Virus record (IMG/VR): IMGVR_UViG_3300025289_000028 | Location: 5,342 to 69,341 of that record | DNA from: a virus | Strand: one strand, 5' to 3' | Length of the DNA stretch: 64,000 bases | In this document: one piece after another, positions 1 to 64,000 of the stretch | Numbering within the stretch: position 1 is the stretch's first letter | Layout of the letters: the number at the start of each line of letters is the position of its first letter | The notes under the pieces: generated by a model | Told to the model about the DNA's origin: nothing | Databases searched by the model: none | Seen by the model: the letters and a program-made list of their open reading frames with translations, nothing else | Translations under genes and position numbers: made by a program

Positions 1-1
1 G

Positions 2-73
2 ATGAATTTTTACAAGAAGAATGGATTCACATTAACAAACAAAGAAGGTCTTATGACTTATAAAAACAAATAA
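2..73 (+). CDS. 3' fragment of an upstream gene running off the window start. The tail ...NFYKKNGFTLTNKEGLMTYKNK* resembles a GNAT acetyltransferase C-terminus
   Basis: Open frame from position 2 to TAA at 71-73, immediately followed by the next ATG at 75. The 'FYKKNGF' pattern is typical of the GNAT C-terminal motif. The alternative frame 1 ends at 63. Confidence 0.3.
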   Translation: MNFYKKNGFTLTNKEGLMTYKNK

Positions 74-74
74 A

Positions 75-650
75 ATGAAGACAAAAACCTATAAAATAAT
101 TTTACTTCCATCAGAAAATTCGAGTAAATTATTATTAAATTATAAAACGCTCCATTATGATGATGGAAATTTAGATTTAGATGGAGAAGTGTTTTCGCAA
201 CATCTTTATATTATATCCAACGAAATTAATGAAGGTGATAATATTGTTTGTATTAAAAATGGAACAATAGCAAATCAAATGGGTATCAACAAAACAGGAA
301 GAACTGGAATATGTGTTTTTCCTAATGGTAATGATGGAAGTGTTTGGGTGAAAATAATAGCTTCAACAGATAAATCATTAGAATTGCCTTGGATACCAAA
401 ATTATTTATTTTTAATTATATCGAAAAATACAATCGTAATAATATAATTGCTGAGGTTGAATTGGAATGTGAGAATGTTGTTTCTAATAATCAAAATATT
501 AAAATAAACTCTGACGGCTCTATAATTATTCACCATCAAGTCAAAACTTACACTAAAAAAGAAGTTATTGAATTACTTAAACAAAGGGGTAATGATTTTG
601 CTAATGATAAAGAATATACATTAGACCAATGGATTGAAGAAAATTTATAA
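75..650 (+). CDS. hypothetical protein (191 aa)
   Basis: First ORF of the co-directional packed array. Confidence 0.55.
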   Translation: MKTKTYKIILLPSENSSKLLLNYKTLHYDDGNLDLDGEVFSQHLYIISNEINEGDNIVCIKNGTIANQMGINKTGRTGICVFPNGNDGSVWVKIIASTDKSLELPWIPKLFIFNYIEKYNRNNIIAEVELECENVVSNNQNIKINSDGSIIIHHQVKTYTKKEVIELLKQRGNDFANDKEYTLDQWIEENL

Positions 651-1017
651 CATGAAAGAAAATTACATCATTGAAATGCATAAGGCAGTTGACTCCTGTA
701 AAGCAAATACAATTTATACAGACGAGCAACTTATCAAAATGAAATCTGACGGAGAAAAAATCTTCAATGAAATTTTTGAAGTTGACGGAAAAATAATTAC
801 CTTCGATGACAACGGAACAGAAAAAGAAGTAAAAGTTGAAATTGAAAAATACGTATTCGGACATAATGATTTTAAGATTTACTGTAGTGACTTCATGATT
901 AAGAAAGCAATGAAAGAAGTTTTCTTTAATTTAAAAAAAGATGAAAAAATTGGACATCAAAGTACTAATGGTTATGGAACAGCATTTGTATTAAGTTATG
1001 ATTTAAAAAATAATTAG
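634..1017 (+). CDS. hypothetical protein (127 aa)
   Basis: ORF in packed array; 17-nt overlap with the upstream gene. Confidence 0.5.
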   Translation: MKKIYNMKENYIIEMHKAVDSCKANTIYTDEQLIKMKSDGEKIFNEIFEVDGKIITFDDNGTEKEVKVEIEKYVFGHNDFKIYCSDFMIKKAMKEVFFNLKKDEKIGHQSTNGYGTAFVLSYDLKNN

Positions 1018-1020
1018 AAA

Positions 1021-1236
1021 ATGACCAGACAAGAAACAAATAGATTAATTTTAAAGCAAATTTTAGCTATGGTTGAAGGTGCTCCAGACTTAAGATTTCA
1101 ACAAATTTTAATCAATATGGGAATTAATCAAACACAATTAGTTGGAACTATGCCAAACGAAATAATGATGTGTAAGGATTTATATCACGAGGAAAGTATT
1201 AAAACGCTTGAAAGAATAAATAAGAAAGATGCTTAA
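1021..1236 (+). CDS. hypothetical protein (71 aa)
   Basis: ORF in packed array. Confidence 0.5.
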   Translation: MTRQETNRLILKQILAMVEGAPDLRFQQILINMGINQTQLVGTMPNEIMMCKDLYHEESIKTLERINKKDA

Positions 1237-1486
1237 AAGTAAGATATTCAATTTCTTTGCAGTTAAACTTGTAGAAGGTGCTCATACTCAATTTTATAAA
1301 GAAAGAGATGAACATAACAGAGAAATAAGTGAATTCATTGAACAGTTAGGAAAAGATGGAAATACTTTTATAAACATGAACTCAGTAGGTTATGGAAGAT
1401 TTGAAAGTGTTGACAGAATAAGAACTATAATAATTTACATAGAAAACCAGACAAGGAAAGTTCTTGTTGAAAAAATTAAATCATAA
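1229..1486 (+). CDS. hypothetical small protein, paralog family A; C-terminal ...TRKVLVEKIKS*
   Basis: Clear paralog of 1489..1719 (NTFINMNSVGYGR...R.RT.I.Y.EN.TRKV.VEK); carries the recurrent motif. Confidence 0.6.
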   Translation: MLKSKIFNFFAVKLVEGAHTQFYKERDEHNREISEFIEQLGKDGNTFINMNSVGYGRFESVDRIRTIIIYIENQTRKVLVEKIKS

Positions 1487-1488
1487 GA

Positions 1489-1719
1489 ATGGCTAAATGT
1501 AAAACGTTTTATTCGGATGATAATAGAACAAACTATGAAATGCATGATTTAGAAATAAAATCTTTTCTTGAAGAATTAGAAACAAATGGGCACACATTTA
1601 TAAATATCAACACAATTTCTTTTGGAAGAAATAATGGTTATGTTGATAGATTTAGAACCGAAATTACATACATGGAAAATCCAACAAGAAAAGTTATTGT
1701 TGAGAAATCAGAAGCATAA
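1489..1719 (+). CDS. hypothetical small protein, paralog family A; C-terminal ...TRKVIVEKSEA*
   Basis: Paralog of 1229..1486; starts 3 nt after the upstream stop. Confidence 0.6.
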   Translation: MAKCKTFYSDDNRTNYEMHDLEIKSFLEELETNGHTFININTISFGRNNGYVDRFRTEITYMENPTRKVIVEKSEA

Positions 1720-1721
1720 GA

Positions 1722-2525
1722 ATGGAAATAAATAAATGTTATAACGAAAAGGCTGAGGAATTTTTAGTAAAGGCTCCAGATAATTTTATTGACCTCACTG
1801 TTACATCACCACCCTACGACGACTTGAGAAATTATAAAGGTTTCACTCTTGATTTAGATTTTGTTATAAAAGAATTATACAGAGCAACAAAGAAAGGCGG
1901 AATTTGTGTTTGGGTTGTTGCTGACCAAGTAAAAAAGAACAGTGAAACCGGTACCTCATTCAGACAAGCTCTTAAATTTATTGACCATGGTTGGAAGTTA
2001 CATGATACAATGATTTACAAAAAACTCAATCCAACACCAAATGCCAGAGCCAGATACCAACAATGTTTTGAGTATATGTTCGTATTTTCAAAAGGAAAAC
2101 CAAAAACAACCAATATAGAACTACGAGAGCGAAGAAACAAATGTAACGACAAAAGAACTTTCAGGAAAAAAAAGTTTTCCAGGAACGCAAATGGAGACTT
2201 TAACACGAACGATTATCACTTCAAGGAAAGAGTGCCAAAAGAAAATATTTGGGAATACTATGTTGGTGGTGGTAACAGTTCTAAAGATAAAATAGCTTTT
2301 AAACATCCGGCAATTTTTCCGGAGGAGCTTGCAAAAGACCATATATTAAGCTGGACAAATGAAGGAGACTTGGTTTGTGATATCATGGCCGGTAGCGGTA
2401 CAACTTTTAAAATGGCAAGACTAAATAAGAGAAACTATATCGGATGTGAAATCTCAAAAGAATATTGCGATGATATCATAGATGAAAGAATGAAAAAATA
2501 TCCAGAAGAAATATTAATTAAATAA
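1722..2525 (+). CDS. DNA methyltransferase, beta-class amino-MTase (N4-cytosine or N6-adenine)
   Basis: Motif IV 'TSPPYDD' is near the N-terminus and the AdoMet motif I 'DIMAGSGTT' near the C-terminus. This IV-then-I order is typical of beta-class MTases. Homologous to the interrupted gene 55081..55863. Confidence 0.8.
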   Translation: MEINKCYNEKAEEFLVKAPDNFIDLTVTSPPYDDLRNYKGFTLDLDFVIKELYRATKKGGICVWVVADQVKKNSETGTSFRQALKFIDHGWKLHDTMIYKKLNPTPNARARYQQCFEYMFVFSKGKPKTTNIELRERRNKCNDKRTFRKKKFSRNANGDFNTNDYHFKERVPKENIWEYYVGGGNSSKDKIAFKHPAIFPEELAKDHILSWTNEGDLVCDIMAGSGTTFKMARLNKRNYIGCEISKEYCDDIIDERMKKYPEEILIK

Positions 2526-2532
2526 CAACATT

Positions 2533-3111
2533 ATGACAGCAGAACAATTTTTAGCGTTAAAAAAAGATCCGTTGCAGAAATATAAAAAATTGTATAGTTT
2601 TGCAGTTGAATTCTCTACTAAAGCTCACTTCTTAAAAAGTTATGGTAATTTACCTTATCAGGCTCATTTATTTGATGTGGAATATGTAATCGTTAAATTT
2701 GGTTATGGAGAAGAAACAGTTGAAGGGTACGAAAATAGAATTGCTGCACTATTACACGACACAATTGAAGATTCGATCTACAACTATAGTGATGTTAAGA
2801 AAATTTTTGGTATTAATGTAGCAGAAATGGTTTATCTTTGCACTGATTTTAGAGGACGAAACAGAAAACAAAGAAAGCCAGATGCTCTTTATGAAGAAAT
2901 GAAAGGAAATCCAAGAGCTGTAATTATAAAACTGGCTGATAGAATTGCAAATGTTATGTTTTCTATCGAAAGTGGCGAAATGATTGATACTTATAAAAAA
3001 GAACATAATCATTTTAAAGAAAGTTTATATACTCCTGGAGTCGGAGAAGAAATGTGGAAATGCCTTGATTTATTACTTATACCATCATATCAAGAACTTT
3101 TAAAAAATTAA
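2533..3111 (+). CDS. RelA/SpoT-type HD-domain hydrolase (small alarmone (p)ppGpp hydrolase / Mesh1-like)
   Basis: 'RIAALLHDTIEDS', 'IFGINVAEMVYLCTD' and 'AVIIKLADRIANV' match the conserved SpoT HD hydrolase blocks (H..AALLHD..ED; FG..VA.LV.GVTK; IKLADRLHNMR). Confidence 0.8.
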   Translation: MTAEQFLALKKDPLQKYKKLYSFAVEFSTKAHFLKSYGNLPYQAHLFDVEYVIVKFGYGEETVEGYENRIAALLHDTIEDSIYNYSDVKKIFGINVAEMVYLCTDFRGRNRKQRKPDALYEEMKGNPRAVIIKLADRIANVMFSIESGEMIDTYKKEHNHFKESLYTPGVGEEMWKCLDLLLIPSYQELLKN

Positions 3112-3115
3112 ATTT

Positions 3116-3757
3116 ATGGGATATTCAACAGATTTTAGTGGTAAACTTTTATTCACAAAAGAATTAAAAGCCAGCGAACTTGCTGAACTTAATAATTTTC
3201 TTGGCAAAGACTGCAGAGAACATCCGGAATGGGGAAATGCCAACCTTAGTTATATTGACTTGCAATTAACTAAAGATTTTTTTGGACTTGAATGGGATGG
3301 TTCCGAGAAAACATATGATTTGGTTGAAAAAACCAATCTTGTCATTGAAAATATGAGAATAAAATATCCAGACTTTGGATTAACCGGAAAATTATTAGCT
3401 CAAGGAGAAGATATAGGCGATGCGTGGATTCTTGCTATAGAAAATGGAAAAGCAAAACATAAAAAAATAGATTTAAGTCACAAGAAAAAGATAACTTGTC
3501 CACATTGTGAAGAAGAATTTTTCTTGGATGAAGAAAAAAAATATTCATTTTCATTTGTTTTCTCCGGTTTTCGAGATAAAATTTTGGAAAACAAAATAAG
3601 AGAAAAGGATTGGGAAGTAACAGAAAATATTTCCAAAAATACCACACATCTTGTAATGAAAGATGAAACTAAAATCAGCAGTAAAAAAACACAAGCTTTG
3701 AAAAATGGTTGTGTAATTTTATCAATAGAAAAACTTGCAAATTTTTTAAACAATTAA
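3116..3757 (+). CDS. hypothetical protein with C-terminal BRCT-like domain
   Basis: C-terminal ~80 aa (WEVTENISKNTTHLVMKDETKISSKKTQALKNGCVILSIEKLANFL) fits the BRCT pattern as seen in NAD-ligase C-termini. Confidence 0.5.
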   Translation: MGYSTDFSGKLLFTKELKASELAELNNFLGKDCREHPEWGNANLSYIDLQLTKDFFGLEWDGSEKTYDLVEKTNLVIENMRIKYPDFGLTGKLLAQGEDIGDAWILAIENGKAKHKKIDLSHKKKITCPHCEEEFFLDEEKKYSFSFVFSGFRDKILENKIREKDWEVTENISKNTTHLVMKDETKISSKKTQALKNGCVILSIEKLANFLNN

Positions 3758-3760
3758 ACA

Positions 3761-4237
3761 ATGGGAATAGACATCAATATTCATATCGGGCCATATATGG
3801 TCACAAAAAGCAATAAGGAGATTCAAAAAGAATGCACTGTCAATACTTGTTTGAATACGGATTGTGAAACACATAAAGAAAATCAAGTAGTGCACAGTAA
3901 GTTTTGCGCCAACTGCGGTTATTCAATTGGTAAAAAGAAATATATTGAAATTGAAAAAATAACTCCTTATTCATTGTTAGAAGATGAATTTTTAGATGAG
4001 CTACATTGTGCATATGATTATGAAAATATAGAAATATATATTTCCAATCAATGCTCTCCATTCGATAGAGAATTTGACTCAGATAGATTCTTTGAAATTG
4101 ATTTGCAAAAGGCTGATTCCCAAAAAGAAATAGACTGGTTTAAAGAAAGATTTAAAAAAATAATTTCATGTTTTGAACTTGAATTTGGAAAAGATTCTAT
4201 TGAATTCAAATGGGGAATAATAAAGTGGTTTTCTTAA
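3761..4237 (+). CDS. hypothetical protein (158 aa) with Cys cluster (CLNTDCETH...CANCGYS)
   Basis: ORF in packed array; probable Zn-ribbon. Confidence 0.5.
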   Translation: MGIDINIHIGPYMVTKSNKEIQKECTVNTCLNTDCETHKENQVVHSKFCANCGYSIGKKKYIEIEKITPYSLLEDEFLDELHCAYDYENIEIYISNQCSPFDREFDSDRFFEIDLQKADSQKEIDWFKERFKKIISCFELEFGKDSIEFKWGIIKWFS

Positions 4238-4247
4238 CTCGCAAAAA

Positions 4248-4625
4248 ATGGAAAAAGAGATAAAATTTAAAGTATGGGATACTAAACAAAATATATTTTT
4301 AGAGGAAGTTCCTTTTGTGGAATCTTGGATTGGTAATGATTGTTGGGACGACGCAGAAGATGCAAGTCCGTATGATTGGACAACAGCACCAACGCACAAT
4401 GGGAGATTAATCTGGCTCCAATTCATAAATTCAACTGACACGAACGGAAAAGAAGTTTATGATGGTGATATTTTAGAAGCTCCATCTGGAAATAAATTTA
4501 TTGTAAAATGGTACGACGAAGAAATGAGATGGGTAATGTTTTCAAAAGACACTTGGTATAATATGAATATGAAATTGCACAAAGTTATTGGAAATATTTT
4601 TGAAAATCCTGAACTAATTAGTTAA
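4248..4625 (+). CDS. hypothetical protein (125 aa)
   Basis: ORF in packed array. Confidence 0.5.
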   Translation: MEKEIKFKVWDTKQNIFLEEVPFVESWIGNDCWDDAEDASPYDWTTAPTHNGRLIWLQFINSTDTNGKEVYDGDILEAPSGNKFIVKWYDEEMRWVMFSKDTWYNMNMKLHKVIGNIFENPELIS

Positions 4626-4626
4626 T

Positions 4627-5088
4627 ATGGAAGCACAAGAAAAATTAGAAACAGTACTCAACCACATTCAAAACGTACAAAGGAACTGTTATAAATTAGG
4701 ATTAAAGCTAATTAAGTTAGGTGAGATAGAACTTGGAAGAAATTTAATCGCCAATGGACAAATACATGATAATAGCAAACTTAAAGGCATTGAGTTCGAT
4801 CATTTATTTTATGACGACCCTATGTTACCTGATGTTATAAAACATCACAGTTCCACGAATCCTCATCATCCGGAATATTGGTCAAAAATACAATCTATGC
4901 CTGAGCTTTATTTGATCGAGCTTGTTTGTGATTGTACCGGTAGGTCTGCAGAATTTGGTTCTGACATACGTATTTGGTTTCATGAAGAAGCAACAAAAAA
5001 ATATAATTTTTCAATGGATGATGAAGTTGGGAAAAAAATAATTTATTATCTCGACTTATTATTAGATAAACCTTTTAAAAAAAAATAA
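4627..5088 (+). CDS. hypothetical protein (153 aa), His-rich (possible metal-dependent hydrolase)
   Basis: ORF in packed array; HD..H..HHP motifs. Weak. Confidence 0.45.
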   Translation: MEAQEKLETVLNHIQNVQRNCYKLGLKLIKLGEIELGRNLIANGQIHDNSKLKGIEFDHLFYDDPMLPDVIKHHSSTNPHHPEYWSKIQSMPELYLIELVCDCTGRSAEFGSDIRIWFHEEATKKYNFSMDDEVGKKIIYYLDLLLDKPFKKK

Positions 5089-5089
5089 A

Positions 5090-5317
5090 ATGACAGACAC
5101 ATTTTCTAAAGAAATACTTTTTAAAGAAAACGATTTAATAGAAGTAAAGCCAGAATTTATTCAGGATATAACCTATACAAATAAACCAACAATAGGTACA
5201 AAATACAGAATAAGAACCGTATTTGGTGGAGATATTTGGACTTATGGATTAAATTTTGAAACTGGAGGTGATACCTATATAAATATTAGTCATAAACACG
5301 TTAAACTTGCTAAATAA
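5090..5317 (+). CDS. hypothetical protein (75 aa)
   Basis: ORF in packed array. Confidence 0.5.
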   Translation: MTDTFSKEILFKENDLIEVKPEFIQDITYTNKPTIGTKYRIRTVFGGDIWTYGLNFETGGDTYINISHKHVKLAK

Positions 5318-5320
5318 ACG

Positions 5321-5530
5321 ATGACAGACTACAGAAATTTATCAGACTGGGCAAAAGCCAAAGTAGATAAAACAATTGCCGAAGAAATTGAGCCCGGACC
5401 TCGCGAAAATAAACACAATGGTTTTAAATGGAATGAACCAGAATATACACTTAACAGAGTTCATAATGGTGATTATTGTTCAGAGTGCTGGATGATTTAC
5501 TATAACTGTTTATGCTCACATGATAACTAA
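5321..5530 (+). CDS. hypothetical protein (69 aa)
   Basis: ORF in packed array. Confidence 0.5.
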   Translation: MTDYRNLSDWAKAKVDKTIAEEIEPGPRENKHNGFKWNEPEYTLNRVHNGDYCSECWMIYYNCLCSHDN

Positions 5531-5831
5531 AATTATGAAAGAAAAAGACGATTTCACTATCTCTACAAGATATTCAGAAACAGAATATCCGGATAAGCAT
5601 GGAAGATGGGCGAGAAAAGTTTATTTCAAAAACATGATGATTGCCTGGATAAACAGAGTTGAATACAATGGTTTTGTCTTTTACACAATAACTGATTATT
5701 TCCCATCGTTAATGCAAGACAATCCTTGCTATACTGGAAAAGATGACGATTTTAATAAAATAGTTTCAGATGCTAAAATTAGATTTCTATCATTCTTAAA
5801 TGCTTGTAATACATATGATTGCAATAAATAA
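5520..5831 (+). CDS. hypothetical protein (103 aa)
   Basis: ORF in packed array; 11-nt overlap with the upstream gene. Confidence 0.5.
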   Translation: MITKIMKEKDDFTISTRYSETEYPDKHGRWARKVYFKNMMIAWINRVEYNGFVFYTITDYFPSLMQDNPCYTGKDDDFNKIVSDAKIRFLSFLNACNTYDCNK

Positions 5832-5836
5832 GCGAT

Positions 5837-6082
5837 ATGCCAAAGCATAAGAAAAAATATCCACATCTGCCACATGGCGAATATAATAAAAGAAATTATA
5901 AAAAAGGTGAAACAGAACCAACCCAAATAGGAGGATTGCACAGAAAAGTTACAAATGGTGAAAAAATTCTTATATTTAAACACGAAATTACCGATAGGGA
6001 ATTAAGTAAAAAAATAAATCGTTCTGTAAAATCCATTCATATGATTAGACACAAAATAAAAACAGGTATCTATTTATTATAA
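5837..6082 (+). CDS. small HTH protein (sigma-70 region-4 / LuxR-like helix-turn-helix)
   Basis: 'ITDRELSKKINRSVKSIHMIRHKIKTG' fits an HTH. Basic N-terminus. Confidence 0.45.
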   Translation: MPKHKKKYPHLPHGEYNKRNYKKGETEPTQIGGLHRKVTNGEKILIFKHEITDRELSKKINRSVKSIHMIRHKIKTGIYLL

Positions 6083-6084
6083 AA

Positions 6085-6276
6085 ATGACAGAAGAAAGTA
6101 GAAATAAATTAATTGCTCAAGGAAGACAAGATTTGGTTGATACCTATGATTTACTTCAAACCGGTTATGCTGGTATAAATAGAAGTGGGACAATAGTAGA
6201 TAGAAGATTATTTCCAGAAGCTATTGAAATTAAACACAATTCAATGTTTGATACTCCTCCTCCTAAAAAAATATAA
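6085..6276 (+). CDS. hypothetical protein (63 aa)
   Basis: ORF in packed array. Confidence 0.45.
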   Translation: MTEESRNKLIAQGRQDLVDTYDLLQTGYAGINRSGTIVDRRLFPEAIEIKHNSMFDTPPPKKI

Positions 6277-6277
6277 T

Positions 6278-6754
6278 ATGAAAAAGAAAGTCACTTTAGT
6301 TCTTGTTCCTTTTTATCCTAACAAATTAGAGCCAGGAATGCTTATGGCATATAAAAGGAAAAAATTACAGCCGGAAACACATGATTATAATCCATTTTAT
6401 TTAACACAGTCAGACGTGACAGTATTGCATCATTATAATGATATTAATAGTGAAATTATAAAATATTGGACACCTGTTCAACCATATCTTATTTCTAATG
6501 ATGAATTAGAAGAGTTTGAAAATGATGACCCTCTTGTATTTTCTGTTTATGGAAGATTATGTGTCGCTTTTTTTGATGATTTGCTTGGCAATGATATATC
6601 GTGGGTAAGAAAAGTTATAGCCGGTCCATTAGAACTTGGTTCATTAGATATAGAGCTTATTAAAAAAATAATCAAGAACGGAGAAAGCTCTGGAGGTAAG
6701 TGTGAAATAGATATGGAAGAAAAAAACAAAGGTAATATTGTTATTTTCAGTTAA
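6278..6754 (+). CDS. hypothetical protein (158 aa)
   Basis: Start moved to the ATG at 6278 (MKKKVTL), directly after the upstream stop at 6276. The ORF-track start at 6224 lies inside the upstream gene. Confidence 0.5.
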   Translation: MKKKVTLVLVPFYPNKLEPGMLMAYKRKKLQPETHDYNPFYLTQSDVTVLHHYNDINSEIIKYWTPVQPYLISNDELEEFENDDPLVFSVYGRLCVAFFDDLLGNDISWVRKVIAGPLELGSLDIELIKKIIKNGESSGGKCEIDMEEKNKGNIVIFS

Positions 6755-6765
6755 AACTATTAATT

Positions 6766-7242
6766 TTGACAAATATCACTAAAGTATGTGGTATAAAAAA
6801 CTATGATATGGCTAAAAAGAACTCTAAAAGGGAAAAAATAACTTTTGAAACAATTAATGGTTTTAAATCAATTAATGGTGGACACATTTTAAAACCTGGA
6901 GCGAAGCTCATTCCTCGTGATATAACTAAAGAAAAAGAAGCCGACGAAAAGAAAGTTAAGGAAGATTTAGTCAGATATGAAAAAGATTTAAAAGAAGAAG
7001 AAATTAGATTCAAAAACCTACCTTGTCCATCTTGTAAAAATAAAAAGAAAGAAATTAATATAATTTCTCACATAGACGGACCAACCGTTTATGGAGGACA
7101 CAATAATAGAGCTGTTGTTCTCGCTGAATATTGCATATGTCAAGGTTGTGGAATTATGTACGTCGATTTAAATAAGAAAAAAGTAACACCTCCTTATAGT
7201 GGAATGTTTTCAACGAGTTTATATAACAGAAATTATTATTAA
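6766..7242 (+). CDS. hypothetical protein with Zn-ribbon (CPSCKNKK...CICQGCG)
   Basis: ORF in packed array. Confidence 0.5.
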   Translation: MTNITKVCGIKNYDMAKKNSKREKITFETINGFKSINGGHILKPGAKLIPRDITKEKEADEKKVKEDLVRYEKDLKEEEIRFKNLPCPSCKNKKKEINIISHIDGPTVYGGHNNRAVVLAEYCICQGCGIMYVDLNKKKVTPPYSGMFSTSLYNRNYY

Positions 7243-7243
7243 T

Positions 7244-7501
7244 ATGGTCGTAATTTGCAAAAATGCCTCATGTCGGCCAAATGACATTCCTACTTCTCAA
7301 TGGGTAGTAAAAAACAATGAATACACTGTCGTTGGTGTATGGAAGATGAATATGCAAGGTGGAATTTTGGGATTTGAACTTGCTGAAATAAATCTTACCG
7401 GATGTGCACCATATAAGTACTATGCTGCAAATAGATTTGTAATTAAAGAATTACAACCCCAAGTAAAAGTAGAAGAAAAGTTCGCAGAAGAACTTGCTTA
7501 A
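7244..7501 (+). CDS. hypothetical protein (85 aa)
   Basis: Start at ATG 7244, directly after the upstream stop at 7242. Confidence 0.5.
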   Translation: MVVICKNASCRPNDIPTSQWVVKNNEYTVVGVWKMNMQGGILGFELAEINLTGCAPYKYYAANRFVIKELQPQVKVEEKFAEELA

Positions 7502-7566
7502 AATTCCTTAGCAACAAATTATACATTTATTACGTTTAAATTATTGTACGTATCAAAATATACAAT

Positions 7567-8445
7567 ATGAAAATCCAAGCAGATAAACAATTAGGTTTAA
7601 TGTTTCAAGATAATGCTATTTTCAATCAGCATTTATTTAAGGTTCATTATGAAAAATACATTAAGGATAAAAGTTTATCCGAAAATGATTTAAAAGATTA
7701 CACAAGCGAGCTTGTTGATTTTATAATGAATCCATCTATGAAAAACTGGGACAATGTAAGAATTCAAAACCCTATTTTACAACCAATAGAAGGTCTTGCA
7801 TTTCCTGTTAATAAAAACTATGTGTTTAGTCAAAAAGCTTTAACTATAGCCAATAGTATAAAACTTGATATTACGAAATTTGACCCGGTAATTATATCTT
7901 CCTTAACAGAAGGAAAAATGTGTACTTTTTTATGTGGAAAAAATTTAGCTTTCAGATATTGGTACAAAAACAAGCAATTGCTTGGAATGATTTTAGAATT
8001 CAACGAGCAAGATGGAATGGTACGTTATGTCAATTTCAGATTGAAAGCCAGCGACAGCTCTTATTATTTTCCTCAAGACCATCCGGATACAATGCATTGG
8101 AAAGATACTTATTTTATTCAGTTTTTAAAATTGCTTTTCTTTTTAGAGTTTAGTGATGTAGAATATAAACTACTTGGTCCAAATCAAAAATATGGAACAA
8201 AAAGAGAAGGAAACTATCTAAACGCAACAAAAAGGAACATAACAATAGTTGATTCTAATTGGAATATCGTTACAATCAACAAAAATGCTTTTACCGTTTC
8301 TGGTCATTTAAGAATGCAGCCGGTAGGAAAAGACAGAATGGGCAGAAAATTGATTTTTATAGAAGAATTTGATAAAAGTGGATATACCAGAAAAGGACAA
8401 GGAACTGCAGGCACAACTCAGGAAGAAATTGATAAAAACATCTAA
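7567..8445 (+). CDS. hypothetical protein (292 aa)
   Basis: Long ORF in packed array. Confidence 0.6.
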   Translation: MKIQADKQLGLMFQDNAIFNQHLFKVHYEKYIKDKSLSENDLKDYTSELVDFIMNPSMKNWDNVRIQNPILQPIEGLAFPVNKNYVFSQKALTIANSIKLDITKFDPVIISSLTEGKMCTFLCGKNLAFRYWYKNKQLLGMILEFNEQDGMVRYVNFRLKASDSSYYFPQDHPDTMHWKDTYFIQFLKLLFFLEFSDVEYKLLGPNQKYGTKREGNYLNATKRNITIVDSNWNIVTINKNAFTVSGHLRMQPVGKDRMGRKLIFIEEFDKSGYTRKGQGTAGTTQEEIDKNI

Positions 8446-8988
8446 ATGATTGAGTATTTAAACATAATAAAGATAGAGCCTCCTAATTTAATTAACTTTC
8501 CACAGAAAAGAAGAGTGCTTGTTGAAAAATTTATTTATAAAGAATATCCTTTAAAAAAAGTTTTAGAAAATTACCGCAATTCGATAGTAGCTCCCGGTGA
8601 ATACGTATGGGTGATAGACGCTAATAGTCTTGTTATAGAAAGATATATAATTTCTTTAGTCCCAGAAATATTAGAAAATGGGAGTAAAATATTTTTTTTC
8701 GATAAAAAAGGGAAATTTCGTGAAATTCATACAATGATGCATGTTTTTTTAGATACAAATAATACATTAAATACTTTTCATTTATATGGAGGTCATTCGT
8801 CTGGTGATAAACTTATATGTTCTTCAGAAGAAGATGTTTTAATTTCATTAAAAAAATATATTCCATTACTAATAAAGAAAATACAAGAAAATTTATTTAG
8901 AGGAAATATGAGTATTGAAAAACAAGCAGGAAAAAAAACAAGAATAAAAGAACTCCAAAAATTTCAAAAATTTTTAGCTAAATCATGA
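8446..8988 (+). CDS. hypothetical protein (180 aa); N-terminal ...KRRVLVEK motif
   Basis: Starts the nucleotide after the upstream stop. Confidence 0.55.
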   Translation: MIEYLNIIKIEPPNLINFPQKRRVLVEKFIYKEYPLKKVLENYRNSIVAPGEYVWVIDANSLVIERYIISLVPEILENGSKIFFFDKKGKFREIHTMMHVFLDTNNTLNTFHLYGGHSSGDKLICSSEEDVLISLKKYIPLLIKKIQENLFRGNMSIEKQAGKKTRIKELQKFQKFLAKS

Positions 8989-9497
8989 ACTACCTTAAGT
9001 GTAAAGATTATTTTATTTTCAAGTTCAGATTTTATGCTGATAAAAGGATATTGGATAAATGGCATAGAGATGGTGGAGGAGTCCCAAAACAACATTGTGA
9101 TAGAGCTGTTGCGAGCTGTAATTTTTTATTGGCTTTAGTGAAAAAAATTACTGGCAAAAAACAGGAATATTGGTTTTCAGAATACTTATTTGAGCCATAC
9201 GATTGTATGATAGAAGAAATACAAGAAACTCATGGAATTTATAGGTTTTTGCTTTCGGATGGGTATTATACTTTTTTTATTCCAATACGTCATACTGAAA
9301 TTATTGAATGGATTAAACCGAAAATAAAATTCCCTCATAAAATAATCAAAAAAACAAGTGTTGGATTTATCAATCACAATGAAGATTGTTCTTTTCACAG
9401 AAGTTTGTCCGCACAAAGAACAAAAGACTTTAAACAAAAAATATTAATTGCAGAAAGCACAAGAAAGGTATTGTTCGAAAAATGTAATAATTGGTAA
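8985..9497 (+). CDS. hypothetical protein (170 aa); C-terminal ...TRKVLFEKCNNW*
   Basis: ATGA overlap with the upstream gene. Confidence 0.55.
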   Translation: MNYLKCKDYFIFKFRFYADKRILDKWHRDGGGVPKQHCDRAVASCNFLLALVKKITGKKQEYWFSEYLFEPYDCMIEEIQETHGIYRFLLSDGYYTFFIPIRHTEIIEWIKPKIKFPHKIIKKTSVGFINHNEDCSFHRSLSAQRTKDFKQKILIAESTRKVLFEKCNNW

Positions 9498-9824
9498 ATG
9501 TATAACATACTAAAAAACAAAGAAGTAAAAATAAGAAAGCCGAGAAAATGTTTTGGTTGTTTGGATATTGTGCCAATTGGAAGAATTATGACATATGTGG
9601 TAGGAGTTGAAGATGGAGTATTCGGAACTACTTATTGGTGTGATTTATGTGACGCTTATTTTCATTCATGTTCTGAATTCGCAGAAGATGGAATTTCAGA
9701 AGGTGAATTTAGGAACGAAATGAGTTATAATCAATTTAAAAAAGAGTATCTTTGCCAGGAAAGAAAAGTCTTATTTGAAAAAGATAATTTAAGATTAATC
9801 ATAAACAAAGTTCTCAATAAATAA
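9498..9824 (+). CDS. hypothetical Cys-rich protein (108 aa); ...ERKVLFEK motif
   Basis: CFGC...CDLCDAYFHSC cluster. Confidence 0.55.
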   Translation: MYNILKNKEVKIRKPRKCFGCLDIVPIGRIMTYVVGVEDGVFGTTYWCDLCDAYFHSCSEFAEDGISEGEFRNEMSYNQFKKEYLCQERKVLFEKDNLRLIINKVLNK

Positions 9825-9828
9825 TACC

Positions 9829-10197
9829 ATGGAAAAAAAAGAAAAATTAATAATTGGAATTCTTACAGAAGATTTAAAAGGAATTAAAAAAACTCTTAAA
9901 AATCAAGAAGAACAGCTGAGCGACATTCGCAAAAATGGAATCAATAAAGAAATTCATAAAGCGTATCACATTGAAATTCAAACTGGACTTAGTTATACTT
10001 CTGGATATTGCACTGGTCATATAAAACTTGCTGAGTCAGTGATTGGACTCCTTGGAATGAGCAATAAAGAAATCGAAGAGCTTATTGCTGACAATAAAAG
10101 AATAAGCGCTGAAAATAAAAAATATCTCAAAGAGATGTTTGATGATATTAAAAAAGAAATAAAGTCGGATGACAAGAAGAAAAAGAGTAAAAAATAA
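9829..10197 (+). CDS. hypothetical protein (122 aa), Lys-rich C-terminus
   Basis: ORF in packed array. Confidence 0.5.
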   Translation: MEKKEKLIIGILTEDLKGIKKTLKNQEEQLSDIRKNGINKEIHKAYHIEIQTGLSYTSGYCTGHIKLAESVIGLLGMSNKEIEELIADNKRISAENKKYLKEMFDDIKKEIKSDDKKKKSKK

Positions 10198-10606
10198 ATG
10201 GCATTTCACTTTAGGAGATTTTGAATTTAAAAAAGCTACTTATCATCCTGCCGGCAAAAAATCATTTGAAGTGTGGTATAAAAACGATTTTATAGGGGAT
10301 TGTATAGTGCCATTTTATAGATCAAAAAATAACATTCAAAAGTTGGAAATTTTCTCAAAAGAAGATTCAGGAACTAAATATAGTGCATATGATTTTGCTA
10401 ATGGAGGAAAACAACCAATTGGTAATGTGTTTTGCATTGGATTAAGAAGCAATTTCCCAACCACAATAATTAAAGCAGAATTATTTGCTGATAAATCAGA
10501 CATGGTTTCAATTAGAAAAATATTATTTGAAAAATATCCAGAAAAGCTTAAATTTGTTACTCTTGATGTTATTTTGAGAGAGTTAAACCATGGCGAATTA
10601 TTTTGA
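10169..10606 (+). CDS. hypothetical protein, paralog family B; ...IRKILFEK motif
   Basis: Paralog of 10603..11022 (KW..GDF.FK.AT....G..S..V.+K++FIG). The exact start is uncertain. Confidence 0.5.
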   Translation: MTRRKRVKNKWHFTLGDFEFKKATYHPAGKKSFEVWYKNDFIGDCIVPFYRSKNNIQKLEIFSKEDSGTKYSAYDFANGGKQPIGNVFCIGLRSNFPTTIIKAELFADKSDMVSIRKILFEKYPEKLKFVTLDVILRELNHGELF

Positions 10607-11022
10607 GCAGTAAAATGAAAAGAACCAAAAATAGCAAACCAAAGAAAAAATGGTCAAAGCAATGTGGAGATTTTTCATTTAAAAATGCCACACAAAATAA
10701 AGAAGGTTCTATATCTGTTGATGTGTTTTTTAAAGATGAATTTATTGGTGTTATGTCATGCACAAATAGGAAATTTACAGATAAATACGGTTTAGGAATT
10801 TATGATTTTTCAGAACAAAGACGTTCCGGAACTGCTATTGGTTTTGTAGAATGTTCGGGAATAATACATGGACTTCCAAAATCAATATTAAAAGTAGAAT
10901 TAAAAAGGAACTCTATTTTATCTTTAGAAAGAAAAGTTTTAATAGAAAAATTTAAATTAATTGAAGAAATTGATTGGATGGAAACATTTAGCTTTAATAA
11001 TCTTAGATTATTACTTCGATGA
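10603..11022 (+). CDS. hypothetical protein, paralog family B; ...ERKVLIEK motif
   Basis: ATGA overlap with the upstream gene. Confidence 0.55.
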   Translation: MSSKMKRTKNSKPKKKWSKQCGDFSFKNATQNKEGSISVDVFFKDEFIGVMSCTNRKFTDKYGLGIYDFSEQRRSGTAIGFVECSGIIHGLPKSILKVELKRNSILSLERKVLIEKFKLIEEIDWMETFSFNNLRLLLR

Positions 11023-11094
11023 ACAACAGTAGATTATACCAATATCCAGCACTATTCAATGAACAACAGTAGATTATACCGATATCCAGCACTA
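11019..11094 (+). repeat. Tandem direct duplication: two 36-bp copies with 1 mismatch and a 4-bp spacer, covering the start codon and first 12 codons of gene 11059
   Basis: atgaacaacagtagattatacc[a/g]atatccagcacta occurs at 11019-11054 and again at 11059-11094. Copy 1 encodes MNNSRLYQYPALFNEQQ*. Confidence 0.85.
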
Positions 11095-11823
11095 AATGAA
11101 TTTAATAATACTCTTTCTATTCATCATGATGAATCCCATTCACACGCTAAATTTCATCCCGATTTTAGAAAACCAATCATTAATAAAGCTCAAGCAAGAA
11201 GCATAAGAAAAAAGACTGGCTGTAATTTCGTTATAACCGGAGATATATTTTATTATAAATTATATTGGGTAAATTTTTGTCATGAATATGGACTTGTTAA
11301 TCATGTTAATATTAAAGAACAAAACGGAATGGCAATAGTTAGAGACAACGAAGTTATATGGTATTCAATACCTGGTCAACCAGAAGGACTTGCTGAAAGA
11401 AAAGTACTTATAGAAAAAACAAGAACAAAATTTATACTTGAAGGTGTTCGGCCATATTTAAATTTCATTACAGAAAACAGAAAAATGACAAAAGAAGAAT
11501 TAAATAAGTACGCCGACCAAGAAGCATCTTGGTTACGATATTACGGCAATATTGACACAAGAACATCAGACCCATTCGATGATGCAAAGTTTTATGACCG
11601 CATAATCGGAATAGGATATGCAAAGAGAGTTTTTCCTCTTCCTTTTAGATGCGTTGCTGGATATGTTACAAGTAAAAAACCAGCATTAGAATCTTCCGTT
11701 GAGGAATTGGAATTTTCTTCCGGACCAAGGAGTGCAGAAAATAATATATATTCTGCATTAGAATATGTATTCGCAACAAATTTTGAAGGCTCTGAAAAAC
11801 TTAGAGATTTTATTCGCTCTTAA
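11059..11823 (+). CDS. hypothetical protein (254 aa); ...AERKVLIEK motif
   Basis: ORF in packed array. Confidence 0.55.
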   Translation: MNNSRLYRYPALNEFNNTLSIHHDESHSHAKFHPDFRKPIINKAQARSIRKKTGCNFVITGDIFYYKLYWVNFCHEYGLVNHVNIKEQNGMAIVRDNEVIWYSIPGQPEGLAERKVLIEKTRTKFILEGVRPYLNFITENRKMTKEELNKYADQEASWLRYYGNIDTRTSDPFDDAKFYDRIIGIGYAKRVFPLPFRCVAGYVTSKKPALESSVEELEFSSGPRSAENNIYSALEYVFATNFEGSEKLRDFIRS

Positions 11824-11850
11824 CAAAAAATTATTTATCTTTGTTTTCAC

Positions 11851-12333
11851 ATGAGCAAGCAAAAGAAATCATCCTTAAAAACAAAAAGAGTTTTATTTGA
11901 TACACAATACGATATGTGCGATATGATTTATAGAAAACTATCAGAATTGATGTTATCGGTAAATAAATTAGAAATAATAATAAAGCACGAAAAATTTGGT
12001 AATTTTAAATTACTTATAAATGAAAGTGAAAGTGAAAAAATTCAATTTTATACAATCACAGAAAAAAATATTCTCATTAAAAATATTGGTTATGTACCTT
12101 TAAATAACATATCTCTAGAACAATTAGAAGACCCATTTATATATTTTATATGCGGAGAAATTAAATTCATAAATTCAAGACCAGAAATTTACTCTGAATG
12201 GTTTGAACAAATTAAATGCACAATGCAAGAATTGTTGGATGAAGAAAAAAAATACGAAGAATTAAGAAGCAAAATAGAAGAACTTCCAATATTTTCACCA
12301 ACTCGAGAAGTATTAATAGAAAAAAATAATTAA
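11851..12333 (+). CDS. hypothetical protein (160 aa); C-terminal ...FSPTREVLIEKNN*
   Basis: ORF in packed array. Confidence 0.55.
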   Translation: MSKQKKSSLKTKRVLFDTQYDMCDMIYRKLSELMLSVNKLEIIIKHEKFGNFKLLINESESEKIQFYTITEKNILIKNIGYVPLNNISLEQLEDPFIYFICGEIKFINSRPEIYSEWFEQIKCTMQELLDEEKKYEELRSKIEELPIFSPTREVLIEKNN

Positions 12334-12334
12334 A

Positions 12335-12607
12335 ATGATATTTAAAAAAGGAAATATAATAACAACAAATGAAAGAAACGCATTTGAAATTCTTGGTGTG
12401 AATGAAAGCGAAATTTGTGTGAGAGATTTGATAACTGAGGATTTCTCAGTATTTTCAAAAACAGAACACACTTATTCATTATTTAATCCAAAGATTGTTC
12501 TTAAAAATTGCATTAAAGAAGTTGTGGATGATACTGAAATTAGTATTCATGATAAAGAATTCATAACAGATAACATTAACATATTATTAGAAAAATTCAT
12601 CATATGA
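12335..12607 (+). CDS. hypothetical protein (90 aa); degenerate motif-like C-terminus ...NILLEKFII*
   Basis: ORF in packed array. Confidence 0.5.
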   Translation: MIFKKGNIITTNERNAFEILGVNESEICVRDLITEDFSVFSKTEHTYSLFNPKIVLKNCIKEVVDDTEISIHDKEFITDNINILLEKFII

Positions 12608-13560
12608 GTAATAATACAAATAATTTCAATTTCGATGCCGTAGGAACTTGTTATTTTGTTGACCCAGAATACCACATGATGCTACAAATTAACCAATTGT
12701 GGGATTCAACCGGTGATTTAGGTAAAGGAGATTCAATAGGAAGAACATTTGAGGCATATTACACATATCGAGATAAACGTTTTGTGGATGCTATTAAAAG
12801 TTGTTGGGTTGAAATAGATCTAGAAAGTGAACATGGTTATTATTACCAAGGCTATAGATTTCCTTCACATGATGATAAAACTCTATCAAGAGACCATTAT
12901 TTGAATACAATTTTAACGCTCATTGCATCTAATCATACCGAAGGTGAAGTTAAAGAATTTGTTACTCATGTTAATTGGAAACTCAGTGAGAAGTATAATC
13001 AAACATTAGATTTATGGTTGTGGTCAAGAGCTGTTTCCGGCATATGGTGGGCGAAAATTTTGTCACCAATTGTTGAAATATCTTTAATGAGCATAAATGT
13101 ATTATGGCAAAAATTTTGTTATTTAATAGCGCCGTTTTCTCCGGAATTGAGCCAAGAAGAATTTTGTTCCACACCTAAACCAGTTAAAACTAAATGGCAA
13201 AAAATTGTTGGTAATGCATTGTTCCCATCTTATACAATGACTCAGATAGCTTGGAAAATACATTATTCAAAAAATTCAATATCAAAAACTATTTTAAAAT
13301 GGTTACTCCTAAAAATTGCTAATAAACACAACTATGTTGTAAAATTATTATTGGATGATTCCAAAGTCACTAAGGAGCAAGTTTATTCTTATAAACCAAT
13401 GCTTGGAGGTAGATGGGACGGAATTTTAAATCCTCAAATAAATGATAGAGATTTACATATAATTGATGGTGCAAGATATGGAAATCATGAACAATTGTTA
13501 AGTGCAAATGTGCTTGATGTTGATTTAGTGAGAGAAATTTATAAAAACAAAACGAATTAA
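12604..13560 (+). CDS. hypothetical protein (318 aa)
   Basis: ATGA overlap with the upstream gene; immediately precedes the radical-SAM gene. Confidence 0.6.
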   Translation: MSNNTNNFNFDAVGTCYFVDPEYHMMLQINQLWDSTGDLGKGDSIGRTFEAYYTYRDKRFVDAIKSCWVEIDLESEHGYYYQGYRFPSHDDKTLSRDHYLNTILTLIASNHTEGEVKEFVTHVNWKLSEKYNQTLDLWLWSRAVSGIWWAKILSPIVEISLMSINVLWQKFCYLIAPFSPELSQEEFCSTPKPVKTKWQKIVGNALFPSYTMTQIAWKIHYSKNSISKTILKWLLLKIANKHNYVVKLLLDDSKVTKEQVYSYKPMLGGRWDGILNPQINDRDLHIIDGARYGNHEQLLSANVLDVDLVREIYKNKTN

Positions 13561-13562
13561 AT

Positions 13563-14441
13563 ATGAAATTATTAGAAAAAGTTAAATCAACACAGGATAA
13601 AACAATTAAGTATGTTTTTAAATTAAAAGACGGTTTAATTTCAGAAGCAACTTATATCGATAATAATACCGGCAAAGATATTATTTGTATAAGTTGTCAA
13701 ACGCTTTGCGCTATGGGTTGCACTTTTTGTCACTTAACAGATTATATAGGTAAACTAAAATTGAGAAACCTTAGTAATTGGGAAATGACAGAACCGGTTG
13801 ATTATATTTATGATGATTTAAAATTAAAAGATAACAACAGAGCTCTTTTGATTTCTTATATGGGAATTGGCGAGCCTCTTCTTAATATTGATAATGTAAC
13901 CGAAAGTATGAGGTTACTTAAAGGACATTATGAAAATGTTAGATTTGGCTTAGCAACCAGTCTACCTAAAGGTCAATGGAAAAACATTTTCACCCTTGCA
14001 AGTTATGTTAATTTTCATAAAATTCCACTCAAAGTGCATCTTTCTCTTCACTATACAAAAGATGATCAAAGGAATAAATCAATGCCGAATGCTTTAAATA
14101 TTAAAGCCAGCATTGCAGCTCTTGAATTTTATAAACAAGTTACCGGCAATTCAGTAGAAATTCATTATACACTAATTAAAGATGAAAATGATACGAATAA
14201 TGATTTGAGTACTCTTCTTGTTATGTTAACAAATAGAGATATACCTGTTAAATTTCTTAGATTTAACGAGAAAGAAACAAGTGAAAGCAGAAAGGCTGAA
14301 TTATCACGAATAGGTCATTTTAGAACCCTTCTTGAAAATAATGAAATTAAAACAGAATACTACAAGCCTCCAGGAAAAGATGTTTCATCTTCATGTGGAG
14401 AATTCTTATCTGATTATTATTTAAAATACAATAAAATATGA
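13563..14441 (+). CDS. radical SAM enzyme of the RlmN/Cfr family (rRNA/tRNA adenine C-methyltransferase-like)
   Basis: 'CISCQTLCAMGCTFC' matches the RlmN/Cfr Cys cluster pattern C.S.Q..CA..C.FC including the CxxxCxxC 4Fe-4S motif. C-terminal 'GKDVSSSCGEF' matches the RlmN 'G.DIDAACGQL' methyl-carrier Cys block. Confidence 0.65.
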   Translation: MKLLEKVKSTQDKTIKYVFKLKDGLISEATYIDNNTGKDIICISCQTLCAMGCTFCHLTDYIGKLKLRNLSNWEMTEPVDYIYDDLKLKDNNRALLISYMGIGEPLLNIDNVTESMRLLKGHYENVRFGLATSLPKGQWKNIFTLASYVNFHKIPLKVHLSLHYTKDDQRNKSMPNALNIKASIAALEFYKQVTGNSVEIHYTLIKDENDTNNDLSTLLVMLTNRDIPVKFLRFNEKETSESRKAELSRIGHFRTLLENNEIKTEYYKPPGKDVSSSCGEFLSDYYLKYNKI

Positions 14442-14677
14442 TAAGCGACGACTTTGTGTTTAAAATCGGGAAATACGCAGGGATTACATATAAGATAGTA
14501 AAACAAACTAATCCTTCATATATTGAGTGGGCGAAAGAAAAAGCACCTTATCTTCTTAAGGAAAAAAAGAAAAAAGAACCACTTCCGGCTCCTAAAATGA
14601 TTATACCGCCAGAAATAAACGATAAAAAAGGTTATGTACTAACACCTAATTTGAATTTTTTAAACGAAAAAAAATGA
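14438..14677 (+). CDS. hypothetical protein (79 aa)
   Basis: ATGA overlap with the upstream gene. Confidence 0.5.
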   Translation: MISDDFVFKIGKYAGITYKIVKQTNPSYIEWAKEKAPYLLKEKKKKEPLPAPKMIIPPEINDKKGYVLTPNLNFLNEKK

Positions 14678-14874
14678 AGTACATAATTATATATATAATT
14701 TCTTTAATTTTATTAATTGTTGGATTGATTTCTTGGCAATATTTTTTAATCATAGATTTTTGCTGGTACGATATTAAGATGTTTATTTCTTACACAATAG
14801 CGTATTTTATAATAATACGCCCAGTTATCAATTATTGGTTTGTTGAAATACAAAAAATTCTACTTAAAAAATAG
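14674..14874 (+). CDS. small membrane protein with 2 predicted TM helices (holin-like topology)
   Basis: Highly hydrophobic 66-aa ORF; ATGA overlap with the upstream gene. Confidence 0.45.
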   Translation: MKYIIIYIISLILLIVGLISWQYFLIIDFCWYDIKMFISYTIAYFIIIRPVINYWFVEIQKILLKK

Positions 14875-14877
14875 CTA

Positions 14878-15189
14878 ATGCCACACAATAAAAAAATAAT
14901 AGATAAGTTTTTAAATGATTGGATTAACACTTCAACATTTGATTTATATTCAAAAAATTTACTCGATGATTTATCTAAATATGAAAAAGTAGAAGAAGAA
15001 AAACCGGAGGCGCTTACAAGAAAAGTATTAATTGAAAAAACAAGCAAACTCAATATAGGGGTGTGGCAATTTTTGAATGAACATTTAAGAAACACAATCA
15101 ACAATGATTCACTTTTTAGCTCACATTATATATTAAGAGCACTTAATATAACCCAAGAAGATGTAAATGATAACAATTTAGAACATTGA
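14878..15189 (+). CDS. hypothetical protein (103 aa); ...LTRKVLIEK motif
   Basis: ORF in packed array. Confidence 0.5.
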   Translation: MPHNKKIIDKFLNDWINTSTFDLYSKNLLDDLSKYEKVEEEKPEALTRKVLIEKTSKLNIGVWQFLNEHLRNTINNDSLFSSHYILRALNITQEDVNDNNLEH

Positions 15190-16176
15190 TTAAATCTGAA
15201 TATTTGGATATCTTCTTTTAAAATTTTCTTTTTGGTCTTCGTGCAATGGAGTAACCCTAAAATTAACCTGAGTAGCGAAATCTGGATATTTCAATAAAAC
15301 TTTATATAATTCATTTTCTGAAAAAAGGGTTGGTTTTTGGGAATATAATTGAATTATTTGATTTAAATTTAAGTCCTTAAGTTCAAAGTTAGCGTCAGGT
15401 CTATAAGTACTTGGCGAAAAAGAAATAACACCAACTTTAGGCTCGAGTAAAAAGTCCATTATCCTATCGTGATATTCTACTTTTGGTTTTGTATTTGCCC
15501 TTCCTCTTAGTTGAACTAAAACTCCATTAATTTTATTTACTTCTCCTGTTAGATATGGTTGACGATTTTTTCTAAATGAATACAATGTTCCACTTGCTCC
15601 AGCTTGTCCGCAATGTCCCATCGCATTAGCTTCAGCTCTACAATTTCCTGTTTGTAAATCAAGCCAATAAAATCCGTCTGGATATGTTTTAATTATTTTC
15701 CCACTTTCATCTGTAATTTGTTCTGCTTTTAATCTCTGTACTTTTTCGTGCCAGATATCTGCTCTTTGTACTGCCAGTTCAAATGTGAGAGTATTTAAAT
15801 TAATCTCATCAGTTTCTGGTGAAATTTCTCTTCTATTTTGAAGCCACGTAACAACTAATTGAAAAACTCCTTGAAAATATAATTTTTGTCTATTGAGTTG
15901 TATTTTTAAAGAAGATTGTGTTTTATCTCCTTTTAGCATTTTAATCATAATATTTGCAACTATTTCTTTGCCTCCAGAAATTCTTTTGACAGCCTCTTTT
16001 TTGAAGTTGTTTGCTATCCACAGCTGAAACTTCTCGTTGTAATCATTTGTGAGCCATTCAGAAATTTCAGAAGGAAGACCTATTTTATTTACTATAATAT
16101 CGGTATTTTTAGCCTCAGTTAATAAAATGCTTCTAATTTCTTTTATTAAGAGAGATATATTTTTATCTTTTTTCAT
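15190..16176 (-). CDS. hypothetical protein (328 aa); C-terminal domain shares M-x-H-C ... NG-x-L-x-QL+G blocks with the protein at 46101..48158 (possibly PcfJ-like)
   Basis: Long minus-strand ORF. The shared blocks are 'ANAMGHCGQ...NGVLVQLRGRAN' versus 'MLMNHCIYT...NGGLEFDQLKGYRN'. Confidence 0.6.
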   Translation of the reverse strand: MKKDKNISLLIKEIRSILLTEAKNTDIIVNKIGLPSEISEWLTNDYNEKFQLWIANNFKKEAVKRISGGKEIVANIMIKMLKGDKTQSSLKIQLNRQKLYFQGVFQLVVTWLQNRREISPETDEINLNTLTFELAVQRADIWHEKVQRLKAEQITDESGKIIKTYPDGFYWLDLQTGNCRAEANAMGHCGQAGASGTLYSFRKNRQPYLTGEVNKINGVLVQLRGRANTKPKVEYHDRIMDFLLEPKVGVISFSPSTYRPDANFELKDLNLNQIIQLYSQKPTLFSENELYKVLLKYPDFATQVNFRVTPLHEDQKENFKRRYPNIQI

Positions 16177-16226
16177 CTTAAATAAATAGGGTTGCTTTTT
16201 ATAAACAAATAGGTTAATTTTAAATT

Positions 16227-16379
16227 ATGAAAACAAAAAAACAAAGACGCGAAAGAGTTAATACAACAATTAAAGAAAGTACAATTGATAAATTTAATCA
16301 ATTTTGTGAGGATAATAATATTAACAAATCTAAATTAATAGAAAAACTTATTAAAGAACATATTTCTAACAATATGTGA
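16227..16379 (+). CDS. ribbon-helix-helix (CopG/Arc-like) small DNA-binding protein, 50 aa (not in ORF track)
   Basis: MKTKKQRRERVNTTIKESTIDKFNQFCEDNNINKSKLIEKLIKEHISNNM*: a basic N-terminus, a beta-strand, then two helices. Paralog of 16424..16573. Confidence 0.55.
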   Translation: MKTKKQRRERVNTTIKESTIDKFNQFCEDNNINKSKLIEKLIKEHISNNM

Positions 16380-16423
16380 GTTTTACTTTTTTAGTACCTA
16401 TTTAGTATTAAATAACAAATAAT

Positions 16424-16573
16424 ATGAAAACAGATAAAAGAGTACAATTTCCACTAACATTATCTAGTGAACTTAGAAAGGAGTTTGATAATTTTTGTGA
16501 AGAAAGAGCTATTAATAAATCACAATTAATAGAATGGTTAATATTGCAATACATTGGAAAAAATGAAAAATAA
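16424..16573 (+). CDS. ribbon-helix-helix (CopG/Arc-like) small DNA-binding protein, 49 aa (not in ORF track)
   Basis: MKTDKRVQFPLTLSSELRKEFDNFCEERAINKSQLIEWLILQYIGKNEK*: the classic RHH pattern. Overlaps the annotated start of the GIY-YIG gene. Confidence 0.55.
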   Translation: MKTDKRVQFPLTLSSELRKEFDNFCEERAINKSQLIEWLILQYIGKNEK

Positions 16574-17648
16574 AGAAAGAAAACCAATGGGTTATTGGAC
16601 AAAAGAAAATTGTGAGAAAGAAGCATTAAAATACAGCTCAAGAAGCAATTTTGAAAGAGGTTCAAATGGAGCTTATGATAAATCTTTAAAAAACAATTGG
16701 TTAAATGATATTTGTAAACATATGATTACTAAAAAGAAACCAAACGGATATTGGACAAAAGAAAAATGTTTAGAAGAGGCATTAAAATATAGAACAAAAA
16801 CAGATTTTGCGAAAAAATCCAGTGGAGCATATGATTCTGTTTATAGAAATAAATGGGTTGAAGAATGTTGTTCACATATGGAAATTCTTGGAGATTTATA
16901 TAAAAGACTTATTTATGTAGCTGTTTTTGCAGATAATCATATTTATGTTGGTTTAACTGGAAATCCAAATAAAAGATTTGATGAACATTTAACTGATAAT
17001 AGATGCATTGTTTATAAACACATTAATAGAACAGAGTTAAAACCAAAATTTATAAAATTAACAGATTATTTGGATAACGAAAATGCCTCAATACAGGAAG
17101 GTGTTTTTAAAGAAAAATATGAAAAAGAAGGATATGTTATTTTAAATATAGCAAAAACTGGTTCCCTTGGAAGTGCTCCAAGAAAATGGACAAAAGAAAA
17201 ATGTACAGAAGAAGCTAAAAAATACGAATCTCGTTCTGAATTTAAAATAAAAAATAATTCTGCATATAGTGCCGTCATAAGAAATAACTGGGGAGATGAT
17301 TGTTGTAAACACATGGTTAGACGTAAAAAACCAAATGGCTATTGGAATATTAAAGAAAATTGTATAAATGTAGCTCTTCAATGTGAAAGCAGAACAGAAT
17401 TTATTCAAAAATATCCACGAGCACATGATTATGCTTGTAAAAATAAATGGCTTGAAGAAATTTGTTCTCATATGAAATTACTGAAAGAAATTTGGACTTT
17501 TGAAAAAATTTACAATATTGCAAAAAATCATAAAACTCTTTTTGAATTCAGGACAAAGAACAAAAGAGACTATGAAATTTTACGTTCTAATTTAGAATGG
17601 AAAGAAAAAATTTATACAGAATTTGGTTGGAAATCTCGTAAAAAATAA
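16554..17648 (+). CDS. GIY-YIG homing-endonuclease-like protein with four tandem ~45-aa repeats
   Basis: Central 'LIYVAVFADNHIYVGLTGNPNKRFDEH' is a GIY-YIG catalytic motif. Flanking repeats follow (K/R)PNGYWTKE.C.EEA.KY..R.EF....SAY...RN.W.D..C.HM (x4). The true start may be the internal Met near 16584. Confidence 0.7.
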   Translation: MEKMKNKERKPMGYWTKENCEKEALKYSSRSNFERGSNGAYDKSLKNNWLNDICKHMITKKKPNGYWTKEKCLEEALKYRTKTDFAKKSSGAYDSVYRNKWVEECCSHMEILGDLYKRLIYVAVFADNHIYVGLTGNPNKRFDEHLTDNRCIVYKHINRTELKPKFIKLTDYLDNENASIQEGVFKEKYEKEGYVILNIAKTGSLGSAPRKWTKEKCTEEAKKYESRSEFKIKNNSAYSAVIRNNWGDDCCKHMVRRKKPNGYWNIKENCINVALQCESRTEFIQKYPRAHDYACKNKWLEEICSHMKLLKEIWTFEKIYNIAKNHKTLFEFRTKNKRDYEILRSNLEWKEKIYTEFGWKSRKK

Positions 17649-17691
17649 TTAATTTTAGCAACATTCAAACAATCTTATCGTTTAATATAAT

Positions 17692-18186
17692 ATGGAAGAC
17701 AAAAAATACACTTTTTTCTGGAAAACCGAATCACCGTTTTCTAACTGGCACCACGCCGAATTCACAATTGACGGAGTTAAATTTAAGAACACAGAAATGC
17801 ATATGATGTGGAAGAAAGCTATGTTATTTGGAGATGCAGACACAGCAGAAGATATTTTAAAAGCAAAACACCCAAGAGATTGCAAAGATTTTGGTAGAAA
17901 AGTAAAAGGATTTGATAAGAACATTTGGGAAGAAAATTGTAAACAATTTGTTTATGATGGGAATTACGCAAAATTCACTCAAAATCCGACTTTATTGAAA
18001 GCTTTAATGGCTACCGGCAACACAAAATTAACTGAAGCAAGTCCGTTTGATAAAATTTGGGGAATTGGGCTTTCTGAAACTGATGCAAAAAATATTCCTG
18101 AAGAAAAATGGAACGGGACAAATTGGTTAGGAGAAATTTTAACTACGCTCAGAGAAAATCTAAAAGAACAAAGTTTAAAAAAGTAA
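17692..18186 (+). CDS. NADAR-family protein (YbiA-like, DUF1768)
   Basis: 'FFWKTESPFSNWHHAEF...FKNTEMHMMWKKAMLFGD...NPTLLKALMATGNTKLTEASPFDKIWGIG' matches the YbiA/NADAR signature blocks. Confidence 0.7.
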   Translation: MEDKKYTFFWKTESPFSNWHHAEFTIDGVKFKNTEMHMMWKKAMLFGDADTAEDILKAKHPRDCKDFGRKVKGFDKNIWEENCKQFVYDGNYAKFTQNPTLLKALMATGNTKLTEASPFDKIWGIGLSETDAKNIPEEKWNGTNWLGEILTTLRENLKEQSLKK

Positions 18187-18191
18187 AACAA

Positions 18192-18572
18192 ATGGGATTG
18201 GATACATCACACAACGCATGGCACGGACCATACAGCAGCTTTAATAATTTTAGACGATGGCTCGCTGAGAAAATCGAAATAAATCTTAATGATTATATCG
18301 GATATAGAAATGAAAGTGCCACCAAAAAGCTAACTTCTATTGACCATAAACTAATGCCATTGTTTAATCACTCAGATTGTGAAGGAATTTTAACTCCGGA
18401 TGAATGTAAACAAATAGCAGAAGGCATTGAAGAAGTATTGAAAAATATGAGCAAAGAAGAAATTGAACATCCAGAAAATGAATATTCTTTTAGCAATTAC
18501 AATAAAGCAAAACAATTCAGAGAAGGATGCTTGCTCGCATATTCATTAGATGAAAATATTGAATTTAGTTAA
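18192..18572 (+). CDS. hypothetical protein (126 aa)
   Basis: Start moved to ATG 18192 (MGLDTSH), just after the NADAR stop. The ORF-track start at 18108 lies inside the NADAR gene. Confidence 0.5.
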   Translation: MGLDTSHNAWHGPYSSFNNFRRWLAEKIEINLNDYIGYRNESATKKLTSIDHKLMPLFNHSDCEGILTPDECKQIAEGIEEVLKNMSKEEIEHPENEYSFSNYNKAKQFREGCLLAYSLDENIEFS

Positions 18573-18589
18573 ACCAAAAATACATTATC

Positions 18590-19087
18590 ATGACAAAATT
18601 ACATAAATTCGACTATAGCAAAGAAAGAATTCCTAAAATCGATAAATTAGAACTATCCAAGAGAATGACACTTATTTTTCCTTGTGTGGTGGAAGAAAAT
18701 GAAATTTTTTTAATAAAAAATATAGGCAACCCAATAAATTATTCTTTTTCATGGGATGCTAAAAAAGGTAAAAACGTTGGTTTAATAAGTCATGATGGAC
18801 TTTCTAAAAGAGATAGACCTGCAGAAAATGGAGGTTGGTATTGTAAAAAAGTAGCTGATAAAGTTGGTATGTTCATAACTCTTCATAATTTTGGATATTA
18901 TGGATTTTATAAACCAAGCATCGAAGAAGTTTTGGCTCAATTACCGGCTGAACTTTTTGATGAGAAAAAACTGTCAGGAAGAAAATTGTATTTCACAAAC
19001 AAAATGATAAGCGATGATGTCAACACTTCTTTACTTGATCAAGAATATCACATCGCAAAAACTGTAGTTTATATTGACGTAATATAA
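18590..19087 (+). CDS. hypothetical protein (165 aa)
   Basis: ORF in packed array. Confidence 0.5.
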   Translation: MTKLHKFDYSKERIPKIDKLELSKRMTLIFPCVVEENEIFLIKNIGNPINYSFSWDAKKGKNVGLISHDGLSKRDRPAENGGWYCKKVADKVGMFITLHNFGYYGFYKPSIEEVLAQLPAELFDEKKLSGRKLYFTNKMISDDVNTSLLDQEYHIAKTVVYIDVI

Positions 19088-19111
19088 AAGTTTATTTTAT
19101 TAAAATACAAA

Positions 19112-19267
19112 ATGAGAACAGCAATATTTTTAGGATTAACAGCAATAGCTGATGCTACAAGAAAAGACTGGCTAACAGATAAAAATGTAATTCACTTTTT
19201 AGTAATAACATTATGTTGCATGATTGTTATGGATATTGCTGAATTTATTAAAACTATGAAAAAATGA
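19112..19267 (+). CDS. small hydrophobic protein, 51 aa (not in ORF track)
   Basis: MRTAIFLGLTAIADATRKDWLTDKNVIHFLVITLCCMIVMDIAEFIKTMKK* fills an otherwise empty 177-bp gap. Confidence 0.4.
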   Translation: MRTAIFLGLTAIADATRKDWLTDKNVIHFLVITLCCMIVMDIAEFIKTMKK

Positions 19268-19470
19268 AAAAAGAATTTACCGGTTACAAGGATGATAATG
19301 GAAAACCAATTTTTGTTGGTCAAAAGTTAAAAAGCGAATGGGGCTATAAAGTTATTGTTACTAAATCTGGTACCGAATTTTTAGGTAAATTAGTTTGCAA
19401 TGATAGTCATAGTTGTAAAAACATTCCATATTCACTTAATAATGGAACTGGCCACAAAATTTGTAGATAA
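19264..19470 (+). CDS. hypothetical protein (68 aa)
   Basis: ORF followed by a terminator. Confidence 0.5.
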   Translation: MKKEFTGYKDDNGKPIFVGQKLKSEWGYKVIVTKSGTEFLGKLVCNDSHSCKNIPYSLNNGTGHKICR

Positions 19471-19493
19471 CTTATTTTAATATAATTATATTT

Positions 19494-19530
19494 CTCCTCC
19501 TAAAATTTGCTTTTTAGGGGGTTTTTTGTT
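19494..19530 (+). terminator. Rho-independent terminator
   Basis: cctcctaaaa-tttgc-ttttaggggg hairpin followed by a T6 run (gttttttgtttt). Confidence 0.7.
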
Positions 19531-19541
19531 TTATTTGCGTC

Positions 19542-20018
19542 ATGGAATTTAGCAAAAAATATCGTCACATAGGAAATAGTTACGCAGGTGTGCCCAGACA
19601 TTGGAAACCAGTAGTAGAGAAACACTTGGTAAGAATAGAAAAAGTAATGTGGAAACAGTGGTGGATGCCGCGATTTATTATGAGAGCCATCCATTTTTTG
19701 GCCACCGGAGGCTCCGTTGTCCGTATTAAATTTTGGTGGGCATACAACCTAAGAAACAAACTCACAGGCAGTCAAATAATACAAGATATTAAAGAAAAAT
19801 ATGGCTCATTAAGAATTTATGGATACTTTGGTAAAGAAATTGATGATATAATTACAGAAGCAGTAAAAGAATGTGCTAACACTTGTATGGATTGTGGAAG
19901 CAATAATAATGTTGAGTATATAGATAATGGTTGGGTTTATGTATTGTGTGCAGAATGTAGAGATAGACCTGAGTTTTCACCAACAAGAGAAGTTTTAATA
20001 GAAAAAAATGGTAATTAA
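19542..20018 (+). CDS. hypothetical protein with C-terminal Zn-ribbon; C-terminal ...FSPTREVLIEKNGN*
   Basis: CMDCGS...CAECRD cluster. Confidence 0.55.
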   Translation: MEFSKKYRHIGNSYAGVPRHWKPVVEKHLVRIEKVMWKQWWMPRFIMRAIHFLATGGSVVRIKFWWAYNLRNKLTGSQIIQDIKEKYGSLRIYGYFGKEIDDIITEAVKECANTCMDCGSNNNVEYIDNGWVYVLCAECRDRPEFSPTREVLIEKNGN

Positions 20019-20032
20019 AAACAAGTATCGAT

Positions 20033-20218
20033 ATGGAAGAAAAAATAAGAAATATTTGCACAGAACTAAATGACATGAAAATAACAGTATCACAAGCTAC
20101 TGAACAGTTATTGTATTTGTTTAACGTTAAAGACAGTGTTATTGAACAAGAAATCATAGATGCATACATGAAAGAGGCTAAGAAGTTTTATCCAAAAAAG
20201 CGACCAATTATATTATGA
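20033..20218 (+). CDS. hypothetical protein (61 aa)
   Basis: ORF in packed array. Confidence 0.45.
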   Translation: MEEKIRNICTELNDMKITVSQATEQLLYLFNVKDSVIEQEIIDAYMKEAKKFYPKKRPIIL

Positions 20219-20448
20219 TAAAAGATAATACAGCCACAAATATTTCTAATGAAGCAGAAGGCTCTACTTCTTGGCGTGTTGTTATGCCTTGTTTATTTTT
20301 CGTAGTTGCAAGAAATAACGAAGATAACTGGGAGCAAATAACACAAGGATTAAACACATACGAAAAAGCAAAAAATTACAGAGACAGCGATTTTTGTAAA
20401 AATAAATGGAAGCATGCTTTCATTGTCTGCACAATAAACGAGGAATAG
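20215..20448 (+). CDS. hypothetical protein (77 aa)
   Basis: ATGA overlap with the upstream gene. Confidence 0.45.
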   Translation: MIKDNTATNISNEAEGSTSWRVVMPCLFFVVARNNEDNWEQITQGLNTYEKAKNYRDSDFCKNKWKHAFIVCTINEE

Positions 20449-20453
20449 CAATT

Positions 20454-20786
20454 ATGGATATAAAAAAAACATATGACAGTTTAAAAAATGAAATTTTTGA
20501 ACTTGAAACTAAGCGTTCAGAATTACAAAATAAAAAAAACAAATTCGTAAGAGATAATTTTGATAAAATGTTTGTTGGTAAATTTTGGAAAAATGACAAC
20601 GTTAACGCAATAACCTATTCGTACTGCAAAAAATCCGGAATTGAAGAAGATGCGTTTGATGATTATTGCAATTATGGCATTATTGATTATTTTAAAATAG
20701 ATAATACAAAATGTGCATCAAAATTTTATAAAGATCATAAAGAATTCTTAGATAATGCACTCTATGTTTTTTTAAAAAAGAAATAA
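20454..20786 (+). CDS. hypothetical protein (110 aa in frame 0). A putative -1 frameshift at A_AAA_AAG (20774-20780) would extend it to 20881 with the tail ...KKEITREEFEKAQEKFRNQFFEFTKIERIVLIEKI*
   Basis: Start at ATG 20454 (MDIKKTYDSL), after the upstream stop at 20448. A slippery heptamer lies 4 nt before the frame-0 TAA. The -1 frame is open for 34 codons beyond the slip site and ends with the recurrent motif. Confidence 0.55.
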   Translation: MDIKKTYDSLKNEIFELETKRSELQNKKNKFVRDNFDKMFVGKFWKNDNVNAITYSYCKKSGIEEDAFDDYCNYGIIDYFKIDNTKCASKFYKDHKEFLDNALYVFLKKK

Positions 20787-20909
20787 CAAGAGAAGAATTT
20801 GAAAAAGCTCAAGAAAAATTCAGAAATCAGTTTTTTGAATTTACTAAGATTGAGAGAATTGTATTAATCGAGAAGATTTAAACATTTTAACATGTTTTTC
20901 GTTTAAATA

Positions 20910-21185
20910 ATGAAAACAAACATAGTTATGGGAAAATTACTTGATTTTGAAAACGAAAAATGTGAAAAGGGCTATGAACCATTTCAGCTAACAAAAGAAA
21001 ATATAAAAGCGAATATTGGCAAAAAAATATGTTATGTTGATTATGTAGAACCACACAGAGGAACATATTTTGTGAGATATGGGATTATATTTGGTGTGAA
21101 ATATTCACAGTTAATTTTAAATGATGGAGAAAAAAACGTTGACATTAGAAATGTAAGAGAATGTGGAATTGAAACAGGTGTATAG
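20910..21185 (+). CDS. hypothetical protein (91 aa)
   Basis: ORF. Confidence 0.5.
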   Translation: MKTNIVMGKLLDFENEKCEKGYEPFQLTKENIKANIGKKICYVDYVEPHRGTYFVRYGIIFGVKYSQLILNDGEKNVDIRNVRECGIETGV

Positions 21186-21260
21186 CGTTTGTTTCTATTA
21201 CTTGTCGCGTCCGACAATTTAAGGGATAATTAAAAAATTCATAAATTAAGAATCAAACAA

Positions 21261-21578
21261 ATGGAAAAAGTAAAATCACTTAGAGAACTAACAGAAAAAG
21301 AGTTCGACACATTGGAAAAATCGGGATTGCTAAAAACAATTTATTCTGATGCACCCGAAACTTACAAAGAAATTAGAGGCACAAGACCGAAGCTAAGTGC
21401 TAATCCTGATTTTAGCTCGTTGATAAAATTATGTGAGCAATATTTGGACAGCAAACAAGACCCCGAAAATAAGCGACTGAAAGATGGCGAACATTATATT
21501 TTTGAAGAAGCGATACAATGTGTTTACGGCAGAAATAACGAAAGTGGAATTTGGGATTTTATTAATCTAAATTCTTAA
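21261..21578 (+). CDS. hypothetical protein (105 aa)
   Basis: ORF. Confidence 0.5.
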   Translation: MEKVKSLRELTEKEFDTLEKSGLLKTIYSDAPETYKEIRGTRPKLSANPDFSSLIKLCEQYLDSKQDPENKRLKDGEHYIFEEAIQCVYGRNNESGIWDFINLNS

Positions 21579-21591
21579 TCATACGATAAGA

Positions 21592-21882
21592 ATGCTTAAA
21601 TTAAGATGTATAAAAAACTATATCACATGCGGAACAGGTTTTTCAAAAACAGCTTTTGAAATAGGTACAAGCTATACAATACATTCAATTGAAGAATATA
21701 CTATTTCTATATTAAATAATAACGGTCAACCTTATATTTTCGCATTAGAATATGATCCAGAAGGTTTTTGTTGTTGGGTAGATGACTTCTTTGAATCAAA
21801 TAAACGCTTCGTTATTTTTGAGAAGAAATGTAGAACATCTAATTTAAAAAAGTTTATAAAATTATTCGATTTAAATGATTAA
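21592..21882 (+). CDS. hypothetical protein, paralog family C (1 of 3); ...NKRFVIFEK
   Basis: Three tandem paralogs share M(L/I)KL(R/E)CIK...NPANKRFVI(F/I)EK....FNFK. Confidence 0.6.
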   Translation: MLKLRCIKNYITCGTGFSKTAFEIGTSYTIHSIEEYTISILNNNGQPYIFALEYDPEGFCCWVDDFFESNKRFVIFEKKCRTSNLKKFIKLFDLND

Positions 21883-22144
21883 ATTAGAGTGTATAAAACG
21901 GCTTTATGAAGTAGATTATAAATCTTTTACATTGGGTAAAAATTATAAAATCACATATCAAGATGGACATTTTATTGAACTTTTAGATAATAGAGGAAGA
22001 GAAATAAGTTTTAGCAAAATTTCCGGCTCTTATTTTCATTATGTATTTAAATATTTTAATCCGAATCCAGCTAATAAAAGATTTGTTATTTTCGAAAAAA
22101 CAAGTGAACCATTTAATTTTAAATTAAAGCAACTAAATGATTAA
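21875..22144 (+). CDS. hypothetical protein, paralog family C (2 of 3)
   Basis: Tandem paralog. Confidence 0.6.
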   Translation: MIKLECIKRLYEVDYKSFTLGKNYKITYQDGHFIELLDNRGREISFSKISGSYFHYVFKYFNPNPANKRFVIFEKTSEPFNFKLKQLND

Positions 22145-22445
22145 ATTAAGATGTATAAAAACTCTTTACAAATCAACGTATAAAGGAAATGCTTTTACGA
22201 GAAATAAATTATATGAAATCAGGTCAGACAAAAATCATGATTTTATACACATCTTAGATAATCAAGGACGGTTTTTTGGTTTTGAAAAACCACAACTCCG
22301 ATTTACCAAACAATACTATAAACAAGCCGGAATGTATCGCATACAAGATTATTTTAGTCCAAATCCGGCAAATAAACGTTTTGTTATTATTGAAAAAATA
22401 AATGAACCATTTAATTTCAAAGAAAAAGATTATGAAAATAAATAG
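22137..22445 (+). CDS. hypothetical protein, paralog family C (3 of 3)
   Basis: Tandem paralog. Confidence 0.6.
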   Translation: MIKLRCIKTLYKSTYKGNAFTRNKLYEIRSDKNHDFIHILDNQGRFFGFEKPQLRFTKQYYKQAGMYRIQDYFSPNPANKRFVIIEKINEPFNFKEKDYENK

Positions 22446-22680
22446 AATAACTCCTCCAACAGTTGATTTATACAATCCTGATGGAGAAAAAATTGGAACC
22501 GTAAACGAATATGAGTTTAATGATTTTTTAATTCAACTCAAAAATAATTATATTGAGGGCTATCATAGTATATTTAATGGCGAAAGAATTGATATACTTG
22601 AATATGGAAGAATCAGTAAACAGCCAAAAGGGTTCTTTGATATTATAGAATTTCAAATGGGTGAACTATTAGGTTTTTAA
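22432..22680 (+). CDS. hypothetical protein (82 aa)
   Basis: Start moved to the in-frame ATG 22432 (MKINRITPP), which overlaps the upstream gene by 14 nt. Confidence 0.45.
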   Translation: MKINRITPPTVDLYNPDGEKIGTVNEYEFNDFLIQLKNNYIEGYHSIFNGERIDILEYGRISKQPKGFFDIIEFQMGELLGF

Positions 22681-22681
22681 A

Positions 22682-23188
22682 ATGACCGAGCATTTAAATC
22701 AATATGTAATTAATCAACCTTATCATAGATTTGTCCTTTTCGAAAAGAGAAACAAAAGCGCTGAATTGTTTTTAGATATAGTAAATGACGCAGGATGGAC
22801 AGATGTTATTTATATGGACTATTATATGATGATTGCAATAAACGAAACAAGTAAAAAAATAATTTTTTTTATAATTTCCCCAAAAGATGAATCTAATTCC
22901 TCGTTTGTATTTCATAACTTTGGAGAAAAAAACAACAGTGACGCACTTAATGTAGCATCAATATTTGACTGTAATTATTCAGAAAAATCAAAAAATTTAA
23001 AAATTCCTGAGTTTATACATTGGTACCTTTCAGTTTTATCTATTTGTTTAAAATCAGTAGGTGAAGTGAAAATTTTAATGAAAAAATATAATAGTGGAAA
23101 TTCTAAAAATTTCGAAAAAGATTTTGATATTATCAAACGTTTTTTAAGTTCAGAATTCAAAAAGTTAGAACTATTAGCAAATGAATAA
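22682..23188 (+). CDS. hypothetical protein (168 aa); N-terminal ...YHRFVLFEK motif
   Basis: ORF in packed array. Confidence 0.5.
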   Translation: MTEHLNQYVINQPYHRFVLFEKRNKSAELFLDIVNDAGWTDVIYMDYYMMIAINETSKKIIFFIISPKDESNSSFVFHNFGEKNNSDALNVASIFDCNYSEKSKNLKIPEFIHWYLSVLSICLKSVGEVKILMKKYNSGNSKNFEKDFDIIKRFLSSEFKKLELLANE

Positions 23189-23507
23189 GAATAGCGAAAA
23201 TTTATACACCAATTTAAATATTGATATACCAACTTTACATGGAGTCTTAATTGAAAAATTCAAAGAGCCAGTTGTTAGTTATTGGGCAATTCGTTGGAAT
23301 GATAGGAATGATGAATTACATAGTTTTAACGGCTTCCCTTCTTGTATAGAAAGATCAATATTTAATAGAGTATGTTATTTAAGATGGCACAAACATGGTA
23401 AGGAAATAAAATCATTAACCGTACAAATTATACCAAGATCAGAAATAATAGCAGAAAAAATTAAAGCTCGAGATTTTCAAGAAAGAGCCAAAAAAAGAGA
23501 GTTATAA
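23181..23507 (+). CDS. hypothetical protein (108 aa); degenerate motif ...LHGVLIEK
   Basis: ORF. Confidence 0.5.
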   Translation: MNKNSENLYTNLNIDIPTLHGVLIEKFKEPVVSYWAIRWNDRNDELHSFNGFPSCIERSIFNRVCYLRWHKHGKEIKSLTVQIIPRSEIIAEKIKARDFQERAKKREL

Positions 23508-23561
23508 TAGAAAATTTTTGTACTTTAATGCTGTTTTGGTGTTTATAATAGAAAATTTTTG
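23501..23561. repeat. Intergenic ~20-bp direct repeat (ataatagaaaatttttg x2, 41 bp apart) between convergent genes
   Basis: Exact 17-mer at 23504-23520 and 23545-23561. Confidence 0.6.
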
Positions 23562-23563
23562 CA

Positions 23564-24307
23564 TTATTCAATTCTTGTTATATTTTTATTTTCATCAATT
23601 TCAAAAATCATAGGTTTATTTTGAATTTCATATCTAAGATTTAAAACAGATGCATTCACAAAATGAACTCCATCTATGAATTTATATCCGGCATGCTCGT
23701 GAATGTGTCCAAAACTTACAAGCTTCAAATTTTTCAATTCATATATCCTTTTTAGTAAATCTTTACATCCAACCTGTTCTCCTCTAATAGTAGAATCTAA
23801 AATAGAATAAGGTGGTCCATGAAGTATTAAGAATTCAACGTCATCAGGTATAGCATCCCAATATCTTTTTATCTTTTCTCCTCTATCAACATTAAACGCC
23901 CAATTATATCCAAAAGTAGGTTGAACTGGTTCTCCGTAAAATTTAATTCCATCAATAGTAACGCCTTGACTTTCAAGATAAATAATATTTGGATATTTTT
24001 TTAATAATTCTTGAGCTATGCTTCTTTTTTGTTCAAAAAGTCGGTCATGATTTCCTGGAACTAAAATCTTATGAGTATATGGAAGTTTTGAATACCATGC
24101 TAAAAAATTATCAATCTCATTTTCGCTTCCACTCATAGAAATATCTCCTGAACATATAATTACGTCGGCTTCTGCAGGTAAATAAACTCCAGAGATAATG
24201 TATTCTTTTACATATTCATCATCAAATTTCTCTCCTTGTTTAAGTATATATATTCCATTGTGCTTTGAGTGACTATCACTCATTAATACAATTTTGGTTT
24301 TTTTCAT
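23564..24307 (-). CDS. metallophosphoesterase (calcineurin-like phosphoesterase)
   Basis: Blocks GDISMSG, GNHD, ILHGPP and GHIHEH are the canonical MPP motifs. Confidence 0.8.
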   Translation of the reverse strand: MKKTKIVLMSDSHSKHNGIYILKQGEKFDDEYVKEYIISGVYLPAEADVIICSGDISMSGSENEIDNFLAWYSKLPYTHKILVPGNHDRLFEQKRSIAQELLKKYPNIIYLESQGVTIDGIKFYGEPVQPTFGYNWAFNVDRGEKIKRYWDAIPDDVEFLILHGPPYSILDSTIRGEQVGCKDLLKRIYELKNLKLVSFGHIHEHAGYKFIDGVHFVNASVLNLRYEIQNKPMIFEIDENKNITRIE

Positions 24308-24406
24308 TTACACTATTAATTTATTGATTCTGTAAATAAAACATATTTTTCTTACATTTCAAACAATTAATAACAAAATTTTATTATCTTCGTTTAATTA
24401 AATACA

Positions 24407-24898
24407 ATGGAAATAATAAACTTATACACAGACGGAAGTTGCCTAAAAAATCCTGGTTATGGAGGCTGTGCTTGCATACTTGAATATAAAGGAAATAAAA
24501 AAGAATTAAGTTCCGGATATAAGCTTACAACAAACAACAGAATGGAGCTTATGGCAGTTATAATTGGTTTAGAAGCAATTAAAACAAAAGATAAAAAAGT
24601 TATAATTTATTCGGATTCAAAGTATGTTATAGATTCTTTTGATAAAGGATGGATATATAACTGGGAAAGAGAAGGATTTTATAAAAGGACTAATGCTGAC
24701 CTTTTCATTCGGCTCCTAAATTTGTATAGGAGTTTTCCAAATATTGAATTTTCATGGGTAAAAGGACATAATGGACATGAGGAAAATGAAAAATGTGATG
24801 TTTTAGCAGTTGCTATGTCATCAAGAAATCCACAAACAGAAGATACTGGGTATTTAGAACAATTAAAAAATAACAATCATGAAAGGAACACTAACTAA
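24407..24898 (+). CDS. rnhA: ribonuclease HI
   Basis: 'LYTDGSC...NRMELMAVIIGLE...IYSDSKYV...WVKGHNGHEENEKCDVLA' carries the D-E-D-D RNase H catalytic residues in the expected spacing. Confidence 0.85.
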   Translation: MEIINLYTDGSCLKNPGYGGCACILEYKGNKKELSSGYKLTTNNRMELMAVIIGLEAIKTKDKKVIIYSDSKYVIDSFDKGWIYNWEREGFYKRTNADLFIRLLNLYRSFPNIEFSWVKGHNGHEENEKCDVLAVAMSSRNPQTEDTGYLEQLKNNNHERNTN

Positions 24899-25250
24899 AA
24901 TAGGAAATGTCTGGGTAATAAAACATTGGATAAAAGATCCATGTTTCCATGGAATGCCAGGAAGAACATGTTCAGAAATAGTAGAACTATTACCACTGCA
25001 TCCAGATGAAACAGACATGGATAGTTTAACACTAAACCCAGAAGGCAAAGAAGTGGAATTTGAGATTGAGGAAGTATACATAGAGCCGGAAGGAATTCAC
25101 TGTAATAGAGGAGGTTTTAAAAAGTATGCTGTAATTGTAGAGCCAGAAGATATTTGGGACGACATACAAGATAAAGCCACAAAAGATGGAGTTGATATTC
25201 CAATTGGCTGGTTTAAGGAAAGATATAATGTGCCAATAAAAAAAAATTAA
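24879..25250 (+). CDS. hypothetical protein (123 aa)
   Basis: ORF. Confidence 0.5.
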   Translation: MKGTLTKIGNVWVIKHWIKDPCFHGMPGRTCSEIVELLPLHPDETDMDSLTLNPEGKEVEFEIEEVYIEPEGIHCNRGGFKKYAVIVEPEDIWDDIQDKATKDGVDIPIGWFKERYNVPIKKN

Positions 25251-25251
25251 T

Positions 25252-25527
25252 ATGAAAACTAAATCAAATATTAGTATTGAATTAAAATCAACATCAGATA
25301 ATGATGATATAATTTACATTATAAAATCCAAATTAGGTCATTTCGAAGTTAATTGCAAAGGAGATGGTGGACTTTTAGTTTCTTCTCATATAAAAACTAT
25401 GAGTTCTGCTATTGGAGGTCGCGGTGAAGATGATGGTAAAAATGCCTGGTTTACAGATGAGCACTGCAAAAGCAATTCAGAAGCTGTCCATAATATTTTA
25501 GAACTTTTAATGACAATATCAAAATAA
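25252..25527 (+). CDS. hypothetical protein (91 aa)
   Basis: ORF. Confidence 0.5.
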   Translation: MKTKSNISIELKSTSDNDDIIYIIKSKLGHFEVNCKGDGGLLVSSHIKTMSSAIGGRGEDDGKNAWFTDEHCKSNSEAVHNILELLMTISK

Positions 25528-25535
25528 ATAAAAAT

Positions 25536-25742
25536 ATGAATAAAGAAACTAGACAATTTACACTTGGGATAATAGGAATAATTTGTTGTTCACTTGGACT
25601 TGTTTCAGGCTACGTTGGCATGGCAAACAGCATAACGCTAGAAACTATTAATATAAGCAGTTTTTTATTTAATTTTTTATTTGTTTTATTTGAAGCGTTA
25701 GGAATTATTATAAGCTTATTTTACGTCATAAAAAACATTTAA
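25536..25742 (+). CDS. small membrane protein with 2 predicted TM helices (holin-like topology)
   Basis: Hydrophobic 68-aa ORF. Confidence 0.45.
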   Translation: MNKETRQFTLGIIGIICCSLGLVSGYVGMANSITLETINISSFLFNFLFVLFEALGIIISLFYVIKNI

Positions 25743-26021
25743 ATGGACATAGCATGCGGTGATGTAGTTACTATTAAAGATGAAATATTCAGTGAATCTG
25801 GAAGAATAATTTTTCATAAAGGAACAAAAGTACAAATAAGCGAAGTTATTAAAAAAGAAGCATTTTGGGGGAAAATGTCCGGCGTATATTATCCCGAAGA
25901 AATAACAGGACTAAAAATTATTGGAATTTCTGGTGAATGGTCATTAGAAACCTTTAAGGAAACTTCAAGGAATCCAATAATAACAAGAGAAGTTTTAGTT
26001 GAAAAATTCAAATTTTATTAA
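25743..26021 (+). CDS. hypothetical protein (92 aa); C-terminal ...ITREVLVEKFKFY*
   Basis: ORF. Confidence 0.5.
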   Translation: MDIACGDVVTIKDEIFSESGRIIFHKGTKVQISEVIKKEAFWGKMSGVYYPEEITGLKIIGISGEWSLETFKETSRNPIITREVLVEKFKFY

Positions 26022-26023
26022 AA

Positions 26024-26542
26024 ATGGATTCAGAAACTGTAAAAAGATTAATTTTAGAAAAATTGTTTAATGAATTTATTCCTAAATTAATTGGTTATTA
26101 TAGACTTTTATCACCTGAAAAAGATCAATGGAATCCAAATTTTTTTCTTCTTAAAGAAAATATACGTTTGAATACCGATGGATATGAAATTTATTTTTAT
26201 GTTGCAATAAATAAGGATGGATTTTTTGAACGTTGTACTGTTTCCAAAATAAGAGTAAGGGCGTCCCTTGGTCACATAATGTTAGAACATTTACAAAGAG
26301 TAGAACCAGAAACATTAGATTTTAATTTTGACAACAAAAATACAGCAATAAATGAGCTTTGTAGAATACTTAATAATTCTTATGTTTTAAAACTTGGAAT
26401 GTGTGCTTTACAGGAGATTGAAAATCATGAAGTACCAGAAAATTGTAGCGTTGGAGCTATAAAGAAAATTTTAGGTCTTAGTCCAAATATGGATTTAAAT
26501 AATATAGAAACAAGAAAAGTATTATTAGAAAAAATAAAATAA
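26024..26542 (+). CDS. hypothetical protein (172 aa); C-terminal ...ETRKVLLEKIK*
   Basis: ORF. Confidence 0.55.
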   Translation: MDSETVKRLILEKLFNEFIPKLIGYYRLLSPEKDQWNPNFFLLKENIRLNTDGYEIYFYVAINKDGFFERCTVSKIRVRASLGHIMLEHLQRVEPETLDFNFDNKNTAINELCRILNNSYVLKLGMCALQEIENHEVPENCSVGAIKKILGLSPNMDLNNIETRKVLLEKIK

Positions 26543-27081
26543 TGAGCAAGAAAATAACGTTATTCCAAGAAATGTTCATGGTATTAAGAGAGAACGTCAT
26601 ACCAAGCATAATGTCAAGCTTACAAGAGATGGGAATGCTATATTCACATATTCATATAAATCCACAGCAATCACTTTGTTTTTTTAATCATTTAAGCTTG
26701 GAATTTCCATTTCAAAATTTACAAACAATAAAAGATGATAAAGGGAACAATATTCAAATTTTAATATTCAATATAAGGTCAGATGGACAAATATCTATTT
26801 GTGAAAATTTAAACTTTGGATTAGCTGGCACAGTAGAGCTAATTAATGAAGTTGTTCTTTTTGAAGATTTTAATAAAATGTTTGACGGTGTTGTATATGA
26901 AAATGCTTTTTTATTTTATCTTTCAAGAGAGCTTACTAATAAAGCATATCAATCTCAAGAGGAAGTGAAAGTAATAAAAACTCTTTTAGGTGAAATGTAC
27001 AAAATAACTCCAATCATAACAAGAGAAGTTTTATTTGAGAAAAAAATCAAAATCGTAAAAAAATCAAAAACTAAAAAATAA
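26542..27081 (+). CDS. hypothetical protein (179 aa); C-terminal ...ITREVLFEKKIKIVKKSKTKK*
   Basis: ORF. Confidence 0.55.
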   Translation: MSKKITLFQEMFMVLRENVIPSIMSSLQEMGMLYSHIHINPQQSLCFFNHLSLEFPFQNLQTIKDDKGNNIQILIFNIRSDGQISICENLNFGLAGTVELINEVVLFEDFNKMFDGVVYENAFLFYLSRELTNKAYQSQEEVKVIKTLLGEMYKITPIITREVLFEKKIKIVKKSKTKK

Positions 27082-27098
27082 TTTATTATATTTGCAAC

Positions 27099-27788
27099 AT
27101 GGAAAATTTAGACGAAGTAAAAGATAAATCATCCTCAACTTGGGGCTCTGATAATTTAACATTTGGCGGAGAAAAACCACAAGAGAAAATAGAATCAGAA
27201 GATATAGTAATAGACATCAACTCAATAAAACACGCTCCGGAAATAGAACATCAACATGAGTTATTATTTGATAATCCTTTTTTGAAGGTGAAAAGAGCCG
27301 GTGGATTCATTTATTCAGAACGAAAAGGAGTAGATTCTGTTGCTTTTATATTAATTGCTATAAACGCTTCTGATGAACGACGAATAGGATTAATTCACGA
27401 GTACAAAGACCCTTTAGGAAGACATTTAACCAGTGCTTTTGGAGGCTCAATAGATGATGAAAAATATCATGCCGACTTAAGAACATTAGTGAAAGACGAA
27501 ACCATAGAAGAGTCCGGATTTGATGTGAAAATTGAATCCATAGATTATCATGGGAAAGTAATGGTATCAACACAAAGTAATCAATTTTGCCATTTATTTT
27601 CAGTAGAGGTTGATAAACTTTTACAAGGAGAAAAAACAACAAAAAACCCAGTTGAATTAGGAGCCTCTGTAGATTGGATAACCATGAAAGATGTGCCACA
27701 ATTAGAAGATTGGAAAGCACAGGCTATAATTTTAAGAAGAATGATGTCCCGGAATGGTTTAGTATTTGTTAGTAGTCCTAAAAAATAA
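27099..27788 (+). CDS. Nudix-hydrolase-like protein (weak match)
   Basis: 'GGSIDDEKYHADLRTLVKDETIEESGF' approximates the Nudix box G.5E.7REU.EE.GU with one extra residue. Confidence 0.4.
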   Translation: MENLDEVKDKSSSTWGSDNLTFGGEKPQEKIESEDIVIDINSIKHAPEIEHQHELLFDNPFLKVKRAGGFIYSERKGVDSVAFILIAINASDERRIGLIHEYKDPLGRHLTSAFGGSIDDEKYHADLRTLVKDETIEESGFDVKIESIDYHGKVMVSTQSNQFCHLFSVEVDKLLQGEKTTKNPVELGASVDWITMKDVPQLEDWKAQAIILRRMMSRNGLVFVSSPKK

Positions 27789-27793
27789 ATCTC

Positions 27794-27982
27794 ATGAAAA
27801 ACTGGATAATAAAATCAAATGAGTGGTATAATAATTTATTAGAGCCAATACGCTTTTTGTTATTATTTTTTGTTGTAACCAGCATATTAACAATATCACA
27901 ATATTGTTTTATACTTTTATTTCCTATATTTGCATTAATTGTTGTATTCTGGAGATTTGGTTATGAGATTTTAAAAAAGTAG
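27794..27982 (+). CDS. small membrane protein (62 aa)
   Basis: Hydrophobic ORF. Confidence 0.4.
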   Translation: MKNWIIKSNEWYNNLLEPIRFLLLFFVVTSILTISQYCFILLFPIFALIVVFWRFGYEILKK

Positions 27983-27988
27983 AAAATA

Positions 27989-28261
27989 ATGCCAAAAGTC
28001 TATAATAGAATTACTATAGGAAAATACGATAGAAAAAAAATCTGTCAATATGATGATTCTGGTGAATTAATTAAAGAATGGGATTCTGCTTCTCAAATAA
28101 ATAATGAGCTTGGATTTGATAAGAGCGCAATTCTTAGATGTTGTAAAGGGGCTCAGAAAAAGTCTTATTGGTACGTTTGGAAATTCAAAGAGGAAGAAGA
28201 AACAGCTCCGGCAATATCATTTATTGAAAACGAAAATATTAACATTCTCAATCATGGATAA
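27989..28261 (+). CDS. stand-alone NUMOD1-like HTH protein (the homing-endonuclease-associated DNA-binding motif)
   Basis: 'YDDSGELIKEWDSASQINNELGFDKSAILRCCKGAQKKSYWYVWKF' matches the NUMOD1 pattern seen in I-TevI-like C-termini. Confidence 0.55.
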   Translation: MPKVYNRITIGKYDRKKICQYDDSGELIKEWDSASQINNELGFDKSAILRCCKGAQKKSYWYVWKFKEEEETAPAISFIENENINILNHG

Positions 28262-28772
28262 AATTTTTAGCAATTATAAAATAAACAAAAATATCGACCG
28301 TACAGGAGTTAATTTATTAATGAAAAATATTCGTAAAAGAACAAAATATTTATCAAGTATTGTTTATTCAGCTTACAATAGTAATGGAGAACAAATTAAT
28401 GGAAGGTGGCTTGTAAAAAAACAAAAAAATGGAAGATATAAATTTATTCCATATGATGAAGTATCTGAATTTTTAAGATTATCTTTAAACTTTAAAACAA
28501 CAATATTAAATTATTTAACTACTTCAAATTCTGTCATTGTCATACTTGTATGTAATATGAATCAGAAAATAGATGATAAAAAAATGATAAGAGAAATGTG
28601 GGGATTTAAAGTTGAAAGTAAAGGGGAAAATACAATTCTTACAGAAATAACAAGCGAAGATATTTATAAATATTCAACAACAAATGCTTATACTGGTAAA
28701 CATATCCCTCCGCAGTTGGAATTAGTTTATTGTGGTCCAGATGGGAAAATTTGTGGATGGGACATGATATAA
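28254..28772 (+). CDS. hypothetical protein (172 aa)
   Basis: Start moved to ATG 28254 (MDKIFSNY), overlapping the upstream stop. The ORF-track start at 28104 lies inside the upstream gene. Confidence 0.5.
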   Translation: MDKIFSNYKINKNIDRTGVNLLMKNIRKRTKYLSSIVYSAYNSNGEQINGRWLVKKQKNGRYKFIPYDEVSEFLRLSLNFKTTILNYLTTSNSVIVILVCNMNQKIDDKKMIREMWGFKVESKGENTILTEITSEDIYKYSTTNAYTGKHIPPQLELVYCGPDGKICGWDMI

Positions 28773-28787
28773 TATAACAACAATAAT

Positions 28788-29216
28788 ATGATGACAAAAA
28801 AAGATCAATTAGATTTCGAACAATGTAAAGAGTTACTTTATAGAATTGTGGACGAAAAATTAGATATTCCTTTGGAATACTTTCTATCAAACATTAAAAC
28901 CAGGGAACTCGCCAACACAAGAAGGGTCGTTGTGAAAATTTTAAAAATGAATTTTCCAAATTCAAAGGTAGAAACATTAGGAAAGGCAGTCAACAGGAAT
29001 CATGCAAACGTTTGTGTTCAATTAAAAAAACATGAAGATTTAATTTATTCAGATAAAATTTATGCTTCCTTGTTTCATAAAATAAATGATGAATTTTTTT
29101 TAATATACAAAAAAGATGATACTGATTATATCGATTATTTACGTAAGAACAAAAGCATTTTGGAAGACAAATTAAAATACATAAATCTACAAATTTCAGA
29201 AATAGAAAATAAATAA
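28788..29216 (+). CDS. DnaA domain-IV-like DNA-binding protein
   Basis: 'TRELANTRRVVVKILKMNFPNSKVETLGKAVNRNHANVCVQLKKHEDLI' resembles the DnaA C-terminal HTH block (R.iA..RqiAMYL....T..S...IG..FgrdHtTV.ha.kki). Confidence 0.45.
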   Translation: MMTKKDQLDFEQCKELLYRIVDEKLDIPLEYFLSNIKTRELANTRRVVVKILKMNFPNSKVETLGKAVNRNHANVCVQLKKHEDLIYSDKIYASLFHKINDEFFLIYKKDDTDYIDYLRKNKSILEDKLKYINLQISEIENK

Positions 29217-29217
29217 A

Positions 29218-29778
29218 ATGGGCTATCGAAACTACATTGCTTCTATCACAAAGGAAGAGTATGACAAAATTAAAGACTTCACAAAGAAAGAGCTTTATGA
29301 ATATAAAAACGAAGACATAGAAGATGGTTGTGTTGGAGTTTGTGATATGGCTGAAAAGGAGTTATATGGATTTGGAAAATATTGTGAATTTGGTGATGAA
29401 AAGTTTTATAAACCATTCTTTATGAATAAAGATTTACAAGAGAATTTCACAGCCGAACAAGATTTTTATATTGTTGGTAAAGATTTCCTAAAACATATAA
29501 TTGAGCACAATAATGAAAAAATGAAATTCTTATATACGGAATTAATTTCCGGAATCACAGATGAAAACATCAGCAACATACCTCAGAAAAAAGCTGAAGA
29601 ATTATTTAACTGGGTAAGAGGAAATGCAATAGAGTGGACACATTTAACTCCTTATAATTTGGATGAAGGAGATGAGATTACAACAAGCTGGAAATACGAA
29701 TATTCAATTTTTGAGCTTGTTAGAATTTATAAAAGTTTTGATTGGAAAAATAATATAATGTTTTATTACGGTTATTAA
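29218..29778 (+). CDS. hypothetical protein (186 aa)
   Basis: ORF. Confidence 0.5.
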   Translation: MGYRNYIASITKEEYDKIKDFTKKELYEYKNEDIEDGCVGVCDMAEKELYGFGKYCEFGDEKFYKPFFMNKDLQENFTAEQDFYIVGKDFLKHIIEHNNEKMKFLYTELISGITDENISNIPQKKAEELFNWVRGNAIEWTHLTPYNLDEGDEITTSWKYEYSIFELVRIYKSFDWKNNIMFYYGY

Positions 29779-29787
29779 TTTATAATA

Positions 29788-30141
29788 ATGACAAATATAT
29801 CAGTGCTTCCAGCAGCAATATTAGCTTTGCACAAACTAAATAAGGGTAAAGGTAAAAATTATGACCAATATCCAGCACTTAAGACTAAAAAACGTAAAGT
29901 GGATATTTGGTGGAATAGTTTAGATTTCCATCAAAAAGTAGAAGTTGGAAATGTTGCTATTCATTTTAAGAAAATGTCAGCAAACTATAAATGGAGATGC
30001 CAGGATTTAGAAAATGATAAAGGTGGAAGCAAATTTTCAGACTTAACTAATTCACAAAAAAGAATTGTGAAATTCGTGTTCCAACAAAGAAGTAAAAAAT
30101 ACAGCATGTTTGATTTGGCTAGTTTGTTTGGGGTAAATTAA
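29788..30141 (+). CDS. hypothetical protein (117 aa)
   Basis: ORF. Confidence 0.5.
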   Translation: MTNISVLPAAILALHKLNKGKGKNYDQYPALKTKKRKVDIWWNSLDFHQKVEVGNVAIHFKKMSANYKWRCQDLENDKGGSKFSDLTNSQKRIVKFVFQQRSKKYSMFDLASLFGVN

Positions 30142-30166
30142 CGTTTCTAATAATTGATATCAAAAA

Positions 30167-31108
30167 ATGAAAAAGATACACATAAACAATGATGATAATT
30201 ATGCTACTCCACCAGAGTTTTACGAAGAGTTAAACAGTAGATTTAATTTTGATTTTGATCCATGTCCTTACAGTGAAAACGAAATTACAGTTGATGGATT
30301 AAAAATTGAATGGGGTAATTCAAACTTCATTAATCCTCCTTATAGTCAAAAATTAAAAGAGAAATTTATTAAAAAAGGAATCGAAGAAATGAAAAAAGGC
30401 AAAGTTTGTGTTTTCCTGCTCCCTGTTTCAACTTCAACGAAATTATTCCAAGAATACATTAAACCAAATGCAACCAAAATTGAATTTATAAAAGGAAGAA
30501 TTAAGTTCGGCAAAATAGATGAAACTGGAAAATTCTATTTACCATTAAATTCAAAAGGAAAAACACAAAGTGGGACAAAAGATAGTATGATAGTTGTTTT
30601 TGACGGACGTGTTCCGGCTGAGAACATTAAAGATTTAGTATTATCAGAATACAAAAATGGAAACATAGTAACAGCAACATTTGATGGTATTCAAGCAATG
30701 CCATTAAAAGAATTTGTTAAACAACCAGCCGGAGGCATGTTGTATGATTTAAATAGATGCGAGTCTGTTATATTAACATTCATAGAAGACCCAAAATGGG
30801 TTAACGATTATGCTGTTGCACAGGTTATTAGAGAATTAAAAAGACAAATTGATGAGTTAAAAAGTAATGTTTCATGCCGTTTTAGTGTTGGAGATACAGT
30901 GATTTCAATAAATGATGCATTTTCTGAAACAGAACACAATAAAGACGGAGCGAAGAATGTTGGTAAGGAAACTTATATAGTAAACAAAGTGGAATATTGG
31001 AAGCAAGGCGAAGGGTACTTGGTTTATGGAGAGAAGTCAGATAAAAGAAATTGCCAAGTATGGCACCATGAAAACGATTTAGAACTTGTTAGTAAAAAGA
31101 GTGATTAA
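30167..31108 (+). CDS. phage-type DNA N6-adenine methyltransferase (Dam family) with a ~150-aa C-terminal extension
   Basis: 'NYATPPEFYEELNSRFNFDFDPCP...DGLKIEWGNSNFINPPYS...GKVCVFLLPVSTSTKLFQEYI' matches the phage Dam family blocks (ATP..f...lD.a........L...W...vf.NPPYs....w..k......g..vv.Llp..tst.wf). Confidence 0.8.
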   Translation: MKKIHINNDDNYATPPEFYEELNSRFNFDFDPCPYSENEITVDGLKIEWGNSNFINPPYSQKLKEKFIKKGIEEMKKGKVCVFLLPVSTSTKLFQEYIKPNATKIEFIKGRIKFGKIDETGKFYLPLNSKGKTQSGTKDSMIVVFDGRVPAENIKDLVLSEYKNGNIVTATFDGIQAMPLKEFVKQPAGGMLYDLNRCESVILTFIEDPKWVNDYAVAQVIRELKRQIDELKSNVSCRFSVGDTVISINDAFSETEHNKDGAKNVGKETYIVNKVEYWKQGEGYLVYGEKSDKRNCQVWHHENDLELVSKKSD

Positions 31109-31236
31109 CCACAAAACTTGATGAAGATATGACTTTCAAAACACAACAAATATTTACACAAATTAGACCACCACCAGTTTTTATTTATCTAATGTTAGTG
31201 GCAGTTTATTTTCATGCATCAAGTTTACCACAAAAC
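31109..31236. repeat. 10-bp perfect inverted repeat (aaacttgatg / catcaagttt) with an adjacent 9-bp direct repeat (ccacaaaac), flanking a 42-codon hydrophobic ORF (31129..31257)
   Basis: IR arms lie at 31114-31123 and 31217-31226. The direct repeat lies at 31109-31117 and 31228-31236. Confidence 0.7.
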
Positions 31237-31313
31237 ACGAAAGAAGATTTAAATTGAAAAAATAGCGTGGAAAAATAAATAATTTATTAATTAAACAATT
31301 AAAAACAAACAAA

Positions 31314-32738
31314 ATGCAACAAATAATTTTAATCTATGGTATTCCTTCAATAATATTGATTGCTATTTCTATTTATGTTTTCTCTCTACGAAGAATTGTT
31401 CCTACAAATGTAGTTCATATTGTTCAAAGGGGAAATAAAACAGTTTCATACGGAGTGGGAAAAGAATCTAATGTCTATTATGAATTTCCTGGATGGCTAC
31501 CAAAAATAGGTGTTATTAAGCGAGAATTGCCTGTATCAAATTTTGATATTGATTTATTAAAGTATTCTGCTTATGATAAAGACCGAGTACCTTTTGTGGT
31601 TGATGTTAAAGCGTTCTTTCATATAGCAGATACTAATAAAGCCGCAGAGAAAGTAGAATCATTTGATGAAATGAGAAAGCAATTAGAAAATGTTGTTCAA
31701 GGTGCTGTCCGTTCTATATTGGCAAAATCAAAATTGGAAGAAATAATGGAAGAGCGTTCTATTTTTGGAGATAAGTTTACTGAAAATGTAAAAACCGATT
31801 TGCAAAATTGGGGCGTTGAGCCAATAAAAAATATCGAGTTGATGGATGTGAGAGATGCTGATGGCTCAAATGTTATTCATCAGATAATGGCAAAAAGAAT
31901 TTCTGCAATTGATATGGAATCAAGAACAGAAGTTGCTAAAAATAGAAAGTTTGCTCAACAAGCGGAACTTGAAGCACAAAAAGAAATTGATATAACAAAA
32001 GCTGATACAGAAAAGATGTCCGGAGAGGCACAAGCTAAATCCAAACAAGCAATTGGTATAGCACAAGCAGAATCAGACAAACAATCAGGTATTGCTAATC
32101 AACAAGCAGTTTCAGAGATTGCAAAATCAGAAAGATTGACAGCCGAGCAACAGATGGAAGTTATTAAAGTAAATCAAATCAAACAAGCTGAAATCAATAA
32201 GGAGAATGCCATTATCTTAGCTGAACAAGATAAGAGAAAAATGGAAATTTCAGCAGAAGCCAATAAATTTAGAGTAGAAACTGATGCTTCTGCTCAACTG
32301 GAAGCCAAAAAGAAATTGGCAGAGGGTGAAAAAACTTTCGGTGAGGCTGAAGCTTTTGTTATTCAAGCTAAAGGTATTTCTATGGCAGAATCTAAGAAAG
32401 CAATGGAATTAGCAGGTGTAACAGCTCAAACAACACTGGCGAAAGAGATTGGTGAAAACAAACCTTATCAAGAATATTTGATAAAGATTAAAGAGGTTGA
32501 AGTTAGCCAAGTAATTGGTGTTACTCAATACGAATCAATAGCAACTGCTTTATCGAAAGCTGATTTAAAACTTTTAATCAATAGCGGTGATGTACATTCT
32601 GGTATAGGTAAATTGTCAGACTTATTTACCGCTAAAGGAGCTTCTCAACTAAATGGAATGATTGAGGGATTAAAGCAAACAGATGAAGGAAAAAGCATTC
32701 TGTCTATTTTAGACAAATTTAAACCTAAAGTAGGATAA
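31314..32738 (+). CDS. SPFH/band-7 (flotillin-like) membrane protein
   Basis: An N-terminal TM helix is followed by an SPFH domain and a long Ala/Glu/Gln-rich coiled-coil (AEQDKRKMEISAEANKFRVETDASAQLEAKKKLAEGEK). Confidence 0.7.
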   Translation: MQQIILIYGIPSIILIAISIYVFSLRRIVPTNVVHIVQRGNKTVSYGVGKESNVYYEFPGWLPKIGVIKRELPVSNFDIDLLKYSAYDKDRVPFVVDVKAFFHIADTNKAAEKVESFDEMRKQLENVVQGAVRSILAKSKLEEIMEERSIFGDKFTENVKTDLQNWGVEPIKNIELMDVRDADGSNVIHQIMAKRISAIDMESRTEVAKNRKFAQQAELEAQKEIDITKADTEKMSGEAQAKSKQAIGIAQAESDKQSGIANQQAVSEIAKSERLTAEQQMEVIKVNQIKQAEINKENAIILAEQDKRKMEISAEANKFRVETDASAQLEAKKKLAEGEKTFGEAEAFVIQAKGISMAESKKAMELAGVTAQTTLAKEIGENKPYQEYLIKIKEVEVSQVIGVTQYESIATALSKADLKLLINSGDVHSGIGKLSDLFTAKGASQLNGMIEGLKQTDEGKSILSILDKFKPKVG

Positions 32739-32742
32739 TCAT

Positions 32743-32790
32743 TGTAGGGAGGTGTTTTTAATTCAAATTTTCCTCCCTACATTTGTTAAA
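32743..32790 (+). terminator. Probable terminator or regulatory hairpin after the flotillin gene
   Basis: Perfect 10-bp inverted repeat tgtagggagg...cctccctaca with a 19-nt loop, followed by tttgtt. Confidence 0.5.
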
Positions 32791-32846
32791 ATTATAAATA
32801 TAACAAACAATAAACTTTTTCGTTTAATTTATAAAACATTAATATT

Positions 32847-33368
32847 ATGGGATGTCATACTTGGTTTTCAGCTCCTTATGAAACTGATAAGAAAAAAATA
32901 ATTAACTTAGCTCAGGAATGGCTAAATAAAACAGAGTATATTTCAGCTGGACACAGAAAAATGTATCAATGGGCAATTGATAACGAATTAGAAGAGCCGG
33001 TTTGTGAATTAGCAACATTTGAAACAGAATGTAATAGAAACGAAAACTGGATTCTATACAAGGATATTAGAAATTTTTCTGTTGAAAAATATAATAAAGA
33101 AAACGGAACGAGCTATTACAAATATGATACGTTTTTTGATAAAAATAACGTGTTAGAATCTTATTCAGATGAGCCAAGAATAGGCGGTTATCCAGATGAT
33201 ATAATCCATTCTTATGATGAAATGGTTGAATTTATGAAAACTGGTTATACCGACAAAGAGGGAAAACATTTTGATTTTCACTTAGATGAAGATAGAAAAG
33301 AAATGGTTATGAATGGAATTAAAACATTTTTCACCAATCATCCACAAGGAATTATTACTTTCGGTTAA
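32847..33368 (+). CDS. hypothetical protein (173 aa)
   Basis: ORF. Confidence 0.5.
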   Translation: MGCHTWFSAPYETDKKKIINLAQEWLNKTEYISAGHRKMYQWAIDNELEEPVCELATFETECNRNENWILYKDIRNFSVEKYNKENGTSYYKYDTFFDKNNVLESYSDEPRIGGYPDDIIHSYDEMVEFMKTGYTDKEGKHFDFHLDEDRKEMVMNGIKTFFTNHPQGIITFG

Positions 33369-33370
33369 TT

Positions 33371-34165
33371 ATGGAACACACAATAACAGATATTTCAATT
33401 TACAGGAAAGAAATGGCAAAATCCATGGTGGATAAGCTTTTCTTTATAGAACGAATTGACGCTAAATTAATAGTTGATTTCGGGTGCGCTGATGGTACCA
33501 TGCTAAAATTCATTAAAAACTTACGTCCGGATATAAAACTTGTAGGTTATGACGTATCACAAGAAATGATAGACATAGCTGATAATAGCGATATTTGGGA
33601 AGGCAAAAGTAGACCAATATTTACTTGTCATTGGAATAGAATAAAATCCATAGTAGAAGATTGTCAAAAAAAAGGAATAGAAACCGCCATAACTCTTTCA
33701 TCTGTTATTCATGAAGTATATTCCTATGGAAATGAAGAAAGCGTTAAGGAATTTTGGGATAATATTTTTAATACTGGCTTTGATTATATTATAATCAGAG
33801 ATATGCTTGTTAGTAAAAACGTAAATCATGAATCCTCATTAAAGGATGTTGAAAAAGTATACAATACTAACGACCAGCACATAGCTGAATTTGAATCTGT
33901 TTGGGGCTCCATTTCTAATCACAAAAACTTATTGCATTATCTTTTAAAATATCGTTATAATAAAAACTGGTTCCGGGAATTACGAGAAAACTACATGCCA
34001 ATCACATTAGAGGATATGCTAAGCCGGATACCAACAAACGATTATTCTTTTGATTTTTATGAGCATTATATTTTGCCGTTTATAGCTAAGTCTATTAAAA
34101 AGGAGTTTGGGATTACATTAAAAGAAAATACGCACATTAAGTTAATTCTTAAAAAGAAATTTTAA
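33371..34165 (+). CDS. class I SAM-dependent methyltransferase (substrate unknown)
   Basis: Motif I 'LIVDFGCADGTMLKFI' (hh[DE]hGxGxG). Confidence 0.6.
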   Translation: MEHTITDISIYRKEMAKSMVDKLFFIERIDAKLIVDFGCADGTMLKFIKNLRPDIKLVGYDVSQEMIDIADNSDIWEGKSRPIFTCHWNRIKSIVEDCQKKGIETAITLSSVIHEVYSYGNEESVKEFWDNIFNTGFDYIIIRDMLVSKNVNHESSLKDVEKVYNTNDQHIAEFESVWGSISNHKNLLHYLLKYRYNKNWFRELRENYMPITLEDMLSRIPTNDYSFDFYEHYILPFIAKSIKKEFGITLKENTHIKLILKKKF

Positions 34166-34167
34166 AT

Positions 34168-34404
34168 ATGAAAATTCATTTTGCAGAAATAGAAAGTCAT
34201 GCCAATGAAAGTGACAACACTACATACTGGAGCGATGCTATATGTGGAATAGAATCTGAAAATTTAGAAGATGATTGGGATTTAGTTGATTGTAAAAAAT
34301 GTTTAAAACGCAAAATCCAATATAAACAAGAACAAGAAATAGCAATTGAACAAAGTTGTGATGATATGGAAGGTTTTGTTAAATTCATGGAAAATAAAAA
34401 ATAA
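34168..34404 (+). CDS. hypothetical protein (78 aa), Cys cluster
   Basis: ORF. Confidence 0.45.
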   Translation: MKIHFAEIESHANESDNTTYWSDAICGIESENLEDDWDLVDCKKCLKRKIQYKQEQEIAIEQSCDDMEGFVKFMENKK

Positions 34405-34406
34405 CT

Positions 34407-34892
34407 ATGGAACAAGAAAAGCCGTTTAAAGACTGGGAAAACCATTTTCAAACACCTGAAAACATTTGTAAATACATGACATCATTTCTTCCAGAGAATG
34501 CCGGTTCTATTTTGGAACCAACTCCAGGAAAAGGAAATTTAGTAAGAGCATTACAACCTTTTGGCAATGTAATAGCTCCGGATAACTTCAACACTTTGAT
34601 ATTAAATAAATTCGACTACATCGTAATGAACCCTCCATTTACTCCAATGTCTGAAGGTTATAAAATACTTTATAAATGCATGGAAATGACTAATAATATC
34701 ATAGCTTTGATGCCTTATTTAGCTATTATAAATGGAGAAAAGAGAACACAAGACATCATGAATTTTGGATTGAAATCAATTACTCACTTGCCAAGAAGTA
34801 CATTCAAAGGAAGTAGAGTTCAAACCTGTATCTTAGAAATGAAACGCGAATACAAAGGTGAAACAATTTTTAAACTGTTACCAAAAATTTAA
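34407..34892 (+). CDS. compact N6-adenine MTase-like protein (gamma-class motif order)
   Basis: 'FQTPENICKYM...ILEPTPGKGNL' (motifs X/I) is followed by 'DYIVMNPPFTP' (motif IV). At 161 aa it is short for a complete MTase. Confidence 0.5.
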   Translation: MEQEKPFKDWENHFQTPENICKYMTSFLPENAGSILEPTPGKGNLVRALQPFGNVIAPDNFNTLILNKFDYIVMNPPFTPMSEGYKILYKCMEMTNNIIALMPYLAIINGEKRTQDIMNFGLKSITHLPRSTFKGSRVQTCILEMKREYKGETIFKLLPKI

Positions 34893-34897
34893 ACACA

Positions 34898-35125
34898 ATG
34901 AAAATAACAAAAATCGAGAGAGAAAAATGGGTATACTTAGTAACTTTTGAGCCAAATTTCTTAGAAAAGTTTTTTGGAATAAAAACTAAAACAAAAAAAT
35001 TTAAAGATAGCGGTAATCATTATACGTTTGGTGGAGGTAATATTTATCATGACGAAGATGGAGAAAAAACAGGTAATGGAAGTTATGTTGGAGAATCAAT
35101 TGATAAATGGAGAAGAAAATTTTAA
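34898..35125 (+). CDS. hypothetical protein (75 aa)
   Basis: ORF. Confidence 0.45.
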   Translation: MKITKIEREKWVYLVTFEPNFLEKFFGIKTKTKKFKDSGNHYTFGGGNIYHDEDGEKTGNGSYVGESIDKWRRKF

Positions 35126-35137
35126 AATAGCAAAAAC

Positions 35138-35578
35138 ATGAAATTAGCTTTTGATATACATGGCGTGGTTGATAGTTTACCGGAATTATTTTCTGTTATT
35201 TCTAAATTGTTAGTAGAAAACAAACATGAAATTCACATTCTTACCGGATCAAAATGGAGCAAAAAAGTAGAAGACCAGCTTGAAAAATATGGTATAAAAT
35301 ATACTCATCATTTTAGTATTACTGATTATCATCTTTCTATTGGTACTCCAATGCGTTATAGCACACCTGATGACCCATGGATTGATACTGGCGATAAGCA
35401 ACAAGATGAAATTCTATGGGATAGAACTAAAGGTGATTATTGTGCTGAGCATAAAATAGATTTATGTATTGATGACACAATGAGATATAATAACTACTTT
35501 TCAAGCCCTTTTGCGCGACTATGGACTCATAATAATCATAAAAAAGCTTCGCATAAAGACAAAAGACATTTAGATTAA
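35138..35578 (+). CDS. HAD-superfamily 5'(3')-deoxyribonucleotidase-like protein
   Basis: N-terminal 'LAFDIHGVV' (DxDGV-like motif I) and C-terminal 'LCIDD' (motif IV) resemble the NT5C family. Confidence 0.45.
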   Translation: MKLAFDIHGVVDSLPELFSVISKLLVENKHEIHILTGSKWSKKVEDQLEKYGIKYTHHFSITDYHLSIGTPMRYSTPDDPWIDTGDKQQDEILWDRTKGDYCAEHKIDLCIDDTMRYNNYFSSPFARLWTHNNHKKASHKDKRHLD

Positions 35579-35580
35579 AA

Positions 35581-35826
35581 ATGGGAATAGCAAATTTTAA
35601 ATGTGTTTATTGTGAGAAAAGTGTTATGTGGTTTTCTGAAACATTAAATAATCGTAGTGTTTTTATTTTCAGAACACCGATAGAAACCAAAGATGCTTGT
35701 TATAAATGTGCTTATATGGCTGAAAATACAAGAACTGTTATGATGGAGAAAGTAATTGAAGTTAAAGAAAGAATAAATTCTATTAGGAATAAGATAATTA
35801 GAGATAAAAAGATGTTAGACATTTAG
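35581..35826 (+). CDS. hypothetical Cys-rich protein (81 aa); variant motif ...TRTVMMEK
   Basis: ORF. Confidence 0.45.
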   Translation: MGIANFKCVYCEKSVMWFSETLNNRSVFIFRTPIETKDACYKCAYMAENTRTVMMEKVIEVKERINSIRNKIIRDKKMLDI

Positions 35827-35833
35827 ATTAAAT

Positions 35834-36037
35834 ATGGAAGACGGTGGTTTTGATATTAGAACAAGAGTGGTGTTAATTGAAAAGCGTGATAATCCTTTTC
35901 ATTATTCAAAATTAGAAGAAGTAAAAAATACTTGGAAAAACGGTGAACATCCAGAAGAGTGTAGAGGCCAATGTAATGTAAAAATGAGTTTTATCGTTGA
36001 ATCTTGCTCTTGTTGTGGATGGATAGGCGATTATTAA
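35834..36037 (+). CDS. hypothetical Cys-rich protein (67 aa); N-terminal ...RTRVVLIEK motif
   Basis: ORF. Confidence 0.45.
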   Translation: MEDGGFDIRTRVVLIEKRDNPFHYSKLEEVKNTWKNGEHPEECRGQCNVKMSFIVESCSCCGWIGDY

Positions 36038-36051
36038 TTAAACCAAAAAAT

Positions 36052-36234
36052 ATGAAAAATTCTCGTTTTAAACGCATTTGGAACGATTTCTGGTACGAGT
36101 GGCATTATCCAAGAACGATAATAATAGGTGGTGGTCCGCAAGGTTATAAAACCTTTAGAAAACAACGATTGTTTAATGTGATAATAGCGTTAATAGTTAT
36201 AACAATTAGTATTTTAACTTTTTTTAAAAAATAA
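36052..36234 (+). CDS. small membrane protein (60 aa)
   Basis: Start moved to the in-frame ATG 36052 (MKNSRFKRIW). C-terminal TM helix. Confidence 0.4.
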   Translation: MKNSRFKRIWNDFWYEWHYPRTIIIGGGPQGYKTFRKQRLFNVIIALIVITISILTFFKK

Positions 36235-36237
36235 CAT

Positions 36238-36906
36238 ATGAAAAACAAGAACTTTTTATTATCATTTATTAGCAAATCAAAACTATTTTATTTTGATGAA
36301 AATGAACTTCAATTTAAAAGAACACATGGATTTTTTACTATGATTGTTTTATTTTGCTTAATTATAGCATTCGTATCTGGGGGTATTATTACAAAAGAAA
36401 CGGAGCTTGAAATGATGAATAAATATAGTGATAAAGAAAAAATGTTGATAATAAAAAATGGAGATAAATTTAGTGAAGAAAAATTAATACTTTTTCTTAA
36501 TGAGCTTAATGTGCCATTTCCAGAGATAATTTATTCTCAAGCAAGATTAGAAAGTGGAAACTTCAGCAGTAAATTGTTTTTTGAAAATAACAACATTTTT
36601 GGAATGAGGACAGTAAGTTCACGAGCTACACTACAGATAAAAACGCAAAACGGTTACGGTGTTTATAATTCCTGGAGACAATCTGTTGTTGATTATGTTT
36701 TATTTTCTTGTTGTTACCTGAGAGATTTAAAAACAAAAGAACAATATTATGATTATATCGAAAAAAATTATTCAGAAACAGTAGGATATTCAGATAGAGT
36801 TAAAAGCATTGAAAAAGAATATTTTAAAAAAATAAAAGGGCTAACCGGGAATAGTTATGAAATATATTCAAAACCGGTTGTTGGTGATTCGGTTGTTAAA
36901 AAATAA
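36238..36906 (+). CDS. peptidoglycan hydrolase, glucosaminidase (FlgJ-like) domain with N-terminal TM anchor. Candidate endolysin or virion lysin
   Basis: 'IYSQARLESGNFSS...NNNIFGMR' matches the glucosaminidase motif (aqAalESgwG.S...NNlFGik). Confidence 0.65.
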   Translation: MKNKNFLLSFISKSKLFYFDENELQFKRTHGFFTMIVLFCLIIAFVSGGIITKETELEMMNKYSDKEKMLIIKNGDKFSEEKLILFLNELNVPFPEIIYSQARLESGNFSSKLFFENNNIFGMRTVSSRATLQIKTQNGYGVYNSWRQSVVDYVLFSCCYLRDLKTKEQYYDYIEKNYSETVGYSDRVKSIEKEYFKKIKGLTGNSYEIYSKPVVGDSVVKK

Positions 36907-37181
36907 TGAAAAAAATTAATCACGATGAAATTTCAGTACTAAAACGTATAGTACTTATAGAAAAAAGTTATTATTTTAAAAAAGGTGATACCGTTAGAAT
37001 AAATACTAAAATTATAGAGCCTTATTATTATTGGCGTGAATTTAAAGAAAGTTTAGGGACTGTATTTTCCTGTGATAAAGAATGGAACGAAGTAACAATA
37101 TTATGGTTTACTACAAATGATAGAGTAGGATTACCGTCATTATGGGATTCTTTTAATTTAATTAGAGTTGATAAGGATTGA
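36906..37181 (+). CDS. hypothetical protein (91 aa); N-terminal ...LKRIVLIEK motif
   Basis: Last gene of the plus-strand array. Confidence 0.5.
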   Translation: MKKINHDEISVLKRIVLIEKSYYFKKGDTVRINTKIIEPYYYWREFKESLGTVFSCDKEWNEVTILWFTTNDRVGLPSLWDSFNLIRVDKD

Positions 37182-38285
37182 CTTTAAATAATCAGTCAAT
37201 ATAGTCTCAATGTTCTTAAAGTCCCAGTAAGGAATTCTTAATAATGGAATGTTATTGTTTTTGCAGTATTCGTTTTTTATTTGGTCGTTTAGTTGCCTTG
37301 CTTTAAATGTTTTTTCACCACCAAAGTATTTAAAAGCTTTAAAATGTTGAGCTCCATCAAATTCTACACAAGTATTATAATCTGGTAAATAAAAATCGAA
37401 AGGTAATTTAAAAACATTTTTACAATCATCAAAAGTTTTTTGATATGTAAATATTATATTTTTTTCTTCTAAAATTTTAGTAATTTTAATTTCTCCTTTT
37501 GAAAAATTTGAACACTTTGGACAACCATTTCCAAATAAATGCATTGCTGGCCTTTGTTTGAAAATACCATGTTTATTACAAATTATATCTACTTTTGTTT
37601 GGTTATTTACATATTTTACATTATCATAATTATAAGTATTTCCATGAACTTCAAAAGATTTTGCCAAAAATATTTCTTTAGTTCCAACATATCCACCACT
37701 ACATATGTCACATCCGCGTCCTCTTAAATGGTCTTTGGCTAATTGACTGAACTTTCCATGTTTATTACAAATTATTGTTACTTTATTATCATTTTTTGTG
37801 TATAAAACTTCAGAATAATCGTATTTATTATTATGTTTTTCATTAGATTTTTTTATAAAATCTTCTTTTGCATATTGATACGTTCCTGAACAATAAATAC
37901 AACCCCTTCCACTTAAATGACTATCAGGTCTTTGATTAAATTCTCCATGCTCTGGACAAATTATAATAATTGGTTGTTTATTATTTTTATATACCACTTT
38001 TGAATAATCGTATTTATTATCATGAACTTCATTTGATTTAATAATAAATGATTCTAAAGTATGTTTACTTGGTAATGTTCTTTCTCCTTCGTACATACAT
38101 TTCTTACAATTATATCCTTTCATGTGATTTCTTGGAGATTGTAAAAATTCGCCATGTTTCTCACATATAATTGTGGATTTTACTGAGGAATTAACATATT
38201 CAAATTTTGAATAATCGTACCTTTCTCCATGAATTTGTTTTGCATTAAAAATAAATTTTTCAATACTTATAGCTTTCCCACTCAT
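37158..38285 (-). CDS. Homing-endonuclease-like protein with 5 tandem Zn-ribbon modules and a C-terminal Vsr-like PD-(D/E)xK nuclease domain
   Basis: Repeats follow YDYSK(V/F)EY.N...K..IIC..HG.F.Q.P..H..G.GC..C. C-terminal 'LPFDFYLPDYNTCVEFDGAQHF' resembles the Vsr 'FVDGCFWH' core. Paralog of 52833..53987. Confidence 0.65.
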   Translation of the reverse strand: MSGKAISIEKFIFNAKQIHGERYDYSKFEYVNSSVKSTIICEKHGEFLQSPRNHMKGYNCKKCMYEGERTLPSKHTLESFIIKSNEVHDNKYDYSKVVYKNNKQPIIIICPEHGEFNQRPDSHLSGRGCIYCSGTYQYAKEDFIKKSNEKHNNKYDYSEVLYTKNDNKVTIICNKHGKFSQLAKDHLRGRGCDICSGGYVGTKEIFLAKSFEVHGNTYNYDNVKYVNNQTKVDIICNKHGIFKQRPAMHLFGNGCPKCSNFSKGEIKITKILEEKNIIFTYQKTFDDCKNVFKLPFDFYLPDYNTCVEFDGAQHFKAFKYFGGEKTFKARQLNDQIKNEYCKNNNIPLLRIPYWDFKNIETILTDYLKSILINSN

Positions 38286-38425
38286 TTTTTATTTTCTTTT
38301 TCAAAAAATTCTTTTAATAACTTTGCAATTAATGCCGATTGAGGAATTAAGCTTTCCTCGCTATATGAAGCAAGTTTTTCCAAAATTTCTTCTGGTAATG
38401 TGAATGTTTTAGTTTTCGTAGCCAT
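38282..38425 (-). CDS. ribbon-helix-helix small protein, 47 aa (not in ORF track), translationally coupled (ATGA) to the endonuclease gene
   Basis: MATKTKTFTLPEEILEKLASYSEESLIPQSALIAKLLKEFFEKENKK* shows the RHH beta-alpha-alpha pattern. Confidence 0.55.
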   Translation of the reverse strand: MATKTKTFTLPEEILEKLASYSEESLIPQSALIAKLLKEFFEKENKK

Positions 38426-38537
38426 TTTTAGTGTTTTGGTAATTATAAAACATTATTATTATATTGTAAAGTATTACTTATAATTATAAATAGTATAAAA
38501 AATTTTACATTCTAATAAAATGTATTACATTTGTAAA

Positions 38538-40925
38538 ATGGCAAAGAAAAAAATAGGTTCCGATAATCAGAAATACGTTATGGTGGTAGAGTCTCCATCA
38601 AAAATAAAAAAGATAAAAGAGATATTAAAAGAAATAGGATATCATAATTATGATTGTATAGCTTCGGTGGGACATATCTTGGAATTAGATAAAGGTGCAA
38701 AAGGAGTGGATAAAAAAAATAATTTTGAACCACATTACATTGTATCTGAAAGCAAGAAAGATGTTGTTAAAACATTAAAAGAATTTAAGAAAAATGGATA
38801 CGAATTTATTCTTGCTTCTGACTTAGACCGAGAAGGCTCATTTATAGCTCATTCAGTGGCTATAACTTTAGACCTTCCATTAGAAACAACTAAACGTGCT
38901 GTATTTAATGAGATAACAAAAACAGCAGTAAAAAACGCAATAGATAATCCTGGAATAATTGATAAAAATTTAACTAATTCTCAACAAGCAAGACGTGTTT
39001 TGGATAGAATTGTAGGGTTTGATTTAAGTGGGTTGCTCTGGAAAAAAGTAGCCCCTAATTTAAGTGCTGGAAGGGTGCAAAGTAGCTCCGTTAGACTGAT
39101 AGTTGAAAAAGAAAGGGAAATAAAATCTTTTGAATCGGATGTAGATTTTAAAACTACTGGAGCTTTTGAAACAAAAAAAAGAGTTTCAATAAAATCTATT
39201 TTAGATAAAAGATTTAAAGATAAGCAAACTGCACATAAATTTTTAAATGAATGTATTGGAAAAGAATTTATAGTTAACAATAAAGAAACAAAAATTGGAA
39301 AACGTACAGCTTCAGCACCATTTACAACAAGTACATTACAACAAACTGCTGGAAATAAATTAGGATTTAGCGTTAAAAGATGTATGGATACTGCTCAATC
39401 GCTTTTTTCCAAGGGGTTTATTTCTTATCACAGAACTGATTCTGTAATGCTTTCAGAAGATTCTATTAAAGAGATTTCCACACAAATAAAATCAAAATAC
39501 GGAGATAAATATTTATGCAACAAGCAATATAAGAACAAAAACAAAGGAAGTCAGGAAGCTCATGAAGGAATCCGTTGTTCTCATTTCGAACAAGAAACAA
39601 TATCTGGCTCTTCTGATGAAGTTAGACTTTATGATTTAATATATAAAAGAGCTTTGGCTTCACAAATGAGTGATGCAGTTACAGAACTTACAAAAATTAC
39701 TATTGGCACACAAAACATAAAAGAACAATTTGTAACTAAAGGGACAATTATAAAATTTGATGGGTTTTTAAAAGTATACAACGACACAGATGATAATAAA
39801 GAAGATAATGAAAATGAAGATAGTGATTCTAAAATCCTTCCACCTTTAGAAAAAGGTGATAAACTTTATTATAAAGAATTAGTTTCATCACAATCATTTT
39901 CAAAACCAGTACCAAGATTTAATGAACCTGGACTTGTTAAATCCATGGAGGAGCTTCAAATTGGCAGGCCATCAACCTACGCTACGATAATCCAAACAAT
40001 CCAAGACCGTGGATACGTTGAAAAAAAAGATATTGAACCAAAGGAACGTAAAATCCAAACATTAACTCTATCATCAACAAACAATAAAATAGAAGAAAGT
40101 GAAGTAATAGATAAATTTGGAGGAGAAAAAGGAAAATTAGTTCCAACAGAAGTTGCCGGAGTGGTAGTTGACTATCTAAAAAAACATTTCCCGGACATCA
40201 TGGATTATAAATTTACTGCAGAGACTGAAGAAAAACTTGATGAGATAGCAGAAGGAAATAAAGAGTGGCAACAGATGATTGGAGAGTTTTATGAACCATT
40301 CAGCAAGACATTAAAAGAAGCTGCAGGCGAAGAAGGAAAAGCCGGAATAAGAGAAATTGGCAAAGACCCAAAAACAGGCAAAATAATCTACGCTCGTTTA
40401 GGTAAATTCGGACCAATGATACAAATGGGAGAGAGTGTTGACAAAAAAAGTGATGAAGAAAAGCCAAAATTCGCCAAATTAAAAGAAGGACAAACAATAG
40501 AAAACATCACTATAGAAGAGGCATTAGAACTTCTTATATGGCCAAGAAATATGGGTAAACATAAAGGTGAAGACGTTTCAATTGCAATAGGACGCTTCGG
40601 CCCATACGTCAAAGTCGGTCAAATCTACAGTTCAATTTCTAAAGAAGAAGACCCTTCCACAATATCTTTAAAACGTGCAATAGAAATCTTTGAAGAGAAA
40701 AGTGCAGCAAAGAGTAGTAATACCATTAAAGAATTTAAAAAAGAAGGCATAAGCGTACTTAATGGTAAATTCGGAGCGTACATAAAATCTAAGACAGGCA
40801 ACCATAAAATTCCTCTAGGAAAAGAAGCTGATACTTTAACTTTAAAAGATTGTGAAGAAATTATTAAAGAATCTAAAAATTCACCGAAGAAGAAAAAATT
40901 CACTAAATTCAAAAAGAAAGAATAA
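38538..40925 (+). CDS. topA: DNA topoisomerase I (type IA)
   Basis: Toprim 'VMVVESPSKIKKI' and 'DLDREGS'. 'SAGRVQSSSVRLIVEKEREI' is a conserved TopA block. Active-site 'GFISYHRTDS'. C-terminal 'GRFGPYVKVG' and 'NGKFGAYIKSK' repeats. Start placed at MAKKK (38538); the ORF-track start is 38520. Confidence 0.9.
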   Translation: MAKKKIGSDNQKYVMVVESPSKIKKIKEILKEIGYHNYDCIASVGHILELDKGAKGVDKKNNFEPHYIVSESKKDVVKTLKEFKKNGYEFILASDLDREGSFIAHSVAITLDLPLETTKRAVFNEITKTAVKNAIDNPGIIDKNLTNSQQARRVLDRIVGFDLSGLLWKKVAPNLSAGRVQSSSVRLIVEKEREIKSFESDVDFKTTGAFETKKRVSIKSILDKRFKDKQTAHKFLNECIGKEFIVNNKETKIGKRTASAPFTTSTLQQTAGNKLGFSVKRCMDTAQSLFSKGFISYHRTDSVMLSEDSIKEISTQIKSKYGDKYLCNKQYKNKNKGSQEAHEGIRCSHFEQETISGSSDEVRLYDLIYKRALASQMSDAVTELTKITIGTQNIKEQFVTKGTIIKFDGFLKVYNDTDDNKEDNENEDSDSKILPPLEKGDKLYYKELVSSQSFSKPVPRFNEPGLVKSMEELQIGRPSTYATIIQTIQDRGYVEKKDIEPKERKIQTLTLSSTNNKIEESEVIDKFGGEKGKLVPTEVAGVVVDYLKKHFPDIMDYKFTAETEEKLDEIAEGNKEWQQMIGEFYEPFSKTLKEAAGEEGKAGIREIGKDPKTGKIIYARLGKFGPMIQMGESVDKKSDEEKPKFAKLKEGQTIENITIEEALELLIWPRNMGKHKGEDVSIAIGRFGPYVKVGQIYSSISKEEDPSTISLKRAIEIFEEKSAAKSSNTIKEFKKEGISVLNGKFGAYIKSKTGNHKIPLGKEADTLTLKDCEEIIKESKNSPKKKKFTKFKKKE

Positions 40926-40944
40926 ATATTTAAATTATAACATT

Positions 40945-41406
40945 ATGGTGAAAACTGTCCCAAAAATCAGAAAAGAAATTATTGAGAAGATATTAAAACT
41001 TCTTCCGGAGCCACATTCTGTTGATATTAGTATTTTTAAACACGAAGATACTAAAACAAAAATAGCCGGTATCGACTATAGTACATATGATAAATCTGGA
41101 AGAATGGAAAATCCTACTAATAAAAAACTTTTACAAATAATTGATGATGGAAGTCAAAAATATAAAGACCAAAAAATTCAACTAAAAGAAGCTTTTTTCT
41201 ATTTAGATAAACTGAAAAAAAGAAAATCTAAAACAGAAAAAGGTTATACTGAAATATATGGTGGTGGAGAAATTTCAGTAACACTAACAGAGTGGTGTGT
41301 CAAAATAGAATGTCGTAAAACCGATTTAGGATTAAGAAACAAAGCTGCAACGCTTCTTTTACAATTAAGCAAATTTCCAGGTGTACCGGTGGAATTCAAT
41401 TTCTAA
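40945..41406 (+). CDS. hypothetical protein (153 aa)
   Basis: Start at ATG 40945 (MVKTVPK) after the topA stop. Confidence 0.5.
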   Translation: MVKTVPKIRKEIIEKILKLLPEPHSVDISIFKHEDTKTKIAGIDYSTYDKSGRMENPTNKKLLQIIDDGSQKYKDQKIQLKEAFFYLDKLKKRKSKTEKGYTEIYGGGEISVTLTEWCVKIECRKTDLGLRNKAATLLLQLSKFPGVPVEFNF

Positions 41407-41416
41407 ATCTAAAACG

Positions 41417-41569
41417 ATGAATGAGAATATTATTTTAACTTATCTTATTGCTTCTTATTTAGGAAGTGTTTTTTGTTGCAGAATAATAGAAATTAAAACA
41501 GAATCATATATTTTTTGGAAATGGATTCCTGTTATAATATTAATTGCAATATTTTTTAACAAAAAATAA
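41417..41569 (+). CDS. small membrane protein (50 aa, 2 TM)
   Basis: In-frame ATG 41417 (MNENIIL); sits immediately upstream of the CRISPR array. Confidence 0.4.
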   Translation: MNENIILTYLIASYLGSVFCCRIIEIKTESYIFWKWIPVIILIAIFFNKK

Positions 41570-41603
41570 CATACAAACGTCTTTTACAGGAAATGTTATA
41601 ATA

Positions 41604-41839
41604 GTTTTATAACCGTTAGATTTTAGACCATCTTCAAGGTATAATTTGGTTTGTTTCGCCATTGCTCCATGTTTTATAACCGTTAGATTTTAGACCATCT
41701 TCAAGGAAGTTGGCAGTGGTATATTTCCCTGGTATTGTTTTATAACCGTTAGATTTTAGACCATCTTCAAGGCTGGTAACCAAACTCTTCGGCAACAATG
41801 GAAGTTTTATAACCGTTAGATTTTAGACCATCTTCAAGG
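41604..41839. CRISPR. CRISPR mini-array: 4 identical 36-bp repeats (GTTTTATAACCGTTAGATTTTAGACCATCTTCAAGG) and 3 unique spacers of 31, 30 and 31 bp. No cas genes in the window
   Basis: Repeats at 41604-41639, 41671-41706, 41737-41772 and 41804-41839. The spacers are tataatttggtttgtttcgccattgctccat, aagttggcagtggtatatttccctggtatt and ctggtaaccaaactcttcggcaacaatggaa. Confidence 0.9.
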
Positions 41840-42213
41840 GTAATCTGTGTAAATGATTGAATCTCAGAGTATTCAAGTAGGTACAAGCTCTCAAAAACTG
41901 ACCAAAAGTTGGTATATTTTATATAAAACGTCTTGTTTTTTTCATATTTTTCCATTAAAATCTCATTATTTCCATTGATATTTTTAATGTAAAATATGTA
42001 ATCTTTGTACTCTGAGTTTGTATATAATTCACACCCATCAATTTTCGAAATAAAAAATTCTTTCATTTCTGTTTCCTTGGCTTTTTGAGAAATGTATTTC
42101 TCAAACAACACTTTTCTCGTCAAAAATGAACACAAGTCCACCTTTATCCCAAGGTTTGTCCATGGTGTATCCTTAACTTTTTCTTGCTTTTCTTTCAAAA
42201 TAGCATTTGACAT
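41767..42213 (-). CDS. hypothetical protein (148 aa); ...LTRKVLFEK motif. The last ~24 codons are encoded by CRISPR repeat 4 and spacer 3
   Basis: Minus-strand ORF in an operon with 42216..42845 and 42876..43787. The 3' end reads into the array, so the true C-terminus is uncertain. Confidence 0.5.
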   Translation of the reverse strand: MSNAILKEKQEKVKDTPWTNLGIKVDLCSFLTRKVLFEKYISQKAKETEMKEFFISKIDGCELYTNSEYKDYIFYIKNINGNNEILMEKYEKNKTFYIKYTNFWSVFESLYLLEYSEIQSFTQITLEDGLKSNGYKTSIVAEEFGYQP

Positions 42214-42215
42214 AT

Positions 42216-42845
42216 TTAAGATTTATAAAGGGAGGGTCTCAACCGGTTGTATTCTATTTTTTTAGCTAAATGTCTTTCTATGTCAATATTGTAAAACTCA
42301 ATAAGTGAGCCTAAATGAAATAAAATATGAGAAAGCCCATAATCTTCATCTTTGTCAGAAGAAAATAAACACATCGACAAAGCTTCATTTAACCAGTGAG
42401 CAACATTTTTATTGAATTCCTCTCTGGGTCTTACATTAACAAAAAAATGATTTAATTCAGAGTTTTCAAATGGCTCAATCCAAGGATGTGCAGAAATTAT
42501 ATCAATTTTTTTGCCACCAATCAAATCGGTTATTCTAAGGATGACATTAGCTATTTCGTCTTCAAAAGTATCTTTAATACATTCTTTATATATTGCTCTT
42601 TTTTCAAGATTTATATTTTGAACGTCTGGATAACTTTCTAAACTAAGTAAATCCTTTTCATAAGAATTCCAATCAGCTCTTCGTCCTTTTTTAAATGCTT
42701 TAGCAATATCTCCTAAATTAGAAAATATGTATAACATTTCTTCTCTTAAGTCTTTTTCTTTTTCCCAGAACCCGTGGTCTCGACCAAGAATGTGTGAAGT
42801 TTCAATTAGTGCGTGAATGTTCATAATTTTGTTATATTGTAGCAA
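42216..42845 (-). CDS. hypothetical protein (209 aa)
   Basis: Minus-strand ORF, tightly linked. Confidence 0.55.
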   Translation of the reverse strand: MLQYNKIMNIHALIETSHILGRDHGFWEKEKDLREEMLYIFSNLGDIAKAFKKGRRADWNSYEKDLLSLESYPDVQNINLEKRAIYKECIKDTFEDEIANVILRITDLIGGKKIDIISAHPWIEPFENSELNHFFVNVRPREEFNKNVAHWLNEALSMCLFSSDKDEDYGLSHILFHLGSLIEFYNIDIERHLAKKIEYNRLRPSLYKS

Positions 42846-42875
42846 ATATAGTTATTAAAATTAAAAACTACACCC

Positions 42876-43787
42876 TTAAATATTCTCATGTTTATCCGAA
42901 AGCTCCATTAATAAATTCAATAAATTAAGACAGATTTCATTACCGTCATTGGATTTGTTAATTTTCTTAACTTCTTTATTATATTCTTCTAAGAATTTAT
43001 CTCCGGCTTTAGTATTAGAATTAATGTTAGAAACATATTTATTAGCAAAGTTAATAAAACTTTCTCTAAAATCTCTTTTTTCTGTTCTTAATTCCCATTC
43101 TTCTGTGGTAAAGAATTCTATACCAGAATTTGTGAAAATATAAAACATAGAGTCAACGGCTCCTTTTCTGTTTTTTGAGAAGGTAATTGTTCTTTCATTT
43201 GTTTTTTTATCAAAATTCATAATCATATGAATATCAATAAGCTGTTTAAGACAAGCCGCTCCTTTGTAGTCACCAGCTTTAGTATTATGCGAAATAATAA
43301 AAACAACAGCATTATTTTCCTCTGCCCATGTTCTTAAAATTTTACTAATATGATTTAACGCATCTTCTTCAGATAATTCAGTAAAATCCTCCATAGCTAC
43401 TGCCTGAATTGAATCAAGAATAACTATTTCTGGTTTTAAAGTATTTAATTCTTTGATATAATCATTAAAATGAGGATGAGTTTTTTTGTCAGCAATATAA
43501 GCATTACTATGTTTCGGTTTCACATTTGATGTTTGCTCACAAACTGAATTTAAGCTCACCTCCCTTTCATACATAGAAATAACAGTATTTGACATTACAC
43601 TCATTAGGTTGAGCATTAAACTAGTCTTGCCAGCTCCTGATGTTCCACTCAAAAGAATAGAACTACCTTTTACTAATCCACCTTTATTTGATAACCAGTT
43701 ATCAAATTTTTCATTACCAGTTTTTAAAGTAGGTTCATTACTCAATTTTACCTCTTTAACTTTTTGACTTTTAATTACAGTTTCCAT
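42876..43787 (-). CDS. RecA-superfamily ATPase, DnaB-helicase C-terminal-domain-like
   Basis: Walker A 'LSGTSGAGKTSLMLNL', Walker B 'EIVILDSIQAV', 'VVFIISHNTKAG'. Resembles the DnaB_C / KaiC / RadA fold. Confidence 0.65.
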   Translation of the reverse strand: METVIKSQKVKEVKLSNEPTLKTGNEKFDNWLSNKGGLVKGSSILLSGTSGAGKTSLMLNLMSVMSNTVISMYEREVSLNSVCEQTSNVKPKHSNAYIADKKTHPHFNDYIKELNTLKPEIVILDSIQAVAMEDFTELSEEDALNHISKILRTWAEENNAVVFIISHNTKAGDYKGAACLKQLIDIHMIMNFDKKTNERTITFSKNRKGAVDSMFYIFTNSGIEFFTTEEWELRTEKRDFRESFINFANKYVSNINSNTKAGDKFLEEYNKEVKKINKSNDGNEICLNLLNLLMELSDKHENI

Positions 43788-43906
43788 ATTTGTTTGCTCT
43801 TTTTAATATTAAACGGATTAAGAGCTTAAATGTTGCAATGTGTGAATTATGCAATTAAAATATTTCATTTCAATATGTTTGTAGCTATTTATAATAAATT
43901 AATGTT

Positions 43907-44095
43907 ATGAAGATTATTGATAGAAGTAATAAAGCAGCAATTGTTGAAATTACTAACATAGAGCTTAAACAAAGAGGATTTGATGCTATTTGGGATGATA
44001 TAAGGAAAGAGTTTACAGAAAACCTTTATGAAGTAGATAAAGTTGATGTTTCTGAGAAGACAATACTATTTAAACTAAAATTGAAAAAGTATTAA
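43907..44095 (+). CDS. hypothetical protein (62 aa)
   Basis: Short isolated plus-strand ORF. Confidence 0.35.
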   Translation: MKIIDRSNKAAIVEITNIELKQRGFDAIWDDIRKEFTENLYEVDKVDVSEKTILFKLKLKKY

Positions 44096-44490
44096 CCCCT
44101 TTCAAAAAATGGAATTAATATTTCTGTTGAGTTGCTCATTGTCACGAAGTCAAATTCAACATGTCGAAAAATAAAAAAATAAATTCCTTCCATTTCATCA
44201 AGCTCTGTTCTTACCCAATACTTTTTCTCAATTAATGTGACAAATCTATTATTACTTCTTATCTTTTCAGTTAAAACAATCCTATTTTTAAAAAAAACAC
44301 ATAGAAAACTATCAATTTGTGTTTCGGAAACAATTACATTACAGTCATTATCTTGTATAATTGTTGAAATAAAGCTTTCATTGATTTTAACAATTCCAAA
44401 AATAGATTCTTCATTTATATGAATATTATTGAATTCTGATGACGCTCCCTCATATCTATCACATTTTGAAATCGACTTATAGGGTTTCAT
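44092..44490 (-). CDS. hypothetical protein (132 aa)
   Basis: Minus-strand ORF. Confidence 0.5.
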   Translation of the reverse strand: MKPYKSISKCDRYEGASSEFNNIHINEESIFGIVKINESFISTIIQDNDCNVIVSETQIDSFLCVFFKNRIVLTEKIRSNNRFVTLIEKKYWVRTELDEMEGIYFFIFRHVEFDFVTMSNSTEILIPFFERG

Positions 44491-44491
44491 T

Positions 44492-45250
44492 TTAGATTCT
44501 TTGAATGTTTATTTCTTTTATGAATTTACCAGTAATTGAAACATAGTCGCAAAAAATATCTTTTATTTCAAAAGCCAGCATTTTTTTATTTTGGTCAAGC
44601 ATTAGAAACCTGGTTCCGGTAGCCATTGTTCTAACTTCTTTCGGTAGTTCAATATCTGTTTCGGCGTAATCTAAGTTTATTCTTATTTCAACATGCTCTT
44701 CATCTTCAACTTTTGAATTTTTATTTAAAGTCAACAATTCTAAAGACTCTTCACTTATTCTTTTTATCTTATCTTCTATCTTTTGTGCCTTTTCCTGAAT
44801 CATAGCATCCATTCGTTGAATCATGTCTTCCAATTTCTTTTCCTTGTCTTGAATTATGATTACTAATGATTTTATCTTTTCGTCGGCCAGCTTTAATAGT
44901 TCCTCTTTTTTTGTTTCAGAAACATTATTTATTTCAACATTGGCTTGTTCTGTTCCTTTTTTAATAGCAGATAAACTTTCTTCTTCTGGATTTGGAGGAT
45001 TTAAATTATCTTTTATTGGTCTTTTACCATTTGAATAATTTACTATTAAATTTTTTATATATTCGTCAGTTCCGGCCTTTTGATCATAGTTAGCGTTCGA
45101 CTTAAAGTTATACTTAAAATAAAATGTTTTTATAGCATCAAATTCTTGACCGTTATATTTTTCGACCAAATTTGGTACATCTGATTTTTTGGTGTGATTA
45201 TATTTTTCATATAAATCTTCCAAAAGTATTTGAAAATGTTCTTTGTTCAT
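44492..45250 (-). CDS. hypothetical coiled-coil protein (252 aa)
   Basis: Minus-strand ORF. Confidence 0.55.
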   Translation of the reverse strand: MNKEHFQILLEDLYEKYNHTKKSDVPNLVEKYNGQEFDAIKTFYFKYNFKSNANYDQKAGTDEYIKNLIVNYSNGKRPIKDNLNPPNPEEESLSAIKKGTEQANVEINNVSETKKEELLKLADEKIKSLVIIIQDKEKKLEDMIQRMDAMIQEKAQKIEDKIKRISEESLELLTLNKNSKVEDEEHVEIRINLDYAETDIELPKEVRTMATGTRFLMLDQNKKMLAFEIKDIFCDYVSITGKFIKEINIQRI

Positions 45251-45264
45251 ATCAATAATTATGT

Positions 45265-45298
45265 AAAATTAAAAAAGGGAGCTAAATAATTGCTCCCT
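45265..45298 (-). terminator. Rho-independent terminator downstream of ssb
   Basis: On the minus strand: AGGGAGC-aattattta-GCUCCCU hairpin followed by UUUUUUAAUUUU. Confidence 0.75.
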
Positions 45299-45322
45299 CT
45301 TAATTAATTGAAAATCAAAAAG

Positions 45323-45799
45323 TTAGAAAGGAAGATCGTCGTCTGAATCACTTCCAGTTGTTACGGTGGCTGCTGTTGCTGTTGTTTTTCCAGCTGTTTT
45401 TACATTTACAGGTGTTACTGTTTTTGTCGGAGCCTCTGTTTTTGTAGAAGTTTCTCCATCTTCAGATTTTTTAGAGTCAAGAAATTCAATAGTGAATGCA
45501 TTAACTTCTGTGGTATATCTTTTAACACCATCTTTATCATCCCAACTACGGGTCTGCAGTTTTCCTTCAATATAAACCAAACTTCCTTTTGATACATATT
45601 TAGAAATTAATTCAGCTTTTTCAGCCCAGGCAACAATATTGTGCCATTCTGTTTTTTGTTGTTTTACTCCAGCTTTGTCTTTGAAATTTTCAGACGTTGC
45701 TATAGCAAAATTTACCACTTTACTTCCTCCTTCGAAGTTTTTGAGTTCCGGATTAGCTCCAACTCTTCCTACTAAAATTACTTTGTTTACTGATGCCAT
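45323..45799 (-). CDS. ssb: single-stranded DNA-binding protein
   Basis: N-terminal OB-fold block 'VNKVILVGRVGANPELKNFEGGSKVVNFAIATSE', the acidic tail 'DDDLPF*', and a Gly/Thr-rich linker. Confidence 0.9.
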   Translation of the reverse strand: MASVNKVILVGRVGANPELKNFEGGSKVVNFAIATSENFKDKAGVKQQKTEWHNIVAWAEKAELISKYVSKGSLVYIEGKLQTRSWDDKDGVKRYTTEVNAFTIEFLDSKKSEDGETSTKTEAPTKTVTPVNVKTAGKTTATAATVTTGSDSDDDLPF

Positions 45800-45834
45800 T
45801 TTTTTGGTTTTTAAATTGTTTATGAATAGTTGTA

Positions 45835-45864
45835 CAAATATAATAAATAAAATTAACTTCCAAA
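45835..45864 (-). promoter_or_regulatory. Bacteroidota-type sigma-A promoter upstream of ssb: TTTG-N18-TATATTTG (-33/-7 elements)
   Basis: On the minus strand: ttTTGgaagttaattttatttatTATATTTGtacaa, ~35 nt upstream of the ssb ATG. No Shine-Dalgarno sequence. Confidence 0.5.
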
Positions 45865-45884
45865 ATTATTTTTCAAAATTCTTT

Positions 45885-46088
45885 TTAAGATTCGCCTATA
45901 GATGATATTTTCATTTTAGACGAGCCCGATCCCAATGTGTTATCACATAATCCAGATAAGATAATTTCAAAATACCACCAAGATGGATAATCATTATTAT
46001 TATCTTTTTTAACTTTATCGCAGTTTTCATTCCATTCTTTGGAATTTTTACTTGATTTCATCAACTCTATTACTTCTTGTTTTTCCAT
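45885..46088 (-). CDS. hypothetical protein (67 aa)
   Basis: Minus-strand ORF. Confidence 0.4.
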   Translation of the reverse strand: MEKQEVIELMKSSKNSKEWNENCDKVKKDNNNDYPSWWYFEIILSGLCDNTLGSGSSKMKISSIGES

Positions 46089-46100
46089 TTTTATATAATT

Positions 46101-48158
46101 TTAAGCAAATAATCCAAAAAATCCTTTTTTATTTTTTTGATGTGACTTTGAATACTTAGGAACATACTCTTTTCCTTCTGATTTTGCTTTTTCCATCTCA
46201 ATATTTTCCTTTTTTTCTCTTTCTTTTCTTATTTTCATGACTTCTTCGTCACTTAAATAATCATGCATTCTGGTTATGCTTCCGGCAGAAGGTGTTAAAT
46301 CACTGTTTCTGGAAGAAGATTGTATTTTGTTAATTTGTATAAACTCCAGTACTCCTTCAATTAACTCTCTTGAGGCTCTTGAGTTACGATAACCTTTTAA
46401 CTGATCAAATTCAAGGCCTCCATTTTTACGATATAAACCCAAAGTTGCTCTTTCATTTGAAATTATATGTTGTACATGGACAGCCATATAATCTCTATTA
46501 ACAATTCGATCAAGGTATGTATAAATACAATGATTCATAAGCATACCTTCTTTATTTAAGTCCTCAAGAGTTGGAATAACTGTCAATTCAACATCGCCAA
46601 CAATTGTATTTATGTTTGACAATTCCTTAGCTGCTTTTTTATAAAATTCTGCTTTTTTAGCATCTTTAATAGCTCCATATCTCGCTGCAAGGTCATCATG
46701 TATAGTTTTTAACTCGACATTACTTTTAATACGATAAATATAATTATCAGAAAGCTCCAACAGCCTCATTGAGTTAATAGTATCTGTATACAAATGCAAA
46801 TAATCAGAATTGCCACCTTTTACAACATCATCTATATTTCTATCTAAGATGTGTTTAATGTTTTTGATTGTAAAACTGGCATTATCTTGAATTCTTTGTT
46901 TTTCTAAATTTCTGTAGAATTTATAAATACGCTCAGTATCATAACTTTGAAACAAAGTTTCAATATCAGTTTTGGAAATATATTTTTTACGATATATACT
47001 AAGCAAAATTTCCATATCCTGTGGAGTGCTTATGTGTTTATAAATCAAAGGACTAACCTTTAAATAGTTAGGACTATCTTCTATGGTTTTTGATATTTTA
47101 ACGACTTTTTTAGCAACTTCCTTAGTATCATTATCTCCACTTCCTTTTAACATACCGTTAATATCGCAATTCATAGAAATTTCCAATATTTTAGTAGGAG
47201 ATGTTGCTTCAAACAATTCATAAACTTGAGAAGATAAAATGTTTTTACTGTGGATAAATTCTTTAAAAAACACTTGTCCTTTAGTAAGTAATATTGTTGA
47301 AATACTCTGGAAGTCAGATACACAAAGAAAAATTTTAGACAATTCAACATATCTGGATAAATACCCACCTATATTTAATTTTTTCTCTTCTTTTTTTCCG
47401 TCTCCAAAACCGCTATCAACTTTATTATAAGTTATTGACTCTCCGGTTATTTCATCTGTTTTTTCAAAAACATCATGATTATTATAAGCATAACTTATTT
47501 GAGGAATCAATTTCTTAATATCGTCAAGGTCAGTTACTACAACATCAATTTTGTTAAAAAAATTGAATATATTTATAAGACCACCATAAGAAGCAAAATC
47601 ATAAAATTGGAAAAAATGTTCTAATCTTCCTATTTTTGAAAGACCTACTTCTTCCGTAATGTTATTCACATCATTCTGCTTATTATTTACTGATATTTTA
47701 TCAAGTAATGGCTTTTCTAAGAAAATTTCAGTTTTGTTTTTGCTTCTATCAAATTTAATTGAATCGGTTCTGACAATATTATCATTTAATTTATCAGTAG
47801 AAGAATCGTATCTAACAAATGTTTTTTGTCTTAAAAGAGTTATTGTTTTTCCTTTTTCTTCTACTAAAAATGAAACTTTATAAATTTCATCTTCATCTGG
47901 AATAATAAGAAATAAACGATTTTTACTGTCATAAACGCTTCCGCACTTATCACATTTAATTGTTTCAATACTATGCTTGTCTTCAACAGTAGTGTCGTGT
48001 TTTTTTACAAGCAATCTTCTCGCTTTACTTTTTAGCTCTTTTTTATTACCGCAATGGCAGTACATTCTTTGACTGTCTTTTCCTTCTGAGCTTATTTTAT
48101 TTGTATCGACCATAGTTTTGCCGATATCTACCAAAAATGAATGTTGTTTCATTACCAT
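46101..48158 (-). CDS. large hypothetical protein (685 aa) with an N-terminal Zn-ribbon (CHCG...CDKCG). The C-terminal domain is shared with 15190..16176 (possibly PcfJ-like)
   Basis: Long minus-strand ORF. Confidence 0.65.
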   Translation of the reverse strand: MVMKQHSFLVDIGKTMVDTNKISSEGKDSQRMYCHCGNKKELKSKARRLLVKKHDTTVEDKHSIETIKCDKCGSVYDSKNRLFLIIPDEDEIYKVSFLVEEKGKTITLLRQKTFVRYDSSTDKLNDNIVRTDSIKFDRSKNKTEIFLEKPLLDKISVNNKQNDVNNITEEVGLSKIGRLEHFFQFYDFASYGGLINIFNFFNKIDVVVTDLDDIKKLIPQISYAYNNHDVFEKTDEITGESITYNKVDSGFGDGKKEEKKLNIGGYLSRYVELSKIFLCVSDFQSISTILLTKGQVFFKEFIHSKNILSSQVYELFEATSPTKILEISMNCDINGMLKGSGDNDTKEVAKKVVKISKTIEDSPNYLKVSPLIYKHISTPQDMEILLSIYRKKYISKTDIETLFQSYDTERIYKFYRNLEKQRIQDNASFTIKNIKHILDRNIDDVVKGGNSDYLHLYTDTINSMRLLELSDNYIYRIKSNVELKTIHDDLAARYGAIKDAKKAEFYKKAAKELSNINTIVGDVELTVIPTLEDLNKEGMLMNHCIYTYLDRIVNRDYMAVHVQHIISNERATLGLYRKNGGLEFDQLKGYRNSRASRELIEGVLEFIQINKIQSSSRNSDLTPSAGSITRMHDYLSDEEVMKIRKEREKKENIEMEKAKSEGKEYVPKYSKSHQKNKKGFFGLFA

Positions 48159-48281
48159 GTTTTAATTTTATTTTTTTGTTTGTTTTTAATCACTGCAAAT
48201 CTATAAATTTTTTTATTAATTCCAAAAAATTTTATCAAGTTTTTTATCTTTTTCTATCTATTTAGTTGTAAAACTAATGCT

Positions 48282-50690
48282 ATGACCTTATTAAACGAAA
48301 ATCTTCTTCATGAGTTGCAAAGAATGTCAAAATTAGCTGGAGTTTCACAAAACACCATTAATGAAAGCGATTCTACCATTATAAACTCAAAAAAAACAGA
48401 GCCAAAAAAACTTTTAAAAGAAGATGATGATGATATTTTTGGAGATATTGGAGATTTAATGGGTGATGAAGGAAGAGCTTTAGAAATAAAAGGGAAATCC
48501 GAAGGAGTACTGACGAAAGACATGAAAGCATCCATGGTATTGAATAATATAAATCAATATGAAGCTGCGAATTTAAAACTTTCAGGAGAATACAAACCAA
48601 AAACACTTGGTGCAAGGCCAGAAGAAGAAGGTGGTGTAGAAGGAACTGTTATCGAAAAGAAGCCTATACAAAAACTACCAGGAGCTTCAAGAGAATATGG
48701 AAGATTAGTAACTCCAATTATTAGTCCAGCTGAAATTAGTCGTCTTAAAAAAGCTGGAATGAGCCAAGAAGAAATTGATGCAATTATAGAAAAAGATAAA
48801 AAAACAAAAAGAAGCGCCGTTACATTTGGACAAGAAGGTGGTAATGTACAATCAGCAAAATGGCAACCAAAAATAAAAGATAAAAACATAATTAGCTATC
48901 ATACATTTGAAGAAAATGGCAAAAAATTAGTTGGGATTTCAGATTTAGGAAAACAACAACTTGAATTTTTACAAAGAATGTTATCAGGTAGGCCATTACC
49001 AGCAAATGGTGATGAAAATATTGATATAGAAGAGATTTTATTAGGTAACTGGCCATATAAAAATTTAGTAATAGCTAATGCTGAACATATTATTAGAGAT
49101 TTTTATGGAAAAGCTGTAATACCAATACTTGCACAAACACTTAAAAGGAAAAAAAATCCAAAGGATAGTCAATTCATTGTATTTGCAGAAAATGGTATAA
49201 ACCATGCTATAGACCAAACAAAAGAAAAACAATATTCTCAGGAAAAATATAATAATTATGGAGCTTGGTTTATTCAAGTTGTTAAACATAAAGTAATTGA
49301 CCAATTAAGAAGCATAAGTGACTACGTATTGGATAGAACAGAGGTTGAACGAAGACTTGTTGCAGAAACTGCTCCTCTTGTTGTTGATTCTAAATTAAAT
49401 CCTGAAAAAGCTATTGAAGGAAATTATGAAGTTACAATTAGTCCATTCACATTTAAAGTTAAAACTAAAGATGGTGAAATAGTAAAAAAACCCTTTTTCA
49501 GATATACATTTAAGGATGCAATGGATGCTATAGGGCTTTTTGGAGCAAAAGAAGAAGATGGAAAAATTTCTCCTCTAAGTGCTAGATTTCTGAAAAATCC
49601 AAATGAATTTTATAAAAGCGTTTCAAAGGACAAGCCGGAGGATTTAACTAAAGCAATATACGAACCAGGAGAAGGCTCCATAGCTGAAAAAGCCATGTAT
49701 GAAGGAGTTCCTGTTAGCGAAGCAATGCGTTTAGCAAAAACTGAAATTGATAACATTCTTGATGAAATTTCTATTGAAATGTTAAGTACTGATTTAAAAA
49801 TTGGAGAGAAAGTTAGATTAGAAAGGGTTAATGAATTATTAGACCCGGAGAAAACAAAAAGTCCAGAAATATTTCAAAATCTTAATTCGAAAAAAGAATA
49901 CACAGTAACAAAAAAAGAAGCAACAGGCAAAAACGATAAAAACGGGAATACGGTTTATATATACACTATACTTGATGATGCTGGAAAAGAAATAAATCTT
50001 TCTAATAGATATGTTAAATCAACTTCAAAAACATCGGCACTACCACAAGAATTAGGTACGAAATACAAAGATGCTTTAATCGAAGCACTAAGACTTATGT
50101 TGCAATATGGTAGAATGGTTCCAAAATACACAAGAACAGTTTATTTTAGAAATGTAGATGGTACACCAAAAATAGTAAACGCTTATAATCCTTATACTCA
50201 CAAAGGTGGAAAAGTAGAAAAAGAAAATGGGAAAATTGCTCTCCCATACAAGGATAGTGGACTTATAAATAAGTATCAAAAAATAAGAGAGGTACCGTTT
50301 AGTTATGTATGGGATACAGGTGGGAAATTAGTTGGAAATACAGAAAAAATTATTGATCAACTTTCTAAAGTTGCTTTTGCAAAAAATATAGAATTGCCTC
50401 AAAATTTATTTAATCCAGAAACAAAACAAGCTCTATATAAAACAGCAGAGTCTGCAGAAGAAAAAAAATCATTAACAGACAAAACATTAGAATTTATAAA
50501 TTCTTTAAGATTGGGATTAAGAAAGTTTTTCGGATTTGAAGGGTTAGAGAATCCAGCAATAAAGAAAGATAGAGATTTATTAAATGATTTACTTAAAAAT
50601 TATGAAATGTCATCACAATTATCAGAAAATCATATAAGAAAAGTTGTAAGAGAGCTTATGGTAGAAAGATTTAAAAAAACAAATAAATAA
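48282..50690 (+). CDS. large hypothetical protein (802 aa) with an acidic N-terminal region (DDDDIFGDIGDLMGDEG)
   Basis: Long ORF. Its C-terminal ~80-aa module is shared with the next gene. Confidence 0.65.
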   Translation: MTLLNENLLHELQRMSKLAGVSQNTINESDSTIINSKKTEPKKLLKEDDDDIFGDIGDLMGDEGRALEIKGKSEGVLTKDMKASMVLNNINQYEAANLKLSGEYKPKTLGARPEEEGGVEGTVIEKKPIQKLPGASREYGRLVTPIISPAEISRLKKAGMSQEEIDAIIEKDKKTKRSAVTFGQEGGNVQSAKWQPKIKDKNIISYHTFEENGKKLVGISDLGKQQLEFLQRMLSGRPLPANGDENIDIEEILLGNWPYKNLVIANAEHIIRDFYGKAVIPILAQTLKRKKNPKDSQFIVFAENGINHAIDQTKEKQYSQEKYNNYGAWFIQVVKHKVIDQLRSISDYVLDRTEVERRLVAETAPLVVDSKLNPEKAIEGNYEVTISPFTFKVKTKDGEIVKKPFFRYTFKDAMDAIGLFGAKEEDGKISPLSARFLKNPNEFYKSVSKDKPEDLTKAIYEPGEGSIAEKAMYEGVPVSEAMRLAKTEIDNILDEISIEMLSTDLKIGEKVRLERVNELLDPEKTKSPEIFQNLNSKKEYTVTKKEATGKNDKNGNTVYIYTILDDAGKEINLSNRYVKSTSKTSALPQELGTKYKDALIEALRLMLQYGRMVPKYTRTVYFRNVDGTPKIVNAYNPYTHKGGKVEKENGKIALPYKDSGLINKYQKIREVPFSYVWDTGGKLVGNTEKIIDQLSKVAFAKNIELPQNLFNPETKQALYKTAESAEEKKSLTDKTLEFINSLRLGLRKFFGFEGLENPAIKKDRDLLNDLLKNYEMSSQLSENHIRKVVRELMVERFKKTNK

Positions 50691-50691
50691 A

Positions 50692-52389
50692 ATGGAAAAC
50701 AAAAAATTAACATTTGAAAGTTTAAAAAAGTTCATCATAAGTAGAACTTTTAAAATCTTGAAAGAAGAAGAAATTGCTAATGATGAAGAATTTGATGACA
50801 GTTCTGAATTAGACAGCAAAGAAGACGTTGGCCAAGTAGATACGATGAACCCAGAAGAGTCTAATTTGGATTTGGATTTCTCTAATATAAGTGCAAAAAT
50901 TAATGAATTATCAAAAAATTTTAGTGAAGATGAATTAGTTGATTTATATGAATTAATAGAAAAAGCAAAAACAACTGGAAGACTTGGAAATAATTTCAAT
51001 TATAACAAAATGTCTGAAGGACATAAGATTAAACAGTTTAATTTCATTACAACAGTATTAGCTTCATTATATAAAGATGATAGCACTCTTGAAAATGAAA
51101 AGAAAAATATTAGAGATGTATTATTTATAGCAATGGTTCAACCAGATGAATTTACTTCTTTTGAAAAAGGTAGTGGAGGAAATAGACCTTCATTAATTTC
51201 AAGAATTGTTGCTAAAAATGCTGGTATTTATAATTTTGTTGAAAAAACCGGCAGAAAGACAATTGATGGTGAGAATTTACGAGCAATAGTTTCAAGTGCT
51301 ATTGAAGATGCTTTTGATTATTCTTTAGAAAACTTTAATCCAAGTAGAGGAGGACAACTTCCTTCTAATATAATATTTAATGCTACTTCAAGAGCGAAAT
51401 CACAAGTTCAATCTAAGTATGCAAAAACAGCATTAGGTCAATCAAGTGGAGGATTAAAAGGAAGCTCATTAGATGAGCCACTTGGAGATTCAGATGAAGA
51501 TGTTGACCAAACAAAAAGTGATAGAATCACTGGAGAAGAAGGACAAAAAAGCACTTCTCAAAAAGAAGCTGCAAAAGAATTATCAGATGTAATGCAAAAT
51601 TTTATTATAAGTCGTTTACAATCAAATATAAAACACGGTGGTATAAATCCTTCATTTTTAGAAGTAGCAAAATTATTATTTCAAGGACATATTTTATCTG
51701 AAATATCTGATATTTTAGGAAAACCAGCCGGAACAGTGAGACAAATAAAAAAAAGAATGGAAGAAGTTATAACATTTTACGTTCAAAATGGCTCTTTTCA
51801 AAAATACATTAAAGACAAAACAGGAATAAAAGTAAATTTCACCAATAATAAATACGCTTTTTCAGTACAAGGAGTTGGAGAAGAAGGAGAAAAAGAAAAT
51901 CCTTTAGAATATTTTAAGCAAACAGGAATTGACATAGCAACAGGAGATCCAAAAGGGGAATGGGTTCCATTAGAAACAGAGAAAGAAGAAGGAGTTGATT
52001 CGGATACATTAGGAGATATTGCATTTCCAAAAAGAATACAAGTTGGAGAAAAAGTTAAAATATCCAATCTTCCTGTACTCATGAAAATAAATCCAGAAGA
52101 ATATAAAAATCTTTCAAGCAAAAAAGAATATACAATACAAAGAATAGAGCCGAAAGAATTTTTTGAACCTCAAGGATTAGATAATTTTATTATAATTGAT
52201 AATGCCGGCAAAGAAGTATCAATACCTTCTGATAAATATCTTTTCAAAGTAGAACCAGAAGAAAAAGAAGAAGAACCTGAAAATATAGAAGATTTAGGTC
52301 CGGATGACCAATCACTTACTGAATCTTTTATTGTAAATGAAATAATGAAACGTGTTAACATACGAATATTAAAAGAATTAAAAAAATGA
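50692..52389 (+). CDS. large hypothetical protein (565 aa) with a sigma-70 region-4-like HTH
   Basis: 'FLEVAKLLFQGHILSEISDILGKPAGTVRQIKKRMEEV' resembles sigma-70 region 4. A C-terminal module 'VGEKVKIS...SSKKEYTIQRIEP...FIIIDNAGKEVSIPSDKY' is paralogous to 'IGEKVRLE...NSKKEYTVTKKEA...YIYTILDDAGKEINLSNRY' in the 802-aa protein. Confidence 0.6.
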   Translation: MENKKLTFESLKKFIISRTFKILKEEEIANDEEFDDSSELDSKEDVGQVDTMNPEESNLDLDFSNISAKINELSKNFSEDELVDLYELIEKAKTTGRLGNNFNYNKMSEGHKIKQFNFITTVLASLYKDDSTLENEKKNIRDVLFIAMVQPDEFTSFEKGSGGNRPSLISRIVAKNAGIYNFVEKTGRKTIDGENLRAIVSSAIEDAFDYSLENFNPSRGGQLPSNIIFNATSRAKSQVQSKYAKTALGQSSGGLKGSSLDEPLGDSDEDVDQTKSDRITGEEGQKSTSQKEAAKELSDVMQNFIISRLQSNIKHGGINPSFLEVAKLLFQGHILSEISDILGKPAGTVRQIKKRMEEVITFYVQNGSFQKYIKDKTGIKVNFTNNKYAFSVQGVGEEGEKENPLEYFKQTGIDIATGDPKGEWVPLETEKEEGVDSDTLGDIAFPKRIQVGEKVKISNLPVLMKINPEEYKNLSSKKEYTIQRIEPKEFFEPQGLDNFIIIDNAGKEVSIPSDKYLFKVEPEEKEEEPENIEDLGPDDQSLTESFIVNEIMKRVNIRILKELKK

Positions 52390-52829
52390 TTAACGAAAAT
52401 AAAATAAGAAAGGCCATAAGAAAACATTTGTTTGAATGTGGTATAATGGATGAAATGATGATTGACGAAGAAAGACTTACTAATGAGGATGGGTTAGAAA
52501 AAGTTCGCAATAAAGAGAATTTTATAGGTAGCCATTGCTGGGGTGAATCTTTTCCAGACAAAAGCTACATCACAGTAAGTTATGGCCAACAGTTCCCTTT
52601 ATTTTTATATGACTCAAAAGAAAAAATTTGGTATGAAAATAATGAGGAATATACCTTTGACGGCGAAATTATGGAATCAACAGAACAACACAGAGCATTA
52701 TTAAAACCAACAGAAAACACTCATTTAAAATCCTTAGAATGGATGTTAAATAAATTAGAATTTATTAAAAAGAGAAATAATATAATAACTCTTTCGCATT
52801 TAAGCGTAGAACCAGGAACTAAAAACTAA
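52386..52829 (+). CDS. hypothetical protein (147 aa)
   Basis: ATGA overlap with the upstream gene. Confidence 0.5.
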   Translation: MINENKIRKAIRKHLFECGIMDEMMIDEERLTNEDGLEKVRNKENFIGSHCWGESFPDKSYITVSYGQQFPLFLYDSKEKIWYENNEEYTFDGEIMESTEQHRALLKPTENTHLKSLEWMLNKLEFIKKRNNIITLSHLSVEPGTKN

Positions 52830-52832
52830 ACA

Positions 52833-53987
52833 TTACTCAATACAGTTGAATTCTTTCTCTAAAATTTCATTTATATTTTTCAAATTTAAATATGAAATTC
52901 TAATAAGTTTTATATTGTTATTTAAACAATATTTATTTTTTATGTTATCAGTTCTTTGTATATCCAAAAAATTTTTTTCTCCTCCAAATTTTTTGACTGA
53001 TTCAAAATGCTGTCTCCCATCAAATTCTATACAAGTATTGTATTTTGGTAAATAAAAATCAAATGGTAATTTATTTGATATTCCTATGCAATCATTAAAT
53101 TTATGTTGATGTATAAATTCGATGTTATTCTTTTTTAAAAATTCAATTATACCTTTTTCTCCCTTTGATATTTTTGAAAAATTACATTTTTTACATCCAT
53201 ATCCATTCAAATGTGAGCTTGGAGTTATTTGAAAATCTCCATGTAATGGACAAATTACTATTACCTTAGTTTTGTTTTGAACGTAGTTAACTTTTGAATA
53301 ATCGTATTTTGGTTCACATGTTTTTTCATTTATGTGTATAATTTTCGATTTTTCAATAAAATATTCAGAAGTATTAGCTCTTTTTAAGGAACTTTCTTCA
53401 AATCCGCAAAAAGGACATTGGTGTCCAGCTAAATGTTTATCTGGTGATTGCTCAAAAACACCATGTTTCTTACAAATTATCTTAACTTTAATTATAGAAT
53501 TAACATATTCAACTAACTCATAATTATATGTATATCCATAAATAATTATAGATTTTTCAATAAACTCTATCGTGTTTCTTAATGCGGTTCCGCCACACTT
53601 ACCACATCCATGCCCACCCAAATGACTTGCTGGAATTTGTTCAAAAACTCCATGATTATTACATATTATTTTAACTTTTGTATTATTGTTAAAATATTCT
53701 ACTAATGAATAATCATATATATTACTATGAACTTTGTTAGACTTTTCAATAAATTCTTCGGTTGTTAATTTTTTGAGTCCAGAACATTCAACACATCCAC
53801 AACCAGATAAATGATCATTTGGCGTTTGCTCAAAAACACCATGTTCTTTACAAATTATTTTAATCTTAGTTTTGCTATTTTTATATTCAACTAAACTGTA
53901 ATCATATTTTGATTCATTAGTTATTCTGTTTACATGTATAATTTTAGCTCTTTCAATAAACTCTTCTGTTGTTAATTTTTTTGACAT
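52833..53987 (-). CDS. Homing-endonuclease-like protein with tandem Zn-ribbon modules and a C-terminal Vsr-like PD-(D/E)xK domain (paralog of 37158..38285)
   Basis: Same repeat architecture. C-terminal 'LPFDFYLPKYNTCIEFDGRQHF...FGGEKNF...YCLNNNIKLIRI'. Confidence 0.65.
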   Translation of the reverse strand: MSKKLTTEEFIERAKIIHVNRITNESKYDYSLVEYKNSKTKIKIICKEHGVFEQTPNDHLSGCGCVECSGLKKLTTEEFIEKSNKVHSNIYDYSLVEYFNNNTKVKIICNNHGVFEQIPASHLGGHGCGKCGGTALRNTIEFIEKSIIIYGYTYNYELVEYVNSIIKVKIICKKHGVFEQSPDKHLAGHQCPFCGFEESSLKRANTSEYFIEKSKIIHINEKTCEPKYDYSKVNYVQNKTKVIVICPLHGDFQITPSSHLNGYGCKKCNFSKISKGEKGIIEFLKKNNIEFIHQHKFNDCIGISNKLPFDFYLPKYNTCIEFDGRQHFESVKKFGGEKNFLDIQRTDNIKNKYCLNNNIKLIRISYLNLKNINEILEKEFNCIE

Positions 53988-53988
53988 C

Positions 53989-54147
53989 TTAAATCTTCCC
54001 TTCTAAATCCATTTCCATAAGCTCTCGTATTCTCTTTGACATGTCAATGTCATTATTAATACAATGTTTTTTATAGTTTTTTCTTAATTCTTTTGAAACC
54101 ATGAAGTTTAATCTTACTTCATTTTGTTCTTCTTTTTTCTCTTTCAT
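53989..54147 (-). CDS. ribbon-helix-helix small protein, 52 aa (not in ORF track), immediately upstream of the endonuclease gene
   Basis: MKEKKEEQNEVRLNFMVSKELRKNYKKHCINNDIDMSKRIRELMEMDLEGKI*. Its stop lies 1 nt before the endonuclease ATG. Confidence 0.55.
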   Translation of the reverse strand: MKEKKEEQNEVRLNFMVSKELRKNYKKHCINNDIDMSKRIRELMEMDLEGKI

Positions 54148-54216
54148 ATCTGTAAGTTTTTAAGTAAATATATAAGAAAAAATAAAAAACGCAATATTTA
54201 TTATAAATTAACCACC

Positions 54217-54477
54217 ATGGCAATCGATTTAGAAAAACTTAACGTACCTTTAAAAACAGTTGTTATGGTAGTTATTTATATATCTTCATTGGTGGGAATA
54301 TACTATACAATGAAATTCAAAGTAGATGATAATCAAGCTAAGGTTATAGAACTTGAAAATAAGTTAAGTAAATACAATCCGGAAGTTATGGATTATCGTT
54401 TAAATGAATTAACGAAGGAGGTTTCTAAGTTAAATGAAAAAGCCGATAAAATATACGACATAATAACTGCTAAATAA
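54217..54477 (+). CDS. small membrane protein: N-terminal TM helix plus coiled-coil (i-spanin-like topology)
   Basis: Start at ATG 54217 (MAIDLEKL). 'TVVMVVIYISSLVGIYY' is the TM helix, followed by a coiled-coil. Confidence 0.4.
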   Translation: MAIDLEKLNVPLKTVVMVVIYISSLVGIYYTMKFKVDDNQAKVIELENKLSKYNPEVMDYRLNELTKEVSKLNEKADKIYDIITAK

Positions 54478-54839
54478 TGTTGCATAAAATTAAATACCTT
54501 TTTTACTTATCTATTTTATTTATTATTTTTTCATGCGCTCAACAAAGCGATAGAAAATGTGGTCAAAAATTTCAATCAGACTCAATTCATTCTTTTGAAA
54601 TGGTAGACTCAGCTTTGTTATCAATTTTAGATTCAATAAAAATAGATTCTGTTAAAATATTTAAAATTAGCTTTTCAGATACTACAGATTATTCGAAGCT
54701 TAAAGAAAATTACAAACGTGCTTCAAAAAATAAAATTAGAACATTAAAAATGAACAAACTTACAGATACAATGAATTTAATAAATTCAAAATTTGATAAG
54801 ATAAACGAGTGCTTAAAAAAACGTAAAGCATCAGAATGA
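54477..54839 (+). CDS. putative lipoprotein (o-spanin-like?)
   Basis: Signal peptide with lipobox-like 'LFIIFSCAQ'. TAATG overlap with the upstream gene. Confidence 0.35.
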   Translation: MLHKIKYLFYLSILFIIFSCAQQSDRKCGQKFQSDSIHSFEMVDSALLSILDSIKIDSVKIFKISFSDTTDYSKLKENYKRASKNKIRTLKMNKLTDTMNLINSKFDKINECLKKRKASE

Positions 54840-54853
54840 CATTTTCAATAATT

Positions 54854-55081
54854 TTACTTATATTTCTCAATTAAAACTACTCTTTCAAATGTGTTTAAAC
54901 AAATAGGACATCGTTTACAAAATGTTACATTTCCAGAAACACCATAATCAACACTTTCAATTGTGGAAACTTTTAAAACATTTGGATGTTTCCTACAATA
55001 AGGCTCGGAATGAAATTCTTTAAAAAACGATGCAAACATTGAATTATGTTCCTTTTTTAATTGTTCTAATAATTCAGACAT
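54854..55081 (-). CDS. small Zn-ribbon protein (75 aa); C-terminal ...FERVVLIEKYK*
   Basis: CRKH...CKRCPICLN cluster. Confidence 0.5.
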   Translation of the reverse strand: MSELLEQLKKEHNSMFASFFKEFHSEPYCRKHPNVLKVSTIESVDYGVSGNVTFCKRCPICLNTFERVVLIEKYK

Positions 55082-55863
55082 TAGATAGTCCTCCTTTTGC
55101 TCATTTCATAAAATTTCTCATCATTTTCAATCATTATCCAATTCCTTTTTAGCTCTTTGCTTGCTAAACCGGTTGTGCCACTGCCGGAACAATTGTCCAA
55201 AACTAAATCACCTTCATTGGTATATGTCTTAATGAAATACTTACACAACTCCAATGGTTTTTGGGTATCATGAATAAATTCTGTGTTTTTATTTTTTTGT
55301 TTATCAGAAGAAAATTTCAATACACTTCTTGGATATCTGTCGGTGTTTCCTCCACCAACAATTTCTTTATTTCCTTTACCATAAACTCTTGTCTTGTTTC
55401 CAATATCAATTTTCTTGGTAAATGAATTTACAGGTTTATGCCCGGTTGTTTTTTGTGGATTATATGTAGGAAGATTCTTATAGTATATCAAAATGTTTTC
55501 ATGCGATTTCATACACATCTTCTTTGCATTATAATGCCCAGTTGCATGTGTTTTTTCCCAAATCCATTCATATCTCAATAAAGGCAGGTTGCTGGCACCA
55601 AGAACTTTATCAAATGGTGTCTGAGCAAATAAAGCAATACAACCATTATCTTTAATAATACGTTCATATTGTTCCCATAATTTAGGAATGTCAATTATGG
55701 AATCCCATGGACATTGAGTAGTTTCTCAACCGAAGGGAAGGTCTGCAAAAATAAAATCTATGGATTTGTCCTGAATTAATTTCATAACCTCAAGGCAGTC
55801 TCCAAATAGAGTTTGATTAACAGATAACTTCCCTTCGGAATTATATTTTACATCTTCTATCAT
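55081..55863 (-). pseudogene. beta-class DNA methyltransferase (paralog of 1722..2525) interrupted by a single in-frame TGA at 55726..55728
   Basis: Minus-strand frame from ATG 55863 reads MIEDVKYNSEGK...IDFIFADLPFG*ETTQCPWD...DNCSGSGTTG.... It is open except for one TGA at codon 46. Motif IV is atypical (DLPF). ATGA coupling with the upstream gene. Confidence 0.6.
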
Positions 55864-56078
55864 TTTATTTCTTTCAATATCAAATGGTCAGTCCCTTCAA
55901 AACAAGCAACACCAGATTCAAATCTTGATGTGGATATTTTCTTTGTTCGGTTGGAATAAAACTTCCAATCGCACTTACTAAATTTTAAAACATGACAACC
56001 ATTTTCAGTTTTAACAAACTGAGCTACCAGCTTTTTACCATCTGGAACTTCGAATAGATAGGATTTACCTTTTTTCAT
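55860..56078 (-). CDS. hypothetical protein (72 aa)
   Basis: Minus-strand ORF. Confidence 0.45.
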   Translation of the reverse strand: MKKGKSYLFEVPDGKKLVAQFVKTENGCHVLKFSKCDWKFYSNRTKKISTSRFESGVACFEGTDHLILKEIK

Positions 56079-56644
56079 TGTTCTATTTTTAAAATGAATT
56101 TCAAATTATTATTATAAGCTAACAAACAAAATATTATTGTTCCTATATAAAAAAACAATCCCATTATTGCTCTTTCTCCATCACTCATCTTTGTTATATC
56201 TATACTCATTGTACAAAATATAATAATTAAACTAAAACCGAATACTGTAAAAAAATAAAATACAAAAATGGATAATAACTTTTTAAACCAGTTTATAGTT
56301 AAAGATTTTATTTCAATTTCATTATAACGTTTATTTTCAGTATCATACCGCATAGAAACTTGATAACTGCAGTAAAAATAAGTAAGAGCGGTTCCTATAA
56401 GAGAAATTATAAGAAACATAAATCTGGAAGGCGTGCTCCAAAATATTAAATTATAATTTAAAGCAAAAAATGCTGTAGTTATGTATGCAAAAAACATACT
56501 TATAATAGAAGATATAAAAATAGCAATTTTATTTTTTGAGTTCATTTTTTCGAAATTATGTTTAATATCATCTTCAGTATTAATTCCTGTTTTTTCAAAC
56601 AGTACTTTTCTCTCAAGTTTATATGGAAAATGTAGAGTTATCAT
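56075..56644 (-). CDS. multi-pass membrane protein (189 aa); N-terminal ...LERKVLFEK motif
   Basis: Several hydrophobic segments. Confidence 0.5.
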   Translation of the reverse strand: MITLHFPYKLERKVLFEKTGINTEDDIKHNFEKMNSKNKIAIFISSIISMFFAYITTAFFALNYNLIFWSTPSRFMFLIISLIGTALTYFYCSYQVSMRYDTENKRYNEIEIKSLTINWFKKLLSIFVFYFFTVFGFSLIIIFCTMSIDITKMSDGERAIMGLFFYIGTIIFCLLAYNNNLKFILKIEQ

Positions 56645-56647
56645 TGT

Positions 56648-57697
56648 TTAGATATGGCAATCATACACTGATAATAAAGTTTCTTCCGGTAACTCACTGA
56701 TTAATTTGTTGAATTCATTATCCCAAACTTCATTAGATTTTTCATCAGATGCGATTCCCCACCAGCCCATTCTTCCACGTTCAAACCATTCTCCATTTTT
56801 TAAAACAGCAAATGTCACAAAACTTGCATGTCTTTTTATATAAGATTCTTTTGTTTCCGGAATAAAAACTTTATCTTCCATTTCTCCTTTTACTCCATAT
56901 TCAAAATATGGATGATATGATTTACATTCCTTATCGTTTTCATATTTCTCAAGAAATTTATCATAAGTTATAGCACTTTCTTCTAAGCCTTTCTTTGACA
57001 TTTCTACAAAATCAATATCACACTTTCTTGCAGAATCTACACATCCAGCATCAGCTTTTTCTGTTTGCAATCCTGGTTTACCAGTTTTACCGGTAGCTCC
57101 TTCTTTTAATTTTAACATTCCGGTCCAACGTCCACCAAGTGTATACCAATCCCAAGTTGCTTTTTCATTATTCCAATAACCCATACGTCCATCTTCTTCT
57201 TTTTTGTATCCATGATATTCATCCAAAAATTTTTCAAATGAACCATATTTTTCTTTCATAGAAATTTGTTTAGGAGAATCAATTTTTTCAAGTGAAGCAA
57301 AAATTATTTTAATAGGTCTGGATTCTTCATCTTTTATTACATTGATTAATTTCACATATATATCTTCTGAAAATCTTGCATGTTCTGTATTTCTCCAGAT
57401 TTCTTCTGGAAATTCATAATTCACTCTTACTCTATTTCCGGTTATAAATTTGTAACTATGACATGGGTCAGGAGGAAAATCCTTCAATTCTAACTTTCCT
57501 TCTTTTTCAAGAATTTCAAAATCTTCTTTTGTAATTGTTGCATCTACATCGGCATACCATTCACTAATAGTATCTTTTTCCCAGCTTTTATTTACTTCTT
57601 CGGTACAATCTTGAAAATCTATTTTTAAACTTTCATCGAATGGTTTTAATTGCTCTTCTGGGTTATCATTCAAGACTAATACGGTGTAGTGTGACAT
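56648..57697 (-). CDS. hypothetical protein (349 aa)
   Basis: Long minus-strand ORF. Confidence 0.6.
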   Translation of the reverse strand: MSHYTVLVLNDNPEEQLKPFDESLKIDFQDCTEEVNKSWEKDTISEWYADVDATITKEDFEILEKEGKLELKDFPPDPCHSYKFITGNRVRVNYEFPEEIWRNTEHARFSEDIYVKLINVIKDEESRPIKIIFASLEKIDSPKQISMKEKYGSFEKFLDEYHGYKKEEDGRMGYWNNEKATWDWYTLGGRWTGMLKLKEGATGKTGKPGLQTEKADAGCVDSARKCDIDFVEMSKKGLEESAITYDKFLEKYENDKECKSYHPYFEYGVKGEMEDKVFIPETKESYIKRHASFVTFAVLKNGEWFERGRMGWWGIASDEKSNEVWDNEFNKLISELPEETLLSVYDCHI

Positions 57698-57785
57698 ATT
57701 TTTTAGGTTTTAGGTTAATAAATTAATTCCCGACAAAAATAATAAATTTTTCAATATTAAAAAATATATTTATTAACAATTAAGA

Positions 57786-58193
57786 TTATTTTTTAGAATT
57801 GGAAAATTCTTCTAAAATAGCAGTGATATTTTTTCTTCCTGCAGTACTTTGAGAATGCACTTTAAATGCCGGGAGATTAAGATTGTTTGTTTTACAAAAT
57901 TCTATTATCCACTGAGCTGAATGAAATCCTGTAGGAATAGTTGTTAAGGAGTAGTCAAATTCTTTATACCCAGTCTTTTCTCCGATAGTATAGTGTTCAT
58001 CATCGAGATCATGATCAAAAGATATAATTGCTGGCCATTTTCCTTCTGAAAAAAAATTTGTTATAGTTTTAACAAATTCATCATGAGAGCGAACTACAAC
58101 CCATTTCAATTTAAGATAGTCAGTATCTTTTAAAATATTAAAAGCGTCATATGGATGCCGGAAATCATCGAGATAAATATGTAAACTATCCAT
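57786..58193 (-). CDS. hypothetical protein (135 aa)
   Basis: Minus-strand ORF. Confidence 0.5.
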   Translation of the reverse strand: MDSLHIYLDDFRHPYDAFNILKDTDYLKLKWVVVRSHDEFVKTITNFFSEGKWPAIISFDHDLDDEHYTIGEKTGYKEFDYSLTTIPTGFHSAQWIIEFCKTNNLNLPAFKVHSQSTAGRKNITAILEEFSNSKK

Positions 58194-58524
58194 GATTATA
58201 TTTTTCTACCAAAACTTTTCTAACTGCATCTCTATACAAAAAATCAATAATATCTTCTTTAAAGGCTGGTCTTTTTTTAATAGAATCGTATAAATCAGAT
58301 ATTAATTTTTTTTCTCTAAAAACTTCTTCTGCTTTTTCTTTTATTAATTCTTTTATTTGCAAAGAATTTATGTCAAAATCAAGATTAAAGGAATTGATTG
58401 TATTGATAATAGAATCTCCAGTAATTTCAATATAATCTTCTAACCTTAATCCTTTGTAATCTTTCATATGATTAAATATTTCCAAACGCCAAATAACCTT
58501 CCAACTTAGTTTTGGCATCTTCAT
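58186..58524 (-). CDS. hypothetical protein (112 aa); C-terminal ...VRKVLVEKYNHG*
   Basis: Minus-strand ORF. Confidence 0.5.
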   Translation of the reverse strand: MKMPKLSWKVIWRLEIFNHMKDYKGLRLEDYIEITGDSIINTINSFNLDFDINSLQIKELIKEKAEEVFREKKLISDLYDSIKKRPAFKEDIIDFLYRDAVRKVLVEKYNHG

Positions 58525-59428
58525 AAGACATTAATGCTATTTTTTGTTCACCGCTTACTTTGGTAATTGATAAGTAATTACAAATCGTCAAAAATATTTT
58601 CACAACACTATCATCAAATCTTTTTTCATCAACCATAGTAACAAAATCCTTATAAGAAGGAAGTTCTTCACCATTTTGAGCCGTTCCTTCCTTATAGAGA
58701 ACTTTTAATAATTCAGAGTAATTTATCCAATCTTTTTCAAGTTTTTCTTTTTTGGTTTTAACATATTCATTAAAACCATCTTCTTGTGTGTTTTCTATTG
58801 GTTTTATTGGTTCTGAAGGCTCTTTTATTGATTTTACAGGTATCTCTTCTGTTTTAATGAATTTTACCGGTTCTTCGATTGGTTTTACAGGTTCCTCTTC
58901 TGTTTTAATAGATTTTGCTGGTTCTTCGATTTTGTTTTCTAATTTTTCTTCCTTATTTGAACTTGTAATATATTTCATAAGCAAATCAAGAAAACACAAA
59001 GATATAATCGGCAATATAGCTCCGGACAATATTGCAATTATCCTTTTCACAAATATTATATCACTTGCATCATATACGCTAAACCCAAACAATTCAGTAA
59101 AATTCTTAATTAAATTAGAATCAGTAATCATTTTTGTTGTAGTGGTATCGTAGGAATAATAAGTATTCCCCATCATTTGAAACGTTGTTAAAAGGATAAA
59201 AATAGCCCAAACTGTACCTTTATTTATTTTATCCATGGCAACTATCCCAGCCAATGAGGAAAGTGCCCCAAGCTCAAAAACAACAGCAAGAACTATGGAA
59301 ATTGCTTTGTAATTACTAAGCTCAAAAAAACTAACAACATGGAGTGCACTTACCAAACTAACACTAAATGGTACAATCATGAAAGCGATTACTATCCACC
59401 ATGAAGCTTTTTGTTTATTATCTGACAT
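58472..59428 (-). CDS. membrane protein with Pro/Glu/Lys-rich tandem repeats (EEPVKPIEEPVKFIKTEEIPVKSIKEPSEPIKPIE)
   Basis: N-terminal TM helices. The repeats correspond to the DNA tandem repeat at ~58795-58935. Confidence 0.55.
   Translation of the reverse strand: MSDNKQKASWWIVIAFMIVPFSVSLVSALHVVSFFELSNYKAISIVLAVVFELGALSSLAGIVAMDKINKGTVWAIFILLTTFQMMGNTYYSYDTTTTKMITDSNLIKNFTELFGFSVYDASDIIFVKRIIAILSGAILPIISLCFLDLLMKYITSSNKEEKLENKIEEPAKSIKTEEEPVKPIEEPVKFIKTEEIPVKSIKEPSEPIKPIENTQEDGFNEYVKTKKEKLEKDWINYSELLKVLYKEGTAQNGEELPSYKDFVTMVDEKRFDDSVVKIFLTICNYLSITKVSGEQKIALMSYEDAKTKLEGYLAFGNI
58795..58935. repeat. Coding tandem repeat, ~48-51-bp units x ~2.5
   Basis: gattttacaggtatctcttctgttttaatgaattttaccggttcttc / gattggttttacaggttcctcttctgttttaatagattttgctggttcttc. 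Confidence 0.6.
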
Positions 59429-59765
59429 TTTTTAGTTTTTCTTGAAGTTCTTTTATTTGAATGTTGTATTTGTTTATCACATCATCCGGACGTTCAGATG
59501 TCCTAACTATGGCGTTATTAGTGTAAACTACCTCTCTGGCTATTTCTATTGCATTAATCTTTAAAAGAATATCCATCTTCTCAGAAGAAATTTTTAATGA
59601 CAGAATTGAATCAGTCATTATTATTGCTTTCTCCAGTTTATCAATTCTTCGTCCATTTCTTTCGTTGACTGATTTCGTCCCGCAAGTATTTAAGAATGTC
59701 ATAAATCCAAAGGATAGAAGCATTAAAATACCATATTTGTTTAAAAAATCTAATAGTTTTTTCAT
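59418..59765 (-). CDS. hypothetical protein with N-terminal signal/TM (115 aa)
   Basis: Minus-strand ORF. Confidence 0.5.
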   Translation of the reverse strand: MKKLLDFLNKYGILMLLSFGFMTFLNTCGTKSVNERNGRRIDKLEKAIIMTDSILSLKISSEKMDILLKINAIEIAREVVYTNNAIVRTSERPDDVINKYNIQIKELQEKLKNVR

Positions 59766-59789
59766 AATTGTAAATATATCAATAAAAGT

Positions 59790-60464
59790 TTATAATGTCA
59801 ACATTGCCCTAATTGGCCAGTCAACATATTTCTCATAATTTCTTAATCCAATTAATATAGCGTGGGCATAATTTTTCTTTGAAAATGGGTATTTTATGTA
59901 TTCAGGTGAATCATCTTTGTTTTTTTGAAAAACCATATCTCCATTTTTACTTATACTACATGGTAATTCTGTATTTAAACAATAAGTTCTTCTATATGCT
60001 CGTCCTTTATTATACCAAACAATACCATCTGAACTAATAAGACCCGGCATATCATTAAAACTGTGTAATTCTCCTCTTTTGTTTAACCAATGAAATTCTA
60101 TTCCCATAATATTAGTTAAAAAATGAGATTGAACTATAACTTTATTAAACTTAAAATTTTTACGATATGGCTCTCCATTATTATGCCATTCCACATTTAT
60201 CCAAACGCTTGAATTAAAAGAAATTTTAGATGGCATATCATTAAAACTATGAAGGTTTCCGTTTGAATTATACCAACACATTTCGATGTAATTAATAGTA
60301 TAATATAATGTACCTTCTGGGACAGATACATTTGGCTTTCGCCACTTTTCTACAATGACAGAGCGCTCAATAGGAATTTTTAGATCTCTAAATCTGTCCA
60401 AAGCTTCTTTTATTAAGGCTTGTTCTAATAATAATTTTTCCTGTATTTCTGTTAAGATTTTCAT
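59790..60464 (-). CDS. MORN-repeat (YwqK-like) protein; N-terminal ...ERSVIVEK motif
   Basis: Repeated 'W.N.NG.LHSFNDMP' and 'WYNKGRAYR' units. Confidence 0.55.
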   Translation of the reverse strand: MKILTEIQEKLLLEQALIKEALDRFRDLKIPIERSVIVEKWRKPNVSVPEGTLYYTINYIEMCWYNSNGNLHSFNDMPSKISFNSSVWINVEWHNNGEPYRKNFKFNKVIVQSHFLTNIMGIEFHWLNKRGELHSFNDMPGLISSDGIVWYNKGRAYRRTYCLNTELPCSISKNGDMVFQKNKDDSPEYIKYPFSKKNYAHAILIGLRNYEKYVDWPIRAMLTL

Positions 60465-60467
60465 TTT

Positions 60468-61610
60468 TTAATGCAATTCATCATATTCTCTAATGCGAGA
60501 ATAAACACCTTTTAAATGTTGTGTTTTTTCACTATCCGGCTCAGCTGATTTAACATTCTTAAGTTCTGTAATAGATTTCCTTTCTTCTTCTGTTAATGTC
60601 TTTGGAACAAAAATATTTACATAAACCATTTGATCGCCTCTTTGAGAAGGATTATTTATATTAGGAATTCCTTTACCTTTTAAACGTAGGATTTTGCCAG
60701 ACTCTGTTCCTGGCTCTATTTTGACTTTAACGTTTCCATCAACAGTATTTATTTCTAAAGAATCATTCCCAATCACAGCATCATAATAACTAATAAAAAC
60801 ATCAGTTAAAATATTATTGCCTTCTCTTTTAAAAATAGGATGTTCAATCTCTGTTATTTCAATAATAAGACTTCCGTTATTCCCTCCGCCTCTTGCTTCG
60901 TTTCCAACGTTATTAATGTTTAAATTTATTCCTTCTACTGCACCGGCTGGAATATCAAATTCTACTTCATCACTATTCGAAATCATCCCTTGTCCTTTAC
61001 AGGAATTGCATTTTTCTTTAATTTCTTTTCCTTCTCCACCACAATGCTGACAAGTGTATTGTTGAATCATCATTCCCATTTGCGTATTCTGTCTTATTGT
61101 AACAATACCAGTACCATCACATACACTGCATTTTACTATCGATTCTTTATTTTTAGCACCAGTTCCAGAACAGTCTGGACAATTTATTTCTCTTTGTAAT
61201 TTTACTTTTTTATGTGCACCTGTAATTAATTCATGAATAGTTAATGAAATTCTTATTTTTAAATCTCCACCTCTTCTAGTTTTTGTTTGTTGAGCATGTC
61301 TACTACTACCACCTCTAAACCCAAATGATTCAGCATGCCTTCTAAATAATTCATCCGCCATACTGTGAGGATTAAATCCAAAACCACCATCATTAAACAT
61401 GCCATCGTTTTCATATTTAGCTTTCTTTTCTGGGTTGGATAAAATATCATATGCGTTAGAAATTTTTTTAAAAGTATTTTCATCCCCACCCTTATCTGGG
61501 TGATGTTTTTTTACTAATTTTCTATAAGATTGTTTTATTTCTTCTTGAGATGCTGTTTTGTCTACTTCAAGAATATTATAGAGACTTTCTTTTTCAGACA
61601 TATTTTCCAA
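60468..61610 (-). CDS. dnaJ: molecular chaperone DnaJ (type I Hsp40)
   Basis: J-domain with the 'HHPDKGGD' HPD motif, a Gly/Phe region, four CxxCxGxG zinc-finger repeats and a C-terminal domain. Confidence 0.9.
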   Translation of the reverse strand: MENMSEKESLYNILEVDKTASQEEIKQSYRKLVKKHHPDKGGDENTFKKISNAYDILSNPEKKAKYENDGMFNDGGFGFNPHSMADELFRRHAESFGFRGGSSRHAQQTKTRRGGDLKIRISLTIHELITGAHKKVKLQREINCPDCSGTGAKNKESIVKCSVCDGTGIVTIRQNTQMGMMIQQYTCQHCGGEGKEIKEKCNSCKGQGMISNSDEVEFDIPAGAVEGINLNINNVGNEARGGGNNGSLIIEITEIEHPIFKREGNNILTDVFISYYDAVIGNDSLEINTVDGNVKVKIEPGTESGKILRLKGKGIPNINNPSQRGDQMVYVNIFVPKTLTEEERKSITELKNVKSAEPDSEKTQHLKGVYSRIREYDELH

Positions 61611-62520
61611 TTTTTCTATTTAAATAATATATTTCATTTTTTTTAACCCACTCTATTAAACTTAATACTGGTTTGTTAGATATAGCAAAAGAATATATTT
61701 TACCTTTTTGATGTATTTTTTGATTCACATCAACAAATAATGTTGTTTTTAATGTTTCTTTAATCCATTCAAGCATTTTTAATGTGCCTAAAAATGTTAT
61801 TCTTAAATTATTATTAATTTTATATATTGAACCATCCCCATCTAATAACCCAATTATAAATGCTATTTTTTGATTTGAATTTTTTATTGTTGGAGGCACT
61901 GCTGTAAATGTTTTTTTATTAGTAATTAAAAAATTTATTTTTAATTTATTTATTATATTTTTTGAATATATGTCTATAGTTGCTGATTTATGTTCAGTAC
62001 CAAAAGAGTTGTTATCTCTAATGAATATTGGAGCATTAGAATTTATTGTTTTTTTAAAAACTTCTAAATGCTCAACATCTTTACTACTTAATTTTATACT
62101 TAATAAAGAATTAATAGGTTTTACACATCCATCAGCTGATATAAAACCAGCCCAATAACAATTTTCAAGTGAAAAATCATCAAAAAAATTATGATTAACA
62201 TTGTATTTATATTTTTTATAAACAAATCTAGCTTCATTATTTCTCTTCAATCCTAAAAATGTTGCTCTATTTAGAAGAGAACTCCTAGTTCTGTTTTTAA
62301 ATAATTCAATTAATAATCTTGTTGGTTTAAGTGGAAAATTTTCACGTAATAAATCATCCTCATCTTTTGACCATTTAATAGTGCATATACCTAATTTATA
62401 TAATTTAGATTTAACTACACTTATTTTTTTTTCTAATTTTTCTGCTATTTCATTTAATGTGATTTTTTTTACATTTTCTATTAAAAAATCAATTTCTTTT
62501 TCTGTCCATTTCTTTCTCAT
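61594..62520 (-). CDS. LAGLIDADG-family homing-endonuclease-like protein with N-terminal HTH repeats
   Basis: 'AGFISADGCV' and 'IGLLDGDGSIY' are two LAGLIDADG motifs. The N-terminal 'WTEKEIDFLIENVKKITLNEIAEKL' and 'WSKDEDDLLRENF' form HTH/Myb-like repeats. Located between dnaJ and clpP. Confidence 0.7.
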   Translation of the reverse strand: MRKKWTEKEIDFLIENVKKITLNEIAEKLEKKISVVKSKLYKLGICTIKWSKDEDDLLRENFPLKPTRLLIELFKNRTRSSLLNRATFLGLKRNNEARFVYKKYKYNVNHNFFDDFSLENCYWAGFISADGCVKPINSLLSIKLSSKDVEHLEVFKKTINSNAPIFIRDNNSFGTEHKSATIDIYSKNIINKLKINFLITNKKTFTAVPPTIKNSNQKIAFIIGLLDGDGSIYKINNNLRITFLGTLKMLEWIKETLKTTLFVDVNQKIHQKGKIYSFAISNKPVLSLIEWVKKNEIYYLNRKIGKYV

Positions 62521-62604
62521 TTTTTATATTTAATAATAAATATGAAAAAAAAATAAATCTATTACGCTTTATCTAATTATTTAAATTTGTACTTAAAAAT
62601 ATTA

Positions 62605-62649
62605 ATTTTTTAAAAAGGTAAAACGGAATGTTGTATTATACAACACTCC
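62605..62649 (-). terminator. Probable terminator downstream of clpP
   Basis: Minus-strand hairpin GGAGUGUUGUAUA-AUACAACAUUCC (12-bp stem with 1 mismatch) followed by GUUUUACCUUUUUAAAAAA. Confidence 0.55.
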
Positions 62650-62686
62650 GCTTACTTGAGATTTGGTTATTTTTGCTCCCTACCTC

Positions 62687-63409
62687 TTATTTTCTTTTTA
62701 TTAGAACTTCGTCAATTAATCCTTCTCCAACTGCTTGCTCTGCTGAAACCCAATAATCTTTTTGACATTTATTGAATATTGTTTCATAATCCTGTCCTGT
62801 ATTTTTAGAAAGTTTTTCATACAATCTTTTTTCCATTATTTGACATTGTTCATAACTTACTTTTAAATCTTTCATTTTTCCTTCAAATCCAGATGCTAAT
62901 TCGTGCATCATTATTCTTGAACTTGGTAATGCATATCTTTTACCTTTCGTCCCACTTGATAAAAGCATTGTACCCATACTTGCAACAACTCCCATTCCAA
63001 CCGTTTTAATATCACACGAAACAAGCTCGAATGTGTCTAAAATTGCGCTTCCTGAGTCAATTTCCCCGCCCGGACTCATGATATAAAATGTAATATCTTT
63101 TTTACCTTCAGTCATTTCTAAAAACAATATTTGTGCTATTGCAATATTAGAAGTTTCAGTAGTTACCGGATGGCAAAAATAGATTATTCTATCTTTTAAA
63201 AGACGAGAATACACATCATATGATATTAATTGTCCAGAACTTGATTCTTCTATTACACTTGGAGATAGATTTTTAATAGAATGGTCAATTAATTTGTTGG
63301 TCGAACTGGAGATTAGCTTTTTATTTATGTTGGCGCTTTTTCCTGCTATTTCAAATTTTTCAATAATGTTTTGCATATTATATTTTTTAGTTTGTTTATG
63401 TGTTGACAA
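62687..63409 (-). CDS. clpP: ATP-dependent Clp protease proteolytic subunit with a ~60-aa N-terminal extension
   Basis: 'IMSPGGEIDSGSAILDTF...GVVASMGTMLLSSGTKGKRYALPSSRIMMHE' gives the ClpP Ser-His-Asp triad context. Confidence 0.85.
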   Translation of the reverse strand: MSTHKQTKKYNMQNIIEKFEIAGKSANINKKLISSSTNKLIDHSIKNLSPSVIEESSSGQLISYDVYSRLLKDRIIYFCHPVTTETSNIAIAQILFLEMTEGKKDITFYIMSPGGEIDSGSAILDTFELVSCDIKTVGMGVVASMGTMLLSSGTKGKRYALPSSRIMMHELASGFEGKMKDLKVSYEQCQIMEKRLYEKLSKNTGQDYETIFNKCQKDYWVSAEQAVGEGLIDEVLIKRK

Positions 63410-63511
63410 ATGTAATATTTTTTATTGTAAAATAAAATAAATCTTAATAAAATAATAACTATTTCATTTTCTTAAATAATTATCATATTTACATAATATT
63501 ACCTCAAAAGT

Positions 63512-64000
63512 ATGAACGAGGCTAAAATCAGTAAAATGAAAAAAATTATAATATATGGATTATTCGAAGCTAATACACCAGAGGAAATAAAATATATAGG
63601 AAAAACAGAAAGAACAATAAAAGGACGATTAAGTGAACATAAATATATTTCAAAGTTTAAAAAAACCTATAAAGATAAGTGGATGCAGTCTATAATAGTT
63701 AAAGGCGGAAAAATAGATATTAAAATAATTGAAATAGTTAACGAACATAACTGGGAAGAAAGAGAAAGATTTTGGATAAATTTTTACAAAGAAAAAGGTT
63801 GCAAACTAACCAATCTACAAATTGGTGGACAATTTGGACCTCGTGGCGGAGGTAAAATTAAATATTTCATAACTTATGAAGAATGTAAAAAATGGATTAA
63901 CGAAAAATATCCAGATTTAATATTTGAAAGTGATTTCAAAAAAATAAAATATAAATTACCAACTCATATACCGAAATGCCCAAAAGATGTTTTTAAAAAT
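63512..64000 (+). CDS. GIY-YIG homing-endonuclease-like protein; the 3' end runs off the window
   Basis: From ATG 63512: 'KIIIYGLFEANTPEEIKYIGKTERTIKGRLSEH' is a GIY-YIG motif. No stop occurs before position 64000. Not in the ORF track. Confidence 0.6.
   Translation, partial: MNEAKISKMKKIIIYGLFEANTPEEIKYIGKTERTIKGRLSEHKYISKFKKTYKDKWMQSIIVKGGKIDIKIIEIVNEHNWEERERFWINFYKEKGCKLTNLQIGGQFGPRGGGKIKYFITYEECKKWINEKYPDLIFESDFKKIKYKLPTHIPKCPKDVFKN

What the first reader, a model, noticed from the sequence alone, without database searches (positions are those of the whole stretch)
17692..18186. Phage-encoded NADAR (YbiA-like) protein, a candidate counter-defence enzyme
The sequence matches YbiA/NADAR signature blocks well. 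NADAR enzymes remove guanine ADP-ribosylation installed by DarT-type toxins. In a phage, such a gene is a plausible anti-DarTG or anti-ADP-ribosylation factor. A nucleotide-metabolism role is equally possible.
Basis: partly seen in the sequence, partly recalled or inferred. Interest (0 to 1): 0.55.

Follow-up and report, generated by a model that had tools for sequence, protein, structure and literature searches.

The report
Ordinary phage NADAR ADP-ribose-removing enzyme
The gene is real and encodes an intact NADAR enzyme, a type that removes ADP-ribose from DNA or RNA bases, in what appears to be a ~500-kb phage; such genes are common in large phages and their anti-DarTG1 role is already published, so this is an ordinary new example.

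Summary
Window 17692-18186 (+) is a 164-aa ORF that matches Pfam NADAR end to end (E 5e-50). An AlphaFold model (pLDDT 96) matches only the two solved NADAR folds: Phytophthora NADAR bound to ADP-ribose (TM 0.89) and E. coli YbiA (TM 0.81).

The mapped catalytic residues are present (E35, K42, E115) and invariant in 33 homologues. dN/dS against sister phages is 0.09-0.19. The protein is the Glu type. It is not the Asp type of DarG1 antitoxins or the His type of T4 gp30.3. Its closest tested relative is AdfN-Bas60 (36% identity, E 7e-30), a phage NADAR shown to neutralise DarT1.

The window is 99.8-100% identical to a 503-kb single-contig NCBI assembly with huge-phage-like gene content. No capsid or terminase gene was seen.

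The gene stands alone, with no ADP-ribosyltransferase gene beside it. The best reading is an orphan-antitoxin-type counter-defence hydrolase. Roles on RNA/tRNA or in NAD+/ADP-ribose small-molecule metabolism remain open. They are suggested by tRNA-binding-domain fusions and by NAD+-salvage, Macro and SIR2 genes next to relatives.

Phage NADARs are widespread (722 phage records, at least 509 IMG/VR contigs) and already characterised. This is a new member of a known kind, of low interest.

The parts
17692..18186 (+). CDS of a stand-alone 164-aa NADAR-domain protein (Glu type), including the stop codon
   Evidence: ORF. Pfam NADAR E 5.2e-50, full length. AlphaFold2 pLDDT 96.2. Foldseek hits 8bau (TM 0.89) and 2b3w (TM 0.81). 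dN/dS 0.09-0.19 against sister phages.
17794..17796 (+). Codon GAA for Glu35, the conserved catalytic glutamate. It corresponds to PnNADAR E43, E. coli C7 DarG1 E88 and T4 gp30.3 E36.
   Evidence: Alignments. Invariant in 33 homologues. Mutational evidence for the equivalent residue is in PMC11543638 and PMC11825919.
17815..17817 (+). Codon AAA for Lys42, the phosphate-coordinating lysine. It corresponds to PnNADAR K50 and E. coli C7 K95.
   Evidence: Alignments. Invariant. K95 is essential in E. coli C7 NADAR (PMC11543638).
18034..18036 (+). Codon GAA for Glu115 in the motif T-E-A-S-P-x-D. This is the second active-site acid (PnNADAR E125). It is Glu as in the YbiA and general NADAR families, not Asp (DarG1) or His (T4-like).
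   Evidence: Alignments. Invariant. The family-defining role of this position is described in PMC11543638 and PMC12945103.
18192..18572 (+). Co-directional 126-aa gene of unknown function that starts 5 nt after the NADAR stop. It is syntenic with NADAR in sister phages. A functional link is not shown.
   Evidence: 76-82% identical copies lie downstream of NADAR in L097 and L098. In L097 two other genes sit between them. It has no Pfam or PADLOC match and only weak matches to PHROGs of unknown function. Only 1 of 80 IMG/VR NADAR loci has a homologue.

Best explanation
The ORF encodes a catalytically intact, stand-alone NADAR-family ADP-ribosyl N-glycohydrolase of the Glu type, related to PnNADAR and AdfN-Bas60. 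It is carried by what appears to be a ~500-kb huge phage.

The inferred mechanism is as follows. The enzyme binds the ADP-ribose moiety through Lys42, Arg69, Trp79, Asp120 and Trp123. It uses Glu35 and Glu115 at the distal ribose to hydrolyse the N-glycosidic bond between ribose C1'' and a nucleobase, either guanine N2 or possibly cytosine.

The inferred biological role is that of an orphan antitoxin (AdfN type). During infection it would strip ADP-ribose that host DarT1-like or pierisin-like ADP-ribosyltransferases place on phage nucleic acid, so that replication can continue.

Shown here: gene integrity, family membership, fold, residue conservation, purifying selection, and the absence of a cognate toxin gene nearby. 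Inferred: the substrate, the timing and the counter-defence role.
For: Family and fold:
- Pfam, NCBIfam, PHROG and PDB sequence matches.
- A high-confidence model whose only significant PDB fold matches are NADAR structures, the best one bound to ADP-ribose.

Active site:
- E35, K42, R69, W79, E115, D120 and W123 align with the ADP-ribose-contacting and catalytic residues of PnNADAR.
- E35, K42 and E115 are invariant in 33 homologues.

Closest tested relative:
- 36% identity (E 7e-30) to AdfN-Bas60. That protein neutralised DarT1 in E. coli and restored plating of three phages on DarTG1 hosts (PMC11825919).
- All NADAR families tested so far hydrolyse guanine-ADP-ribose on DNA and RNA.

Selection:
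- dN/dS 0.09-0.19 against sister phages.

Context:
- Phage-like setting with no ART or DarT domain found in the window.
- The same genome carries other ADP-ribose-processing genes: a PARG-like macrodomain just upstream of the window and a cREC domain protein.
- Relatives occur in 722 phage records and at least 509 IMG/VR contigs.
Against: - No activity or phenotype can be tested here.
- The host is unknown, so it is unknown whether it has DarTG1 or any guanine-directed ART.
- E. coli YbiA and T4 gp30.3 hydrolyse guanine-ADP-ribose in vitro yet do not rescue cells from DarT1 when expressed alone. In vitro activity of the family therefore does not guarantee the in vivo role.
- Neighbourhoods of relatives are dominated by NAD+-salvage, Macro, SIR2 and Nudix genes. 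Some close homologues are fused to a tRNA-binding domain. These point to other or additional substrates.
- TIGR02464 (riboflavin-intermediate N-glycosidase) also passes its cut-off.
- No virion gene was found on the stretches of the contig that were seen.
Confidence: 0.6

Rival explanations
1. The enzyme acts mainly on low-molecular-weight ADP-ribose derivatives or NAD+-related metabolites, such as immune signals or toxic ADP-ribose products. It would be part of a phage NAD+/ADP-ribose network rather than acting on modified DNA.
For: In the 80 best IMG/VR loci, genes within 6 kb of NADAR include NAMPT (29 loci), Macro (21), a Nudix-domain protein (18), SIR2 (18), a phosphoribosyltransferase-domain protein with weak ribose-phosphate pyrophosphokinase-domain hits (15) and YAcAr SLOG (9). 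NADAR fusions to Nuc_deoxyri_tr2 also occur. Sister phages carry an NMN transporter and a CTP_transf_like/AAA_28 protein 3-7 kb downstream of NADAR. Iyer et al. argue for this role for phage Macro and NADAR domains (PMC9503650; PMC7824862).
Against: No NADAR has yet been shown to process such small molecules. All tested ones act on base-linked ADP-ribose in nucleic acids. In this window the NADAR gene is not next to any NAD+-salvage gene.
Confidence: 0.17
2. The physiological substrate is ADP-ribosylated RNA, especially tRNA. The enzyme would protect or repair the translation apparatus from RNA-targeting ART toxins.
For: Four homologue clusters at about 60% identity are NADAR::tRNA_bind fusions. 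In L096 and L100 the gene lies among Thg1, Polbeta, RNase_T and tRNA_bind genes. An RlaP gene lies just upstream of the window and a CCA-adding-type gene just beyond its 3' end. NADARs are the only hydrolases known to reverse guanosine ADP-ribosylation in RNA (PMC11833690).
Against: The window protein has no RNA-binding domain and no RNA-repair neighbour within 5 kb. Fusions in relatives do not fix the substrate of the stand-alone form. AdfN-Bas60 works against a DNA-modifying toxin.
Confidence: 0.12
3. It is an antidote or regulator for the phage's own ADP-ribosyltransferase, limiting self-damage from a phage-delivered ART.
For: The same contig encodes an ART-PolyVal domain protein (387 aa) about 6 kb beyond the window's 3' end. 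ART-hydrolase pairs are common (YarT-YbiA and DarT1-DarG1).
Against: The ART gene is about 52 kb from NADAR, on the other strand and in a different gene block. No ART is next to NADAR in the 80 related loci. Known phage ARTs of the Alt type target host proteins, which NADARs are not known to de-modify (own knowledge).
Confidence: 0.06
4. It is a housekeeping YbiA-type N-glycosidase that destroys reactive riboflavin-biosynthesis intermediates.
For: TIGR02464 'riboflavin biosynthesis intermediates N-glycosidase' scores 156.7 bits against a cut-off of 73.7. The protein is 29% identical to E. coli YbiA.
Against: No riboflavin-pathway domains are in the window. The protein is closer to PnNADAR and AdfN-Bas60 than to YbiA. 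The TIGR02464 hit does not place it with YbiA proper, given the closer PnNADAR and Bas60 matches. YbiA itself also hydrolyses guanine-ADP-ribose.
Confidence: 0.03

Closest known systems
AdfN-Bas60 (bas60_0111, Escherichia phage PaulScherrer), an anti-DarT factor NADAR (Johannesman et al. 2025, PMC11825919)
   Same: Both are stand-alone phage NADARs of the Glu type (VEASPYD versus TEASPFD). They are 36% identical over the full length, E 7e-30. Neither has an adjacent toxin gene. Both phages also carry other NAD+/ADP-ribose genes: macrodomain, sirtuin and NAMPT in Bas60, and a PARG-like gene and a cREC gene here.
   Different: Bas60's protein is 183 aa, with two insertions that are absent here. 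The host and phage lineage are unrelated: a 150-kb E. coli myovirus versus a ~500-kb uncultured element from groundwater and other metagenomes. Activity is demonstrated only for Bas60.
Phytophthora nicotianae NADAR (PDB 8bau) of the general 'NADAR' family (Schuller et al. 2023, PMC11543638)
   Same: It is the best solved-structure match by sequence (E 1.2e-16; profile E 1.4e-28) and by fold (TM 0.89, rmsd 2.1 A). All ADP-ribose-contacting residues except R93 are conserved.
   Different: It is a eukaryotic protein of 189 residues. The position equivalent to R93 is Cys83, with Lys84 next to it. Identity is only about 28%.
E. coli YbiA (PDB 2b3w), a YbiA-type NADAR and riboflavin-intermediate N-glycosidase
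   Same: Same fold (TM 0.81). Both have Glu at the two catalytic positions. Both pass TIGR02464 territory.
   Different: Identity is 29%. YbiA lacks the loop at residues 128-140 that is present here. YbiA is a chromosomal housekeeping gene in a LexA-controlled operon and does not rescue from DarT1 in vivo.
T4 gp30.3 (AdfN-T4), the classical 'phage NADAR' family
   Same: Both are phage-encoded NADAR cores. The first catalytic Glu (T4 E36) and the Lys and Gly-Arg motifs align.
   Different: Similarity is barely detectable (BLASTP E 0.01 over 31 residues). T4 has His where this protein has Glu115. T4's protein needs the T-even infection context for full activity.
DarG1 antitoxin NADAR (BC4488 family) of DarTG1
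   Same: Same superfamily and, presumably, the same chemistry: guanine-N2-ADP-ribose hydrolysis.
   Different: DarG1 has Asp instead of Glu at the second catalytic position, an N-terminal extension, and an operon with DarT1. None of these is found here. No DarG model in PADLOC and no DarG1 structure in the PDB is matched.

Membership tests
NADAR superfamily (Pfam PF08719 / DUF1768) | Full-length match to the family HMM above the curated threshold | tested here: met
   170.3 bits against 35.1, E 5.2e-50, profile positions 1-163 of 163
NADAR superfamily (Pfam PF08719 / DUF1768) | NADAR fold: helical core with small beta-hairpins | tested here: met
   AlphaFold2 pLDDT 96.2. The only significant PDB matches are 8bau (TM 0.89) and 2b3w (TM 0.81). 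The model is predicted, not solved.
NADAR superfamily (Pfam PF08719 / DUF1768) | Conserved catalytic Glu and phosphate-binding Lys (PnNADAR E43/K50; E. coli C7 E88/K95) | tested here: met
   E35 and K42 align with them and are invariant in 33 homologues
NADAR superfamily (Pfam PF08719 / DUF1768) | Hydrolysis of base-linked ADP-ribose (guanine-ADP-ribose) | not testable with these tools
   Needs a biochemical assay
Glu-type NADARs (YbiA family in the sense of de Souza and Aravind; 'NADAR' plus 'YbiA-type' families of the Ahel laboratory) | Glutamate at the position of PnNADAR E125 (Asp in DarG1, His in T4-like) | tested here: met
   E115 in TEASPFD; invariant
AdfN (phage orphan anti-DarT1 NADAR) | Phage-encoded NADAR without a cognate ART gene next to it | tested here: met
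   No ART or DarT Pfam domain in the window. The nearest ART (ART-PolyVal) is about 52 kb away. Phage origin is inferred from context, not from a virion gene.
AdfN (phage orphan anti-DarT1 NADAR) | Homology to an experimentally validated AdfN | tested here: met
   36% identity, E 7e-30, to AdfN-Bas60. Only marginal similarity to AdfN-T4. AdfN-Bas32 was not compared.
AdfN (phage orphan anti-DarT1 NADAR) | Neutralises DarT1 or restores phage growth on DarTG1 hosts | not testable with these tools
   Needs toxicity-rescue and plaque assays
DarG1 antitoxin NADAR (BC4488 family) | Operon with DarT1; catalytic Asp; N-terminal extension | tested here: not met
   No DarT nearby. Glu rather than Asp. 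A 164-aa core only. No PADLOC DarG hit.
T4-like 'phage NADAR' family (gp30.3) | His at the second catalytic position; close sequence relationship to gp30.3 | tested here: not met
   Glu115 where T4 has His. BLASTP E 0.01 over 31 residues.
YbiA-type riboflavin-intermediate N-glycosidase (TIGR02464) | Score above the NCBIfam cut-off | tested here: met
   156.7 bits against 73.7. The protein is nevertheless closer to PnNADAR and AdfN-Bas60 than to YbiA, so this hit alone does not assign the YbiA function.
YbiA-type riboflavin-intermediate N-glycosidase (TIGR02464) | Association with riboflavin biosynthesis (fusion to or neighbourhood with ribA/ribD) | tested here: not met
   No riboflavin-pathway domains among about 115 window ORFs or among the recurrent neighbours in 80 related loci
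DS32_2 NADAR family anti-phage protein (NF053876) | Score above the curated cut-off | tested here: not met
   40.2 bits against a cut-off of 240

The most novel reading that the evidence does not exclude
This Glu-type NADAR clade of huge phages may not chiefly be an anti-DarT1 DNA eraser. It may instead be a de-ADP-ribosylase for tRNA/RNA (guanine or cytosine). It would work within a multi-enzyme phage 'ADP-ribose eraser' set that also includes a PARG-like macrodomain and a cREC protein, and in relatives ARH, tRNA-binding and Thg1 genes, protecting translation from RNA-targeting ART toxins.
Probability: 0.15. Interest if true: 0.5.

Novelty: new member of a known kind. Interest (0 to 1): 0.2.

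Why it matters
It matters little on its own. The finding adds one more intact NADAR to the many already seen in medium and jumbo phages. Iyer et al. report the domain in about 48% of such phages. The anti-DarTG1 function of phage NADARs is already published.

There is modest value in two points:
- A ~500-kb uncultured element, probably a huge phage, carries several ADP-ribose-processing genes: NADAR, a PARG-like macrodomain, a cREC protein and its own ART.
- Close relatives of this NADAR are fused to tRNA-binding domains or paired with ARH hydrolases and NAD+-salvage genes. This gives concrete candidates for testing whether Glu-type phage NADARs act on RNA or small molecules as well as on DNA.

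Tried and rejected
1. Megablast of window 10-30 kb against the phage collection found no match. The element is not a catalogued phage.

2. A tblastn search with the 802-aa orphan protein against phages found no match.

3. I tried to prove phage identity through a terminase. A Terminase_6N protein lies 2 kb from NADAR in the related locus L096. A database search with it found none of the listed homologues on a 503,412-bp contig. This is inconclusive. Walking beyond the window is blocked because only window proteins can be looked up.

4. The promoter scan around the gene gave 26 matches against 31 expected by chance, so no promoter is claimed. One good terminator-like hairpin at 19496-19521 may end the co-directional block.

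5. I looked for a conserved partner gene. None of the window's neighbours recurs beside NADAR in 80 IMG/VR loci.

6. I looked for the sigma70-linked E. coli NADAR next to rpoD in O157 Sakai, to use as a reference. It was not annotated there, so this was dropped.

7. The supplement of PMC11825919 with accession numbers is not held. The Bas60 gene was found by reading the genome annotation instead. Bas32 was not retrieved; MZ501072 turned out to be Bas26.

8. Stop-codon recoding was considered because Lak-type megaphages appear among the hits. It was rejected for this window: 94% is coding under the standard code.

9. Rfam and tRNA scans of the window found nothing.

10. A DarG1 or DS32_2 assignment was rejected.

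Full report
**Observation.** Window 17692-18186 (+) is an ATG-to-TAA ORF of 164 codons that begins at the first start codon after the upstream stop.
- It matches Pfam NADAR (PF08719) over the entire profile: positions 1-163 of 163, 170.3 bits against a gathering score of 35.1, E 5.2e-50.
- It matches NCBIfam TIGR02464 at 156.7 bits against a cut-off of 73.7.
- It matches PHROG phrog_1017 at E 2.6e-52.
- Among solved structures, sequence search finds the Phytophthora NADAR 8bau (E 1.2e-16) and E. coli YbiA 2b3w (E 8.5e-6). With a profile of 33 homologues these become 1.4e-28 and 1.6e-17, and no DarG1-type structure is found.

Test 1, catalytic residues. From the HMMER and MAFFT alignments:
- Glu35 corresponds to PnNADAR E43, E. 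coli C7 E88 and T4 E36.
- Lys42 corresponds to PnNADAR K50 and C7 K95.
- Glu115 corresponds to PnNADAR E125.
- Arg69, Trp79, Asp120 and Trp123 match the ADP-ribose contacts R79, W89, D130 and W133 described in PMC11543638. Only R93 is replaced, by Cys83 with Lys84 adjacent.
- E35, K42 and E115 are invariant in an alignment of 33 homologues of 51-77% identity.

Test 2, structure. An AlphaFold2 model built from that alignment has mean pLDDT 96.2 and pTM 0.90. Foldseek against the PDB gives only two significant hits: 8bau, which is NADAR bound to ADP-ribose (E 2.9e-11, TM 0.89, rmsd 2.1 A), and YbiA 2b3w (E 1.2e-8, TM 0.81). The next hit has E about 2. Both tests are passed.

**Which NADAR type.** The Ahel laboratory divides the superfamily into general NADARs, YbiA-type, T4-like phage NADARs and DarG1 antitoxins. 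The families differ at the PnNADAR E125 position: Glu, Glu, His and Asp respectively. This protein has Glu.
- It is 36% identical (E 7e-30) to the Bas60 phage NADAR.
- It is 29% identical to YbiA (E 7e-13).
- It is barely alignable to T4 gp30.3 (E 0.01).
- It has no N-terminal extension.
- It has no hit to a DarG model in PADLOC; the only PADLOC hit is the candidate-system component PDC-M42C.
- It falls far below the cut-off of the DS32_2 anti-phage NADAR model.

It is therefore a Glu-type stand-alone NADAR, closer to PnNADAR and AdfN-Bas60 than to YbiA proper.

**The genome it sits in.**
- The window is 99.8-100% identical to an NCBI single-contig assembly of 503,412 bp (GCA_902731165.1, CACVIJ010000001.1). 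Window position 1 is at about record position 364,985.
- The identical NADAR protein is recorded on contigs in 49 blocks of the collection, from groundwater and other metagenomes, and on a second NCBI contig of 281 kb.
- The window has 29% GC. It is 94% coding under the standard code, with about 115 mostly small, co-directional ORFs. It has no tRNA or Rfam hits.
- It encodes DNA methyltransferases, YopX, DUF5662, RNase H, SSB, a DnaB/KaiC-like ATPase, a type IA topoisomerase, a PcfJ-like protein, a glucosaminidase, ClpP, DnaJ, and GIY-YIG, LAGLIDADG and HNH-type endonucleases.
- A related element whose NADAR is 68% identical, recorded on a 538-kb contig, has a terminase-like gene 2 kb from NADAR.

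All of this fits a huge phage. However, I did not see a capsid, portal or terminase gene on the stretches of this contig that I could read, and a search designed to find one was inconclusive. Phage origin is therefore very likely but inferred.

**Local context.** The gene lies in a co-directional block. It is separated by 43 nt from an upstream GIY-YIG endonuclease gene and by 5 nt from a downstream 126-aa gene of unknown function.

Sister phages L097 (NADAR 78% identical) and L098 (68%) keep the order 328-aa gene (minus strand), then NADAR, then the 126-aa gene, then the 165-aa gene. The cassette at 16227-17648, which holds two small ORFs plus the GIY-YIG endonuclease, is missing in L097. It is therefore a mobile insertion and not a functional partner.

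dN/dS for NADAR between the window and these phages is 0.09-0.19, so the gene is under purifying selection. No ADP-ribosyltransferase domain was found among the window's ORFs.

**Wider context.**
- At least 509 IMG/VR viral contigs encode relatives.
- 722 of 50,697 phage records do so, against 101 of 72,556 plasmid records.
- In the 80 best viral loci, none of the window's neighbours recurs next to NADAR.
- Other genes do recur within 6 kb: NAMPT (29 loci), Macro (21), a Nudix protein (18), SIR2 (18), a phosphoribosyltransferase-domain protein with weak ribose-phosphate pyrophosphokinase hits (15) and a YAcAr SLOG protein (9). There are also NADAR::Nuc_deoxyri_tr2 fusions.
- L097 and L098 carry an NMN transporter (PnuC family); a CTP_transf_like/AAA_28 (NadR-like) gene appears in full in L098 and as a partial AAA_28 gene at the end of L097, and RtcB only in L097.
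- L096 has an ARH-type hydrolase gene whose stop overlaps the NADAR start.
- Four homologue clusters at about 60% identity are NADAR::tRNA_bind fusions.
- The window's own genome also has a PARG-like macrodomain gene and an RlaP gene just upstream of window position 1, a cREC domain protein at 57786-58193 on the minus strand, and an ART-PolyVal gene about 6 kb past the window end.

**Mechanism and function.** Established knowledge:
- NADARs hydrolyse the N-glycosidic link between ADP-ribose and guanine N2 in DNA (PMC11543638).
- They do the same in RNA (PMC11833690).
- Glu-type members also remove cytidine-linked ADP-ribose (PMC12945103).
- Phage NADARs from three unrelated lineages counter DarTG1. 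AdfN-Bas60 and AdfN-Bas32 do so without other phage factors (PMC11825919).

The best-supported reading is therefore an orphan-antitoxin-type ADP-ribosylglycohydrolase that cleans phage nucleic acid of host-inflicted base ADP-ribosylation (confidence about 0.6). Identity, fold, residues, selection and orphan status are shown here. Substrate and role are inferred.

The rivals are:
- action on NAD+/ADP-ribose small molecules, as proposed by Iyer et al., supported by the neighbourhoods of relatives;
- action on tRNA or RNA, supported by the fusions;
- control of the phage's own ART;
- the YbiA housekeeping glycosidase role, for which there is no contextual support.

**Novelty and score.** NADAR domains were reported in about 48% of medium and jumbo phages (PMC9503650). 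Their anti-DarTG1 role has been published since 2025. This gene is a new, uncharacterised member of a known kind. Interest is low (0.2). The only mildly novel angle is the hint from relatives that this clade may act on RNA/tRNA or within a multi-enzyme ADP-ribose-erasing set.

Noticed in passing
window 16227-17648 (+): Two small ORFs, one with a weak RepB-RCR_reg hit, plus a 361-aa GIY-YIG endonuclease (phrog_20046) with visibly repeated motifs. Together they form a cassette immediately upstream of NADAR. The cassette is absent in sister phage L097 and present in L098, so it looks like a free-standing homing-endonuclease insertion.
   Followed up: partly
L015:6123-8020 (0.26-2.2 kb before window position 1): A PARG_cat_microb (bacterial-type PARG macrodomain) gene next to an RlaP nucleotidyltransferase and a small acetyltransferase. 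This is a second ADP-ribose-removing enzyme in the same genome. A TnpB (OrfB_IS605) gene lies at L015:2639-3850.
   Followed up: no
window 57786-58193 (-): A 135-aa protein with a cREC_REC domain (PF20274, E 6e-17). Iyer et al. linked this family to NAD+/ADP-ribose processing in jumbo phages.
   Followed up: no
L099:2479-3642 (about 5.7-6.9 kb beyond window position 64000, minus strand): A 387-aa ART-PolyVal ADP-ribosyltransferase-domain protein is encoded by the same contig. Nearby are a CCA-adding/PolyA_pol enzyme, a dCMP deaminase, a dUTPase with a faint LAGLIDADG hit and a ClpB-like AAA protein.
   Followed up: no
P0048, P0051, P0054, P0075; L100:6610-7470; L096:7030-8492; L079:6001-7017: Close NADAR relatives are fused to a tRNA-binding domain (about 60% identity). 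In another case an ADP_ribosyl_GH gene precedes NADAR with overlapping stop and start (68% identity). In another, NADAR is fused to a Nuc_deoxyri_tr2 domain. These hint at RNA or nucleotide substrates.
   Followed up: partly
L097:9845-14889 and L098:9975-15321: Sister phages carry a 675-aa TonB-dependent receptor and an NMN transporter (PnuC) a few kb downstream of NADAR; L098 also has a NadR-like gene (CTP_transf_like/AAA_28) and L097 an RtcB gene. This module is missing from the window.
   Followed up: no
window 23564-24307 (-): A metallophosphoesterase that matches PADLOC candidate PDC-S10 (E 1.5e-72). Its homologue is adjacent to NADAR::tRNA_bind in L100 and lies near NADAR in L096 (59% identity).
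   Followed up: partly
window 37158-38285 (-) and 52833-53987 (-): Two large proteins (375 and 384 aa) that share DUF723 and DUF4379 zinc-finger domains; whether they are paralogues was not tested. Homologues turn up in a few NADAR-bearing IMG/VR loci (L033, L056, L068).
   Followed up: no
window 38520-40925 (+), 46101-48158 (-), 60468-63409 (-): A type IA topoisomerase (801 aa), a PcfJ-like protein (685 aa), and a chaperone/protease group containing DnaJ and ClpP. These genes are more typical of cells or conjugative elements but are seen here in a phage-like context.
   Followed up: no
window 19496-19531 (+): A strong terminator-like hairpin (10-bp stem followed by a T-run) after the 68-aa ORF. 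It may end the co-directional block that contains NADAR. Promoter-like matches in the region are not above chance.
   Followed up: no
phage records listed: Many deposited phage genomes label NADAR homologues 'GTP cyclohydrolase II' or 'ribA/ribD-fused uncharacterized protein'. These labels probably carry over from the ribA/ribD-fusion origin of the TIGR02464 and COG3236 names (inference), which would make them misannotations.
   Followed up: no

Follow-up and report, generated by a model that had tools for sequence, protein, structure and literature searches.

A split gene in a huge phage, probably left by a lineage-specific indel at a slippery homopolymer, and the terminal peptide motif that it carries

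Introduction

Does a slippery A_AAA_AAG heptamer just ahead of a stop codon, with an open −1 frame beyond it, mark a programmed ribosomal frameshift in a small phage gene, or is it the trace of a mutation in an AT-rich genome? The question is raised by the ORF at 20454-20786 of the window, by which we mean the whole 64,000-nucleotide stretch analysed here (positions 5,342 to 69,341 of IMG/VR record IMGVR_UViG_3300025289_000028); all features of the split gene lie on the plus strand. The initial annotation had proposed a canonical −1 frameshift of the dnaX/IS911 kind, giving access to a C-terminal extension that ends in a recurrent RxVLIEK motif. The window is 28-30% GC and tightly packed with small co-oriented genes, and its annotated products include type IA topoisomerase, DnaJ, PcfJ-like, SPFH, GIY-YIG, ClpP, DNA methylase, radical-SAM, LAGLIDADG and NADAR proteins. 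The target protein is found on contigs of up to 503 kb, its relatives on a 519-kb contig, and a T4-type portal is encoded by a more distant relative; the source is a huge phage of ~500 kb.

Reading frames at the junction

Counted from the ATG at 20454, the frame-0 codons at the junction read GTT TTT TTA AAA AAG AAA TAA, with the stop at 20784-20786. The resulting 110-aa protein (P0001) ends K-K-K-TAA, matches the profile of its homologues and corresponds to the N-terminal 77% of the family, whose members are usually 134-164 aa long. The codon count confirmed that A_AAA_AAG (20774-20780; dnaX/IS911 type) lies in X_XXY_YYZ phase near the frame-0 stop with a T7 run before it, as had been annotated, and revealed a second in-phase heptamer that had been overlooked, T_TTT_TTA (20768-20774; HIV-1 gag-pol type), which adjoins the first; a slip at either would give an identical product. 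Both are part of a T7A6 double homopolymer (20767-20779; T7 at 20767-20773, A6 at 20774-20779, then G at 20780), one of two tracts in the window in which at least six T are followed by at least six A. The other, also T7A6 (36219-36231), lies in a gap between listed ORFs, immediately upstream of a glucosaminidase gene (36238-36906).

The −1 frame opens at 20756, after a TAA at 20753-20755, and stays open to the TAA at 20879-20881, with no ATG, GTG or TTG within 20756-20878. As this frame opens at 20756 and frame 0 stops at 20784, any frame change, mutational or translational, is confined to the overlap at 20756-20783 in which both frames are open. Beyond a slip, the −1 segment comprises 33 codons plus TAA (20780-20881), encoding EITREEFEKAQEKFRNQFFEFTKIERIVLIEKI, and the expected run to a terminal RxVLIEK was borne out: the segment closes with ERIVLIEKI and the stop, the RIVLIEK codons of the clade-wide tag occupying 20855-20875 with one residue to follow. 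The full-length product after a slip would read ...ALYVFLKK-EITREEFEKAQEKFRNQFFEFTKIERIVLIEKI, a total of 109 + 33 = 142 aa. The gap after 20786 is 123 nt, within the top 5% of same-strand gaps in the window (median 2.5 nt); counting the tail as coding leaves 28 nt of it.

Homologue family and the coding status of the tail

A word-indexed search with the fused protein matched only the gene itself, and an exhaustive HMMER search with the same product across 1.8 billion representatives recovered 12 homologues of 134-164 aa, all from related huge phages. Every one of the 12 is an uninterrupted single ORF, and their alignment with the fused product (alignment A1) spans the junction and extends to residue 141. 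A family profile built from 11 homologues, with the window's own sequence left out, scored 69.9 bits (E 4e-23) against frame 0, covering positions 2 to about 100, and 43.6 bits (E 5e-15) against the −1 tail, where it covered positions 101-139. No part of the family is better conserved than the tail, which shows 45-61% identity to the homologues compared with 23-38% for the body and keeps every residue that is invariant in the family alignment (I111, E115, F130, L138, E140 and K141), with no decay seen. Three of these, L138, E140 and K141, lie in the terminal motif, which is therefore constrained, in line with the annotated claim that it is functionally important. Rather than a conserved frame-0 stop with a non-conserved −1 frame, the pattern in orthologues that the initial annotation had set against its own proposal, we found the opposite, a conserved tail. 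Judged by this homology, the −1 tail is genuine coding sequence that is accessible solely via a −1 frame change in 20756-20783, and the family appears to consist of small proteins, with no assigned function, of huge (~500 kb) AT-rich phages, typically encoded as one continuous ORF.

AlphaFold2 modelled the 142-aa product with a pLDDT of 86, including a confident helix at residues 113-131 (pLDDT 96 for the block 111-120); the last 11 residues (132-142), which bear the motif, were modelled as coil with a pLDDT of about 50-57. The conserved part of the −1 tail thus comprises a C-terminal helix and a C-terminal tag. Foldseek returned no match to this model in the PDB at E <= 0.001, PHROGs gave no family for the target protein, megablast and tblastn found no match among GenBank phages, and scans of IMG/VR with the target protein and with its 802-aa neighbour were likewise without a match.

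At the DNA level, neither the homopolymer nor a frame break was present at the junction in any of the seven homologues inspected. Six read TGT AAA GAA GAA ATA or similar, and the seventh, in locus L012, has TTT at the Cys position. P0006 is the positional orthologue, within the gene order NADAR, 126 aa, 165 aa, 156 aa and then the gene, and is in frame; no closer orthologue of the target turned up on contigs whose copy of the neighbouring gene is more closely related (74-79% identity). The frame-change interval 20756-20783 includes T7A6, and homology does not place the change within it to the nucleotide. In the −1 frame a Cys codon (TGT, 20765-20767) lies five codons before EIT, and the family's conserved Cys aligns three codons before EIT; since the two are only two residues apart, the original frame change could lie upstream of T7A6.

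In the 519-kb relative (L012, 10001-10841) the target family has two overlapping paralogues in tandem, P0014 and the gene after it, whose C-terminal sequence identifies it as the counterpart of P0010; neither has a frame break, and each carries the tag at its end. The related phage contig L021 has an insertion at 3200-4997 (−) of an IS605-type OrfB/TnpB gene, with a Cas12f-like TNB domain, together with a resolvase gene, and lacks the target gene at the syntenic position.

Tests for a programmed −1 frameshift

Two features expected of a programmed site were found: a slippery heptamer in zero-frame phase inside the frame overlap, here present twice (20768-20774 and 20774-20780), and a conserved −1 polypeptide without a start codon of its own (E 5e-15; 45-61% identity). 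A third, conservation of the arrangement in homologous genes, was not, as all 12 homologues are single ORFs. The usual distance from heptamer to stimulatory structure is given as 5-9 nt in PMC5009743, and the initial annotation had suggested that a downstream stem-loop or pseudoknot be sought. Folding of nested secondary structure predicted none 5-9 nt 3' of the heptamer (z-scores −0.7, −2.0 and −1.2, not significant), and an 11-bp A-U-rich hairpin at 20816-20842 is too distant (35 nt 3' of the heptamer) and too weak for a canonical stimulator. An Rfam scan detected no frameshift elements. On the 5' side, no GGAG, AGGA or GAGG occurs in the upstream sequence TCTTAGATAATGCACTCTATGT, and Shine-Dalgarno sequences are found at 4% of this genome's gene starts against 21% of control positions; with neither the upstream region nor the genome's genes carrying such a sequence, a 5' stimulator of the dnaX/IS911 kind is implausible.

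The heptamer itself is commonplace and not enriched over chance. The window's 118 genes contain 14 A_AAA_AAG and 40 A_AAA_AAA heptamers in phase, 54 in all, and more than 300 of the general form X_XXY_YYZ, so the heptamer alone carries no weight. Moreover, the loss of one nucleotide from either T8A6 (V-F-F-K-K-E) or T7A7 (V-F-L-K-K-E) reproduces the observed in-phase sequence to the letter; because a 1-nt deletion in the T/A tract creates the heptamer automatically, its presence cannot tell a programmed site from a mutated one. Counting −1 frames that stay open past stops was also considered as evidence and rejected as uninformative, since the −1 frame past a stop is often taken up by a downstream gene. 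With 12 unsplit homologues, absent stimulators and a commonplace heptamer, the proposal of a canonical −1 frameshift was not supported.

The shift-prone character of A_AAA_AAG also depends on the host. According to PMC5009743, it is highly shifty only where a single tRNA-Lys reads both codons, the situation in about half of bacteria, and in E. coli U_UUU_UUA is far less shift-prone than A_AAA_AAG.

Population data

Ten loci assembled from different samples (JGI, ENA/MGnify and author assemblies) are 100% identical over 20454-20896, and the 110-aa split product is encoded on at least 24 contigs from at least 10 samples. The 90% cluster of the target protein holds members of 110, 126 and 99 aa only, and the in-frame products expected of an A7 or T8 allele, with either start codon, were absent from a collection of 15 billion proteins. 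DNA pattern scans for other homopolymer lengths gave no match in metagenome, viral and genome collections, but as this phage is missing from all of these, the scans carry no information. With no more than 1 SNP per 5 kb the population is clonal, so that fixation of the split allele says nothing on selection or long-term maintenance; together with the undecayed tail, this clonality is compatible with a recent event. One short author-assembled scaffold (L007) diverges completely past window position 20896, probably as a chimeric or misjoined contig end.

Explanations of the split

The probable explanation, in our view (probability of about 0.65), is that this lineage recently acquired a 1-nt indel within or adjacent to the T/A tract, for which slippage on U_UUU_UUA_AAA_AAG may compensate at a low level. 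One nucleotide would have been lost in or next to the homopolymer that is now T7A6, both the direction (a deletion) and the recency of the event being inferred. The first 109 codons would have remained in frame 0, while the last 33, encoding the alpha-helix and the RxVLIEK tag, were left in frame −1. Standard translation would then give a truncated 110-aa protein that lacks the family's most conserved part and is probably non-functional, and the 142-aa protein would arise only by unassisted −1 slippage, either of the ribosome on U_UUU_UUA_AAA_AAG or of RNA polymerase on T7/A6. Such slippage might operate at about 1 percent, as a compensatory leak rather than a tuned recoding signal. Body and tail show homology in different frames and are continuous in the homologues, the pattern expected of an indel mutation. 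From sequence comparison, then, the best reading is that the split is a derived indel, as opposed to a programmed frameshift that is conserved and has its own stimulators.

Several observations count against a plain indel. The tail has no stops over 33 codons, at 28% GC, for which an estimate from the base frequencies of the coding strand gives about a 4% chance of an open frame; a tail that is undecayed and retains all invariant residues looks equally like a selected recoding site. The tandem in-phase heptamers one codon before the frame-0 stop form a slippage-favouring layout, and the split allele is the sole allele observed.

These same observations are the strength of the principal rival, selected programmed recoding, under which the tandem tract is maintained and a fixed share of ribosomes or transcripts produces the tagged 142-aa protein beside the untagged 110-aa protein. 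Placement of two in-phase heptamers one codon from the stop, an intact tail that is the most conserved part of the family, and the exclusive occurrence of the split allele on at least 24 contigs would all fit such a site, as would the consideration that any new recoding site has to start as a leaky indel. Against it, the arrangement occurs in none of the 12 homologues, the locus has no 3' structure at canonical spacing, 5' Shine-Dalgarno-like sequence or Rfam element, and a clonal population gives no time depth. Further, the short form lacks the confident helix predicted by AlphaFold2 at residues 113-131, which makes an independently functional short isoform doubtful, and no other motif gene, in the window or in related loci, gets its motif via a frameshift. 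The shiftiness of A_AAA_AAG is in addition tied, in PMC5009743, to the single tRNA-Lys of about half of bacteria, a group that may not include the host of this phage. We consider selected recoding unlikely, albeit the strongest of the competitors. A bolder reading, a little more doubtful again, takes the T7A6 tract for a recoding or phase-variable switch under selection, one that would control what share of this accessory protein carries the C-terminal helix and the tag. A ~500-kb phage would then dose a tagged protein by −1 slippage, and the locus would be a newborn recoding site just after its founding indel.

A phase-variable (contingency) locus, in which replication slippage toggles between OFF (T7A6) and ON (one base more), would account for a double homopolymer exactly at the frame change and for the undecayed tail. 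Runs of 6-7 are nevertheless short for high-rate switching, the same tract length recurs in all 10 loci and at least 24 contigs, and no ON allele exists in the 15-billion-protein collection, leaving this explanation improbable.

Least probable of all, and very unlikely, is the homopolymer sequencing indel that the initial annotation had allowed for, in which a true T8A6 or T7A7 genome would encode an ordinary in-frame ORF: the frame-change interval does contain two homopolymers and all homologues are in frame, yet 10 loci from different samples and pipelines agree over 20454-20896, the 110-aa product recurs on at least 24 contigs with the in-frame product absent from the collection, and, among 395 A or T runs of six or more in the window (250 A-runs and 145 T-runs), this is the sole motif-bearing frame that requires a frame change. 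The identity of independently derived sequences therefore makes an assembly error unlikely and indicates that the disruption is present in the genome.

The value of the frameshift result is mainly corrective: where a genome is AT-rich, even a textbook slippery heptamer cannot be taken as evidence for recoding. Should leak-through occur, the locus would be a natural example of the birth of a recoding site, the homopolymer indel having been slippery from its first day.

Comparison with known systems

The likeness to E. coli dnaX (tau/gamma) lies in the identical in-phase A_AAA_AAG and in bacterial-type translation. However, dnaX requires an upstream Shine-Dalgarno-like element and a close downstream stem-loop for its ~50% frameshifting, and the phage gene has neither; the dnaX shift leads to a shorter product, whereas that of the phage gene would lead to a longer one; and dnaX frameshifting is conserved among relatives, whereas the phage split is unique in comparison with 12 homologues. 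The OrfA-OrfAB arrangement of IS911 and the IS3 family is closer in outcome, as A_AAA_AAG lies near the stop of frame 0 and a start-less downstream −1 segment is joined on by the shift. IS3-family sites nonetheless carry 5' Shine-Dalgarno and 3' structural stimulators and are conserved family-wide, unlike the phage site, and both IS products are functional while the phage short form is missing part of the fold. With HIV-1 gag-pol the gene shares the same U_UUU_UUA, in phase at 20768-20774, but the former is a eukaryotic system with a 3' stem-loop.

Slippage also adds a C-terminal extension in the tail-assembly chaperones G/GT of lambda and most tailed phages, where a few percent of slippage occurs, for which little or no RNA structure can suffice, and the extension carries an interaction module. 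The G/GT position is conserved across very diverse phages, in contrast to the split described here, a one-off within an in-frame family and outside any tail module.

Compensatory low-level frameshifting at homopolymer-run indels is an established category (PMC5009743), with G-run mutants of the herpesvirus thymidine kinase as an example of such 'corrective' frameshifting. The phage gene would resemble these cases in having a probable indel in a mononucleotide run, an unshifted product that would be useless, possible low-level slippage on that run to restore some full-length protein, and no dedicated stimulators. Transcriptional slippage likewise rescues poly(A) frameshifts in endosymbionts; strong slippage by RNA polymerase calls for runs of 9 or more, and the phage runs, T7 and A6, fall short of this.

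RxVLIEK, a candidate terminal peptide tag

We consider the context of the tag to matter more than the frameshift. The pattern [RKH]x[VIL][LIVF][IFLV]EK has 26 instances in 25 of the window's 118 genes, compared with an average of 0.49 and a maximum of 4 across 2000 shuffles (for example at 1454-1474, 1687-1707, 9462-9482, 12304-12324, 19986-20006, 25986-26006, 26513-26533 and 54863-54883(−)). Its consensus is (P-x-T)-R-[KE]-V-L-[IFV]-E-K, with the core R-x-[VI]-[LI]-[IFVL]-E-K. Fifteen instances fall in the last 25 residues of their proteins (eight of these 2-4 residues before the stop), a further nine in the first 35 residues and two in the interior, so that ~20% of genes carry the tag at one end or the other. 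Pfam detected a domain in none of 20 motif-bearing proteins scanned, and the proteins that did match Pfam are all motif-free.

Two simpler accounts of the motif were rejected. As a DNA or RNA signal, such as a promoter or recombination site, it would not be expected to concentrate its information at codon positions 1 and 2, with near zero at position 3, and AGA/CGN Arg codons and TTR/CTN Leu codons interchange within it. Nor do the motif proteins form one paralogous superfamily: when the motif is masked, only 4 motif-bearing pairs are similar and the proteins fall into about 20 unrelated families. Two of these unrelated families (11851-12333 and 19542-20018) share the last 11 residues, FSPTREVLIEK.

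The family of 19542-20018 offers a view of how the tag is distributed. Its nearer members end ...CxxCRDxPxFSPTREVLIEK, whereas its distant members end directly after the zinc-ribbon Cys pair (CxxC) and are tag-less (alignment A3), and no motif occurs in the 17 kb of L026 or the 15.7 kb of L027, each of which carries a tag-less member. Related huge-phage loci carry 0.2-0.9 motifs per kb, among them L012, L013, L016, L018 and L020. Given these distant homologues and genomes without the motif, the tag is an appended, clade-specific module, and a second AlphaFold2 model once more rendered it as a low-confidence terminal appendage. RxVLIEK thus looks like a clade-specific terminal peptide tag that is conserved at the protein rather than the DNA level.

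Whatever the status of the frameshift, such a tag may direct about a fifth of the clade's function-unassigned proteins to a common reader, and it offers a tangible way into what the 'dark' proteome of huge phages does. A literature search on the motif string found no description of it. By analogy with the T4 capsid-targeting sequence and the cargo peptides of encapsulins, one idea is that it might serve as a capsid-loading or ejection-protein signal. Another is a site for a maturation protease cutting after L-x-E, by analogy with T4 gp21, which recognizes L-x-E and then cleaves. A third is that it could act as a degron for a phage-encoded ClpP.

A proteostasis cluster on the minus strand (60468-63409) encodes DnaJ at full length (60468-61610), a protein with a LAGLIDADG domain (61594-62520) and a bona fide ClpP (62687-63409; Pfam E 9e-57), and is a possible candidate for the reader or protease of the tag.

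Elsewhere in the window, three tandem paralogues (21592-22445; 96, 89 and 102 aa) start MxKL(R/E)CIK, with successive genes overlapping by 8 nt, and each has NKRFVI(F/I)EK 14-18 residues from its end.

Genome and host context

Gene leaders in this genome contain little G and are rich in A at −14 to −9, and 74% of them have A at −3. Leaders of this kind, A-rich and without Shine-Dalgarno sequences, are what we take to be the pattern of Bacteroidota-type hosts. Relatives of the phage encode RNase H and also TonB-dependent receptors (L012 10876-12906, L015 1697-3751 and L016 3926-5956), an NMN transporter and IF3; the last three, taken with the leader pattern, point to a Bacteroidota-type host.

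Neither the window nor the loci of the tag-bearing clade yielded a tRNA. The tag-less distant relative L027 encodes a tRNA with anticodon CTA (2156-2230 (−)), which reads TAG and suggests stop-codon reassignment or suppression in that phage. The window also holds two large paralogues (37158-38285(−) and 52833-53987(−)) with 47% identity over 380 aa and a DUF4379 treble-clef zinc-finger domain, which may be homing-endonuclease-like.

Follow-up and report, generated by a model that had tools for sequence, protein, structure and literature searches.

A small CRISPR array fused to the 3' end of a protein-coding gene in a 503-kb megaphage genome

The analyzed stretch of viral DNA (64 kb, in the following called the window) carries at positions 41604-41839 four exact plus-strand copies of the 36-nt sequence GTTTTATAACCGTTAGATTTTAGACCATCTTCAAGG, which start at 41604, 41671, 41737, and 41804 and form units of 67, 66, and 67 nt. 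Repeat 1 (41604..41639) lies at the end far from the neighboring gene, ORF148, and is followed by spacer 1 (41640..41670; 31 nt, 35% G+C), repeat 2 (41671..41706), spacer 2 (41707..41736; 30 nt, 40% G+C), repeat 3 (41737..41772), spacer 3 (41773..41803; 31 nt, 45% G+C), and repeat 4 (41804..41839), which adjoins the ORF148 coding sequence. All three spacers are unique, show no similarity among themselves or to the remainder of the window, and are richer in G+C than the flanking DNA (29-31%) and the window as a whole (mean approximately 29%). Further copies of the repeat are absent from the 64 kb even if up to three mismatches are allowed, and the chance expectation for the four-repeat pattern is 0 (no match in 100 shuffles). 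The repeat begins with GTTTTA and is predicted to be unstructured on both strands (z-scores of -0.1 and +0.3); a search of Rfam returned no match at gathering or permissive thresholds. One nucleotide upstream of repeat 1, an extended -10-like motif was read from the sequence (TGtTATAAT, 41594..41602, plus strand). It may be a candidate promoter for a plus-strand pre-crRNA; conservation of the motif does not extend to the sister arrays described below. Genes coding for a topoisomerase, an SSB, and a DnaB/RecA-like ATPase are located near the array. A preliminary description of the window had noted four identical 36-bp repeats, three unique spacers of 30-31 bp with a higher G+C content than their surroundings, and an overlap with the 3' end of a convergent minus-strand gene, and all its descriptive statements proved correct.

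The overlapping gene, ORF148 (41767..42213, minus strand), codes for a conserved protein of 124 aa plus a tail of 24 aa that is encoded by the array. No stop codon precedes the array. At the junction (...CAAGG / GTAATCTGTG; coding end / repeat) the frame enters repeat 4, which is translated as LEDGLKSNGYKT, then crosses spacer 3 and ends within repeat 3 at a TGA on the minus strand (41767-41769), giving an overlap of 73 nt. This architecture is shared by other members of the family. Among 17 ORF148 homologs found in databases, two are truncated fragments, and all 15 that reach the 3' end of the gene continue into a CRISPR repeat: behind the conserved ending ...IQSFTQI(T) comes the translated repeat, for example LEDGLKSNGYKT, LEELLKLQGYKT, LLDSLNSKGYKT, or LEDLLNSKGYKT, and in some homologs the frame crosses two or three repeats. 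Of the six possible frames, that of ORF148 alone is uninterrupted in each of the six repeat variants (pN/pS 0.68, based on very few sites). The dN/dS values of the ORF148 paralogs, 0.17-0.43, reflect purifying selection and thus indicate that these are real genes. The protein has no match in Pfam or PADLOC, no convincing match in NCBIfam, and no recognizable fold match, and tblastn against phages retrieved nothing. In a more distant relative with a 519-kb genome (L001), the flanking genes are present and the site contains neither ORF148 nor an array.

The entry of the ORF148 frame into the repeats, the replication genes nearby, and a repeat size equal to that of ToxI, whose repeats also measure 36 nt, could be taken to mean that the structure is no CRISPR array at all but a coding repeat at the C-terminus of ORF148, a set of replication-origin iterons, or the RNA array of a type III toxin-antitoxin system. 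However, the unit lengths (67/66/67 nt) are only in part divisible by three and break the reading frame, and thus do not represent a coding tandem repeat. The intervening 30-31 nt are unique and vary among strains, and cas1-cas2 adjoin the same repeat family in relatives, a linkage that already contradicts a non-CRISPR origin and leaves it with next to no probability. A ToxI-like array was considered separately and rejected, because its repeats are interspersed with unique spacers of 30-31 nt and it is situated at the 3' end of the neighboring gene, not upstream of a toxin. Judged by its sequence, 41604-41839 is a genuine CRISPR array, since its repeat family adjoins cas1-cas2 in relatives, spacers differ between arrays, and a variant lacks spacer 3. 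Every sequence-level hallmark of CRISPR was found, apart from a demonstrated target. The preliminary view of a phage-borne CRISPR mini-array, as opposed to a coding repeat, is thus upheld by the unit lengths and by the cas1-cas2 linkage.

The stretches of the window that were compared are 99.98-100% identical to the genome of the megaphage RIF_PHAGE_CU_29_17 (503,412 bp), listed as a manually curated genome from Rifle sediment (Al-Shayeb et al. 2020, Nature 578:425, PMC7162821, Table S1). The exact ORF148 protein is encoded on contig CACVIJ010000001.1 (503,412 bp) of assembly GCA_902731165.1 / ERS4026448, and the window corresponds to about 364,985-428,984 of this contig. For the same phage, Table S1 gives CRISPR-Cas, Cas1, and Cas2 as present, cas14K as the sole interference gene, and the type as V, and the gene-taxonomy profile reported there is led by Bacteroidetes (PMC7162821). 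That publication also describes compact phage arrays with a median of six repeats, as well as solo arrays without neighboring cas genes. The preliminary description had called the array an orphan without cas genes. This holds for the 64-kb window, where tblastn with the Cas1, Cas2, and Cas14k of relatives found no cas homolog, but not for the genome. The suggested check of the remaining sequence for cas genes was productive: at about 359,344-360,555 of the 503-kb genome, at a distance of 46 kb from the array and 4.4 kb to the left of where the window begins, lies the gene for a 403-aa protein that is 88% identical to the candidate effector of a related locus (L003) and that is named "Cas14K1" in the sequence file accompanying PMC7162821. 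According to the same file, the L003 protein is "Cas14K8"; in GenBank it is "Cas14u.4" (QBM02815.1), and it is recorded on a 503,412-bp contig, as is P0252. QBM02820.1, five accession numbers past QBM02815.1, matches residues 1-82 of the 141-aa ORF148 homolog of L003, and a match at this accession spacing fits the L003 gene order. Going by Table S1 (PMC7162821) and the links among these GenBank records, cas1-cas2 are present in the 503-kb phage.

Within the window, nothing resembling a further CRISPR component was detected. Pfam searches with 20 window ORFs, including nine of the ten longest, yielded ordinary phage functions unrelated to CRISPR, and no Cas9 domain was found in these nine; the tenth (801 aa) is the topoisomerase. 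The search for Cas9 covered the window, and about 360 kb of the 503-kb genome lay outside the stretches analyzed here. PADLOC found nothing in six window ORFs queried singly, among them the three longest otherwise unassigned ones, and among the matches listed for all 113 window ORFs (top 25 families) all were methyltransferases. The largest window ORF (802 aa, 48282-50690) was considered as a hidden effector and discarded, as searches of Pfam, PADLOC, PHROGs, and NCBIfam gave no match for it. When the 8 kb surrounding the array were compared with INPHARED by megablast, nothing was retrieved, and a search of IMG/VR with the neighboring ATPase as query was equally negative.

Relatives of the repeat were sought by a two-copy search with its first 12 nt and then by a degenerate pattern of 27 fixed positions, and were recovered solely in phage-like contigs. 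A type A array (L031A) has a repeat that is 1 nt off that of the window and contains four other spacers, and the repeat of type B arrays is GTTTTATACCCTTTAGAATTTAAACTGTCTAAAAG. In L003, a type B array begins 16 nt past cas2. Upstream of it, on one strand, lie genes for a 405-aa protein with RuvC and zinc-ribbon domains, an ISL3 transposase, Cas1, and Cas2. Three other phage contigs (L021, L023, and L024) encode a Cas1 that is 63-66% identical to the L003 protein, and in each the cas1-cas2 pair is followed by a contig end inside a repeat of the same family (GTTTTATACCCTTCTGATTTT..., GTTTTATAACCTTCTAATTTT..., and GTTTTATACCCTTTTGAATTT...). In all four loci the repeats, of the form GTTTTATA(A/C)CC..., start 0-80 nt after the cas2 stop codon. 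The adaptation proteins are of type II by curated models: with TIGR03639 (type II Cas1; cutoff 120), the L003 protein reaches 289 bits as Cas1, and the Cas1 and Cas2 of the relatives match the PADLOC profiles Cas1_II (E = 4e-104) and Cas2_II (E = 2e-31). The closest cellular Cas1 proteins (46-53% identity) belong to cas9-cas1-cas2 loci of Bacteroidota. The closest of these loci contain unrelated repeats of 47 nt. In IMG/VR, an alignment of the phage Cas1 produced 251 pattern matches and no true relative, and a two-copy pattern of the 3' half of the repeat produced no match. The exact repeat had no match in IMG/VR, GTDB genomes, or JGI metagenomes, and among 185,579 bacterial and archaeal species genomes not one matched the repeat, either exactly or by the degenerate pattern, which is blind to a host repeat sharing the 5' half alone. 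The expectation that the repeat should identify the CRISPR type of a host thus came to nothing.

The array of the window is not the only one of its kind in the phage. The same 503-kb genome encodes three of the 17 ORF148 homologs and one extra paralog known only from locus L031, and it contains four further mini-arrays near 90, 94, 117, and 136 kb. Each of these sister arrays consists of four or five repeats of its own variant (A', B, C', or C) and ends exactly at the coding sequence of an ORF148 paralog. Together with the window's, at least five gene-plus-array modules are present in this genome.

Comparisons among the arrays point to spacer turnover with a defined polarity. A single nucleotide distinguishes the repeat of L031A from that of the window array, and the two arrays have no spacer in common; the same lack of common spacers applies to the type B arrays in L003 and in L031 (L031B). 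A variant on a 119-kb contig (P0272) has kept spacers 1 and 2 and lacks the ORF148-proximal spacer 3, which is probably the newest spacer. At the array site, some other short contigs have just one repeat, which may be due to assembly collapse. A degenerate repeat, where present, always sits at the ORF148-distal end, which in L003 is the cas2-proximal one: the distal repeat of L031A carries four changes relative to its neighbors, and in L029 three type C repeats are followed by a decayed, type A-like repeat at this end. In the window, the end at repeat 1 corresponds to the cas2-proximal, oldest end of the relatives, where the degenerate repeat of the sister arrays is located. Because the distal repeats decay and a variant lacks spacer 3, new units seem to be added next to ORF148. 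The arrays thus appear to grow at the ORF148 end, similar to type II-C arrays, whose last repeat is the acceptor and whose first "extra" repeat may mutate (PMC12080349). By the same analogy, the array would be read on the plus strand, in the direction that cas1-cas2 have in L003. Repeat 4 would be the site of spacer integration, and we infer that the flank ("leader") beside the growing end of the array is provided by the 3' end of ORF148.

The window array might also be an inert relic that was copied along with an ORF148 paralog from a cas-linked locus and that neither acquires spacers nor is used. In line with this, no cas genes occur within 46 kb, the array and its three spacers are unchanged in contigs from nine samples, and no targets were found. 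However, its four repeats are still identical, whereas the distal repeats of the sister arrays have decayed, strain variants with two spacers and with none argue for a dynamic array, and five such arrays are maintained in one genome. A relic is therefore rather improbable.

Which effector would use the array is less clear. The published candidate is Cas14k (PMC7162821), and we give this protein somewhat less than an even chance. In L003, Cas14k8 (a 400-405-aa protein with RuvC and zinc-ribbon domains) is encoded beside cas1-cas2 and the array, with the ISL3 transposase gene in between, an arrangement reminiscent of type V-F/Cas14 systems (Cas12f; Cas14u.4, QBM02815.1), reportedly described by Harrington et al. 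in 2018. The uncurated Cas12f profile of PADLOC matches Cas14k at E = 1e-107. Unlike type V-F effectors, however, Cas14k falls short of the NCBIfam cutoff for Cas12f2 (52.6 bits; cutoff 450) and passes the TnpB model (154.5 bits; cutoff 100). Nucleotide homology between two Cas14k loci extends over the gene plus 49 nt and stops after a hairpin (CCAACGAATTTATTCGTTGG, then AGTATGTCAG). Cas14k with this conserved 3' flank, another difference from type V-F, looks like a self-contained TnpB with its own omega-RNA-like guide. A link to the array through a common RNA motif was considered and dropped, because the 3' flank is neither similar nor complementary to any of the repeat variants. Further departures from type V-F are the type II-like Cas1 as partner, the lack of a cas4 gene in the L003 interval that separates cas14k from the array, and the distance between the window's array and the nearest Cas14k copy. 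In L021, L023, and L024, no Cas14k is encoded within 10 kb upstream of cas1. The RuvC-II motif of Cas14k reads IIIGDN where the Cas12f structure 8j12_A has IQMEDL; glutamate is replaced by glycine and the Asp-Glu-Asp triad is not intact. This replacement agrees with a remark in the main text of PMC7162821, where the Cas14 of RIF_PHAGE_CU_29_17 is described as lacking the catalytic residue and termed "dCas14".

Many features of the system instead resemble type II-C, as known from Neisseria, Campylobacter, and Bacteroidota. The Cas1 of the relatives passes the type II model, the repeat is unstructured, 36 nt long, and begins with GTTTTA, the spacers measure about 30 nt, the array is situated behind cas2, mutations affect the first repeat, and spacers seem to be acquired at the far end. 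Across the repeat variants, conservation is highest in the 5' 14 nt. Type II crRNAs keep this part of the repeat, which those of type V discard, and therefore this conservation fits a type II crRNA better than one of type V. The two kinds of RNA differ in layout: a spacer followed by about 20 nt of repeat (GUUUUAUAACC...) would be a type II RNA, and a 3' repeat tag followed by a spacer a type V RNA. One could thus envisage that the arrays are sets of type II-like guides for the Cas9 and tracrRNA of a Bacteroidota host and that the phage supplies the adaptation module and the arrays only. Besides the type II assignment of Cas1 and Cas2, the cas9-linked homologs in Bacteroidota, the repeat and spacer format, the II-C-like polarity, and the conserved 5' repeat part, the three relatives with cas1-cas2 and an array and no effector nearby would be in line with this scenario. 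Against it stand the absence of the repeat from all 185,579 species genomes, exact or degenerate, and the unrelated 47-nt repeats of the nearest Bacteroidota type II loci. Also in contrast to type II-C, no Cas9 and no tracrRNA were found here, and the integration flank codes for protein. RNAduplex searches of the window and L003 detected no anti-repeat above background (z about -5 for the top duplexes, which in both fall within coding regions); the best matches in the window, 941-995 and 48616-48670, lie inside ORFs with equal scores and were taken as chance. We consider the use of a host Cas9 unlikely. The preliminary proposal that the array borrows host Cas machinery fares accordingly, since the phage genome has its own cas genes and nothing points positively to host Cas9 use. 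The remainder of the probability falls to some other effector or to none.

The preliminary description had also expected the spacers to identify competing elements, and none emerged. The 18 unique spacers of six arrays (15 from five arrays in the 503-kb genome and three from that of L003) have no match in approximately 380 kb of related loci, and no protospacers were found in INPHARED (12 spacers) or PLSDB (11 spacers). Spacer 1 matched neither the related loci nor INPHARED or PLSDB; for spacers 2 and 3, cores of 23 and 24 nt, respectively, had no match in IMG/VR. The mean G+C content of the spacers (39%, compared with 29% in the phage) suggests that their targets are outside the phage's own lineage. 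This would be compatible with the supplement of PMC7162821, according to which one RIF_PHAGE_CU_29_17 spacer (which one is not stated there) matches a class II, probably glycyl, tRNA synthetase of the host.

The spacer and repeat searches also set the array apart from virus-borne mini-arrays or solitary repeat units that use host Cas proteins. The short viral array without a cas gene in the neighborhood is common to both. Such elements, reportedly described by Faure et al. and by Medvedeva et al. in 2019, bear the repeat of the host and usually target related viruses. Here, by contrast, cas1-cas2 belong to the phage itself, and neither a matching host repeat nor a viral target was found. Short phage arrays without nearby cas genes are also a known setting for RNA decoys, and the window array matches this setting. 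As such an RNA anti-CRISPR, the repeats would mimic those of the host and soak up its Cas proteins, and the spacers would be irrelevant; a similar idea is raised in the supplement of Al-Shayeb et al. (PMC7162821). However, the 185,579 species genomes contain no similar host repeat, the repeat family is linked to the phage's own cas1-cas2, and spacer turnover is polarized. A decoy function is thus very improbable.

Taken together, we favor, with a probability of about 0.75, that the window contains a real CRISPR array, from a set of at least five and probably six mini-arrays that are dispersed over the genome and form part of the phage's own, already catalogued CRISPR-Cas system; the sixth would be an L003-like locus. 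In this system, Cas1-Cas2 encoded elsewhere in the genome would insert new spacers at the ORF148-proximal repeat, with the 3' end of ORF148 serving as the integration flank. Transcription of the array would proceed on the plus strand, and the crRNAs would work in trans with an effector that is also encoded elsewhere. If this were Cas14k, the glycine in place of the RuvC-II glutamate would imply binding or silencing and not cutting.

The array itself is an ordinary mini-array of a phage CRISPR-Cas system already in the literature. Compact phage-borne arrays and the CRISPR-Cas of RIF_PHAGE_CU_29_17, which shares at least 99.98% identity with the window and is recorded as CRISPR-Cas positive with a type V cas14K, were published in 2020 (PMC7162821), and the array alone adds little to this. 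In the accessible parts of that publication, there is no mention of at least five dispersed modules in which each array is fused to a paralog of one gene, of type II-like adaptation genes, or of growth at the cas-distal end. To this extent, the recurring module of a gene plus an array, with its protein-coding integration flank, is unreported. Five or six small arrays that are each welded to a copy of one gene bear on how arrays originate and spread within a genome, and a protein-coding integration flank bears on what a "leader" needs to be. A further point is that adaptation genes of type II character do not match the candidate effector, a TnpB-like protein in which a catalytic residue is missing and which seemingly has its own guide RNA. 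Knowing which protein uses the crRNAs would be a test of whether nature can combine an adaptation module of one type with an interference module of another.

More tentatively, the gene-plus-array module may be the unit of the whole system. An ORF148-family gene without a stop codon of its own would form the integration flank of every array, and each new spacer would rewrite the C-terminal tail of the protein. The module would have been duplicated at least five times in one genome, the repeats diverging with the gene copies, and a type II-derived adaptation module would be paired with a TnpB-like effector without the RuvC-II glutamate. As a whole, this proposal is possible but doubtful. Should the link between ORF148 and the arrays be functional, ORF148 would be a new CRISPR-associated gene, and the modules would represent a new way to seed satellite arrays that are served in trans by one cas1-cas2. 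Possible roles of the protein are that of a leader-binding or integration factor or of a crRNA-handling protein; alternatively, ORF148 might be linked to the array through its expression. As a minor observation on the genes around the array, the topoisomerase of the window corresponds to GenBank entry QBM02719.1, which is labelled "uncultured archaeon".

The type B array, one of the sister mini-arrays in the same 503-kb genome as the window, is found at L031 10375-10607 and L004 320-552, and in both one 30-nt spacer, CAACCTTATGTATTCCATCCACATTTATCC, is present twice consecutively. In L002, the IMG/VR version of the type B contig, this spacer occurs once and is followed by the contig end. Another array (L029 10375-10608) is a hybrid, in which three type C repeats give way, at the far end, to a decayed type A-like one. 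This arrangement suggests that the repeat type was swapped during array growth or that modules recombined. Several short contigs encode chimeric forms of ORF148, the protein whose gene abuts the window array (P0241, P0273, and P0274). These proteins agree with a swap or recombination as proposed for the hybrid array; alternatively, they could be assembly chimeras.

In L003, the phage contig that carries cas genes together with a type B array, an ISL3-family transposase gene (9089-9928) is inserted between cas14k8 and cas1, and therefore the cas operon of this locus may be disrupted. The Cas14k1/TnpB-like gene region of the window's own genome (L016 9846-11263; about 359.3-360.7 kb in the record) lies outside the window, 4.4 kb from its left edge (position 1). 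It codes for a protein of 403 aa and is overlapped on its upstream side by a 52-aa ORF. On the 3' side of the gene, 49 conserved flanking nt end in a hairpin formed by CCAACGAATTTATTCGTTGG plus AGTATGTCAG, past which the homology between this locus and the L003 copy ends. A similar hairpin is also present in L003 about 270 nt upstream of cas14k8. The hairpin-bearing flanks of the Cas14k genes look like an omega-RNA plus an IS end.

At the window array, two minus-strand ORFs of 40 aa (41540-41662) and 54 aa (41634-41798) consist solely of translated repeats and spacers and are annotation artefacts of the array; the former also appears as a public gene call (L007 10552-10674). Two exact-period tandem duplications, each inside an ORF, have no relation to the CRISPR array (11015-11094, 40 bp x2, 95% identity; 58827-58931, 51 bp x2, 87% identity).

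The only indel in the overlap of the window with the 503-kb record affects a PcfJ-like ORF on the minus strand (46101-48158), where 7 nt in the window (46180-46186) stand against 26 nt in the record, which alters the length of the called protein (685 to 673 aa). On the plus strand, 6.4 kb from the array, an 802-aa ORF (48282-50690) had no match in Pfam, PADLOC, PHROGs, or NCBIfam. Downstream of it on the same strand lies a 565-aa ORF (50692-52389), whose sole match, a weak one, was to sigma-70 region 4. Three homing-endonuclease-like genes (16554-17648, 37158-38285, and 52833-53987) are interspersed with replication genes; one belongs to the GIY-YIG type, the other two to the DUF4379/DUF723 zinc-finger type. 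In L002, a DNA polymerase III alpha gene is interrupted by an intein or endonuclease. The window further encodes a full-length DnaJ (60468-61610, minus strand) and, on the plus strand, an SPFH/Band 7 protein (31314-32738) and a Dam-type methyltransferase (30167-31108); among the PADLOC matches listed, two window ORFs match methyltransferase families.
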